Part shown: positions 1 to 64,000 of the stretch, in pieces
Layout: each line of letters starts with the position of its first letter
Position numbering within the stretch: the stretch's first letter is position 1
DNA from: Octopus sinensis
Lineage: Eukaryota
Length of the DNA stretch: 64,000 bases
Direction: 5' to 3'
NCBI RefSeq assembly: GCF_006345805.1
Contig: NC_043017.1
Location: forward strand, 24,676,001 to 24,740,000
Notes under the pieces: generated by a model
What the model saw: the letters and a program-made list of their open reading frames with translations, nothing else
What the model was told of the DNA's origin: nothing
Database searches by the model: none
Translations under genes and position numbers: made by a program

Positions 1-68
1 CAGTGGGACTGAACCCAAAACCATGTGTTTAAGAAGCAAACTTCTTACCACACAGCCACCGTGGCACC
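1..68 (-). mobile_element. tRNA-derived SINE family 1, head (cut by window edge)
   Basis: Reverse complement of the head tggctgtgtggtaagaag...ggttcagtcccactg seen in many copies in the window. Confidence 0.8.
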
Positions 69-114
69 TGTCCTAAATAATAATAATAATGAAATTTTTT
101 TAATTTGTTTCCAG

Positions 115-204
115 ATTTTCTGTCTGCATGGTGGCTTGTCCCCTTCCATAGACTCTCTTGATCATATAAAGGCTCTTGACAGAATACAAGAAGTACCTCA
201 CGAA
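115..204 (+). CDS. PPP2CA: Ser/Thr protein phosphatase 2A catalytic subunit, internal coding exon (gene starts upstream of window)
   Basis: ttccag|ATT...GAA|gtaagt, 90 nt, [30 protein letters not shown]; near-identical to PP2A-C (human [30 protein letters not shown]). The CA/CB split is vertebrate-specific, so the symbol is nominal. Confidence 0.97.
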
Positions 205-809
205 GTAAGTATATATTTTTTTAACAATTATAAATGTGGATTGTTACTACGCTTGAGCTTTTTGTAGAAAAATTTTAGCCGATATTTTCAGAATTGTTGG
301 CTATTATTAAGATATTGTGTATCTAGAGTGGTTACTTGTTTGTTCTTTTTACATCAGTAGATGTCTGGTTTCAGAGAAGGAAGTTTAACTTGCTACATGT
401 GAATATTACTTGGCTAAATAAATAGAGTAGTATTTAAATAACTGGATAATTATTAGTCAAAGATAAAAACTGAGTAGTTATCTCTTCTATATTTCTGGTC
501 GAGAAGCTTAGCATTCCCGCAGGGCAAATTGCCAGGCTTATTTTGCTGTATGAATCAACAGTGTGGTTGATAAGAATGAAATGTTTCATGTTGCTAGATT
601 GTTGGAATGAGTGAAGATACGGTGTAATTTTGAAATAAGGATTCATTTGTACTTGTAGAAACAGTTAAAAATGACCTCAAAGAATTATTGAGTAGTTGCC
701 ATTAATTTATTGAATGACAATTGGCAGTGCTCTGCTCTGTTTCAAGCTGTAAGCAACAAATGCGATGGGAGTAAAACATTTTGCAGATATGGAGCCAGCA
801 GAAATTTCC

Positions 810-1008
810 TATGATGGCACCTGTGCAGGTGGCACGTAAAAAGCACTCATTACACTCACAGAGTGGTTGGCGTTAGGAAGGGCATCAAGCTGTAGGAACA
901 CTGCCAGATCAGACTGGGCCTGTTGCAGCCTTATGGCTTCCTAGACTCCAGTTGAACCGTCCAACCCATGCTAGCATGGAAAGCGGACGTTAAACGATGA
1001 TGATGATG
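810..1008 (+). mobile_element. SINE/RTE-type 3' segment with (GAT)n tail
   Basis: gtggttggcgttaggaagggcatc...ccaacccatgctagcatggaaagcggacgttaaacgatgatgatg; related copies at about 18565-18720 (-), 27500-27740 (-) and 30830-31085 (+). Confidence 0.75.
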
Positions 1009-1200
1009 GTTGTAAGGCTTGAAAGCATCAGGAATGATTAATGTTAGATGAGCAGTTACCTGCTCAGGGTGGCAAGATTTTGTTGGAATGTATCTTATTC
1101 ATTGACTAGCAGTGTAACAGAACAAGTGTCGCTTGAAGCTAATTGATCAAATTAAGAAATTAAAAAAGAATATAGTACCAGGTAGATCTGGTACTACTTT

Positions 1201-1430
1201 AGCCCATTAGCTTTTAAACGGGTCATATCAGTCCCAAATATTCTATCTGTTTTATATTCAAACTAGCCAGAGTTGGCCTCTCATATCTGCTCTACAATGT
1301 CATAACTAAATATATATACAATCACATCATCAGTATTTCAAAGTTATGAGATAATATATGGTTAATTCAAAACTGTGAAATAAGTATTACATTTGGCAGA
1401 TGGCAGAATAATCTGAATCCTAAAGGGTTA
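1201..1430. mobile_element. piggyBac-like MITE (TTAA-CCCTTTAGC...GCTAAAGGG-TTAA family), degenerate
   Basis: Termini agcccattagc / ctaaagggtta; same body at about 8140-8300, 24072-24622, 53524-53700, 54943-55141 and 57376-57600. Confidence 0.6.
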
Positions 1431-1498
1431 TTGCTTGGATAGTGGTTGTTAGTTTTATATTAGGACATGCTATATTTTTGGGTGACTTGCTTGCCAGA

Positions 1499-1532
<34 letters not shown>

Positions 1533-2132
1533 ACGGCTGTAAGAGCCATATTATTTGCCTCAGCCTGTTACTGGGAGTTACCAGTGGCAACCACATATTT
1601 CATGCTGTTACACAGCATAGTATAATTGTGCAAGGAAATGTTTTGTTTCTTGTTTTTGTTTTTTGTTTCCCTTCATTTTTACAATATTTTCATGATTAAA
1701 CAATAATATTTAGCACTCATGTTATTGAAATATCCTCAAAACCATGTCAGAGATACAGAATAAAATGTTTTCTAAAACCATGAGAATGTATCACCAGTGA
1801 TGCATATGACAGTTGTGTGAAAGCTTGCTATGATTGTACATGCAGCAGTTAATATGTTATGGATCAGTGTGGAATTTAATTACTCAAAGCCATTGAGGTG
1901 TTTGTAACTAGATACATTTGGAAATTTCTTTCTGCTGATTTGTCCTCGTTCCATTAATCGATTAAATTGCAGATGTAGGGTATTTGAAAAAGGATTAACT
2001 CGAAATGCTTCAAGTATGACCACTCTTAAGACACTAATTAGCTAATTAGCTGTAAGGATCTTGGATTCCCAGCATGAAAATGGGTGTGTGTAGTCAGTGT
2101 GAGGAATATTCAAATAAACAAATATACATATA

Positions 2133-3508
2133 CGTTACCGGATCTAGTGCTAGGGCTTGTTGTTCGTTGCTGGGTTGCAGTAAAAATTTCTCACTAAATC
2201 AAGAGCTAAGTCTCTTATCACATTTCAGCCCGGGCCAGTTTTGTTGTTTATGAGCTAGTTGGAGCTTTTTATGAGAGTAATTAATATTCATTGGACTCCG
2301 GTTTTCATACCTGGAACGGCATAATCATGGAAAATTAGCGAGACTGTGCATTCATCGTTAAACGATGATGATGATGTGCACATGCCATTAGTCGGACAAA
2401 AAAGCAAAGAACTCGAATTTGGCCGCAAAATAGCATGATTTTGAAAATGCACATAAATCTCATTTGTTGAGTTTTGGTTTCACACCCAACCCAGTACTGT
2501 GCAATCAGTGTCGCGACGGGAATACATGGGTTGGGAGTTTGACTGGCAGAGATGATCAAGTTGCACATGCCAGTCCTTTTGACACGCCCCCACCCCTCTT
2601 CGTATGAGTTTATAGCAATGGTGGGAAGAAAAGTGCTGATTCCGGTGAAAAGGCAGAGCAATTAGAGCACAAAAAGCAGCATTCAAAGTGATTGTATGAG
2701 TATGACGCATTGAAGCAAGTAATGCAGTAAGGTCAATAGTTATAAGTTCATGACGCAGAGAAGCACGTAAGACACTAAGGTTAACTAAGGTATAAAATAA
2801 TAGGTATGCCTTTTCGCCGGGAGGCTAATTGGGCTCCCGATCCACGGAAACAGAGGGGGTTAGGTTTGGAACGCAACTAAGCCTTCAACTAAAACCTAGA
2901 CTAACCTTACAGAAGGGGGCTCGGGAGCCTCTAATAGGCAGCTTCTAATCCCATTCTATCACTAACCCATACTAGGGGTTCTAAATGACATGGCTGTGGA
3001 GTTGTGCATGGCGGGTTTATTTCAGAGGAGGACGGTTACATTGGATTAAGGACCATTGAAGAATGTAGCTTTGGAGATCCTAACTCGTTAATTATTCCCT
3101 GCAGTTCTCAAATCAGAAAAAGCATGCACGTTTGAAAGCGCAAAAATGCGCTGAGTCATACAGACTCTGAAAATGCGCATTCAACTGTCATGGGTAAAAT
3201 TATCTCTGTCCAATCAAAAAACAGCTGGCAGTCTAATGGTGTATCTAGCTGTACGCACGCACCACATAAATTTCTATGTTTTAGCGATTTTCAATGAATA
3301 TACCTATAACTTAGGGGCATTGGGGGTTGGTTTATCAATTTTTTTTTTAATGGCTTTCTGGGGTGACTGGGTAAATGAAAAGATCTTCACAACCACCCTC
3401 AGACAGTTTTGAAAGCCCATAGAAAATGCGAGCCTTTTATGTGAAAAACTGTGGATTTGTATAAAGGACATGCAGATACACAGACATTTTACCATTTATA
3501 GATATAGA
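2133..3508 (-). mobile_element. Putative Helitron-like/composite insertion in PP2A intron
   Basis: The minus strand starts TCTATATCTATAAATGGTAAAATGTCTGTG, like the Helitron 5' end at 21607; the interior is CpG-rich, unlike its flanks. The left boundary is uncertain. Confidence 0.4.
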
Positions 3509-5386
3509 AATGAATCAATTTCAAAAAATTTTTTCTAATATTTCAGGTAATATATTTTTAAATTCATACTAACATTGAAGATCCAGTCTAAATCAACAAG
3601 ACATTCTGGGAAATTTTATAATAATTGTTTTTTTTTTAACTGGTTGACTCCATGTATTTAACTGATCATGTTACATGTAACTGGTTCCTTTTATAGAAAC
3701 CAAGTACAGGCCACCTTTTCTGAAAATCAAATCACATGAGATATGGCTTGTCATCTTGCAGTTTACACTACTGAAAAATATTTTATGGCAATCTTTGGTT
3801 AGTTGTGCCATTCAGAAAATGTGAATTGCATTTTGCCTGGGGTTGATGTGAACAGTTTTCTTAAAATTACAGAAGTAAAATGAAATGTTTCCAACCAAGA
3901 GTTGAAGTCAGGTCACAGATTCAGCTTATTGAGATCTTGCTGCTGCTCTAAGTCATAGGCTGTCATTTAGCAAATGGCCATAAGTTTTATTTTGTTGAAG
4001 TTGCTAACGACTTATGAGATAGTGTTAAATTAACAATTGTGTTTTAGTGAGACAGGCTTAGTGTAGACTTTCAGTTTGCCTGCTTGAGAAGAGTTGACAG
4101 TTGTTATGAAGGCTAATTATCTAGGTGCTCTAGACAAAGACCTCAGTGGATTTTATTGCTGAAGTAACAGTGCTTTGTTATTTAAAGAATTATTGTTTTC
4201 AAGCATAATGTTAGGTAACATGTATTAAAAGTTAAAATTAGTGTGAGTGTAGATATAATTATGAAAATATCTTCAATCTAATGAAAGGTTTTTTTTACAA
4301 AAAAAAAAGTTGTTTTCCTAGAGCTATAGTGAAGTGGGTTAGGATTTAGTTTCTTCAGCGTGAAGGAGTGGGTAGCTGCAGCATGACTGATTTAATTGAA
4401 GTTCAAAAGACTAGAAAATATTGTAATCTATAAATTCTCACAGTGCTGCAGGTGAGGGGTGAGGTAGGTCTAAAGCTAGTAGAGCAGGAAAATCTGATAT
4501 TTTATGAGAAATTTAAAATACTTTTAATGTCAGCTGTACACTAGTTATAGACAATGGTTTCCTATTTCACAAATAGCACATAAGCATATTTGTGTGAACT
4601 TGTGTATAATGAAACTGGAGTAATGCAAAAATATGTGTCTATAATAAGTAGCATGTAAAAACATGTTGAGAAAAAGCTGTAAAACTAAATAAATCACTTG
4701 AGAAAGTAATGAAAATATTGTGTGTGTGTGTTGATGTGTTTACATAGTTACATTCTAATACTGTAAATAAATTTTCTGCCAAAATAAAATTAAAATAAGA
4801 CAAGCTCCTGTAATCTCTTCTTCGGATAAGTTTGTAAAATTGTTGTAATTTAGTGCAATATTGATTTGGCTAGCATTTTATATTTGTGGTGACCTCCGTT
4901 ACATAAGGTTCTTAAAATCTGGTTTAAAGGTCACTCTAGAATTAATAGTCTAACAAAAATAATAGGTTCTTTGTATATTGTCCAGATTTATAGCTTTACA
5001 GTTTTAATGATAGGGTGATGAATCCTCTCTTTTCAATATGTAATCTGAACAACTCTTTGGTACCTTGGGCAAGTGTCTGCTGCTCTAGCTTCAGGCCAAC
5101 CAAAGTTTTGTGAGTGGATTTGGTAGGTGGAAATTGAAGGAAGCGAGTTGCGTGTATGTTTGTGTTTCCTTGTCTTGACATCACGCGATAGTTGTAAATG
5201 ATTGCCATTGTCACTAAGAGAACATGTTTGCCGTGGGTAAATATTACCATGCTTAGAACCTGGTGAAGATCAGCTGGCCAGAGAAAGGTCAGCCAGCCAG
5301 AGAAAATTTACCTTAAACTCTTTTCAATCCATGCAAAAGCATGGAAAATGGATTTTGATGATTTTATACATATATATATATATATA

Positions 5387-5745
5387 TAGGCACAGGTAAG
5401 AAGCTTTCTTCCCAGTCACATGGTCCTGGGTTCAGTCCCACTGTGTGGCACCTTGGGAAAGTGTCTTCTATATCCTCAGGCTGATCAAAGCCTTGTGAGT
5501 GGATTTGTTAGACAGAAACAAGAAGCCCGGTGTGTGTATAATACATGTACTTATATGTGTGTTTGTCTTTGTGTATGTGTTTGAACCTCCCAGTGTTGGT
5601 GTGTTTATATCCCCATGACTTAGCGGTTCAGCAAAAGAGACTTATAGGATAAGTAGTAGGCTTAAAAAATGTTCTGGGGTCGATTTGTTCGACTAAAACT
5701 CTACAAGGCTGTGCTCCAGCATAGCCGCAGTCAAATGACAAACAA
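5387..5745 (+). mobile_element. tRNA-derived SINE family 1
   Basis: B-box gggttcagtccc, core gtggcaccttggg.aagtgtc, tail ccagcatagccgcagtcaaatgac. Confidence 0.85.
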
Positions 5746-6853
5746 AATAATACACACACCCACACACCCACATACACACTGAGATGCTTTCTTTTCATAT
5801 GTTTTTGGAAGTTTAAGCATTGATCATATACTGATTGGTAGATCTGTTGGACGTTTTTAACAGGTTCTTTTTGTTGTATTTCTTGGCAAAATACTGTTCT
5901 ATTTTGCTTGAATTTATACAGAATGAGCAGCCAGTGATGTAGATGTGTTAGCCTAAACATTTAAACTACTTTTCTAACCAGGAGTGCCATTTTTTTTCCT
6001 ACCCTATCTCATGTCATGAAACCAAGGACTTCAGGCTAAGGAGATATTTACTGTTATTGTGCACAGATGACTGCCATCATTTGAACCTGATGATTGCTTT
6101 ATTTGGAAAGACTATCAAAATTGTGAAAGTATATTTTATATTTTCAATTGCTCTAGAGAGTGACACTTATAACAATCTTCCGCAGTATATTTTGATATTG
6201 TGATGAATATTTTTAGATAAATTGTTGACATTGTAGAGCATGTGGTGAAAAGCTACTGAACCTTTTTGATGCCTGCCTACCTGAAACCACTCCAGGTCTA
6301 TGACATGAACTTACTGTTCTAAAGTGGTCTAAGTTATAATGTTAAAATTTTATGGCACTTTGTTCAAGACCTCAGCTTAATAATAAAGTTATTTTATTAG
6401 ATTCTTCCCTATTTTAAAAAATTGAAACAGTCTGCATATTTTAACAGAATTATGGTAACAAAATGGTTAAATTGAGTTTAATTAGTTGTTCATATTGATA
6501 GTATAAAATGAAACTTATGGGTAATGGTAAATCTATTGTACAAGTATTGATTAGCTTAACATTTGAAATAAACTCATTATTGCTCCTTAGGCTATTCTTG
6601 TATTTGAGGGAATATATTTTGGTTTGGCGTTTGTATTGCAAATAAAACTTGTTTGTGATGATTCAGCAGATCAAAGTAATTCTAGATGTGAATATCCCAA
6701 CTTAAGATAGTTGTGAAATCTGGTGGTTATTTCAGCAGATCAAGTGACTACATACAGGCTCCCTCCTGAGCTTTATAGCAAATAATATATTTTTTTTTTT
6801 TTACATGGATAAGAGTTTTGTTTGTCTATAATTTTGTTGTACTTCTATCTTGA

Positions 6854-7156
<303 letters not shown>

Positions 7157-7779
7157 TGAAGCATAGTTGTGTGGCTGAAAATTTCACTGACATCATGTGG
7201 TTGTTAGGTTTAGTTGCTCTGTGCGGAACCTTGAGCATCTCGGATGTTTTCTGCTTACAGTTTCAAGTCAACCAAAACCTTATGAATGAAATTTGGTACA
7301 AGGAACCAGTACAGAAGCCTGTGTGTGTGTGTGTGTGTGTGTGTGCACGTTTGCACGCATCTCCCACTTCATGTTTTTATATTGACACCACTCTGCCAAC
7401 AGTGGTGATGTTTATGTCCTATATAACTATATAAACCAAAAAGTCTGTCACTTTGACAGTTTGTGCAAAATGGTAGAATTACCTTACTTGAAAAAATGTT
7501 GGTGTCAGGGAGTGCAGAATACTGTCTTCCAAAAGTCTTGTCCAACTCATACCAGCATGGAAAAAAATGTGAACATGATAATGATTCTCTTAAATGTTTC
7601 ACAGCTACTTTAAGCTGGGATTGACAACTTTGCGTCAACTGGGGGCTGCATCATGCAATTTCCAGGTGGCAGAGGGCCGCATGATAAAACACATATGCAT
7701 AAAATATTACTTGCCCTCTTTACACCGAATTTTTTGCAGTTCTTCTGAATTTTGTCTTAGTATGAAATTAGTAACCTAG

Positions 7780-8055
<276 letters not shown>

Positions 8056-8326
8056 TAAGTTAAACTTCTTATTTTTAAAATGATTTTGGCTTTGTGTTTT
8101 TCAAATCTCTATAGAATTATTTTTCTTCTTTTCCAAATTAACCCTTTAGCATTTGAAACTGGCCATTCTGGTCCAAATATTCTGCTCATGTTAAGACCAG
8201 CTGGATCCAGTGTCGCATACCTACCCTACATTGTCATTCTAAAAATAAAAAACATCCTATCAAAATCTTGCAGCTACAAATGTAGATGTAATGTGAATGC
8301 TGACAGGTTAATATATTTCCCTAGTT

Positions 8327-8548
8327 AAGACGGCAAGCTGGCAGAAACATTAGCTCCTCTGGCAAAATGCTTGGCGGTATTTCGTCTGTCATTGTTCTGA
8401 GTTCAAATTCTGCTGAGGTTGACTTTGTCTTTCATTCTTTCAGAGGGTGGGGGTCAATGAAGTACCAGCTGCATACTGGGGTCAATCAAACTGATTGTCC
8501 ATACACACACTACTACCACCACCAAATTTTTCAGGCCTTGTGCCTAGA
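8327..8548 (+). mobile_element. SINE family 2 (Nin/Deu-like central domain)
   Basis: gacggcaagctggcagaaac...gagttcaaattctgctgaggttgactttg...aagtaccag; same family as 28928-29155. Confidence 0.75.
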
Positions 8549-8572
8549 GTGGTTTTTTTCTTGCTATAGCCA

Positions 8573-9279
8573 CTGGCATGGCTGTGTGATTAAGAAACTT
8601 GCTTTTCAATCATGTGGTCTTGAGTTCAGTCCCACTGTGTGGCACCTTGGGTATGGGTTTTCTGCAGTAGGCTTGGGCCAACCAAAGCCTTGTGAGTGGA
8701 TTTGAAAGAACTGAAAGAAGCCCTTTGTGTGTAACCTTGTCTAGGCATCACACAATGGTTGTAAATGAATGTCATTGTCATATAAGCAAGGTTGTTTTTT
8801 CTAGCATTATGTGGGAAATGAGTTTGGAAATTGTTTGGAAATGAGTTGGAGGCTAGCAAATGGAAGGGTATCTAACTGTAGAAAAATCTACCTTGACAAA
8901 TTTCATTTGACCCATGCAAGCAGAGAAAAGTCAACATAGGCATGGCTGTGTGATAAGAAGCTTGCTTTCCAACCACATGGTTCTGGGTTCAGTCCAACTG
9001 CATGGTGCCTTAGGCAAGTGTCTTTTACTATAGCCTTGGACTAACCAAAGCCTTGTGACTGGATTTGGTAGATGGAAACTGAAAAAAGACTGTTGTATCC
9101 CACTACTTGGCAACTTGTATTAGTGTGTTTATGTACCATGTAACTTAGCGGCTCTGCAAGAGATCAATAGAATAAGTGCTAGGCTTTAAAAAAATAAGTC
9201 CTGTGGTCAATTTGACTAAAACTTTGAGGGTGGTACTCCAGCATGGCCACAGTCAAATGACAAACAAGTAAAAGATAAA
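8573..9279 (+). mobile_element. Two tandem SINE family 1-headed copies in last PP2A intron
   Basis: Heads ggcatggctgtgtga at about 8575 and 8939; the second copy ends with the family tail at about 9279. Confidence 0.8.
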
Positions 9280-9290
9280 TTGTATGATGA

Positions 9291-9434
<144 letters not shown>

Positions 9435-10780
9435 GAACCCTGAACATTTTTTTAGTTGTACTGGGCAGCTAACTTTCTTTTTTTTGGTAACTAGTCTAAG
9501 TACAACAGCATCAGCAGCATCTGGTCCCTTTCATTGGGAGCTGTGGCAAAATGACAAACATACTCTTGCAAAATATTAAAAAAAGAAGAAATAACAAAAC
9601 AACAAAACAAAATAAATATATCCCCCCTCAAAAAAAAAAAAAGACCATTCTCTATTCTTTAATGTGAAAGCAGCCAACAAGTTATTGTAAGACATACACA
9701 ATGGTGTGTGCATGTGTGTGTGTGTTTTGTGGGGGTTTTTCTTAATAATTTGAATTACATTTCGGCAGTTGTTGAATGACATGAGCTGTCTACTGCTATC
9801 CCCACTTCCTCCTAACGTACATACCCCCTTTAGTTTAGCACCATTCATAGTTCATCTATTATTGGTGGAAACAAGGCTGCCATAGGTCACTTTTGTCCTC
9901 TCTCTCCTCACTCCACCCTTACTCCAGCATCTATTCTTGTTAAATGTTTAACCAAGTCCTGCAAGACTTATGTGATATAAGATTTTCTTTTCTTTTTTTC
10001 TTTCTCCCCCCACCCCCTCCATCTCATAATAGAGCTGGCTCTTCACTTCTTCAAAAAGTTTGTTTCTGATGGATTATACTTTTCCCTATCTGTCTCTTGC
10101 TCTCCCCCCCCTTCCCCGTCCATCCTCTTAATCTCCTCCCTATAGCTACAGAAGTCTTTGTTTCTCTTCACTATTATTATTATTATTATTATTTTAAACT
10201 GGAGCAACTGAAGGAATGGTGGACTTAAATGCTTTGATGCCTGAAAGAAAGGAACACATGTAAAGAAAGAAGCAAAACAAAAAAAAAAACAAATTTGAGA
10301 GAAAAAAAAAACATATATATATATTTATATATGTATACATAAAAGAGAATCTGTAATTGTGATGCTAGAAATTTACAAACCAAACAAACAAAAACAGAAA
10401 AAAACACAAAAATATCTTCATTGTATTACATTTGAATACTTTTTGTCGGAAAAAAAAAAAAAAATTAAAGAAAAAAAGCAAAGTTTTAAGAAAGACGATT
10501 GGAATATATTCTCCCTAAGGATATTTTCTGGAACCGATTCTTCATCTTATAGCTCAAAATGGAAATGAATTTACAAAAAGAAAAGAAAGAAAAAGTTTAA
10601 AAAAAAAAAAGGTCATTTCTGTTTTAATATATATTTTCTTTCTTCATTTCCTGTTTTTTTTTAATTTTATTTTACTTTTTTTTTTTTTTTAGCTCTTATT
10701 TAATTTTTTTGAAATATTCTCATTTTAAATTATTGCTACTAATATAATAAAGATGCTAATGGAACAGTGCTGCTTAGGTG
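9435..10780 (+). other. PP2A-C 3'UTR with candidate polyadenylation signal
   Basis: SINE-free A/U-rich stretch after the stop; AATAAA at 10746-10751 followed by GT-rich sequence near 10800. The end point is inferred. Confidence 0.55.
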
Positions 10781-10830
10781 ATATTTAATTTAACGAATGT
10801 GTGTTTTATGTATGTATAATTCATGTGGGT

Positions 10831-10863
<33 letters not shown>

Positions 10864-11139
10864 GTATATGTATGTGTGTGTGTGTGTGAGTGTCTGTATT
10901 GTAATGGCTTTACAGAAAGGTCCTCTTGTGATGGGCATGCAGGAAGGGATGTATCTTGAGATTAAAGATCTATCCCAAAATACTTGCAGTAGTGGGCTCT
11001 ACAGAAGGCATGGGTACAAGACGTTAGAGCACAGCCATTTCAGCACTGCTAATTCATGGCTGCCTTATTTGACACTTAGCATTTTTAAGATGTTTTCTGA
11101 TTTTTTTTCTCTCTCTCTCTCTCCTCTCACTCTTTCTCT

Positions 11140-11530
11140 TCCTCCCCTTCTCTTTTTGTGTATGATGAGAGAGAGAAAGTGTATTGTGTTCAGTTAATGA
11201 ATTGTAACGTGTCTCTCTTCTTTCAGTCTGTTTATTTGTGTGAGCATACTTCTCTTTTATGTATGAGGAGAGGGACGGCATTTATGTCCATGTTCAATAA
11301 TTAAATTGTACTGTTTCTGTCTCTGTGTTCATGTGCGTGTGACGAAAAGGTAAAATGCTTATGTCGGTCATGTTCAGTTGATAAATTGTATTCTCTCTCT
11401 CTATCTATCTATCTATCTATCTCTCTGTAAGCATATTTCTCTTTATGTACTGAGAAGAGAAAGCCTTTATTCCAATCATATTTCAGTTAATAAATCTATC
11501 TCTCTTTCTCTATCGGTATGTATATATTTC
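11140..11530. repeat. Degenerate ~100-bp tandem repeat (about 4 units)
   Basis: Recurring atgta.gag.aga...catgttcagttaataaattgta..ctctct motif at about 11160, 11260, 11350 and 11445. Confidence 0.5.
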
Positions 11531-11742
11531 TGCATGCACACATGTGTGTGTGTGTGTGTGTGGGATTGTTTCTCTTCAGCACCAAAAAAAAATGTACTGT
11601 CTCCAAAGCAGACTGAAGGCTGTTCAGTCATCTGTGCCAAATTATTGGTATCCAGACACCTATACCCAATTATCTCTTCTCCCCAAAACCCTTAAAGGAT
11701 AGGTAGTGGTATTATACTGGGTGGTGGATTAAGACCACCACC

Positions 11743-12100
11743 CAGCTGTATGGTAAGAAGTTTGCCTCTCAACCACATGGTTCTAGGCTCAGTCCCACTG
11801 TACGGCACCCAAGGTAAGTGTCTTCTACTAATAGCTTTGGGCCGACCAAAGCCTTGTGAGTAGATTTGGTAAGGTGGCGCCTGAAAGAAGCCCATTGTTT
11901 GTCAGTCTGTTTATCCCCCACCACTGTTTGCCAATCGGTGTTGGTTTGTTTATATTCCTGTAACTTAGTGGTTCGGCAAAAGAGACCGCTCGAATAAGTA
12001 CCAGGCTTTAAAAGATTGTCTTGGGGTCGGTTCATTCAACTAAAAATTCTTCAGGGTGGTGCCCTAGCATGGCTGCAGTCTAATGACAAAATGAAAGAGA
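11743..12100 (+). mobile_element. tRNA-derived SINE family 1
   Basis: Full head, core and tail match the other copies. Confidence 0.85.
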
Positions 12101-12211
12101 AGATATATATATATATAAACGTGTATGTATCAGGCATGGCTGTGTGGTTAAGCTTGCCTTCCAGCCATGTGATCTTGGGTTTGGTGTCTTACTGCATTTG
12201 GGACAAGTGTC

Positions 12212-12930
12212 GGATCTTTTCCTTTTGAACGGCAGTTTTCAACACAATTTCTAGTTAACTAAACACTTTTAAACTTCGTATACTGGTAGAATGTGTCAAA
12301 ATAAAACATTTTTTTCTCTTGGCTTTCTTGAGAAAATTGTAATTTGTAAGTTTAACGTAGTTTAATTTTTCAAATTTTAACCAATCCTATGCCCTCTATT
12401 GAGCTAAAATCATTTGCTGCGTCTAAAACTGAGACAACATCCTGTCACTAACTCTAACCCTAAATTTTAGCCTTTCGTTTTTTTTCTTCTTAATTGTTAA
12501 ATCAATTTGTTACGCGTGTGTCTAAAATTATTCGTTTTGTTTTTGTTTTGAGTTTTGCTTTCGTGTTTTTTCTTACTTAATTGTTAAATTATAATTATTT
12601 TCCATTGCTTTCATTTTTTTCTTAATTGGTATCCTTAAATTAATTTAACAATTAAGAAAAAAAAACCGAAAGGCTAAAATTTAGGGTTAGGGTTAATGAC
12701 AGGATGTTGTCTGTTTTAGACGCAGCAAATGATTTTAGCTCAATGGAGGCCATAGGATTGGTTAAAATTTGAAAACTTAAACTATGTTAAACTTATAAAT
12801 TACAATTTTCTCAAGAAAGCCAAGAGAAAAAAATGTTTTATTTTGACACATTCTACCAGTATATGAAGTTAAAAAGTGTTTAGTTAACTAGAAATTGTGT
12901 TGAAAACTGCCGTTCAAAAGGAAAAGATCC
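12212..12930. mobile_element. Foldback MITE, ~295-bp TIRs, 8-bp TSD, nested in a SINE
   Basis: GGATCTTTTCCTTTTGAACGGCAG... at 12212 and its reverse complement ending at 12930; TSD CAAGTGTC at 12204-12211 and 12931-12938. The host SINE resumes after the element. Confidence 0.92.
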
Positions 12931-13926
12931 CAAGTGTCTTCTACTATAGCCTGAGCTGACCTCTGCTTTGTGAGTGGATCTCATAAATGGAAACTGGAAG
13001 CCAGACATCTGTGTTTTGTATTGTTCATTTCCCCCCACCTACCACTTAATACCTTTAAACTGTTTCTCCTCCCCATTTTAGCTGAGCATGTTTTGGTATT
13101 TTAATGTAGCAATATCATCTATTCAATAATTATTCATTTAGTGGGGAACCAATATGAATAAACAATATGAAAGACTCCCCTGCACCCACCCCTTTTTTTT
13201 TATCCAGTTAAATATTAGGAAAGTATAGAAAACAAGTCTCCAGTTATTTTATTCATATGCCTTACCTGAATTTTTGAATTCTGAGATTTCAAGGCAATAA
13301 AAGTCCTTTTTAATTTAAAAAAAATTTTTTTTTCACTTCATATTTATGAACGCATGGCTGAGTAGTAAAAAGCTTGCTTTGCAGCCACATGGTTTCAGGT
13401 TCAATCTCACAGCATGTCATCTTGGGCAAGTGTCTGAGCTTTAAATGGATTTTGGTAGAAAGAAACTAAAAAGAATTCCATTGTGTGTGTTTAACTATAT
13501 CCTTATCTTGACATCACATATTTGTAAACAAGCTCACTTGTCACGCATGCAGTGTGCTTTGTTTTCCATCTTTCATAAAAACATGCTTTCCCATGGGTGT
13601 AATATTACCTTATTTGGAAAGAGATGAGGGTTAGTGACAAGAAGAGCATCTGGTCATAGAAAATCTGCCTCAACAAATTGCGTCTGACCCATGGAAACAT
13701 TAAAAATTGAATGTGAAAATGGTGGTGATAATACTTTAACCAAAAATTTCTTGGGTAGTTTTAGGATTGCTTCATTGATATTTAGATTTTACAGTGATTT
13801 TTCTCTCTTATTGCTTCCTGGTAGGGTATTTGAGTTTATGATTAGCAATTTACAATCCTATTGAATATATATTTCTTGGTATGCAGCTTGTATATTCGAT
13901 TGATTCTAAGCAAAGGGAGGGCTTTG

Positions 13927-14128
13927 TATGTGGGTGTGTTGGAAAGCTCCTGTGAAAGGCCTGGTTGGAGACTCAACTTTCCAGGTTCTTTTACAGGGCT
14001 TGGACAAACTGAAAGATTGCTGTAATTAGTGTGTGAATCTGAGAGGGGATTATGTTGAATAAGATCATAATTGATCCTCCTGTATTTTCTTTTATGCAAA
14101 GCCAGAAACATTTCAACACCTTCACATA
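13927..14128 (+). mobile_element. Tc1/mariner-derived non-autonomous remnant
   Basis: Mariner-like C-terminal remnant (CVNLRGDYVE*) with imperfect TIRs tatgtgggtgtgttggaa / tttcaacaccttcacata; related 3' end at about 23290-23430. Confidence 0.6.
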
Positions 14129-14925
14129 TATTTCTTGATTTTCAACTTTATTTAAATCCAATTTGTATATTAGATTGATTCTATGCACAGGAAGGGCTTT
14201 GTAATTATGAAGTTTGCTTCAGATTCGCGTGGTTTGGAGTAAGTGTCTTATTATTATTACAACCTCTATACATTGTCAAATTCATTGTGACTGGAATTAG
14301 TTGATGGGCACTTCAGGGTCGTCTATTGTGTGCACATGTTAATGTTAGTCCCCTATGTTGTCATTAGCACTAGCAGTTGTGGAAACGGTTGTTTAGGATA
14401 TTCTCAAAGATGGGGTTCCCTTTTAGTTGCCTCTGTTAATCTTCATATCAACGTTTGGTAGTGGATCTTTGTGTGTACAAGGTCTCATCAAAAAGTTTTG
14501 GGACTGGTTCCATAAAAAGAAAACAATACATAGCAAACTGCCTCAGACTGCCCCTGGCTCTGTAGTACAAATGCCATATTTTCAAATGTTCTGAATTAAA
14601 ATCTTCCACCTGAACTTAGTCTTAATTTATGTTCCTGATATTAGCTTAATAACAAAAGTTATTTTACTGAATTCTTTGTTATATTTAAAATGAAATAAAC
14701 ACAGTATCTCAACTGAAATGTGGTAACGGAAAGGTTAAACTCTTTGGAAGTAGTTCCCTTCTGAAGTCAAACTTTATCCAGCATCATTTCCACTGATGAA
14801 AGCATTCCTGGGCTCATTTTTTGAAATAGTGAGCCACTATCTCATTACGTTCTCTTGGATATCCTTGAAACCTTGCGGTCTTCTACTGCAAAAACTGGGC
14901 CTTGGTTTCATGGTCATAGGTGTAA

Positions 14926-15290
14926 ACCCATGATTTGTGTGCTAAGAAGTTTGCTTCCCAACCATATGGTGTCAGGTTCAGTCCCACTGTGTGGCACCTT
15001 GAGTAAATGTCTTCTATTTTCACCTCAGGCTGACCAAAGCCTTGTGTGTGGATTTGGTACATGGAAACTGAAAGAAGCCTCTTGTGTATGTGTAGTGTGT
15101 CTTTGTTCCTCGCCACTGCTTGATAAACAGTGTTTGTTTCTGTCCCTGTAACTTAGCATTTCAGCAAAAGAGATTGATAGAATATGTACTAAGCTTAAAA
15201 AGATAAATACTGGGGTCACTTTGTTCAGCTAAAGGTCTCTTCAAGGCAATGGGCCCAGCATAGCCACAGTCTAATGACTAAAACAAAAAA
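14926..15290 (+). mobile_element. tRNA-derived SINE family 1
   Basis: Head, core and tail match the other copies. Confidence 0.85.
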
Positions 15291-15712
15291 AAAAATTTTT
15301 TTTTTGAGACATATTTCAGACAGGACTATCTTTCTATTACAATTGCAACAAACATGAATTATTAGGCTTAAAGATAAACAAGGACTTTTTTGTTATATAT
15401 TGTACTAATTGCTAAATTTGTTGTATTTTTTCACTAAGGAATTAGCTTAACTTTTTGACACTTATTCTGAATGGTCTTTCTTTTGTTGCATAGTGTATGT
15501 AATATTGGATATTTGACAATTGTCTCATTGTCAGTTACTAACAATAGGATTAGGAATGGTCATGTGTACACCATGTTTGCCATTTAATATAAAGAGTAAA
15601 TAAAAGAACCTTCATTAGTTGACAACCTTCCAAGTGTGAAATGTCTACAGTTGAATATTGACTCTTTGATAATTATTAAATAAAATACTACTTCGTTATT
15701 AGTGATGAAAGC

Positions 15713-16020
15713 AGTATATCATGCTTAATGTGGATAGAGCATCAGGGTTGCATTTGTGAAGTTTTGAGTTCCATTCCTGGACTGGGCTGTGTGTTGTGTT
15801 CTTTAGTTTATTTCATGTTGCTCGAGTTTACTCAGCTGTAGAAATGAGTTGTGCCAAGCTGTATCGGCCTTTGGACAACGTTGACGGTGTGGAGAGGGGA
15901 GGCTGAAATGCATGGACGACTGCTGGTCTCCCATAAACAGCCTTGTCCGGACTTGTGCCTCGGAGGGTAACTTTCTACATGCAATCTTGTGGTCATTTGT
16001 GACCGAAGGAGTCTGTACCT
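15713..16020 (+). mobile_element. Older tRNA-derived SINE (third family)
   Basis: tRNA-like head then tgtgttgtgttct...ttcatgttgctc..gtttactcagctgta..aatgagt core; related copy at about 31760-32000. Confidence 0.5.
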
Positions 16021-16479
16021 TTACTTGAAGAAAACTGTGGTAGGTGCAGCCATGGTTGTGTAGTAACAAGCTTGCTTCCCAACAGCACGGTTCCATGTTC
16101 AGTCCCATTGTGTGGCACCTTCAAATGGATTTGGTAGATGGTGTCTGAAAGAAGTCTGCCATATGTGTGTGTCTCTGTATTTGTCCCCCAGCATCACTTG
16201 ATGGTAAGTTCCAGGGTTGGTTCATTCAACTAAAAATTCTTCGAGTGGTACCCCAGTATAGCCACTGTCTATATTGTTTATATTTGTTGGACTGGTGTCC
16301 TCTTGGTTGTTGATTAGTGCAGTGCAGTCGTCGAGAGATTTTGAGTTCAATCCTAGGCAAGTCCAAGTAATTTGCAAAACAACCAGCTGAAACAAAAATC
16401 TCACAAAACGCAAAAAGTGTACTGTGTGAATCGAAGGTGTTGGGATTGAAATTCTGATTTGACAACTGAGTTCAACATA

Positions 16480-16720
16480 AGACACCTGAAGAAGGCTAGA
16501 GTATAAACAGCTGAAATGTAAAGGGCCACCCGTCCGACTAATATAAACAATATACATGAAGTACATTGTCCTTTGCAGTCATTTCCAGCAAACTGCCAAT
16601 GCCTGACCTGTGGCAGAACCTTCCAGGTGTGCATTGGATTGATCAGCCACAACCGGGCACCCTGAGCCATCTCCCATGTGATGTATTGTCAACAATAACA
16701 AGATGAACATTATTATTTTT
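16480..16720 (+). mobile_element. Non-LTR retrotransposon (RTE-like) 3' end with C2H2-type motif, pseudogenised
   Basis: Frame reads CQCLTCGRTFQVCIGLISH, resembling the C-terminal CPxCGRxFxxRIGLxSH motif of RTE-clade ORFs; upstream stops; short (ATT)n tail. Confidence 0.5.
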
Positions 16721-17304
16721 TAACACAGTGAGCTGGCAGAATTGTTAGCACACCAAGTGAAATGCTTGGCAGCAGTTCGGCTGCCTTTATGTTCTGAGTT
16801 CATATTCTGCTGGGGATGACCTCACCTTTTATCCTTTCGGGGTTGATAAAATAAGTACCAGTTGAGTACTGGGATCAATGTAATTGCCTTACCTCCTCGC
16901 CACAACTTTCAGGCCTTGTGCCTATAGCAGAAAGGATGAGTATTATATAGATGCAGGCATGGCTGTGATAAGGATCTTTGGTAAGTGTCTTCCATAGTCT
17001 CAGGCCGACCAAGGCTTCATGAATGGATTTGGTAGATGAAACTGAAACACATGTACATATATGGTTGTGCTTGTACCCCACTGCTTGACAACCAGTGTTT
17101 GTATGTGCTTATGTCCCCGTAACTTAGGAGCTTGGCAAAGAGACTAATAGAATAAGAACCAAGCTTAAAAAATAATCCCGGCATCAATTTGTTTGACTAA
17201 AACAAGTAAAAGAATATATATATATATAAATGGCGGTGCATCAGCATGGCCACAGCTCTGAGTTGAAACTAGAGAGAAAAAATATATATATATAATTAAT
17301 AATA

Positions 17305-17550
17305 TCAGGGTAATGATAAAAAAATTTTACTACCAGTGGCCTAGCGTATAGAAAAATTAGTCAATAGACTATATATTATTCATAGAAAATATAGTGTGCA
17401 TTTAAACTCACTAAGAGGTTTCTATCCTTTACGCTAGATATAACAGCTAAAGTCCAAACCAGTTAAAGTGGTTCAGACTTTAGCTGTTCTTTCTAACGTA
17501 AAGGTTTCCTATGATGGCAACCTCTTAATGTGTTTAAATGTACACTGTAT
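17305..17550 (+). mobile_element. Hairpin-plus-stalk repeat, copy 1
   Basis: Imperfect hairpin 17391-17550; the stalk 17320-17400 matches the reverse complement of 21470-21555. Confidence 0.65.
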
Positions 17551-18974
17551 TATATATATACACACACACAAAACAAAGTTTATTATAGAAGTTTACTAGT
17601 TTCAGAGATTGGACTATGGCATTGACTTCCAATTTCCAGTCAGTCACTTCAACCCTGAGGACTCCTTAGAAATTGTTTCTTTTATTGAAAGGTTTTGTGA
17701 CTTTATTTAAAATGCAACGCCAGTAAATATAAAATATATTTTACTATAAGGTCTTCAGTCAACAATTGTTATATTAGTGAAGTGAGAGTAGAACAGGTTT
17801 GGATCAGCCTTGATCAAAGTACACTTGTTAACATCAGAGATGTTAACACTAGACCTAATGCTTTATTGTTAGCCTAATTTTATAATCACCCACTCAAGAT
17901 AAGGTTAAGATTTTTACCTGTACTAATCAGAATGGTATAACTGTTGGTGGCCAAACCATGTTTCTTTTTTTATCTGTAAACTAATAGAACACTAACCTGT
18001 TTACAGCATGAGCCATTTCACATTTAAGATGTCTAACATTTGAAAGCTATGAGTTTGGGCTTTGGGCACAACAAAAAAACCATTAGTGGCATTTCGCCTG
18101 TCTTTATGTTCCGAGTTCAAATTCTGCTGGGGGTGACTTTGCCTTTCATCTTTTCAGAGTTGATAAAATAAGTACCAGTTGAATACTGGGGGGGAGGTCA
18201 ATGTAATTGACTTATCCCCTCCCCCAAATTTCAGGCCTTGTGCCTATAGTAGAAAGGATTAATATTATATATATATATATATATATTAAGTTTTAAAGTT
18301 ATCTGTATAGATTGTCTATGGAAATTAGGGCCAGCGTTGAAGGTTACAATGTTTCATATATAAATTACATCTATGTGATCAAATATAGAAAAATAGGTAA
18401 TGTGTGTATATGAATGTTTCAGGAGTTGTTGCATTCTCTTCAGTACCTTATTTTCTCCATTAACCATCCATGAACAAATTACTTAAATTGCTTCTAAGTT
18501 TAGCTGTGTGACACAATTGGATGTACCAATTTTACATATTAAACAAATTCCTGGCAACTGGTACATCATCATCATCATTTAATGTTCATCTTCCATGCTG
18601 GCATGGGTTGGATAGTTTGACAGGAGCCAGCCAGGTAGGTGACTACACCAGGCTACTGTGTCTGTTTTGGCATGGGTTTTATGACTGGATGCCCTTCCTT
18701 ACACTAGCCACTTTACAAAGTGCTACCTACATATTAACCACTGATAGGGACACCATATTTTGTTACGCAACTATAATATACTACCAATTAAAGGCTTTAT
18801 AACTCTCTGTGTTAGCAGCGAGATTTAATCACTGTTCACGTTTAGTGTCAGGTTTGCTTACTCAAATGGTTTATTATGTAGGCGCAAGATATGTAATTCT
18901 TACAAGACTGAAGGTAAATGGACATTCAAATGGGACAAAATAAAAAAAACTCAGAACGTAATGGCAGACGAAAT

Positions 18975-19198
18975 ACCTATTTTTTTACTACCCACAAGGG
19001 GCTAAACACAGAGAGGACAAACAAACGGATTGAGTCGATTACATCGACACCAGTACATAACTGGTACTTAATTTATCGACCCTAAGAGGATGAAAGGCAA
19101 AGTCAACCTCGGTGGAATTTGAACTCAGAATGTAAAGACAGATGAATACCGCTAAGCATTTCGCCCGGCGTCCTCACGTTTCTGCCAGCTCAAGCCCT
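18975..19198 (-). mobile_element. SINE family 2
   Basis: Near full-length match to 28928-29155. Confidence 0.85.
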
Positions 19199-19706
19199 TT
19201 GGTAGGTACAAGGATTACACAAGTAACTTGAATCAGTCCTGGCTAGGATTATTACCATTCCATCTCACCTTGTTTGGAAACAATGGAATGGATGGATGCC
19301 ATTTACTCCTTGCTACAAAAATTAACTTCATGCCTAATCAAAGATACCAGTATAATCCAGTTTTCTCTAATACTTTGATTGTTAAGTCACGGGTTTAATC
19401 TGATTATAGGATAATCTTCCTAATTACTCATAAATGATTATGAATAGAGTCATCTCAAATATTACAACTACTTAATTTATGATGGTTTCAAAATTTCATT
19501 ACAAGGCCTACAACTGAAAGGGAAGGGGCAAATCAATTGCATTGACACTAGTGATCAATTGGTGCTTATTTTATCTGCCCCCGAGAGGACGAACGGGAAA
19601 GTCAAAGCTGGCAGAGTTTGAACCCAGAACATAAAGAGTCAGAAGAAACGCCACTAAGCATTGCTTTTTGCCTGCTTGCCACTTTTACTTGATTTATAAT
19701 TGAGTG

Positions 19707-20272
19707 AGTGGCTATGTGGTAAGAAGCTTGCATCCCAATCACATGGATCCAGGTTCAGTCCCACTGCATAGCAACTTGAGCAAGTGTCCTCTATTATAAA
19801 ACCTCAATTTGGCCAAAGCCTTGTGAGTGGATTTGGTAAACAGAAACTGAAAAAAAGCCTGTCGCATGTATATATTATATATACATGCTCTTTTACTTGT
19901 TTCAATCATTTGAGTGTGGCCATGCTGGAGCACCACCTTTTAGTCAAGTAAATCAACCCCAGGACTTATTCTTTGTAAGCCTAGTACTTATTCTCTTGGT
20001 TTCTTTTGCTGAACCGCTAAGTTACGGGGACGTAAACACACCATCATCGGTTGTCAAGCAATGTTGGGAGGACAAACACCGACACAAACATATACACATA
20101 CATATATACAATGGGCTTCTTTCAGTTTCCGTCTACCAAATCCACTCACAAGGCTTTGGTCGGCCCAAGGCTATAGTAGAAGACACTTGTCCAAGGTGCC
20201 ACGCAGTGGGACTGAACCTGGAACCATGTGGTTGGTAAACAAGCTACTTACCACACAGCCACTCCTTCGCCT
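19707..20272. mobile_element. Inverted SINE family 1 pair (+ head 19707-19866; full - copy 19887-20272)
   Basis: The two heads are reverse complements of one another. Confidence 0.85.
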
Positions 20273-20276
20273 ATAC

Positions 20277-20466
20277 ATATGAGGTCTGATCAGCAAGTAT
20301 CCAAACTGTTGCCGTAGTAACAAAGCTAAAACAGTGGAAGTGAGCTAGACTGTTAAAACTTAGTGTGCATGCACAGCAGAGTTCAAGGTCAATCTGTGCC
20401 AAGTGGCTTCACTCTGCATTCTTTAGCTTCTTTACTATGACAACAGTTCAGATACTTATTGATCAA
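20277..20466. mobile_element. mariner-like MITE
   Basis: Imperfect TIRs tgatcagcaagtatccaaactgttgccgtagtaacaaagctaaa / tttagcttctttactatgacaacagttcagatacttattgatca. Confidence 0.6.
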
Positions 20467-20529
20467 GGCAGTTGCTATGGCATTGAGGAAAATCTGGCCA
20501 CCACCAAAAACAAAACCCAGATTCAAAAT

Positions 20530-20884
20530 GATGGATGATGATGATACACTCTCTCTATCCGCTTAGTCGAAGTCGATTCTCGGTTACTCGTTGGATCAGT
20601 GTCCTCCAGTCAGTTCTATCCTGGGCCGCTTCTTTCAGATTGGCTATGTCCATTCCGGTATCACTCTTGATTGGTGTCAAGCCAGCGGGTTCTTGGTCGG
20701 CCTCTTCCTCTCTTGCCACTGACCATTCCGAGCATGATGTCCTTCTCCAGGGATTTTCTCTGCATAATATGACCAAAATATGCCAAACTATGCTTGGTGA
20801 TCCAAGCTTCCAGCAACAGTTTCGGCTTGATCTTGTTAAGAACTTCTCCATTGGTGAGCCTCGCTGTCCATGGAATCCGTAAAA
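20530..20884 (-). mobile_element. RTE-clade (BovB-like) LINE 3' fragment
   Basis: LRIPWTARLTNGEVL...LAYFGHIMQRKSLEKDIMLGMVSGKRGRGRPRTRWLD, then frameshift to ...LKEAAQDRTDWRTLIQRVT; this is the classic RTE C-terminus. Confidence 0.9.
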
Positions 20885-21219
20885 TATATATATATGTGCA
20901 TATATACACAAATACACGCACGCATATATATAATTGTTAAAGAGGACAACAAACATTAAGGCAAGACTAACAATTCAAGTCATATACATTATTATTATTA
21001 TTATTGGAAAAAAATTCAAAGTCTTACAGCTGTTTCTGGGATAGTCTGTCATCAGAGACAAATAGGGAAAATGAGTAGGCTATAGATTGACAAAATGATG
21101 ACATAGAGGACGGGAGTAAAAGAATAAGGATATGAAGAAAGAGAAGAAAAAAGAAGCATAAAAGTTCACAGTTCAACTTTCTGATCTTGTAGAAATAAGT
21201 CCATAAGTCCTTAGGTGCA

Positions 21220-21250
<31 letters not shown>

Positions 21251-21256
<6 letters not shown>

Positions 21257-21600
21257 CTCATATAATATAGTGTATATTTAAACACATACGGAATCCACAT
21301 ATAGGGAATTCAACACGCTAGAGAGAACAACTAGGTTCTGTAAGATGGTAAATGTTTTTCATTTCCAAATTTATTCCTGTCGAATTTTATCCGTTATTTT
21401 TGTGGTTTACAGGACCTAGCTGTTCTCTCTAGCTTGTTGAATTCCCTATATGTGGATTCCGTATGTGTTTAAATATACACTATATCGTATGACTAATATA
21501 TAGTCTTCTTGACTAATTTTTTTTGCACGTTAGACCACTGGAAATGTAAATTTTGATTGAATGTTTTAATTTTAATTAAATTCCATTTCCCTTTGACATA
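21251..21600 (-). mobile_element. Hairpin-plus-stalk repeat, copy 2
   Basis: ~93-bp near-perfect arms (21251-21343 / 21407-21500) plus a one-sided stalk shared with the 17305 copy. Confidence 0.7.
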
Positions 21601-21606
21601 TATATA

Positions 21607-21990
21607 TCTCTCTCTATATAAACGGCAGTTTGTCTGTGCGTTTTCTGTGTGTCTGTTTTCTCGTACCCTCACTCTGACCACGGCTTTCAACCGATTCTGA
21701 TGAAACTTGACACACACATAGCCCAATGTCATAATTCAAAACTAACGCAGCGAAAATTTTGAAAAGTTCCCCCAGTTCTGAAAAAAATCGATAAATTCGA
21801 CATGGGGTCGAGAATCAGAAACCCAAACCACAGACCGTCTAGGGGACGCAACTCCACCTTTTTTAACTCTCAAAAAAAATTTACCATAATTTTTTTTCCA
21901 TTTTTTTGCTATTTTGGGGCTATAACTCTCTAAAAATGCTTTATAGTTATTTCCCTTACAAACCTGAGCAACGCCGGGCGATACTGCTAG
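21607..21990 (+). mobile_element. Non-autonomous Helitron
   Basis: A|TCTCTCTCTATATAAACGGC 5' end; 3' GC hairpin cctgagcaacgccggg followed by CTAG|T; AT insertion site with no TSD. Confidence 0.8.
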
Positions 21991-22069
21991 TATATATATA
22001 TAAATATTAAATTTCTAAATATCTCATAGAGATATGTACGGTGGTATATATATATATATATATATGTAT

Positions 22070-22705
22070 ATATAATTTCAGCTTTGTTGTGGTTTTTAAG
22101 CATGTTCCAGAAGAGAAGTTTTCTGTTGTGTAGTTTCTTGGTCCAGGTAGTGTTGATATGGTATTTAATGTGTTGTGCTGGAGTTGAAGTGCGATCAGTC
22201 TGTGTGTTGGGTGGTGTATGAGGTTCCTTCAATGATGAGTTGGTATGGAAAGTTTTCAGTGTAGTGCTGATTTCATTTAGGTTTTGTGTAATTAAACTAT
22301 TTTCGATATGTGGCCACGTGTGTATTGTTGGTGATTTTCTTTCTCCGTCTTCCCTTCTTTGGACTTTTTCTATATTTCTGACAAAGAGCTCCGCTCAAAA
22401 CATGAAATCCTCTTTCTTCTCTTTCCTTTTCTTTCCTTTCCTGAGCGTCCAATAACACTGTACTTATTCCACGTCCTCACATTGTTGTTTTTTTATTGCT
22501 TGTTCATGTCTGGATTGACTATATATATATATAGGCACTACACACATTTTTTTCTCTCCTTGTTTTTTCTGTGTCCCTTTCTGTAGAAGAGCGTAGGCTC
22601 GAAACATAAAAGACTTTTTCTATTCCTGAGTGTTATACTAATACATCTGTTTGTTTTCTACACCATCTGTCTTCGTCTTTTGTTTTTTTCGTAAACTCTC
22701 CCCAT
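22070..22705. mobile_element. Penelope-like element fragment with two hammerhead-like motifs
   Basis: Minus-strand ORF remnant (...WTKKLHNRKLLFWNMLKNHNKAEI) next to plus-strand CTGnnnA-A-GAGC-loop-GCTC-(G/A)AAAC motifs at 22375-22407 and 22577-22612. The Penelope assignment is inference. Confidence 0.5.
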
Positions 22706-23539
22706 ATATATATATTTGTGTGTGTTTGTGTTTGACCCTCTACCATCACATGATAGCCAATGTTGGTGTGTTTACGTCCCCATAGCATAACAGTTTGGCA
22801 AAAGATACTGATAGAATAAGTCCTGGGGTTGATTTGTTTGACTAAAGGTGGTGCTCCAGCATAGCCACAGTCAAATGACTGAAACAAGTAGAAAATAAAA
22901 TAATAAAAGAATATACATTATAAATATATTGAAAAAAAGATATATAGGTCAACTATATATAGAGAAATAGATATGTAGGTCAACTTACAAATTATAAAAT
23001 GAAGTCATAAAAAGAGTTAAGAGTCTATAAGTTTGGGTGTTACTAATCCAGTTAATAATCTTACAACCGTTTCTGGGGGTCTGGTTGTCCAGTTATAAAA
23101 AAGATATTTACTTCCATTTTTGGACACTGCCTCCTTCATCAGGGAAAATTAATTTCTGAAAAGGCTCACATGTACTGCGTTTTCCTAATGGGAATTACCT
23201 GCTGGATGTTCTTAGATGGCTATATGCAAAAGACCAGGGACACTTCCACTCCCTAGCTTTCAGGGTATTGCAAAAGGTCAAGTTCTTTTATTGGACTTAT
23301 AAGAACTGAAGGACCGCTGCAATAAGTGTGTGGCTCCAGGAAGAGAATATGTTGAATAAAATCATAATTTACCGATACTCTTGCATTTTCTTTTACGCAA
23401 AGCCAGGAACTTTTCAGCTCTCCTTTGTACACCACCTTTGAATAAATTTTGAAAATAATGAAGAATTTAGTAAAATAAATAAATATATCGTTATTAATCT
23501 GATGTTTGGAACATAAATTTTGATGAATGGTTTTAACTT

Positions 23540-23842
23540 TTACGGATTCCATGGACAGCGAGGCTCACCAATGGAGAAGTTCTTAAGCAGATCAGGCCGA
23601 AAATGTCGCTAGAAGCTAGGATCACCAAGAATAGATTGGCATATTTCGGTCATATTATGCGGAGAAAATCCCTGGAGAAGAACATCATGCTCGGAATGGT
23701 CAGTGGCAAGAGAGGAAGAGGCCGACCAAGAACCCGCTGGCTTGATACCATCAAGAGTGATACCGGATAGACCTGAGTGGAGGACACTGATCCATCGAGT
23801 AACCGAGAGTCGACTTCGACTGAGCGGATAGATTGATAGATA
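23540..23842 (+). mobile_element. RTE-clade LINE 3' fragment with TSD
   Basis: Same sequence as 20530-20884 in opposite orientation (RIPWTARLTNGEVLKQ...YFGHIMRRKSLEKNIMLG); (GATA)-like tail; TSD ggttttaactt at 23529-23539 and 23843-23853. Confidence 0.9.
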
Positions 23843-24092
23843 GGTTTTAACTTAGGAAGTTTGTATCATAGAACCGAATGCAGGATGGTATGAAAAGGGT
23901 TAAGAAATTACTAAACAGGCAGGGAACTAGAGATCTGGTTCAAATATTAACCATTCTGTAAAAGACAGAGGAGAATGCATATAACACCTCCTACTTAACC
24001 ATTTTGTTACGATATTTCAGTTGAAATATACTGTTTTCGTTACAATTAAGAATTTAGTAAAACACTCATTATTAACCCTTTAGCATTTAAAA

Positions 24093-24438
24093 ACACGTGG
24101 ACATGCCTACAAAGTCAGAAAACAGCACAGCTCCCATGACTTTCAGAAACATTTTTTCACACTCAGAGTTGCTGAAGCATGGAACAAACTACCTGAATCA
24201 GTTGTTAGTTGCCAAATCCTTGCATCCTTTAAAACTTCCATGCTTCCTGAAATTTGCCAACACTACACTTGATATCACACCACCACCACCTCTGTATGTA
24301 TGCACACTCGTATATCATGGCTCATATACACTGTTCACTTTCCTGACTTTTGTACATAATTCTATGAACTGTACATGCACCTTTGGTGAGTTGTGGTGCA
24401 CCTGAGCACTACACACATTGATTTCATTATTATTATTA
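24093..24438 (+). mobile_element. CR1-clade LINE 3' fragment
   Basis: TRGHAYKVRKQHSSHDFQKHFFTLRVAEAWNKLPESVV...SFK matches the CR1 ORF2 C-terminal motif; (ATT)n tail; interrupts a piggyBac-like MITE. Confidence 0.8.
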
Positions 24439-24623
24439 TACTACCTGTTTCATATTCAAACTGATTGGATCCAGCCTTTCCCACCTCCCTTACAGTGTCA
24501 TTCTGAGGATAAAACAATCACATCATTGACATCTCGAAGCTATGAGATGATGCATGATTAATTCAAAATAATGTGAATGAACAAGAATTACATTTGACAG
24601 GAATCTTAATGCTTAAAGGTTAC

Positions 24624-25016
24624 TCTTTACTCTTTTACTTGTTTCAGTCATTTGACTGTGGCCATGCTGGAGCACTGCCTTTAGTTGAGCAAATTGACCC
24701 CGGGACTTATTCTTTGTAAGCCCAGTACTTATTCTATCGGTCTCTTTTGCCGAACCACTAAGTGACGGGGACGTAAACACACCAGCATCGGTTGTCAAGC
24801 AATGCTAGGGGGACAAACACAGACACACAAACACTTACATATATATATACATATATACGACGGGCTTCTTTCAGTTTCCATCTACCAAATCCACTCACAA
24901 AGCATTGGTCGGCCTGAGGCTATAGCAGAAGACACTTGCCCAATGTGCCACGCAGTGGGACTGAACCCGGAACCATGTGGTTGGTAAGCAAGCTACTTAC
25001 CACACAGTCACTCCTG
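24624..25016 (-). mobile_element. tRNA-derived SINE family 1, young full-length
   Basis: Very similar to the 27042 and 28028 copies. Confidence 0.9.
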
Positions 25017-25492
25017 TGGAAGTTTTTGGAACATAAATTAACAAGAAATTTTGGTAAAAAGTTTTTAATTTAGATCACTGGAAGTTTGTACTGAAACAGT
25101 AGTGGAGCTGGGGTGGGGTTCAGACCAGATGGTATCAAAAGGGTTAATGTAGAAGTGATGAAATGGTTGTTGCAAATTTACACACATGTGCCATGCACCA
25201 GGAGTAAATTTTTGTGCCAGATTTCGTCATCTCACCTTAAAATGCAAAATCAACGAATAAGTAAATTCTTCTTGTCCATGTTTTGTTCATTTATAAATGC
25301 CAGCCAAATAATGACACAAAATAATGAGATCATTATCTGAGCAGTTGTACTACAAATACACACACAAACGCAGACAAACACACACACACACACACAAATA
25401 GGTTTGGTGATGCAAACAAGAAAAATAGACCTTAAAACATGAGTATTTATATATTTTTATTAAAATTTAGCAGAAGCAACAGACGGACTTAA

Positions 25493-25923
25493 CCCTTTTG
25501 ATACCAACTCGGCTGAAACCACCTCTGGCTCCGAGTACAAATGTCTTGTTTTCAAATGTTCTCAATTAAAATATTCCACCAAACCTTAGTCACAATTTAT
25601 GTTCCTAACACTAGCTTAACCCTTTCATTACCAACCCGGCTGAAACCGGCTATGGCTCTGAGTACAAGTTTCTTGTTTTCATAAGTTTTGAATTAAAATC
25701 TTCCACCAAATCTTATTTGCAATGTATGTTCCTGACACTAGCTTAATGATAACTAAGTTATTTCACTAAATTCTTTATTATATTTAAAGTAATTGAAAGA
25801 AACACAGAGCATCTCAAAATGAATACAGCAATGAAAGAGTTAATGATAACTAAATTCTTTGTTATATTTAAAATTAATTGAAAGAAACACAGAGCATCTC
25901 AAAATAAATATGGTAATTAAGGG
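25493..25923. mobile_element. piggyBac-like MITE with a same-family copy (25620-25839) nested in it
   Basis: Both start TTAA|CCCTTT; the inner copy is flanked by TTAA at 25616-19 and 25840-43 and splits the outer copy at ctagcTTAAtgataac. Confidence 0.8.
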
Positions 25924-26606
25924 CCAAAAATTTCAAATGTTTGATGAGAGCTAACATACAAAGCTCTCAGCCCTTGAGTCACTTTGTTGCTCCTGCTAAA
26001 TATTAATGAAAATATGTGTATGTGTGTATTTGAGTGTGTGTGTGTGTTTATTTGACCTATACAACAGTGTTTTAAGGACATAGTAATATAAATTTGTTCT
26101 ATATCTTAAAACAATGCGTCCTTTATATCTACCTGATTGATCATCATGATAATAAGCATGACCTTCATTGTCAGCTCAATACCTGCTGCTTTCTTCCATG
26201 TCATTCATGAATCACAGAAGCCATGGGAAACTTAAAACATAACCGCTTCGAGGTTTTTTTTTTCTTCTTTTTTTTTTCCATGTTTCACATTTTCATCCAA
26301 ACTAGTTGCTGTCTTTGCTTACTCAAACTTATGCTTCTGCAATTTTGGAGATTCACAGGTGGATTCCCAGAGTCCTGTATTTGATGGTGTACTAGGTGCA
26401 TGGGCATATAAAAAGCTACCCCAATTTCAGCAGCACATATTCAAACAGAAATATGTTTTCAGTGCACAAAAGCATGTAATATTTAAAGCAATCAAAAGCA
26501 GCAAGCTTGCAGAATCATTACTATGCTGGGTGAAATGCTTAGCGACAGTTCATCCATCTTTACATTTATCATCATCATCATCATCATCATCATCATTTAA
26601 TGTATG

Positions 26607-26991
26607 TGTAGTGTCGCCTGGTTCCAGACGACATTTTGGGATTTATATCCACGCATGCGCAAGGGTTAGTCTTCCAGAAGGCCTGCCAGATGCCCCTTAT
26701 GCACATGTGCAATCATTAGCAGCAGCTAGGCTTGGCCACTATTCTCTCTCTTCGCTTCTGCTGCCGACCAAGCTAGACGCAACGAGACCTGCTCCGTGTG
26801 AAGGCAAACCATGACTTCGGTAAATCTGTGAAGAATGCATTCACAATTGTGATTTAAACCGACTCTGCTGCTTCCACTCATCCCCAGCGTCCAGGCTACC
26901 GATGTCCAGAGATGAAATGCTTATTTCGGCGAAATAGATTATTATTGTTATTTGTTCAGAGATTCTTGTTCCTGCTATTTTCCTTTCTACA
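26607..26991. mobile_element. Possible solo LTR
   Basis: 385-bp GC-richer block bounded by TGTAG...CTACA; no clear TSD. Confidence 0.35.
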
Positions 26992-27041
26992 ATTATGTAA
27001 GGAATTGTGAAGCACCCAACCAGTGCCAATCTCACATCCTA

Positions 27042-27440
27042 CTCTCTTTTTCTCTTTTACTTGTTTCAGTCATTTGACTGCGGCCATGCTGGAGCACCGC
27101 CTTTTATTCGAGCAACTCGACCCTGGGACTTATTCTTTTGTAAGCCCAGTACTTATTCTATCGGTCTCTTTTGCCGAACCGCTAAGTAACGGGGACTTAG
27201 ACACACCACCATCAGTTGTCAAGCAATGCTAGGGGGACAAACACAGACACACACACGCATATATATACATATATACGACGGGCTTCTTTCAGTTTCTGTC
27301 TACCAAATCCACTCACAAGGCTTTGGTTGGCCCGAGGCTATAGTAGAAGACACTTGCCCAAGGTGCCATGCAGTGGGACTGAACCCGGAACCATGTGGTT
27401 GGTAAACAAGCTACTTACCACACAGCCACTCCTGCGCCTA
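27042..27440 (-). mobile_element. tRNA-derived SINE family 1, full-length
   Basis: The minus strand reads aggcgcaggagtggctgtgtggtaagtagc (A-box) ...ggttcagtccc (B-box) through to the family tail. Confidence 0.9.
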
Positions 27441-28027
27441 CATATGTGTTCCATGCATGCATGGTGGGAGATGGCACCACAAGGGCCGGTCAGGCTGAAG
27501 CCTGCACTAGACTTCAACTATTTTGGCAGGATTTTTACAGCTGGATGCCCTTTCTAATGCCAACCACTCAGCAGAATGGACTTTGTGCTTTTTATGTGGC
27601 ACAAGAACAGGTGAGGTTAGTTTTGGCAAGGTTTTTACAGCTGGATACCCTTCTGAACACCAACCACTTTACAATGTGGTCTGGGTGCTTTTAAGTGGGA
27701 CCTGCACTGACAGGGAAACCAAGTACTTGCAAGACAAAAACTTTTAAGAGGGGAGGAGGCATTGGAGGAGATGATAATAAAAAGGTTATAGTGAGACAGA
27801 TACAGGTGTCTTGCTGTAGAAGAAGTACAAGGTTACCTGGCCAGAGAGAGAGGAAGATCAGGAATGAAGACAGAAACAGGTGTGCTACTGCTAAGAAAAT
27901 CCATGGTTGCCCAGCCTGAGGGAATTGCAAGAGAGTGGGAAACTTCAGGATGGAGATGGTGGCAAAATGCCGGGTGTACTCCCAAGGAATGGGGATCAGA
28001 GTGTAAATGAGATGGTTACTCTCTCTC

Positions 28028-28440
28028 TCTTTTACTCTTTTACTTGTTTCAGTCATTTGACTGCAGCCATGCTGGAGCACCGCCTTTAATTGAGCAACTC
28101 GACCCCGTGACTTATTCTTTTGTAAGCCCAGTACTTATTCTATCAGTCTCTTTTGACGAACCGCTAAGTAACGGGGACATAAACACACCAGCATCGGTTG
28201 TCAAGCAATGCTAGGGGGACAAACACAGACACACAAACACACACATGCATATATATATACATATACATATATACGACGGGCTTCTTTCAGTTTCCGTCTA
28301 CCAAATTCACACACAAGGCTTTGGTTGGCTCGAGGCTATAGTAGAAGACACTTGCCCAAGGTGCCAAGCAGTGGGACTGAACCCGGAACCATGTGGTTGG
28401 TAAAAAATAAGCTACTTACCACACAGCCACTCCTGCGCCT
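28028..28440 (-). mobile_element. tRNA-derived SINE family 1, full-length
   Basis: Near-identical to 27042-27440. Confidence 0.9.
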
Positions 28441-28927
28441 GAGTAAAGGAAGCGAAAGATAAAGGTAGTGGCAAGTGCCAGGGCATGCCCTTGAGGTCCA
28501 AATGCCATAATATAAGTGACAGGATATTGCGAAGGGAGTGCAAGTGGCGAAAGACCTGGGTGAGTTCAAATTCAACTGAGTACAACTTTGCCTTTCATCC
28601 TTTCATGGTCAATAAAATAAGCACCAGCTGAATACTGGGGTTGATAAAATAAGTACCAGTTGAGCACTGGGGACAATGTAAGCGACTTACTCCCTCCCTA
28701 GATATTGCTGGCCATGTGCTAAAATTTGAAATCAGTATTTAAAGCAATCTAAAGACAGTGAACTGGTAGAATAGTTTACCATGCCAAATGCATGGCAGTA
28801 TTTCTTTTAATTCTTTATGTTTTCTAAGTTGAAAGGCTGCAGCGGTTGACTTAACTTTTCATCCTTTTCGGGGTTAATAAAATGTTTGGGATGTGTTTGA
28901 GGGAGAACATTCAGCGAAAGTGATACC

Positions 28928-29155
28928 TATTTCTTTATTGCCCACAAGGGGCTAATCACAGAGGGGACAAACAAGGACAGACAAACGGATTAAGTCGATT
29001 ACATCGACCCCAGTGCGTAACTGGTACTTAATTTATCGACCCCGAAAGGATGAAAGGCAAAGTCGACCTCGGCGGAATTTGAACTCAGAACGTAACGGCA
29101 GACGAAATACCGCTAAGCATTTCGCCCAGCGTGCTAACGGTTCTGCCAGCTCGCC
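28928..29155 (-). mobile_element. SINE family 2, young copy with TSD
   Basis: CpG-intact; contains gcctttcatcctttcggg-tcgataaattaagtaccag (Nin/Deu-domain-like); TSD gcgaaag(t/c)gatacc at 28914-28927 and 29156-29169. Confidence 0.9.
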
Positions 29156-30429
29156 GCGAAAGCGATACCACGACAATGCAAATCCTATCCCCATTCATTC
29201 GTGAGGAGAGCAGACAATGAGTGAAAATTTACGGTCTAAGGGAAACAACTCTGGCTGTCAGACATGAAATGATTTATAATGCCGCAAACGTCGACTATTT
29301 TCTGTTAATTTTCTTCATCTCGGCGTTTTTCTAGTCAATCTTCCACGACTTTAAAATTTATTTCGTGGCATGAAATGTCTAAATAAGTATATAAGGAACC
29401 TTTTTTTTTTTTTACGAATGGAAAATATTAACTAACTCAACTAACAGCAAAAGACACACACGCACAAATTAGAAAACACAAAAAAAAACACGTTATTTTG
29501 AATATATTTGTTCGGTTATTTAATTAAGGATTGTTTTAATAAAGAGCGATGTAAAGCAAGAGATAAGATTTCGCCAGGTTAAAGTTACGACTCCAGCTTC
29601 TATTAAAATTCTCTTTTGTATAATACGACAATTCTCGCTTTAGGTCAGCTCTCCACCACTCATGAAACGAGTCGCTTGTTGGAAGCCTATGAAATTAGGT
29701 GTTTTAGTTTCATGCCGCCCTTAGTAAATATTTACGAATCAATAGGTCTAACCAGATCTCTCTGCCCCGTACTTTTCGCATCTTGGATGCCTTCATATCT
29801 TCTTTTTTTCGTGTGTGTTAGGGAGCTGCCACGTGGTTGTTCAATCTACCGAAAAGTCGCCCTGAAATTATTACACCTTGCTGTGAAACAAAAGAAAGTA
29901 GCGGTTAGATAATGTTGTTCTGGTGGGGGTGGGTCGCATAAAAGAAAAATACGGGATGGCTATAGATAGAATGCTCGATTGGGGTTGACCTGGAGTTGAC
30001 GACAATTACAGCAAGCCTCGACTTGCCAGATCTGGTGATGTGGCGGGTGGTGGGGGTACTCAATTGTATTCCTTTGGTAATTTTACGGATCTAAGTGAAA
30101 ATATCTCTGATGTAGAACTGAATCTTGTGCCACTAGCCTATAAGCTTTTCAACTGAGTACATCAATAAGCTAGGAACTCATAAATTATACTGCGACAGAA
30201 GCTATATGATTAAGTAGGTTAGAAAGTATTAGATTACCAGTTCCTAGTGTACAATCTGTTGTTTCGAAACAACAGGCTACAATCTATGGGTTTCCCAACA
30301 ATGCATTGTTCTATAATTGCTGGTATTCTTTATGCAATTCTGATATACTACCAAGTATATTAAAGTCTTGTAAGTCAATATTGTGATGGCTCTAATTTCT
30401 ATAGAAAATCTGTAAAGATACCCTTGAAA

Positions 30430-30740
30430 AGTGAACACTGTTCTTTATATGTTTCTGGATAACATACTGTAATCTATATTTATTTCCAGACTCATTGTAT
30501 TCTTTGAGTATTTCTGAACAAATTATGATTTTCTATGCTATTCTGAACACGTAGTATTGTGTTCATTCAAACAACTCTTATTCTATGTGACTTTCTATGT
30601 AATACCTTATATTCTATGTGTGATTTTTCTGCATAACACTATTGTAAATGTATTTCTAAACACTGTATTTTAGATGTATTTCTAAACAACATGCTATTTC
30701 TATGTATAATTCAGAACAACACATTATTTTGTATGTCTTT
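30430..30740. repeat. Degenerate ~28-30-bp minisatellite
   Basis: About 10 units resembling actgtattctatgtgtatttctgaacaac. Confidence 0.55.
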
Positions 30741-30971
30741 CTGTGTCTCTGTCACACTCTAACCTTTCATCATCTGACACAAGATCCCCTCCCCTCTCAA
30801 AATTCCTTGTCTTGTAAGTTACTTGGTAACCCTGCCGGTGCCACATAAAAGGCTTCCAGTCCACAATGTAAAGTGGTTGGCATTTGGAAGGGCATCCATC
30901 TGTAAAAACCATGCTAAAACTAACCTCACCTGTGTTGATGCAAAGTAAAAAGCACTCAATCTACTTTGTGG

Positions 30972-31635
30972 AGTGGTTGGTGCTAGGAAGGGTATCCGGC
31001 CATAAAAACCCTGCCAAAACAGGCACAGTAGCCCCGTGTAGTTTTCTACCTGGCTGGCTTCTGTCAAATTGTCCAACCCATGCCTGCAAAATTGCCGGCC
31101 TTGTGCGAAATTTTGAAACCAATATTTAATTAGGCTAAGGCAGAATCGTTAGTACACCCGACAAAATGCTTAGCGGCATTTCATCCGTCCTTACGTTCAG
31201 AGTTCAAATTCCGCCGAGGTCGACTTTATCTTTCATCCTTTTGGGGTCAATAAAATGAGGTCGATGTAATCAAGCTATCCCTCCTCTGAAAGTTGGTGAC
31301 CTTGTGCCAAAGTGGTTGGTGCTAGGAAGGGTATCCAGCCATAAAAACCCTGCCAAAACAGGCACAGTAGCCTCGTGTAGTTTTCTACCTGGCTGGCTTC
31401 TGTCAAATTGTCCAACCCATGCCTGCAAAATTGCCGGCCTTGCGCGAAATTTTGAAACCAATATTTAATTAGGCTAAGGCAGAATTGTTAGTACACCCGA
31501 CAAAATGCTTAGCGGCATTTCATCTGTCCTTACGTTCAGATTTCAAATTCCGCCGAGGTCGACTTTGCCTTTCATCCTTTCGGGGTCGATGTAATCGAGC
31601 TATCACTCTTCTGAAAGTTGGTGACCTTGTGCCAA
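30972..31635. repeat. Tandem duplication (~339 + ~325 bp) of a two-SINE junction
   Basis: agtggttggtgctaggaagggtatcc...gaccttgtgccaa at 30972-31310 repeats at 31311-31635 with few differences. Confidence 0.9.
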
Positions 31636-34259
31636 AATTTGAAACCAGTATTGAGTTAACATCCTACGTTCTTACTTACAAATTGTACAGTGTTAAAATT
31701 GCCATTCAGCGCTTCCAGGCATACAAGATTCTGTTCCAGTTAATTAAGGTGAGGAATTAATCGCGATCTTGTAGTTAAACGTGTTGCACTCACGTTCCGC
31801 AAGATTGCGGCTTCGATTACCGATCTGGGCGATGTGCTCTTGAGCAAAATAGCTCGTTTTTATGTTTCTTTAATCCATTCAGCTGTGAATGAGTAAGCTA
31901 CGATGGGCTGGTATTCCATCCAAAAGGCAAATTGTGATCTCGGTCACTTATATGCCATGGAAACCAGATAATCTAGGATTTGAGCCAGCAATGTCAAAGG
32001 GGCTTTCTGAGTATACTCATTTTTATCCTACTGCAACTCCTCCTCCAAAAAAAAAAAAAAAGGAAGAAGAATAAAAACATACACAGACACATGGCCTTGT
32101 GTGACTTATATTAGTTAATCTCTTCTTTTTTTTGTTTCTTAATTTATATATTTAAATAAGGTTAGACCAGAAGAGGAGGTCACGGCCATGACCTTTGCAG
32201 CTCCAACCACGTTCTGCTGAACTGGGTTTCAGGAAAAAAAAATCTCAGACGTCAGTCGGGATAAACCAATATACATGGGTGGGTACTGTCAAATATAAAT
32301 AGACAAACAAAACATTTATGTTTATCTGCATGTGTATGTGGAATAATTAATTATTTCCGTGTGTTGATATTAGCGATGTTTAATAGAGCAATAAGTCGCT
32401 AATATATATATAGATAGATATATAGTTTTAACTGAGGCCTGTGCGACGAGGCTTTAATTATTGCTTTTAAATCAATGTCTCAATCGCTAATGCTCTTTAA
32501 ACAAATGTATGGATGTCATGACATTTTTTGAAAATAGGGAACCTGAGTGACTGTCAGAAAGAAGGGTGTAATATCTCGGCGGTGAATTAAACAGTTTGGA
32601 CTTGAATTAAGCCATTTTTGAAGGAGAGAGAGAAAGAGAAAGAACAAAATAGACTGAAAATAAAAGGAAATGGAAATTCAAATTATTTCTTCGTGTTTAT
32701 TATTGTTAAATACTAACAAGTTGATGTCCCGGTTTCGATTCCCTCATATAACCATTCCATTTTGCATTTTATCGTATACAATGTCCCTGATAATAATAAT
32801 AAAAAAAGCGTATTTCACTCCCCACCTTCTTTGTAAAGTAATGACTGGCCTTTTGCTTATGTAAGAAGAAAAAACAACCCAAAACTATATTATTTTATTT
32901 TAAATATTAAAAAGAGCTGAGAAAATAAAACTAGAAGAATGTATTTATTTAATGTAATTATTAATGTTTGCTCGGCATTTATTATATTTTTTCTTTAACA
33001 GCGTCACAAGACAAAGAGAAAAAAAAGCCGTCACGTGCGTTATAATGGTTGAAGAATATTTGTTATAAAGTAATGATTACTTTCTGTTAAAATAGACATG
33101 TTTTGAATAGAAAGTAGCCTTCATGTTATAGCATATCGTAACGCAGTGTTTTATTAAACTTGAACTAACATGATATGGAAAGTGTTGGGAATTTATATAA
33201 ATGAAATATTGGTGTCTTTTTAAAAGCGGTCTTTTTTTTTTTATTATTTCCTATGTTAATTCAGGGGTTTGTTACAAAAATTTAGTAGCTATTTAAAAAA
33301 GAAAGAGAATTTCTTTATTGCTTTTGAAAAAACAAGAGAGATAATGAATGAATTTATCGTGTAAGTGTTGTGAAAGTAATTATAGGTTACCAACATATGT
33401 CCACAGAAGGCAACAGATTTTATGAGGGAGAAGCAAATCAACGCAAGGACACCATTGGTACTCATCGACCCTTACTTCCCCAAAGGAATGGGAGACGAAG
33501 CCGACATCGCCGGGATTTGAAATCAGAATGTAAAGATACGCAAGCTAATTGCGAAAGGACTTTTTTTTTTATCTGTCTATCTGCTAATGATAATAATATG
33601 AATAAATCTCTTTCAGTGAAGCACAAGGTCAAGCTCACACGAGGGAAAGAAGCAGAGCTGACCGACACGATAATACGTAAAGCAAGGCTTACTACCGGCG
33701 GAATACCGGTTCAAAACAAAAGCGATACACTAGAGCAGCGATCTATTGACTCTGTGATGTAATAATACTATACTACAACTATCAAAAATAATTAAAATAA
33801 TTGGTTGTTGCTTTACATTATACAAAATCCTAGCCTGTATCGTGTGTAATAAAGCTGTGACGTCTGTGCCATTTGTTTAAAAAAAGAAAAAGTGTATTTG
33901 GTATGTAAATGAAGGGCAATAGTCAGTCACCCTGAATAAGAAATAATTTAATGAATTTATTAGGAAAAAAAAGTAATCAAACATGATTATTGTGTTCAAA
34001 CAACGATCGTTTGTAGGTGAAAGGGAGGATACGCTCGGAGGGAGTAGGACTACTATTGCTAAAAGACTTGCATAAAGCATCAGACATCATTATAATTTTT
34101 CTGCAATGATCTGAAAACGAAGATATTAAAAAAAAGGAAGCGCTTCGAATAGTAAATGGATATTTATGTTAAATCGTAAATTAATCACATCGCCGACTAC
34201 CACATGTATTTTTATTTTTTAATGGGCAAATAAATGTGTACATATTTAATTTCCCAGCC

Positions 34260-34383
34260 TTTCTATTGGTTACTCGTTATTCACTGCCTTCACTTGCCGC
34301 TTAAAGTTCGATTATAGCTACCCACAATTCTAGAGGAGTCGCCATATTTTATTCTTCCTCTTATCTCCATTGCTCAGGTCAGT
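34260..34383 (+). promoter_or_regulatory. Candidate promoter and first non-coding exon of ELAV-like gene A
   Basis: Inverted CCAAT (ATTGG 34265-69), YY1-like CGCCATATTT (34340-49) and donor CAG|GTCAGT at 34377/8, in a CpG-retaining, repeat-poor region. The link to gene A is inferred. Confidence 0.45.
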
Positions 34384-36130
34384 ATCGTATCATTGCAGTT
34401 GTAAAACCTATAAAAATCAAATTAGAATTTACTTTTTTTTGCTTTTTTTTTTTCTCTCCTCTTCGCCACATCCCCCCACTTCTCTCTGGTTTTGTTTTCG
34501 ATGCTACCCGTGCTACAAACACTCCACCACAAATATCTCTTCCCGGTTCTCTGTTCTGGATGTAATCCTCTCCACCACCTACCAACCAATATTGGATACG
34601 GTTTGTACATTATTCATTTCCTATGGCGGCCTTTACACGTTTCTTTTTCAATTCTTCTTTCATTCTTCTCTTCGACCATTACATTTTTTTCCTGCCACCT
34701 TAACGATCTCCCCCCTGTAATTCATCCCCCAATACGCGATGTCTCTCAAGTACAGCCTTTTTTTTTCCTCTCCATATAAATTCGTCTTCACAAACGATTG
34801 AAGCAGTCACTCCAATATGTATTGTAAATCTTCACCTCCACTCACTCGCACACACACATATAGACATAATTATGTGTGTCCATGTATATATAACGTAGTA
34901 TTTTATCTGAAAATACCTTTTATCTCTCAATACCGCTTTATTATATATAGCAATTACATAAATAAATTTGCTACATATACTCGTATCACGAATATGTATG
35001 TAACAACGATGATGGCTGACCTGTCTCTGTTTTTTTTCTCTCTCCTCTCTTTTTGTAACCGAATCGCGAAATATATCTGCCTTTTTTTCATTTTAAATAT
35101 GCATATATAAAGCTCAAATATTAAACAATCGATACACACGCACCTATATATAGAGTGTGGTGTGTAGATTGTTGCGGCATCTTGTGTAAAATTTTAGTGA
35201 CGTAGAAGGAAAAAAAAGGAATGAAAGTGTGTTTATATCTGTGAACTGGTTTGGAAGGATATATATGTATATTTTCCTAAATATGTTGATGAATGCTGTG
35301 TATAAAAAAAAGTGGGAGTTTACTAAAAAAAAAATATATAAATATAACCTTACAATATATTCCTCTCCATAGAAAATCCATCACATTTCAAGTCATGGAG
35401 AAAACGTTTTATAATTTTTTTTTCCCCCGATTTTTCTGTTTTATTCTTCATTTCGTTTCTTCCTCTTACAAGCCAAAAATGTTGGCTTAATTAATTAGGT
35501 GAAGAAACTTGAAACATTTACTTCATAAATTCTTTATAATTTTGTTTTCTTTCTTTTTCTTCTTAACTAACTACGACATCCATTCAGGGTTTTTAAGGTC
35601 CCAGGCCAAACCCTGATGGAGCAGAAAAGACCTGTGATCATTTTTCCTTTAATTATTTTTGTCCGTATTCGTCTTAATTCATGGCCGTCGAAAAAACGTA
35701 ACAGCTTCTCCTTTTCTCATTCGTTACTGTATGATTTGTGAGATTTTAACTACCATCTCTAGCACATAGAGAGACAAGGTAGAGGCGAACTGATATTGAT
35801 TGATTGATTCTGTCTAATATTAAAGGATGAAAGACGGATCTGAAATCCATGCATCCTAAACATATGTTATTCCCATCTATATTGGTAGACATCTTCGACA
35901 TATTAGTCGAAGGTTGTGTAATTAAACTATTAAAATCCGAAATTCCTGTGAATATGGAATACGGGTTGCCATTTCTGAATATCGATCATTCCAGTTAGAA
36001 TGTGTCCTTAATCAGATATTGATTTATATCATCAGTTTTACTGGCAAAGCTAGGAAGCGTTAAGTCCCACCAGCACAGAGCGATAATCAAAAGGCAATGC
36101 ATCCATGACCATTCCGTCAATTATTGTAGC

Positions 36131-36162
<32 letters not shown>

Positions 36163-36257
36163 GTAGATCCCGGGTTGAGTCGGGGTTAACCACAGTAAAT
36201 AAGGTACTCAATACATAGAATGAAACGGTTCTAGTCCTGTAGAAGCTCCTTCTATAA

Positions 36258-36301
<44 letters not shown>

Positions 36302-37589
36302 TGCGGTGCTCGTTAATGTGGTAAGTTGTTGCAATAAGAAACCTTGGCCTTCGTCTTTGTATTATTTTTTAATGGTTTTATGTGCCTTTTGCTGCTGCAT
36401 CGCATCCCGTGCTTTACGAGGATGCTGGTTTCCCTCTAAACCTGGCCAGTCTGAGATGTCTGCAAGAAGCTTATCCTGGTGATGCTTAAAATCTTCATTA
36501 ACGTCACGTTCCCGGCATCTGTAGGCAAATAAATAACTAGTTTTTTTGGGGGTAAAATTACAGAGTGTTAATCTGTAATTTTACCTTTTTTTTTGTTGTT
36601 GCTCAATTGTCATTTGATACCTTTTGGTAAATTAACCGCATCATCCTTTCCCTCCACCCCTCCGAGGGTTTAGAGAGAAGTTTGATATTTCCCCTAACAG
36701 ACTATTCCAGGTGGAAATGAGGTATTTGCTAAGAGTACAACTTCAGACTGGGTTTTGTGGTAATTTATTTTTAGTTAGATATATATTCGGGGAATCAAAA
36801 TTGTGAGCAAGCAATAATCATGGCGTTCAGAATCGATGTTGGCAGACGAAAAAACTTGACACCTGAGAAGTGCAGTGACAGACAATAAGCAATATCTGTT
36901 GAAATGTGTTTCCCCAGGAACCAAAAGTGGTCACGGGTGAATGGAAATACATAAAAATGGGTGCATTAAAAGTTGTATTTAGGATTTTAACTCTCACCTG
37001 TACTACGTGGTACTGACAATGTTTGTAATTCTGGCAAAGGATGCACAAAACCTATTGAAAATATTAATCGATGACAGAATGAGTGAAAGCGATTTGCCGA
37101 AGTCGAATTCCTTTATACTAGGACTGATCAAGAGGGACAGACTGCATTTACTAAAAGGATCAATGTAATTTTTCGTTAGGGTGCCATTCAGAAAACCCCG
37201 CGGGTTACATACAGTTTGCCCTACACTGCTTTATACGCACCAATTTCATAGATAATGTTTCTGAATTTTTTTTCACGTAGAGAGATTCTTTATTTCCACA
37301 AGTACTGACTGAAACTATATCTTGTTATATTTATAGTAGACTTTCGTTTTTGTGTGTCGATTATTTGCCGATTCCACTTCGGTTGGGTTTCACCTACTCT
37401 CTCTCAAAACAAGAAGTAAAGAGAGAGAGAGAGAGAGAGATCTTTACGCGCATACATTGACATTTCTTTCTTTACATTACAGCAGTAAACAAATAATAAA
37501 ATAATATTAATACTAAAGAATGAAATACGCAATAAAAATTCAGACATAAACGTCAGATTTTCTAAAGAAACCGACAATGTTGCAACAAT

Positions 37590-37645
<56 letters not shown>

Positions 37646-38167
37646 TATGTGTAACATTTCTGAAGGGTAGTATTGTTTGAACCGGCATAATAGTAACTCC
37701 TATTTCCACACCTTGAACGACTTGGTGAAATTGCATTGTGCAGTCGACATTTCTTTCATTCTTTTTAAGGAAATATCCTGGTGTAAAGCACCTGGGTTTA
37801 TTTAATCAGACCAGTGGTGTGGTCTGCATAAGTCATGTGAATACGCCAATCATTCAACTCCGTACAACAAACCTTCTATTAGAAGGAACACCACTTTCGA
37901 TTTCGCGTAGTGCCTCAAAGATGGGAAGAGGATATCGAGTTTAATCAAGGAAAAATTGTTGGCGTCACTGCTGAGTCCATGAAATACTATAATGGCATTT
38001 AAACTAGTGTGTGTGTGTATATAATACAGAAGTTATTTCCCCCCCCCCCATATAATTGTTGAACCATCTAAAATGCATCTTTGGTGGATTTCACTAAAAA
38101 GCAAGCATTTTTTAAAGCTAAGGGTGATCTAAGTCGGTGAAGATGCACTTACCTAGTTGCGCCATTT

Positions 38168-38201
<34 letters not shown>

Positions 38202-41200
38202 CTAAGCACTGTTCTTCAGCATTGGCTAAGTTCGCAACATTCGCTGCGTCTTCATTTTTTAAAATTTTTATGTAAGATATCTTGTAAAATAGTTTGTATT
38301 AAGTTTCCGGTTCGTGTCTATATCATACCAGCTAATGCATTAGATTGTTTTACATACGTGTATGTATGTAGGCTCCCGTACGCGTGCAACATGAATTATT
38401 GGAGATGGTCTCCCCCCCCCCACCCCGCCCCCTCTGTTTATTTATTAATAATAAAACATGTCTAGAATTTGAAGCCAGAAGACAGGTGGCCTAGCAAAAT
38501 TGTGGCCACGCCAGACAATGCTTAACAGCATCTCTTTCTGTCTATACGTTCCGCGTTCAAATTCCTCCAAGGTCGATTTTATCCTTCATCCTTCCGGGGG
38601 TCGATCACTGGATCTTTGGTATTCGACTGTCCTACATCCATCCTCCCGAAGTTTCAGGCTTTGTGGCCTGTAAATAGAAAAAGATTATTAATTCAAGAAG
38701 GAAAAAAAATGGGAGATTTAATCACCGGTTCCTGTGAGAAACGTTCTCAAAGAACGTGTAATTTTTTTTTATAAATCTTTCGATTAAGGTTGTGTTGAAG
38801 TGACCATCTTATAAATAATGTCTTTCAGTTGGCTTACTTGGACTACTATTTCGGGTGGGTCTACATCTGTATTTAGTATTTTTGTAACCCTGTTTCCTTT
38901 TTGTATTTTTTTTTTTGTTTATATTTTATTTATTTGGTAATAAAAAATAAATCAGTAACTTTTTGTTGATGTTGTATGTCGTCAACTGGTAACAAGCGAG
39001 TTTCTTCTCTTAGAATCGTGCGAAAAGGTATCCACATCACACACCTGTGACATAGAGGCGACTAAATCATGTATTGTTTAATTACTAAAGCTGTTGTCAA
39101 TATGTTGGAAAGCTGACACAATGTGTTTGTTAGGCATGAATTATATTAAGTTCTGTTCATTCATTTCTATATTATGCATGCATCTCTTCGTGTTTTTTTT
39201 TTATCCCTTTTCTGGAATTGAATATTTAGGTACAATATATCTTCCTTCTCAGAGCAATTTAAGGGCATGATTTATTTTTTTATTTTTTGTTTCACTGGGT
39301 TTTCCTTATTCACCAGTCACCCACTTTTATGGATATGCTGAATTTATTAAGCATGCTATTTCATTAGCAACAGATGATGATTGATTTTTTTTTTTTTTTT
39401 TTTTTTCCACAAATGGGTTCTATTTTTTTAATGCTTGGTGTAGTTTGAAGTTCTGTGGTTTTATAAAACTAATATGAAAGCTTATTGAGCACACTCTTCG
39501 CGACCATCTCTCCTGTTTAATCGAGACAGCTATTATTCCGCTGCATTTTCACGTCCCTCGAAAAAAGAAAACATTTACTTTTTTTTTTCTTCTTCTATTC
39601 GTGATAGAACTAGGTTTAAAACCCTAGAATTACGGGCAAGCCTTCTATCGTTCGTTGCTAGGAAGTTTAAGCTCCCCTGATTTACAGGGGTCGTCCTCCA
39701 CCCTCTCGATGCTTGTCCTCTATTTTTGGAAGCTTAAAGGAATCGTCTCAGGACGATGTTGAAATTTTCTCGAAAAACTCATATAGGGGTGAATGTTAAA
39801 CACAACTTTGTCCTTCAGGTATTTTTGATGAGATATAAAGAAATATTTCTCTTGAGGAATGTTAGTTCCGTTATTCATAGCTTCATAAGCTCACTTTTTA
39901 TTGATAGAAACATGGAATTTTAGCCGTTAATAATATTGGATTTTAGGATGAATATTTTGGAATTTCTATATTTTAGTGAAGAGTTGGAAAAGGAAGTTGG
40001 CATGTTTATTATATGGAATTTTGTATATGTTGGTATTGGTATATGATATCACTGGAATGGAGCCAAAAGAATTTAACTTGGGAAGACAATTGTAGCATTA
40101 ATGGGCAAGAATGTGGAAGAAAATACGAATTAGTAGTGTGAGCTGAAGTGTTCTTTACGAAATCAACTCGAGTGGAATATATTTTTTAGCAGATTAAACT
40201 GTTGCCAAAAACGGGCAACATAAAATCTTTCAAAATTTTTCTCAAATAAAGCTGAATTTCTCTTGCGTAATATTTTAGCTGTTGAATTTTTTTTAAAATT
40301 TATATTTTAAAAATTTAGTTTTGACTCTTGTGCAGCAGCAGCAGAATTTGGTAATGTTAATCATCAATTGAATCTTCGTTTTATGGAGGAGTCGTGGTTT
40401 TGGTCGGCTTGTTTCTTATCGCTTGAGCTGTAGAAGTTCATTGTTGTTTTTAGTGTGTTCCATCTATTTTAATCAATATTTAGTTTCTTGCACTTTATAT
40501 GGGAAATCGATAATTACTTCCTGTTACATACAAGTTTCAATCTTTGTTAAAGCTATTTCTTTGTTTTGCTTTGCCAAGAAGTTTGTTTGCCATAACTGAA
40601 TAATTAGCACTATCCCCAAATGAAAGATCTTAGTGGAAAGATACTTCAGTAATTGATAAAGAAATGTCTCAATAGAACTATCACCTTCTGACAAATGAGT
40701 TGGAATTGCCTATTTTTCATTCTTTTTATCATACATGCAAGAATTTACTTCAGTAAAGAATATCAAAGCATTGTTATATGCATGTATATAATGTAAAAAG
40801 CTTAACAGGATGTGCTATTGGAATACTAGCTATTTCATCAACAGTTCCTATAGAAACCCCTAACTGCAGTTTATGGGGTGGAAGCTGTTTGAGATAAACA
40901 GCTGTTTATTATTACTGCATGTAGAGGCGAGCTGGCAGAAATGTTAGCACACTGGGCCATAATACTTGGCGGCATTATGTCCATCTTCACATTCTGAGTT
41001 CAAATACCATTGAGGTTCGTTTCTACCTTTCAGGGTTGAGCATTAGTGTCAATGCAATCAACTTACTCCACTTCCCCCAAATTGCTGGCCTTGTGCCAGT
41101 AATTGAAATCATTATTACATGTTGCAAGCAAATCTAAAAAATCTCTTTAGCAACATGCTGGAACCTAATAACAAATAATCATGCTCTCTCTACTAGAAAA

Positions 41201-44200
41201 TTGCTTAATGCTTTCTTTCTCTTAGAGAGAGAGAGTGGGACAGCACTTAGTTTTTGCAAATCGCTAATTCTTGAAAGAAATATAGCTATGTATCGTATCA
41301 ACTGACTACTACTACCGCCGTTCAGTAGGAAAACAAAGCTCCTGGCAAATCGAGTCTGCAATTCAAACTCAAAGCCAGCTATTTCATTTATCTATCTCAT
41401 ATTGTCCGATGGCAATTCCTCCCTAAATGGTTTTGTGCTAGTCAAATGGAATGCATCAGAAATAGGTGGTAGGGTGAGTTTTGGTTCTAGTACTCTATAT
41501 GTATGCATATATATATCTATACATGTATGTATATAGATATAGATATTGTCTACTTTCCTTCAAGTTGTCCATGTATTTACATATGCATTTTTGAAATTCA
41601 TTTCGATTTGCATAGATACCTCTAGGTAGCTGCATGATTTGTTGGATTGCTTGACAATGCTTCGGTCCTGCAATCGGATTCTACTTGCAGTTGACTTGGC
41701 TTTTTTTCATCTATTTCTGTGGATTGGGTCAAAATAAAATAATGGGATTCAATTTTACTACCATCTCATTGAGAGAAAGGACAAGAACTTGATCCTGTAA
41801 TAAGTTCTATCCATTTATGATTGGATTATAATAGCCTAGTGGGTTCTACAGAACAAACTACTTCATCTTTGAAGGATTTGCACTTTTTTTTTTTACTTAA
41901 GATAATTGAATTTTTTTTTTTTTTTAAAGCAATTTCTGATTTAAAAAATGTATACTTCTGCATTAAATGTATATATAACCATATATATGGTAATATATAT
42001 ATACGTATATATATATAGCTCTATATATATACACACAATTTTTTTTTTCTTTGAAAGCTCTAAAACGTTAACCAGATGTGAAGAAGCAGGGAGGTATTTT
42101 TTTTCAATAAACATATATATTAAATATATAATATATATATAATGTTTTACATATATATATATATTATATATGTATATATACAAACACTCATAAACAGTAT
42201 TTGTCTTTTGTTTAATATCTATGCCTAATATTTGTTATTGTTTTCTTTTTGCTTTTTTTTTTTTTTCATAGACTTTCTATGTACATTTTTACCTGCTGAT
42301 TCCAGTTTTTTATTGAGCCCCTATTTACAAGAAAGTGGGAGGTAATTTTTTATTTTTTTTTTTTTTTAATTGTTTACCTGCTCAAATAATTTACTCTTAC
42401 ATATATATAAATATATATGTATATATAAAAAAAAAAAATTAATATGACTTCAGAATCTAAAATTACAGTTGGCTTTCCTTTTATTTTTCCCTCCCAACAA
42501 TCATCTTGGTATCTTTGCAACAGGGAAGTGTCGAGAGATGGTTATTAGTCTTCGGATAATAATAATATCAGCTTTTCTTTTTCTCTCTGTAAAGGCTGAA
42601 TGCAATCACCACTACATAAAGTGTGCACAATTTTCTTTTAAAGTGGTTCTGCATTATTGTGTTGGTATGTTTGCTCCACAATGTAAATTATTCTCCTCCA
42701 TGACTTATAGCTGTACATAGGAAAATTATATTTCCTTTCAATTCCCATCGCCGCCCTCCCACCCACTAATTTATTGGCACTTCACTGTTGCTTATTTTGC
42801 ATGAATTTTCTTTGAACAAGTTGAGTGAGCATGTTGACCTGTCTTGTCTTATATAGAATTGGGTGAAAATATCAATGTCAAAACTTATTCCATCTGACTG
42901 TTTTGTACGTCATAATTTTAAGATTTGAAATGAAAACTCTTTAAATGAAGTTACTCAAATAAACCATAGAATGCATTTTCAAATTTGAGTTTGCATGCTG
43001 TTTTAGGGAGAAAGTCATAGAAACTGATTCTGAAGTTATATTTTTATAGCTTAACCGAAACCTTTATTTTTTTTTATTATTTTTTTTTTTTAAATCTCTG
43101 CTACCTTGATAAGCTTTTTGTGTGGATGTAGATCTCTGAAGTTGCAATTTTTTTCTTGTATTTTTTTTTTCTTTGCTCTTGAAACATATGATCACTTTTT
43201 TTTTATTTCTTAGTTTAGGTGTTTGCATTTCCAGATGACTAGGTATTATATAGATACATATATATATTTTATATTTCGAGTAATCTGTTTAGAAACACTT
43301 TATATATTCATCTTCCTGCATAAATTACTAGATGTTTATATGCCAATACTTATCGCATTGCTGAAAAAAAATGCAATGGCAGAGTTTCAGGATTTACCAT
43401 TGTTTGTCATAGAGGAAGATTTATGATAAACTTTAAATTATTTAAAATAGTCATTGAATAGACGTGGGTTCAAGCCCCACAGATTCCTTACATTTTCATA
43501 CTGTCATGAGTGACTTTTTGTATTAGCACGTTTCACTTTAATAATGTAACTTGTTTTACATAAATTTATTCCTTTTTACTGGTTTATTCTTATCTATTAA
43601 AAGAAGAAAAATTAATTTGCTTCAATGATGTAAATTAATTTGGAATGCATTTTAAAATTTTCCAAAAATTTTTAGTTTATTTTTATCTCCCACCCATCAT
43701 GTATTGATGATTGTTAGCATTTGCGATCTACAGTATTTAAAAATAAATCCATGATTTTGTGCCTCTGTCCGATATTTGTTCTATATGATATTTTAATTTT
43801 GAAAAAAGAATTTTTTTTAATATGAATTTCCTTAAATCTGTATTGCGAATATCTTGTGATATCACGTTTACTTTTCGGATAAAACTAATAAAAGTTTCGT
43901 TATTCGTTTTTAAAAAAAAAAAATTTCACTATAAAATTGAAGAAAACTGCAGCAGTGTTCTCCATGATCTATTCATTGAATACTCTGTATGCTGGGCTTC
44001 AAGGTTGGGGTGGGGGAAAGAAAATTTTTTTAAATGTATGTGCTGAGGAGGGTTTGAAAAAAAACACAAAAATATGAAATTAGCGTATAATTAAATGGTT
44101 GAAATGTAAATGTTAAATTTAGGACAATTCTTTGGACTAATCATTTTTTTTTTTATTCCTAAATATTTATCAAACATAATTGCAAATCTTACATTTCTGT

Positions 44201-44875
44201 ATTGTTCTTGAGAGAATTCAATTTGATTAACATTACAATTCTGTTGCTGCTGCTGCTACTGATTCAAAAAAATTTTTTTTATTCCTAATATTTACAATAA
44301 ACGTTTTAAATTTCCTTGGGTTTGTAATGGAGTTAATAATACGGAAGATATTTGGGGAAATATAATTATATTAAATTTTGATGCCGATTGTTTTCGTTGT
44401 TTGTTGTTGCTGTTGTTTGTTGTTGATTAAACTTTCTCTTCAAGCATGAAGTATAAATGATATTCCTTGGTTAAAAATATTATTTATACTTAAAATTCCA
44501 ATTTAATGTTGAAGGGAAATTAAATATTGTATATATGTAAGGAATTTTACAAGTGTTAGAATTGTTCTTGTGTTTGAATCTGGATTTGTGATGACACTTC
44601 TGATATGTTTTTAGTCCTTTCAAAAACTACTTTACATTTCAACAATTTAATACTAGATGCAGGCTTGTGGACTTCCTCTTATCTCTACCTTTCTGTACGC
44701 ACTATCTATAAGGAACCATGCTGTATTTGATCGGTACTCGTATATGGAGAACACTGAAGCAATATTTTATTGAGAACTTTTTTTTTTTTCCTACTGTCTA
44801 TATGTTTTTTTTTTTTAATTTTCCCAGGAATCCTCTGATATAATTTTTTTTTTTTTTTTTTTTATCTTCTCCCCA

Positions 44876-44908
44876 ATGGAGGAACATACATATTACCTGG
44901 AAGTTTGA
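44876..44908 (+). promoter_or_regulatory. uORF (MEEHTYYLEV*) in the leader of gene A
   Basis: ATG at 44876 in caATGG context; TGA ends 22 nt before the main ATG; out of frame; preceded by T20 (44844-44863). Confidence 0.5.
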
Positions 44909-44930
44909 CTGACTGCGATACATTTTCAAG

Positions 44931-45857
44931 ATGGAGATGGACAACAAGCGTACCAACCTGATAATTAATTACATCCCACAAACTCTTACTGATGAAGAGT
45001 TTCGTTCTATGTTTTTAAGCATAGGTCCCATCAAATCTGCTAAAATAGTCAGAGACAAAGCCACTGGCTATAGCTATGGTTTTGGTTTTGTTGATTATGA
45101 GAATGTAGAAGATGCTCAGAGAGCAATGCAAACATTGAATGGACTTCAGATGCAGAATAAAACCATTAAAGTTGCTTTAGCAAGGCCTGGTGGTGAGGAG
45201 ATCAAAGGGGCTAATTTATATGTTAGAAATCTTCCTAGACATTACCAGCAGATGGACTTGGAACGTCTTTTTCAGCAATTTGGAACAATAATACAGTCGA
45301 GAGTTTTGACAGACCAGGCGACTGGTGTGTCAAAGGGTGTTGGTTTTGTTCTTTTTGATCAGAAGAAGCAAGCTGAGGAAGCGATAAACCAAATAACTGG
45401 CACAGTTCCTGCTGGTGGTACAGAAGCTCTACTTATTAAATTTGCTGATGACAATGCAAAGAAGGTACGTCCCCCTGCAATGCCCTACATCAATACTGCT
45501 CCATGCTTCCCAGCACCTGGTCCAATGAGAAGTCCTGGCAATAGATTCCGTTATAATCCAGTGACAGGCAATTACTCAACACCTAACTCTGGTTTGAGCC
45601 TCTCTCAGGGAGGATATGTTATTTTTGTATACAACATTGGAGCCAGTTCTTGTGAAAAAACCTTGTGGCAATTATTTTCTCCCTTTGGAACAGTCCAGAA
45701 AGTCAACATCATGAGGGATCATCAAAAGGGACAATCTAAAAATTATGGTTTTGTTACAATGACCAATCTTCAAGAGGCTCAGAATGCAATTGCACGACTT
45801 AATGGCTATGATTATGCTGGTTGTGGTCGACCTCTGCAAGTGAAGTTCAAGAACTAG
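44931..45857 (+). CDS. elav: ELAV/Hu/Sex-lethal family RNA-binding protein, 3 RRMs (copy A; elav2/Sxl-like), CDS in a single exon
   Basis: 308 aa; RRM1 TNLIINYIPQ..GYSYGFGFVDY, RRM2 ANLYVRNLP..KGVGFVLF, hinge GPMR..RFRYNP, RRM3 IFVYNI..LWQLFSPFG..YGFVTMTN..LQVKFK. Confidence 0.95.
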   Translation: MEMDNKRTNLIINYIPQTLTDEEFRSMFLSIGPIKSAKIVRDKATGYSYGFGFVDYENVEDAQRAMQTLNGLQMQNKTIKVALARPGGEEIKGANLYVRNLPRHYQQMDLERLFQQFGTIIQSRVLTDQATGVSKGVGFVLFDQKKQAEEAINQITGTVPAGGTEALLIKFADDNAKKVRPPAMPYINTAPCFPAPGPMRSPGNRFRYNPVTGNYSTPNSGLSLSQGGYVIFVYNIGASSCEKTLWQLFSPFGTVQKVNIMRDHQKGQSKNYGFVTMTNLQEAQNAIARLNGYDYAGCGRPLQVKFKN

Positions 45858-48800
45858 TGATTTCTAGGAAATTCCCCTTATTTTTAAAATAACATTTTTT
45901 TCTGTAAATCCCTCCCATTACATTTTTTTTTTATTAATCATTAAATTTTCATGCTGAAGGACATACATTATAGGTTTTAAAAAAGCCATGAAATAAAATG
46001 TTATGGTGTATCCTGGGATTTCCCCCTTCCCTTTCCTTCCTCTCATCTCCCATTTATTTTTTTTTCTCATGAGTTTTTTTTTTCTCCACCTCTCACATTT
46101 TTTTTTTCTATTTCCATAATAAACCCTTGTCATTGCAAAAAAAAAAAAGAAAGAAAAGAAAAAAAAAAACAAACTCCAGTCAACATTGACTGGAGATTTA
46201 GTTTACAATTTATTGCTATTTACTGTAAACCAAATAGGTTTTACTTGTTGAAACATTTTATCAAAAATACATTATGTATCTTAGAAAACATAAATCGCTT
46301 TTAGCGAAGTATTTTTTTTGTTTGTCTTAATTTTCTCTCTGTCTATCAGAATTAGCTATGAAAATGTTATCACTGAGCACACTCAAAACAATCTTACTGC
46401 ACATGAAAGCTGTCACTTGTCTTGATTTAAGCTAATATCCTCATCATCCCGGTATGCCTTTTTTTTTTTTAAATTTCATAAGGTCCTAATAGCTTTAATA
46501 TGCAGTAACAATATTTACTGTTTTTGAGTTGTTCAATTGTTTGCTTAGGGTTGTGTGAGTGTTTATATTTGTGTTTGCCTGTGTGAAGTTTGTGTACGAG
46601 ACGTTTTTTTTTTTTCCAAATACTTGTGTAAGATTTTTAAATATTTCAAAGAATAACTGAATTGTTGAAAAATAAACTTCCATGCTTAGTTTAATTTTTA
46701 ATAATTTTGGTTAAGAGTTGTTATATATTTATATATTATGTAATATATATTTAAAATTCACTTGACTAAAACTTTACAAAATTTCTCATTAAATGCTTGC
46801 TAGGTAGTGCATCAGTAAGTTTTTAATTTTTACAACTAAAGATAACAGCTGCTGGCTTTATATTTGGTGATTAGTTAGGAATTATTTCTAACCAGACACA
46901 CGATAGTGTTAAAGATATATTAGCCATAGGATTTATTTAAGAAAAAAAAATTGGGTAATGTAATTTTAATTGAAAGAATTTCCATTTTATGTTGAAAGAA
47001 ATAGCTCTGGGAAACTGTTACATTTAAAATGCTGTTCTGTGAGCAACCTATCCATCGAGTAAAGTCATTTGGGAGGGAAATAAGCTTCCATCGACCAGGA
47101 ATGCCAGTTTCTGTTTCCAGTTTTTTTTTTTTACCATTAACGAGATGAATGAAGACATAAAATATTCCAATGAAGATTCCAATTTATCCACCAAGATCTT
47201 CCTGTAATTGTCTGGAAGACTCGATTAGTTTTGAAATAAAGAACTATGTTTATTTCTGTGCAGGTAGGTTCAACTTTCTTCTATCCCTTCCTTCAGATAG
47301 AGATAAATAGGTTGGATTTGGTGAATTCTTGGGATAATTTATAAAAGGTCTTTTAATAGCTGACTTCTCTGAAAGCAAAAGCATTTGGCTGGTATTCTGA
47401 TTAATTTGAAGTTTTAAAAATAAAAATAATGGGTCTTTTTTTTTTAAAGGCAAAAAGTTGTCACTATTTGCTTGTGTGTGTTAAGTGTCTTGCTTCAGGT
47501 AAAATTGATTTTTCCTGTTTTGTATTGTCAAATATTCAGAAATAATCTTATAAAAGGTGAAGTTTTAAAGCTTTGGATTGTGACTGTGGATATTGATTTA
47601 GATAAAAAAATACTGGTCTTTTTTGCTTGAGAGAATAACAAACAAAAAAGTGTGATTTTTATCAAGTTCTTGTTGGCTGTTTCTCGCTACTTATATTTTA
47701 AAATTATTCTTTAATGGTTTTGGTGTATGTCTTTTTCATTTCTCATGTTAAGAAAAATGTCGTTTAAATTTAATTTGGTTTCAAAATTTTAACTTCGACG
47801 TGTAAAAGGCCAGTCAGAACCTTGTTGACTAGAAATATTGACAGGAAGTGATGACGGCATCTTTAGTGTCACAGTTGGTTTACAATGTATATAGTACTGG
47901 TATATCATCCGAATTGATTTCATTTACTCTCAGCTACTAACTTGTCAATAATTGAATTCTTAAAATCTAGTTGGTATCATGAATATTGTATTATGCAAGT
48001 AACTTAAAATTAATTTGGACTGTTTTTAGGCAATTGAAGATAATTCTAGATTAAAACAGCTTTCATGTTAAAACTTTTGTAATATCAAAAGGTTTGCTTT
48101 TTTTTTTCTTTATATTTTTTTTTTTTAGCGAGTGGGTGAGATTACCAATAAACATTATATTGTTTAACAACTTAGCTATTTTTTTTCTCCCCCCTTTCTA
48201 TTGAAAAAAGTAATTTTTGTTATGTGATTAGTTTTAAAACCTTCCAGCTTTCAAGAAGTCCTTTAATAAAGGTCTTGCTAATTACTAATCCATGGTAATT
48301 AGTGTTTAAAAAGTAACAAGATTCTTAGAACAAATCAAAAAGAGTTATGACGATAGGGTTTAAAGGGTTTTTTTTTTAAATGACTTTTTAGAAAAATATT
48401 TAGGTTTTATTTTTGCTTTAATTCCCAATTTTAAATTAATCTCAGATAAAATTCCAAAACATTTTTACTTGTGGCTCAAACAAACCTTCATGTTTTGTCA
48501 TGATTATCATATGCTATCTAAGAGTTAGTTTAGATGTTTTTTTTTCCCCCTCATCACATTTTGAGGTTTTAAATATCTGTAAATCTGCACCCATGTTTAT
48601 CTTACAAAAAAAAAAAAACCAAAATAACCCCAGGTATTTAACTTAATCCTGTAGACTTTAAATCCTATTTGTGAGTGACTGGCCTCTCCCCATTTGGATA
48701 ATAACAGGTGTCATTTCAGATGCTTAATAAAAATGTTAACTAAATAGAGTTGATTTTTCTCACAAACATTTTTATATTTTGATAAAGGACTAGAAGTGTG

Positions 48801-49420
48801 AGGAAAGTGCATAACCTAGAGAGTAAAATGATAAAAATTTCTTCTAAGTTGCAGATACTGTACGTTACCAAAGACCCATTATTTTATTTTTTTATCTTTT
48901 TTCTTCTATAACTTCATGATTTGTCAATCCTCTCCACCTATTTTTCTATCCTTCCACACCCCTATACCTGAATTTTATTTCCCGCCCTGTCCCCCCAAAA
49001 AATGCTAACTTAGTTGACCATGGAACCCCAGTGTACTTCATACCAACTGCTGTGCTTTGTTACTGCTTTTGCCTACCCACGACTGACTGTTCAGGAGGCT
49101 TGTTGCATTTTATAGATTGGTTAGTTATTTCAATTAAGCTACTGTTCCTTCCTGGTCCCACATGGACAAAAAAAAAAAAAGCCCTCATATCATGGTAGCT
49201 ATCTGGAGTATTTCAAACCCTTTTTACTTTATTGTTGCCAAATTGTTTTTCTTAAAGTTACATTTGTAACATTTTCATTTAATTGAAGATAACTTTAAAT
49301 ATTAATTTTTAATAAAAAAAAACTTAAACATTTTTACATCGATTGCAATAAATGAATGTTTGAGATTTGGACATACACTTAACTGTACGACTGACAATCG
49401 CAACCACTTTTACATTTCAG

Positions 49421-50020
49421 GGTTACGGAAGAACCAGAGGACCACATGGTGTTTACCATTCTCATCAGAGATAAAAGTCTTAATCATGGTCTGGGTGGGT
49501 AAACAATATTAGTATAATTCTTCCAAGCTGATAAGTGTTTTCATTTAATTTGGTTTCAGAGTGCTAAATATATTTAGCATTGTAATCTTTTTGAACTAAA
49601 AATATTCTCTCTGTTTCAGGGGGATAACATAAAATTTGGATTTTCTTTTTATTAATGGTAAGTTAATACTTTTTGAAAATTACCTTAATTTAACTCGTTA
49701 TGTATTTTCCTTTATTAAGTCAATGTTACTTACATTTTTTCTTTTTTTAAATATATATTTTTCAGGATTAATTTCATTTCAAATTTGATGTTTAAAGATA
49801 ACCAAAGAAAATATCGTAGACCAAAGAGATGAGATGTAACCAAAGAGATGAGAAATCTTATTGAATATAATCAGCAAAGAAGTTTTTTCGTTTTTTTTTT
49901 TTTAATACATTTTAATGCATTTATGGTCAAATTATTTTCATACCTCTCAAAACATGAGATTCCATTTTAATTTTGCAATCTCTGGTTGACATTAGAAAAT
50001 AAAGTAAGCACCATTTTGAT
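49421..50020 (+). other. Candidate spliced non-coding exons (49421-~49498, 49620-49657, 49766-~50020)
   Basis: Three tttcag|G acceptors (49420, 49619, 49765), donors gg|gtaaac (49499) and atg|gtaagt (49658), and AATAAA at 49998-50003; no ORF. Confidence 0.5.
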
Positions 50021-51295
50021 TTGTGCTATTTGAAAGTTTAATGGGTTTTCACTTATTAATTCACTTGTTTTATATTCTGAAGGCATGCTTCAGCACGGAG
50101 AGCTAACCCAGAGACTTCACATTTGAAGAGCTAATTTTGAATTTGAGTTACAGATTCCAGTTTCAACTTTATCAAAACCTGGTTTATTCTTACATTTAGA
50201 TATATACACACGCATATATATATATATCAGATGAGGTGAAGGAACACACCAAGTCAGCTTGAGTCAATATATTTATTGTACCAAGACAGTTCTTTATAAG
50301 ATTCTTCAAATGATTTCAGGAACTGAAATGGAGAAGAAAAAGAGGGGAAGGGAAATATATAATTCAAAGTCATGATTGCCTTAGCAATGTGGTGAGGGGG
50401 AGGGAGGAGAGAAGCACTGGAGCAAAACAATTTTTGTGGCAGCATTACAGCCAGCAGAATTTATTTATTAGAAAATATTACAAGGAATGATCTGAGATGT
50501 TTTTGTTGTTTTTGTTTTTTTATTCATACATTCATGAAGACACCTAACATAATTGAATAATGAATAGTGGACCAGTCAAACCAATATTTTCTGCCTTAAT
50601 ATGGACATTTGCAAGAATGCTTGCGTTCTTACTAAAAAGAGAGAGAGAGAGAGAGACAGGAAGGGGAGAAAAAAAGGTTTTGGGAGGAAAACGTATAAAA
50701 ATAAATTTAAAAATTCAATAAATTAAAAACAAAAAGGGGAGGTGAAATGAAATTACATTAGGGGTGCTATTTTTTTTTTTCTTTTTTTGTCAAACTGCTG
50801 CGTTTGTGTATTGAAGCCACAAAACATGCTAATCCCTTAGTATCAGTTTTTGTTTTTGCTTTTTTTTTTTTTAAACACACATCTATCAATACAAGATGTT
50901 ACCATTTTAAGTTCTTTTGAAAATAAGTCAAGGTAACTATAAAGAAATAATCATAATAAAAGAAAATGCAACAACTATTGTATTGCCACTAATTAGCTTA
51001 AGAACAATATGTAATAATAATAAAGTTAAAAGAAAGGGAAGCTGCCATTTCTTAAAATTACTGATAACTTTGTAACCTTTGGGAGAGGGAAGGGGAGGAG
51101 AAATCACCTCCAAAGTGATACAGAGTTGGTAGCAGCTTCGATTGCCACTTTTGCTTTTTAAATTCCACAGTAAAGAAGCCGAAAAGTAAATTAATAGTAA
51201 AACAAAATAAGAGTATAGATATTTTTAACTAAAAAAGTAAAAAATAAAAAAAGAAGGGGGGTAAATGAAAATAACCCATATAAGACTCAAGTAAA

Positions 51296-52252
51296 TTATT
51301 TGTTTTTAAAAGAGACTTGGAGGGGTCCCCAACCGCGATAGCGGTATCCATTGAGCCTGCCGACAGCATTTTCTGCTTCGTGTTGGTTAGCCATCGTGAC
51401 AAAGCCATAACCTTTTGTCTTCTGATGTACACGCACAATGTTGGCCTTTTGCACAGTACCAAAGCCGCAGAAAAGCTGGCCCAGGTCAGATTCATCCATA
51501 TTGCCAGTGTTGTAGATGAACAACACTGGACTGTTAGACATGTCATTATTTGGGTTAGGGTTGGGGTTGTTAGGAGAGTAATTGACAGGCACCGGACTTG
51601 TAAATCGTTCATTACGCATGAGCATAGGCGTGGAGAAAGTTTGTTGTATGCTGTTATTATTGTTCATGTATTGTTCATGTGGAGGGCGAGTTTTTTTAGA
51701 ATTGGGAGCTTCATTAGCAAATTTTACTATTATTGGCTCACTACCACCTGGAGGTATAGTTTGATTCAAGTCAGCAATGGCAGCTTCTGCCATTTTTTTC
51801 TGATCATACAAAACAAAGCCTACTCCCTTAGATTGGTTAGTGTTTGGATGAGTCATTATTCTGGAACGGATGATAATACCATAAGGTTCAAAGAGCTTAA
51901 CAAGGTCGCTCTGAGCATAATGATTTGGTAAATGGCTCACATAAACATTGGCCCCCTTCACCCCAAGACCACTGGGCCTAGCGAGCGCCACTTTGATTCT
52001 TTTGTTCTCAATATGAAGTCCATTTAAAGTTTGAACTGCTCTTGCAGCATCTTCTGGGTGTTCGTAATCTACAAATCCAAATCCGTAGCTGTATCCTGTT
52101 GCCCTGTCTTGAATTATTTTTGATGACTTAATTGGACCAATAGTCAGGAACATGGCTCGGAATTCTTCATTGGAAAGACTTTGTGGGATATAATTCACTA
52201 TTAAGTTGGTTAGATTCCCACCATTATCTTCACAGTGATCTTCTGTTGCCAT
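51296..52252 (-). CDS. elav: ELAV/Hu/Sex-lethal family RNA-binding protein, 3 RRMs (copy B, diverged paralog), CDS in a single exon
   Basis: 318-aa intact ORF colinear with copy A (TNLIVNYIPQ, GYSYGFGFVDY, KVALARP, KGVGFVLY, KGYGFVTM, LQVSFK); Kozak GCCATGG; acceptor ttttctag| at 52324/52323. Confidence 0.92.
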   Translation of the reverse strand: MATEDHCEDNGGNLTNLIVNYIPQSLSNEEFRAMFLTIGPIKSSKIIQDRATGYSYGFGFVDYEHPEDAARAVQTLNGLHIENKRIKVALARPSGLGVKGANVYVSHLPNHYAQSDLVKLFEPYGIIIRSRIMTHPNTNQSKGVGFVLYDQKKMAEAAIADLNQTIPPGGSEPIIVKFANEAPNSKKTRPPHEQYMNNNNSIQQTFSTPMLMRNERFTSPVPVNYSPNNPNPNPNNDMSNSPVLFIYNTGNMDESDLGQLFCGFGTVQKANIVRVHQKTKGYGFVTMANQHEAENAVGRLNGYRYRGWGPLQVSFKNK

Positions 52253-52260
52253 GGCAACAG
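52243..52260. promoter_or_regulatory. 18-bp perfect palindrome containing RFX X-box consensus GTTGCCATGGCAAC
   Basis: CTGTTGCCATGGCAACAG centred on gene B's start codon. Function is unproven. Confidence 0.45.
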
Positions 52261-53181
52261 TCCCTTGTCTGTCATAACAGCTCCAACACAGTGATTGCTA
52301 ACAGTTGCACAGGGCTTTTCTCCCTAGAAAAGTAAAAAAAGAAAAAGGTTAATTGGAAACTGGAATATATCCAATCACAGATTAAAAAAAACAAAACAAA
52401 ACAAACATATACACTTCGTTGACGTAGGTAATTATTTTTCACAGTTGCAATAAAAACCATGTTTTCATCTGTGTAGTTCAATACTCTACTGATGTAACTG
52501 CATAAGTTCCAGAAGCAATGTCAAGACATTAATACTGATTTCTTTTTTAAAATACATTTACAAACTATGTAAGAATTTGTGAAAATAGACATCAAGTAAA
52601 TCCTATCAGAAAACTCATTAGGAGAGGATGGGTGTTTAATTTTGAATCCGGTTCTAATGGTAATTGTATGTATGTATAAAGGAGTTCTAAGTCAGACAAG
52701 CTAATAATATACGGTCAAGAGAGTGAATATTAGGGATTCTTTTTATTTTTGCTTGGGTTTCAAGTTCAATTCTAATAAAAAGATTTATTGGATCCTTTAA
52801 TTATCACTTACGTGGAAATACACAACTGCTTTTGTTCTAGTCCATTCTGAAACTTCGGTAGAATTTAGTAAAATAACTTATAAGTAAGTATTTGGAATGT
52901 AAATTGACACAAAACATTAATGAAAGTTTTTAATCTAGAACAGCTGAAGACAGCTTGTAACGAAAGTGGGGTCAATATACAAAACTTGATTATAAAAGCA
53001 ATTGAATCCAAGATAAAGATACAGTTGAAGCCATCCACATCTATTGCCACGAAGTCTATAGAAACCCAAGATGAGGACTGGAGCAAATATTTTCATAAGG
53101 TACTGATCAGTAATATCAGCCACATTTTAAGATGCAAGGGAATCCTGGTGAACTGTTCACTCACAAGCCCAGAATTCACCA

Positions 53182-53337
53182 GGCTACAGGTATGGATTTG
53201 GATTTGTTGATTACAAACACCCAGAAGATGCAGTTAGAGCAGTTCAAACTTTAAATGGACTTCATACTAAGAGAAAAAGAATCTTGCTAGGCCCAGTGAA
53301 GAGGGCCAATGTTTATGTGGGCCACTTACCAAATCAT
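53182..53337 (+). pseudogene. Inverted partial duplicate of gene B (RRM1 RNP1 to RRM2 RNP2), copy C
   Basis: Translates GYRYGFGFVDYKHPEDAVRAVQTLNGLHTKRKRI..KRANVYVGHLPNH; 90/102 nt match B codons 53-86 by manual alignment; two internal deletions (10 and 11 nt). Confidence 0.9.
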
Positions 53338-56256
53338 ATAGACCAGAAAATGAGCATATGGACATATTTCTGCTATAAATGAGACATGTCAAAGACCTAG
53401 ACTACAAAACAGATTGCTGTACTCTGGATAAGATGAGAGAAAATAGTTCAAGGCAGGACATTCTAAAGCTGGTTTTTTAAATATTTACAGATATCAAGTG
53501 TTCATTTTTAGTAATTCATGCTTAATCCATTAGCATTTAAACTGACCATATCCAGCCAAAATATTCTACTTGTACAAACCAACTGGATTTGGCCTCTCAA
53601 ACCTACCCTACAATGTCATTATAAAAATGATCACATCATTGAAATAGCGAAGCTATACATAATTCAAACCAACAAGTATGACATTTGACACTAAACTGAA
53701 TGTATCTACTAGCAAGAGTAAGATAACTATATACAAGTGATGACAAAAAAAGAAATAGCAACCGCCTACTTAGCAGCAGCTTAATAATTTTAATGAATTA
53801 ACAGCAAATTTACGTCAGGTTAATAAGAAAACAGCAGCAATAACTTATTTCTGAAAGAGGATAAAGAAAATTATCATTGCTGATAGTAGAACAGAATGAT
53901 TATAAAGATGTAAATAAATAAAATAGCTTTGATAGTGTTTTTTGTGCTACTGACCAACTTAATTTCTTGGTCATTCACCATGGAATGAAATAACTGCCTT
54001 CTGGCCCTATAATTATCAATGGTGCCGATTAGTACTTGTTGATCCACATACAGTTCAGATATTTCAAAATGGATTTTTTCTTTTTGCTTGAAACAAAAAT
54101 GCTTGGATTGGACTGTTAATCTCTACTGACAAAACACTAGATGATTTTTAACATATGAATTTTCCCTGTATTTTGATATTTTACAACAGGACGCTCCTTC
54201 CTTAAATCAACAATTTTGTAAAATGAGACTTTTGTCAGATTTTACAAACAAACAATGCAAAACTTTCATAATTCTTAGAAATTTTACTTGGAGCAAGAAA
54301 GAATTGCCTGGCTATTATTAGCAACTATCAAAGAACAGGGGAGATAATTTCAGGTAATTAATTTCTCAGTTAATTTGCATGTGGTCTCTCTCAGGAGGAA
54401 GAGGAGAATTTGGCAGGTTTTCGTCATCTTGACTACATCAATGTAATTTACTCTCTTCTAGTTGAGCCTGATGATAAAATCAAAGTAGATTTTCACACAG
54501 AAAGCCAGTCGATGGCTTGAATTTGCATAATTCTTTTCTACTCTAGGCACAAGGCCCAAAATTGGGGAGGGGAGACAGTCAATTAAATCGACCCCAGTAT
54601 GCAACTAGTACATACGAAATACGGCTAAGCACCTTGGCATGCTCACTGCCTTTTGAATTTGCATAATTAAGTTAAAGAGTGACATAATGCTGTTACTTAA
54701 TTGAAATTTCTTGGACGAAGAAACTCAGAACGGGCAGTTAACAGCAACTCTTGATATTTGGTTTCCACTAAATTTTCAACAATCAAATCATATAAAAGTT
54801 ATTTCAGAAACTCTGAAATAGAATCAAATACCAATGACAATACACGAGCGAATGAAACAAAAGAAAATGTCTTTACCAGACATATTCAGTGATACTATCA
54901 ATGAAATATTAGTCAAAAGTCAAACATTACAGGTGATGATGTTTAATGCTTTAGCATTTAAACCACCTTAATATTCTACCTGTTTTATGTTCAAACTAAC
55001 CAGATCCAGTCTCTCACCCCTATCCAGTAATGTCATTCTAAAAATAAACAATCACATCTTCAAAACCTCAAAGCTACGAGATAATACAGGATCAATTTTA
55101 TAAAATAGGAACATATAAGTATAACATGTACAAAGGGTTAAATCCAGCCCTATGAATAATGGTATTCAAACTACCTTTGTTGTTCTCTCCTAAGTTTTAG
55201 GGGCTGATTTGACTATTTCTAGCCACATTTCTGATTTGCTCAACTTGAATAATACAACACAAAAAATCATACAATGGTTCATTGCCACAATAACTATAAG
55301 AAAGTGTATTCATCTCTTATAAAGAAGGGAACATACTCAAACAAAATGAGACTGTTCTCAACATTGATTGAACATTTACTTTCCAACAGTCAGATGCCCT
55401 GATCAATAAATAGTCAAGACATGCTTTTGAAAAGGAATGGAAACAAAACAGTATGGATTGAGGCTCTCTTATTTACAGTCAGTGCATGTACAGAGTATGA
55501 CGATGGACTTCAGTGTCTGTCTATCAATTTTACTCACAAAATATCGGTCAGAAACAGTGGCTATGTTGAGGGACTGAACCCCTAACCACACGATACCAAA
55601 GCAACTTCTTAAATATGCAGCCATGCTTGCTATACTAACAAAATCTTTCCACGTGTCTTAGTTAAAAAAAAACTCCATTTAACATTAAGAATGTTTTCAG
55701 GAAATAGTTAGCCGAACCTGACAGTACGTCTTTCATAAAGCTATACTTAGGGAATATTCAGTCAACTAATACTGATAGAGGGATTCTGTGGTTTCAGGTA
55801 GTGGAGCTGTATCACTTTACAATATAACCTAATGGACACAAGTGATGAAATAAAAGTTGTAGACACCTTGCAAATTCCAGCTTGAGATATGATAAGAACA
55901 TATCACTTGCAATGAATTATCATAGAAAAATGAGACAAGGTGCACTGCTGCTACATGCACAATATATCCAAGAGTATATTTAAAAGACCTGACAATAGAA
56001 ACTGTCACTTTGAGCTAGAAAGCTACATTATCAACTCTTCCCTCAACTCAACAAAATACACTGATATAGTTTCTTTTTTTCTTCTTACTCTCTTCTTACA
56101 CGTTTCACAATCGATATTCTCCCAAGCTGCAACCCTCTAGAGTTCTCTCCCTTTCTACACAAACTGATTATATGTAAGGTCACCAACTTGGGAAGATATT
56201 TAATTTTGCTCATTGCTATACTAACAAAATCTTTCCATGTGTCATATTCTTGATGC

Positions 56257-56622
56257 TTTCTTTCAGTCATTAGACTACGGTCATGCTGGGGCACCACCTT
56301 GAAGAGTTTGTAGTTGAATGAATCGACCCCAGTACCAATTTTTATTTTTTCTCCTCCTCAAGTTTGTTACCTATTCTATTGGACTCTTGCAAACTACCAA
56401 GATGTGGTGGTCGTGGTGGGGCATAGACACAAAGGCATACACATGCACACACACACACATAAAAGTTTTCTTCCAGTTTCCATCTACCAAATCCACACAC
56501 GAGGTATTGGTCGGCCAAAGGCTACAGTAGAGGACACTTCCCGAAGGTGCCATGCAGAGAGAGACTGAACCCAGAATCATGTGGTTGGGAAGCAAGCTTC
56601 TTACCACACAGCCACGCCTGCA
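56257..56622 (-). mobile_element. tRNA-derived SINE family 1
   Basis: Diverged full-length copy. Confidence 0.8.
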
Positions 56623-57121
56623 TCTCTATATCATGAATCAGTGTTTATCTCTATAGTTTTACTGAGAGAACAATAAATAAGCTATGACGTCAGTCCTTTA
56701 CAGCTGGTACCAGGGAAGAAAAAAAAAATTACACTGCTGTTGCCTGTAGTAACAAATCAACACTAGCCAACAATATCTAAGTGAATCGCATGATCTTTCA
56801 AGTTGGTTATCATGATTACTTATAAATCCAACAAACAATTGGCTCTGCATAAGAAGGCTAAAATCCAGTTCAAAAAGATAATTTTAACAATCAGCAAAAC
56901 CACCTATTCTTTTTTTAAAAAAATCACATCCCAAATGACAAGAGGAGCATCATCAAATGCAAACAAGGAATTGGAGGTCTATGAGGATATAAAAAAATAT
57001 CTTTATAAAATAGGTATTGTATCTGATGGCCTATAAGATGCACGAGAGCATAGGGTGTACCCTAGCCTAGGTTATACTTTTGCAAAATATATTACCACTA
57101 AAATAATGTTTTAATTCCTCC

Positions 57122-57330
57122 ACTTACCTGTATAACTTTATATTATTACCAGTAATTATAAGCAATTTATTGCATCCACATTCGATATAAACACACCGTA
57201 GGCGATTGTTCACCAATAGACGGTAGCATATGTTTTGTAAACATACCGTTTTGAGCCTGCACTGAGTGCATTGGACGCAAGGAGATTTTATGGGTAAAAA
57301 ACTTGTGTTTTGTCGGCCATCGAATACGGT
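57122..57330 (-). promoter_or_regulatory. Candidate first exon/promoter of gene B
   Basis: Consensus minus-strand donor CAG|GTAAGT (57128/57127) at the edge of a CpG-retaining unique patch with CCAAT (57213) and ATTGG (57270). The assignment is inferred. Confidence 0.35.
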
Positions 57331-58532
57331 ATCTTTTAGTACCTGTTGATTTGGTGTAAGTACAAATGGTAGATTTAATCTTTCAGCATTCAGACTGCTC
57401 TGTCAAATGTAATGCTTATTTATTCACATTGTTTTGAATTAATCATGCAGTATGTTGTGGCTTCTAGATCTTAATGATGTAATTGTTTAATTTTTTGACT
57501 GACATTGTAGGGAAGGAGTGAGAGGTCGGACCTGGCCAGTTTGAACTTAAAACAAGTAGAATATTTGGGCCAGATATGGTTGGTTTAAATGCTAAACGGT
57601 CAAGTCATTTTAGATAAATGCTTGAAGATAAACTTTAACATGGTGTTGCTTCCTGGCTCCTCTCCACGTGCAGTAGGTTGTTACACAACAGGAGTTCAAC
57701 CGGCAGCGAATGGCTGGGATTTTTTATGGTTGGATGCCCTTTCCGTCACAAAGCAAGGTAATGTTGCTTCTAGTCCATTGCACGTCACTGCTAACATGCA
57801 CCATAGGTCTACCATATATTAAAACATACACACCAGGATTTATTATTCAAGAAAGTAACCATTTCATGTCCTAGTGAATTCGTTCCAACTTTAGCAGTTG
57901 AAAATACAAATACTCCAAAATTATTGTAGGTTACAAGTCACTGTATGCTACAACATCTATCACAGACTATCATTCAATTATATTTTGACCATAAAGCATA
58001 GAACAGAAATTATTTGATCTTTTATGGTAGAATTGTCACGACAAACCAGCAGGATCTTCACCTTAACATCACTCAACCAAAAATCAATTACACAACTCAG
58101 TTCCTCCAAAACTGAAGGCAGGACACTTAATGTTACTTGTTCCTCTTAGCACCTGAATGACAAGAGGTCCCAATCTTAGTAACAATTAAAATGTGAACCA
58201 AACAACCTTGCACGAGAAACGACATACTGTGGTGAGCTGCAGAAATTATATCTTCACGAAAAAGCCATATAGAAAGCAATACATCAACAATACTAACAGA
58301 AATATTACAGACTTCGCTGTGTGGTTAAACATCTTGATTCCCAACCTTGCGGTCCTGTGGTCAGTCCTACAGCACGGAACCTTGGGCAAGTGTCATCTAT
58401 AGTCTCAGCCTGACGAAATCCTTAGGAGTGGACTTAGTGAACGGAAACTGAAAGAAGCCCGTCGTGTGTGTGTCTTTGTGGCACTTAAGGTGGGTGCCTT
58501 CTACTGTAGCCTTGTGAGTGGATTTAGTAGAC

Positions 58533-58693
58533 AAACTGAAAGAAGCCCATATGTATAGTTACTGTCTCCTTGCCATGACACTACGAGTGTAACCGTCATG
58601 CAAAAAACGTGTCCTTCGTTTTCTGCATGACGGTTACACTCGTAGTGTCATGGCAAGGAGACAGTAACTATACATATGGGCTTCTTTCAGTTT
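58533..58693. repeat. Perfect 70-bp inverted repeat (fold-back) inside SINE sequence
   Basis: 58533-58602 is the exact reverse complement of 58624-58693, followed inward by one mismatch, 6 more bp and a 7-nt loop. Confidence 0.93.
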
Positions 58694-60276
58694 TCAATAT
58701 TGTCTGAGCATGAGGAAATATTACCTTACTTGGACACAAGGGCTGGCAACAGGGAGGGCATTAGACTGTACAAAAATCAATAAATTCTGTACGACCCATG
58801 CAAGCGTGGTAAAGTGGAAGCTGAAACGACGATACACATACACGTGCCGACCGAGCGTGCACCTTGGTCTAGACATCACGTGATGCTTGTAAATAAACAT
58901 CATCGTGAGGCAAGCGAGATTAATTTAGTCTTCATGCCCAGTTACTGAAAAACATTACGTTGCTTGGAAACAGGTGAGGGTTGGCGACACAAAGGGTATC
59001 TGTCTCAAAAAATTCCGCCTGACCCTTGCCGGCGTGGAAAAAAAAAAAAAAAAAGACATTACATGATAGTGACATCCGATAAGGTAATCATCATTTCACG
59101 GTCAATTTATTAATAACAATTGACCACTTACAGGACATACACCAAAATCCAAGCCAAATGCTAAGTGAAATAGTATTTTTTTTACACACATACAAATCCT
59201 TGAAACTATACAGAATTGACATTACAAGCAGTTCCATGCAATCACGACTTTTCTTGCCGGATTTTAAACTATAAAAGCATTTATGTACTAGAAAAAAAAA
59301 AAAAAAATCATAAATGCTCGACAGCCATTGACCTTTTCTATCCGAAGCGGTTTTTTCTTTAGACCCAATATTTTCATGCTTATTATCCATGACTTCATTT
59401 GCTTCAGATTCACAGTTTAAAAAAAAAAACAACAAAAAACTACTAAGAATAATGAATGTTTGTTTATTTATTTTCAATCTAGTTATCTCGAATTAAAAAC
59501 AATGACTCGCTGCAACTTTCTAATTAGAGATTAATCACTACACGGCCTTTGATTAAAATTATGTGACATATGGCACTGCAAAAACAATAACAAATTCTCT
59601 AAACTGCTTTTAAGTTAAAATGTTGCGAGATTTAATGTTTAAAAAAAAAAACTTAGGAAGTTGTCGGTGAAGGGGGGCAAATATGTTATAATAGGAAAAT
59701 GAAAAAATACAAAAAAACATTTCGGTAACGGTTTGTTAGCTAAACCCCTGTGGGCCTTGTATTATGTTACACGTTTTAGGAGGGAAAAAAAATACAGGGA
59801 GCGGGATGAAAGAAAAGCAAGCGCGAACGAATCTATACAACCAGCAGTTAGTTACAAGATCGTTGAATATACATACACACACACACACATCTATGTGAAC
59901 ACATTATACATATATATGTATGTATATACATATGTGCTTTACTCATAAGCGTAGAGCAATCTCGATGATCTCTGTGAAGATCGCCGACTGTCATCATCAT
60001 CATAAACGTGACGATGGGTGACTAACTAATCACAATATTTAACGAAAAGAGTCCTAAAGATTTCAATTTTTACAAATCTCGAAGGCATCGAAAGACGAAA
60101 GGGGAAGGAGATAGACTGGCGCACGCGCATACAAGGCACACACACGAGAGGTTGGTTGCAAATATGAAAAGGGACTTGCGAAAACGTGTTCGAGTCTGCT
60201 ATAGCTTGTTTGTTTGTTTGATATTTCAGAAATGGATTTGTAAAATAACTATTTCTAATAGAGGTACGGCACAGGG

Positions 60277-60620
60277 CCAGCAAATTTTATGGGGAAGCGG
60301 GTTTCGTCGATGCCATTAACCCCCCCCCCATCTTCTCCATGGTAACATTTTAACGACTCCCGAAGGGATGAAAGGCAAGTCAACTTCGGCAGGATTTGAA
60401 CACAGAGCGTCAAGAGCCGGAACAAAGCCGCAAAGCACCCCACCACCACAAAGCTCCATTAAGTCTGACAATAATTCTATCCATTATAGGCACAAAGCCT
60501 GAAATTTTTTTATGCGGAGGGGATAGGATAGTTGATTGCATCGACACCGAAAGAGAGAGACCAAGTCAATCTCGGTCATAGTATTTGAACCCAGAACGAA
60601 TGCCGCTAAGTATTTTTTTC
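60277..60620 (-). mobile_element. Two degenerate SINE family 2 copies
   Basis: ggatgaaaggcaagtcaacttcggcaggatttgaac and a second, more decayed copy. Confidence 0.65.
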
Positions 60621-61100
60621 CACCGAAGGCTCTAACAAGTCTCACAATAATATCCAAAGCAAGAAAGAGTGGCGGAGATAAAATATACGTACACCACCCG
60701 TTTTTCGGCCCGACAAAAACCCTACCCGGGAAGAGTTTTGTTGAAAAGCCAAATTCCACTTTTAAATAAACAGTATAATTACCCCCCCCCCATGTTTAGT
60801 TATATATACCGGTGCCCCAGCATGGCCGCGGCCTTCGGGCTAAAACATTTTTAAGGATTTATACCTGTATACACTATCGTGCGTACATTCATTTCCTATC
60901 ATCACATTTTACAACAAATCTGTGTAATTGCTCATTCATTCGACAAAAGGCATCAATATGTAAAAAGAGAACTATCTTCTTTTTTAATCTAACAGCGTTA
61001 CTCCCTAAAAAAGCGATTATAAAGTTTCGGCTTTAAAATAATACCCCACCAAAAAGCTTATTTTTGTTCTCGAAGTACTAACGTGCAGTCACCCTTATTC

Positions 61101-61131
<31 letters not shown>

Positions 61132-61400
61132 GTACATACACACGCGTGCGTACATGATGTCTAGATAGAAGAGGCCTGAGAATAAGGTAAGGACACTGAC
61201 TGCTCGCAGGAAACTTGGTAAAAAAAATAAAAAAACGTTAGACTATATAAAGCCGCACTGAGTAAGCACAGTATTAAGTACATTTAAGGTGCCACATTGC
61301 GCTGAGAGAAGAGTTGAAATTCAAAATAATTTGTTTAAAAATGGGATCTATATCTCTATCGATCAAACTTCAGTATGTGACATCGATGATATATATATAT

Positions 61401-61457
61401 ATATATAGGCAATCTTTCGTCTCTAGGTCTACTAGAGACGAAAGATCGCCTATATAT
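61401..61457. repeat. 57-nt hairpin in a TA microsatellite
   Basis: atatataggcaatctttcgtctctag-gtcta-ctagagacgaaagatcgcctatatat; 26-bp arms with one mismatch. Confidence 0.85.
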
Positions 61458-62501
61458 GTATACATACATATTTATAGAACTAATGTATGAATAATTTGTC
61501 TCATAAACGTAAATTATAAATCCTTAACATCAAATTTTAACAGGATAAATAAACACAAAAGGATTTTATACAACTAAGTAAATGATAAAATAAAATAAAG
61601 CTATTTCGATCAACACGTGCACTAACTTACAATTATAAAATAAAAATGACCTTAGGGTATTATTATTAATCATCATCCACTTCTACTACCACCCAATCTC
61701 TAATTTAACATAATTATATAGTCAGCTCTATCACAAACGTATATATATATATATATTGTGTGTATATATATATATAGAGAGAGAGAGAAAGGGGGGCAGG
61801 AGCTTGATATATATACACTCACACACAAACTAATTTAATATATTAGAATATAGCCCGATATATAGAAGGATGACAAGCAATTAAGAGAAAAAATCATCTT
61901 GCAAGTGAAAATAAATAGAAAAGCAGCAAGTGAGAAAATAAGAGAAGACATGAATTTTAGACTTTTTGTTCTGACTGGTTGATACCGGCCGGCATATAAC
62001 ATGAATCCGCCTTTCAATGCCGTCTCCGCTCTCGTCTCTCTCTCTCTGGCTTAACGACTAGATGAGGAATCCATTAGCGAAAAATTGGACATAGAATCAG
62101 TTTCTCATATATATATATATACATATATATAAAGGAGAGAGCAGACATAATGTAACATTTTAAAAACTTAATTTACAAAATGAAATTGGCAAAACGTTTT
62201 AAAATGTGAGAATTTATACACACAAAATGACGTGTGGATGTATGTATGTTATATACGTACGGTACATATAGGCATTACACAACCACATTTTAATGCACGC
62301 ATTTTACACAATGTCGTATATATATATAACGAGCAAATGTGCGTGGATGTATATTGGAGGATCTGTCTAGATTAATTTCATATTCAGATCGCCGACAAAA
62401 TGCTTTGTTAATGGATCAAACAGAAAAGGTGGCTACAATGAAGAAAAGACAAAGGGAGAGACACCAAAATATAATATTATACAATACGTATGCCTCTCTA
62501 A

Positions 62502-62536
<35 letters not shown>

Positions 62537-64000
62537 TATATGTGTGTCCTTACATATGCGTGTATGTAATACGTGAGTTACACAAAGAGAAAGTATGTAA
62601 GAGAAAGAGATATACATTTGCATTACACACACGTGACAGGTAAATTAAGAATCGAGGGACGACGGCATTTCTTTGTTTTAATCTAAATTATGGGAAAATA
62701 AATATTTAATAAATAAAAAAAAAAAGAATATTAAAATTACACGACATTTGGCCCCCCCCAAAACCACAATTTTATCACCACAGGTTTATTTATTTATCAC
62801 TGACTTGGTATTACTTTATGGCACATTTTATTTCTTTTTCTGTCATCGACACAAGAAATGGCAAAGCCAAGTGGACTCCGGCCAGATTTGAACTTAATAA
62901 AACCCCTCCTCATGAGGGACCTAACTTAAAATGTTTGCAAGGAATGATGATGATGATGAACAAGACTAATTAATCTAAAATCCTCATCCATAAGAATACC
63001 CGATTCTGTTACTGGTCTTTTATCCATTTTTGCTAAGCAAAATTTAAAATTCTAGAGATTTTCTTTCAATGTTTCTGTCCTTTCTCTCTTCAACGGAAGA
63101 TGAAACCTGCTGCCATCAAGAATAATAAGTTTCTTTTTCAAAAATGCTGAAGATTTTGGTAGAGTTTTCTTTTTTTGTATCCGATCTAATTTAATTTTAA
63201 TGATTGTTAAACTATGAAGATAGAACATTTCATTATAACCATTAAAATAAATTATATATATATATACATATATAAAATTAAAAGAATTGAAACAAAGCTT
63301 AAAATTATGTAAAATATATAAAAAGAATAAGAATTAGGGGAGAAAAAAACCCCCTTTTTTTGTATTTAAATCCTTTTCTTTCACAGTTGGAAGATTAGGA
63401 ATGATTTATTGTTAAGGAGGAAGAATAGAGAAGAAAGAAATATAACAAAGCTAGGCAATTAGAAAGTATTATGTCTCATATATTATATATATATATTTTA
63501 TGTAGGTAGGCATGATTAATGGTGTGGAATAATAATAAATAAATATTAAATACTAAATAATAAAAAAACGATGCATCTTTTGTTTCTCGCCAAAAAAACT
63601 CGGCTCCCCCCCCTCTGCGTGTCCTCTCCTCCACCCCGCCAAAAAGCCAACAAAAGATGTGCATGTTTGAAAAAAAAGTGTCCATCGAGTGGCTGAGAGA
63701 AAAGGGTTTACATGTCAAACGAAGCACATGGTGGCGAACCAAGTAAGTGAGTGTCGGGGGAAAGAACATGCCACACACACACACACGGGAAAGGAAAAAA
63801 CGGCTGAAAAATTTTCAAACCCCCCTCCGACTTGACGCAAGGGAAAACATGTCAACCGACACTGTAAAGCTACCGAAAGACGAACGAAGCTCTTGCCGAA
63901 CGTTTCGTCTACATTACTGTCACAACTTGCGACACTGTTAAGAGGAAATAATGCGATAAAGGTAACACATTTTCGAAAAGAAAGCAGAAAATCGTACTAA

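Follow-up and report, generated by a model that had tools for sequence, protein, structure and literature searches.

The 161-nt segment at 53177..53337 (plus strand) of the window, by which we mean the whole 64,000-nt stretch of Octopus sinensis DNA analysed here, is best read as an inverted partial copy of the coding sequence of gene B that originated in one local copying error, sits in the 5' intron of that gene and is decaying without selection, an account that we hold with moderate confidence. As an old local inverted duplicate it may draw stray ADAR editing, and it is more likely to be harmless debris than an RNA-editing guide that has been retained.

The copy aligns with gene B 52101-51920 (minus strand), with 144 of 161 aligned bases identical. 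The match is made up of three blocks of 106, 13 and 42 nt (93, 12 and 39 identities, respectively), which in the copy are separated by deletions of 10 and 11 nt relative to B, and there are 17 substitutions in all. A BLAST search within the window gave an E-value of 3e-43 for this pair. An earlier note on this DNA had described the duplicate as 90 identities in 102 nt with a 31-nt perfect run; these counts are exact for 53182-53283 against the reverse complement of 51995-52096, with the run at 53236..53266 (plus strand), and the full match extends to 53177-53337. On the strand of B the copy is antisense to the CDS, and the source arm delimited by the alignment (51920..52101, minus strand) comprises codons 51-111, from RNP1 of the first RRM domain to RNP2 of the second. 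In a genome-wide DNA search with the source arm, the two matches among two candidates were B and the copy, which is thus a single extra one. Since it is only 77% like the paralogous gene A over 83 nt, as against 89% for B, we take B to be its source. Moreover, 0.96-0.99 of the sequence words are present in four runs from two studies (one of which may be the source of the assembly) and one DNA contig of another lineage (organism A) spans the copy, which therefore is not an assembly artefact.

A second small scrap at 53440..53460 (plus strand) matches B 52120-52100 at 18 of 21 positions and beats all 400 shuffles (p = 0.0025). Its source is the B sequence directly 5' of the copied segment, so that it stands out of order. 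As for the surroundings, 52830-52950 is an old dispersed repeat, 52950-53176 is unique, and a 100-codon stop-to-stop frame at 52908-53210 enters the copy in another frame (with a sub-threshold Pfam match to EAD7, E 0.008, and stops in the organism A allele). A whole-gene pseudogene was also considered and rejected, since a collinear alignment of the flanks with B is no better than chance (p 0.25 and 0.05, with 0.99 and 0.59 in anchored tests). Such an inverted copy within 1.5 kb was found at none of the 18 other RRM loci (20 loci were run, of which L003 and L005 are the present locus), and the arrangement is therefore not commonplace. Six loci (L014-L018 and L022, at G000:C9:101.41-101.49 Mb) have intron-split RRM exons that are 43-58% like B and probably belong to the canonical elav gene.

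Gene B itself (51296..52252, minus strand) encodes 318 residues with three RRM domains (PF00076 in each case) in a single coding exon, and its squid orthologue (UZQ18772) is 84% identical. By search, alignment and tree, gene A (44931..45857, plus strand; 308 residues) is its paralogue, with 57% amino acid identity. The two are linked, convergent, cephalopod-specific Elav2/Sxl-like paralogues, each with one coding exon behind an acceptor, and each has a squid orthologue (UZQ18772 and UZQ18773, deposited as 'sex lethal'). That relatives of both are listed with a longest contig of 96,363 bases suggests that the linkage is old. A tree of 37 proteins places A and B together as a cephalopod pair (99/96 support) among mollusc Elav2-like proteins, and in this they resemble lophotrochozoan Elav2; they have three RRMs and group with annelid and mollusc Elav2, apart from Elav1, fne and HuD, with the Elav2 side of the midpoint split at a modest support of 82/69. 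As this tree was built without true insect Sxl, the Sxl-like label is not a statement of orthology. Here, the A/B duplication predates the squid-octopus split, and B, which stands on a long branch (0.93), is long-stemmed yet now strongly conserved. The linked pair may help to sort cephalopod elav orthology, which is left open in the available text of PMC9839350.

A template switch during repair or replication would have copied B 52101-51920 (182 nt) to a site 1.1 kb away in inverted orientation, with the displaced 21-nt scrap at 53440 as a by-product of the same event; that this scrap derives from adjacent B sequence fits such a switch. The combination of a local inverted copy with an out-of-order scrap is like the templated insertions attributed to alternative end joining and template switching in the available parts of PMC2943611 and PMC5120786. 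Unlike in those insertions, the junction microhomologies at the present locus are too decayed to serve as evidence, and the mechanism is one that we infer. His65 is common to the copy and B, while the five aligned relatives of B have Asn, so the copy postdates the octopus-type His65 change. Its own branch carries about 8.8% change. Half the divergence between the present genome and organism A is about one-seventh of this, so the copy would be roughly seven times as old as the split from that lineage.

Afterwards, the copy would have changed like intron DNA, and its mutation pattern is consistent with this. Relative to B, pN is 0.083 (10 of 121 sites) and pS is 0.175 (7 of 40), and the resulting ratio of 0.47 lies close to the 0.5 that a constrained gene should show against a neutral copy of itself; a ratio of 0.1 is rejected (P = 0.002) and one of 1.0 is not (P = 0.16), with all selection tests having little power as they rest on 17 changes. 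Because the 10 transitions are split between five that give G:U pairs and five that give A:C or C:A mismatches (the 7 further changes are transversions), there is no bias towards preserved pairing. The 31-nt perfect run is at chance level for such divergence, the longest run in random placements having a median of 26 and a probability of 0.27 of reaching 31 or more. There are 21 deleted letters, and the ratio of gaps to substitutions in flanking DNA of organism A (153 and 114, respectively, in 7 listed pieces) predicts about 18. The copy is thus truncated and gapped, with nonsynonymous change at the neutral rate, as a non-functional partial duplicate should be. The earlier note had proposed a built-in editing guide, and a selected guide of this kind finds no backing in substitutions and deletions that fit neutral decay, nor in a sister lineage that has probably lost part of the core.

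The evidence for that loss comes from the DNA contig of organism A, which is about 2.5% diverged, covers 52862-53511 and differs there by 22 substitutions and 31 gap letters. Within the arm it has two substitutions, a new one at 53194 that gives a G:U pair and one at 53269, where organism A retains the B-matching base and the copy in the present genome must therefore have changed after the split. The offsets along the contig correspond to 5 inserted letters before 52962 and to 26 deleted letters between 53111 and 53269. Moreover, the RNA-like contig of run X14, which belongs to a different study and shares the allele at 53269, has an alignment that begins at 53259 with 11 letters clipped. From the offsets and the clip taken together, the deletion would end at 53258, inside the perfect run; organism A is thus probably short of as many as 26 nt of the core, and this run is probably broken there. 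With the inferred deletion, the duplex between arm and CDS is still predicted at -188 kcal/mol. The copy in organism A also carries a G57R change.

Conservation had been put forward as a check, and in this one close relative, a comparison of low power, the arm changes at background (2 substitutions seen against 3.4 expected, P = 0.33), with the probable core loss and the 5:5 split of transitions pointing the same way. When the arm is taken together with the next 174 nt, 309 bases align and hold 2 substitutions where 7.8 would be expected (P = 0.015, uncorrected and for one of several segments), which could reflect constraint. The second part of this segment, 53338-53511, has neither substitutions nor gaps in its 174 nt (4.4 expected), and contains the 21-nt scrap and a splice acceptor before 53423. 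Beside the copy, single-copy DNA at 52944-53155 has 20 substitutions (17 of them transitions) and small insertions relative to organism A, about four times background, and no single frame in it renders the 20 changes synonymous. Run X16 is labelled as another organism yet is almost exactly the present genome, and so has no value as an outgroup.

That the copy lies in the 5' intron of B is likely, judging from the CpG profile and from low-depth contigs upstream of the coding exon. The exon begins behind a candidate acceptor whose last intron base is 52324, with 19 of 20 pyrimidines before the TAG, and its 5' UTR part is at 52253..52324 (minus strand), a stretch that also matches, in frame, an N-terminal extension of the squid protein (SCYDR..VAM). 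The earlier note had joined this acceptor to a candidate donor at 57127 (57119..57130, minus strand; 9/9 consensus), thereby enclosing the copy in an intron. Both of these sites are good ones, but donors closer to the acceptor lie at 52811, 53164 and 53329, and further donor-like sites on the minus strand are located at 58729, 59131 and 61630. In invertebrates, CpG-depleted DNA marks methylated gene bodies, and promoters are undepleted. Here, observed/expected CpG is 0.14-0.39 over 52-57 kb, the depletion running from 50 to 57 kb and ending at 59 kb, and rises to 0.94-1.02 over 59001..64000, a stretch that is likely the promoter region of B. This profile suggests that the gene body of B reaches up to about 58 kb, with the promoter beyond. 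Inside its possible first intron we also noticed a near-perfect, repeat-like hairpin at 58533-58693, an inverted duplication (94% over 161 nt, -143 kcal/mol).

B is probably expressed, as six runs classed as RNA by automated guess contain 0.52-0.55 of the sequence words. Four of the 24 listed runs (X5, X9, X14 and X16) aligned to the region as contigs, and the low-depth, RNA-like ones upstream of the acceptor, at 52413-52601 (X9) and 53259-53471 (X14), can be explained by unspliced RNA or by DNA carry-over. The 15 joints listed (there are 1146 more) include none from 52324, whether to 57127 or elsewhere.

Alternatively, the copy would lie upstream of the B start site as inert DNA that forms no hairpin, with transcription entering either through a short first exon that ends at donor 52811 or through an unspliced start near 52600. 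We regard this as unlikely, while giving it real weight. The donor in question (52803..52814, minus strand) agrees with the consensus at 8 of 9 positions, and a first exon starting just above it would leave the copy outside the transcript. Moreover, word shares in four same-species RNA-like runs (0.54-0.55) exceed the 0.478 predicted for the exon alone (P = 0.04) and are best fitted by the exon plus 52413-52601 (0.554), and run X9 is without a contig over the arm (its bin 53122-53467 has depth 0, although an uncovered intron bin is no proof of absence). This has to be set against the long CpG-depleted tract ending at 59 kb, which looks like a gene body followed by a promoter, against the old dispersed repeat at 52830-52950, and against the X14 contig over 53259-53471, which may come from either strand or from DNA carry-over.

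If the copy is intronic, as we favour, the antisense arm would pair with the RRM1-RRM2 codons for as long as the intron stays attached. Since no exon of B follows its coding exon, this intron could survive for a time that allows the pairing. The earlier note had suggested a hairpin over RRM1 RNP1 to RRM2 RNP2, and a fold of 51900-53350 (minus strand) does predict it in both the MFE and the centroid structures; the predicted loop contains the acceptor as well as the start codon. At about -232 kcal/mol (a perfect partner would give -361), it is the strongest of five inverted pairs in 50300-59600, the four others being at -105 to -172 kcal/mol. The core of the duplex is 106 bp with 88% pairing, and it joins the arm to the very exon in which edited sites had been proposed. 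Likewise, the two A:C mismatches named in the earlier note were found at 52005 (N83) and 51937 (S106). The paired segment would expose 58 adenosines rather than two, with editing nonsynonymous at 38 of them, including Y54 and Y56 of RNP1, and for this reason selectivity is not expected. The duplex could thus attract ADAR editing at dispersed sites and low levels, or hold up the splicing of B a little, as a by-product that weakens as the arm decays and not as site-selective recoding. A caveat to this neutral reading is that this duplex, the strongest at the locus, has survived next to a gene with a strongly conserved protein.

A bolder version of events is that we see an editing element at birth: an inverted duplication in the octopus lineage would have given B an intronic partner of its own, through which ADAR recodes or throttles B in neural tissue, and deletions in sister lineages would adjust the duplex; we think this rather improbable. 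Were it true, a single inverted duplication of coding sequence could be enough to create coleoid recoding sites, and the pair of alleles would constitute a natural experiment.

A little less credible again is that the arm dampens B, whether by slowing splicing or export, by giving rise to hairpin siRNAs against B (and weakly against A), or as an antisense 5' UTR exon from 53423 to 53165 that, once the mRNA is mature, would fold back on the CDS. In its favour are the core pairing of 88% over 106 bp, a candidate cryptic exon on the minus strand (53164..53445) that combines donors at 53329 and 53164 with a good acceptor in front of 53423, and the 53338-53511 segment, which is unchanged in organism A. 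An exon with the arm is also compatible with the word shares, if as a weak fit (predicted 0.586, P = 0.12). Conversely, the substitution pattern is neutral, the perfect run has probably suffered its loss in organism A, the one RNA-like contig there (X14) reads across 53423 unspliced, Rfam gave no match in 44000-64000, and the identity of the copy to A is just 77%. Drosophila hpRNAs and mouse oocyte pseudogene endo-siRNAs come from separate transcripts with abundant small RNAs. The present locus is like these in having an inverted duplicate of a gene's own sequence that is able to pair with it, and unlike them in that one arm is the live gene itself.

The proposal that the arm is a selected editing-complementary sequence (ECS) recoding N83S and S106G fares no better, and we judge it improbable. 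Among its strengths are the A:C mismatches at both sites, the abundance of recoding in coleoid neural tissue (as far as the available text of PMC8382921 and PMC9068888 covers it), and a layout shared with BLCAP. In the latter, according to the accessible part of PMC2958456, an ECS in the 5'-UTR intron pairs with the early coding sequence of an intronless CDS in exon 2. B similarly has an intronless CDS, with a likely 5' UTR intron and, upstream, a likely intronic stretch that is predicted to pair with the early CDS, so that both the fold and this precedent support the geometry proposed earlier, though not a selected guide. In contrast, the same part of PMC2958456 describes the BLCAP element as the last 150 nt of its intron, conserved in mammals and with measured, correlated editing, whereas the arm of B lies 850 nt away from the acceptor, can still be recognised as a duplicated piece of the CDS and shows neutral decay. 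Conservation, a hallmark of such elements in that text, is not what the organism A comparison gave.

The sites themselves tell against selection as well. Two A:C pairs among 17 scattered mismatches are unremarkable, N83 is identical in all 16 natural proteins aligned, and the squid orthologue of B keeps the same N83 and S106. ADAR disfavours a 5' G, and the S106 adenosine has one. With so many nonsynonymous adenosines in the paired segment, Y54 and Y56 among them, selectivity would moreover not be expected. The intronic ECSs of the GRIA2 Q/R site and of Drosophila neural genes are deeply conserved elements, short and imperfect, that target a single adenosine or a few. The predicted duplex of B has in common with these an exon-intron pairing with A:C mismatches that would be available before splicing, while differing in being long and young.

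Of the four runs, only X16 has a contig over the relevant part of the B CDS, which is blank in X9 and X14 and without cover at 51738-52083 even in the DNA run X5. The X16 contig at 51849-52008 (depth 3.5) has no differences from the genome, including at the 26 paired-segment adenosines in 51920-52008, and carries the genomic base at 51937 (S106); N83 is 3 nt from its end. Over the arm (53259-53337), the X14 contig shows no A-to-G change on the strand of B at 19 adenosines, only a genomic allele. These RNA contigs, with a depth of 2.4-3.5, unspecified tissue and rare variants dropped, make a weak test of editing. Both members of the two-protein B cluster are unedited, and a search for short B fragments with edited residues gave 2 matches among 6 candidates, the best at 71% and none informative. 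The names elav and sxl are absent from the supplement text of PMC8382921, PMC9068888 and PMC9699675, although site tables published elsewhere may bear on the editing of B, and our literature searches found no paper on this element.

According to the available text of PMC9699675 and PMC9068888, editing in octopus is located mostly in introns and 3' UTRs, the ubiquitous sites often coincide with repeats, and intronic hairpins receive scattered editing. The hairpin of B is like the intron and UTR inverted repeats described there, which are long imperfect hairpins in pre-mRNA, and four other inverted pairs accompany it at the locus. It is unlike them in that one of its arms is coding, and stray editing would alter codons. 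Introns are largely ignored in coleoid editing analyses (as stated in the accessible part of PMC8891338), and the source of the dsRNA structure for coleoid recoding sites is an open question. Here, a datable inverted copy of a CDS, with two alleles in close lineages and a squid orthologue, offers a cheap test of whether a duplex suffices for recoding. With debris the most likely reading, the value of the copy is that of a test case rather than of a discovery.

That the copy is an exon of a separate plus-strand gene or of a third paralogue, encoding a short RRM peptide, is very improbable and largely refuted, for although the two deletions total 21 nt and so preserve the overall frame, and the 76-codon stop-to-stop frame scores as half an RRM (PF00076, E 2e-7), there is no ATG upstream of the RRM part, nonsynonymous change runs at the neutral rate, organism A has G57R and the 26-nt loss, the flanks are not clearly homologous to B, and a protein search with the peptide returned no database relative and no candidate.

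Elsewhere in the window, two long young inverted repeats at 12212-12930 and 20672-23750 (221 nt at 96% and 213 nt at 94%) are probably mobile-element ends, and an exon at 6854-7159 reads, by motif, like what we take to be a PP2A-type phosphatase catalytic subunit. Some 27 kb past the window end, a 444-codon open frame (L025, 7261-8590) is possibly an exon of the next gene, and endonuclease/reverse-transcriptase-like fragments are found near it.
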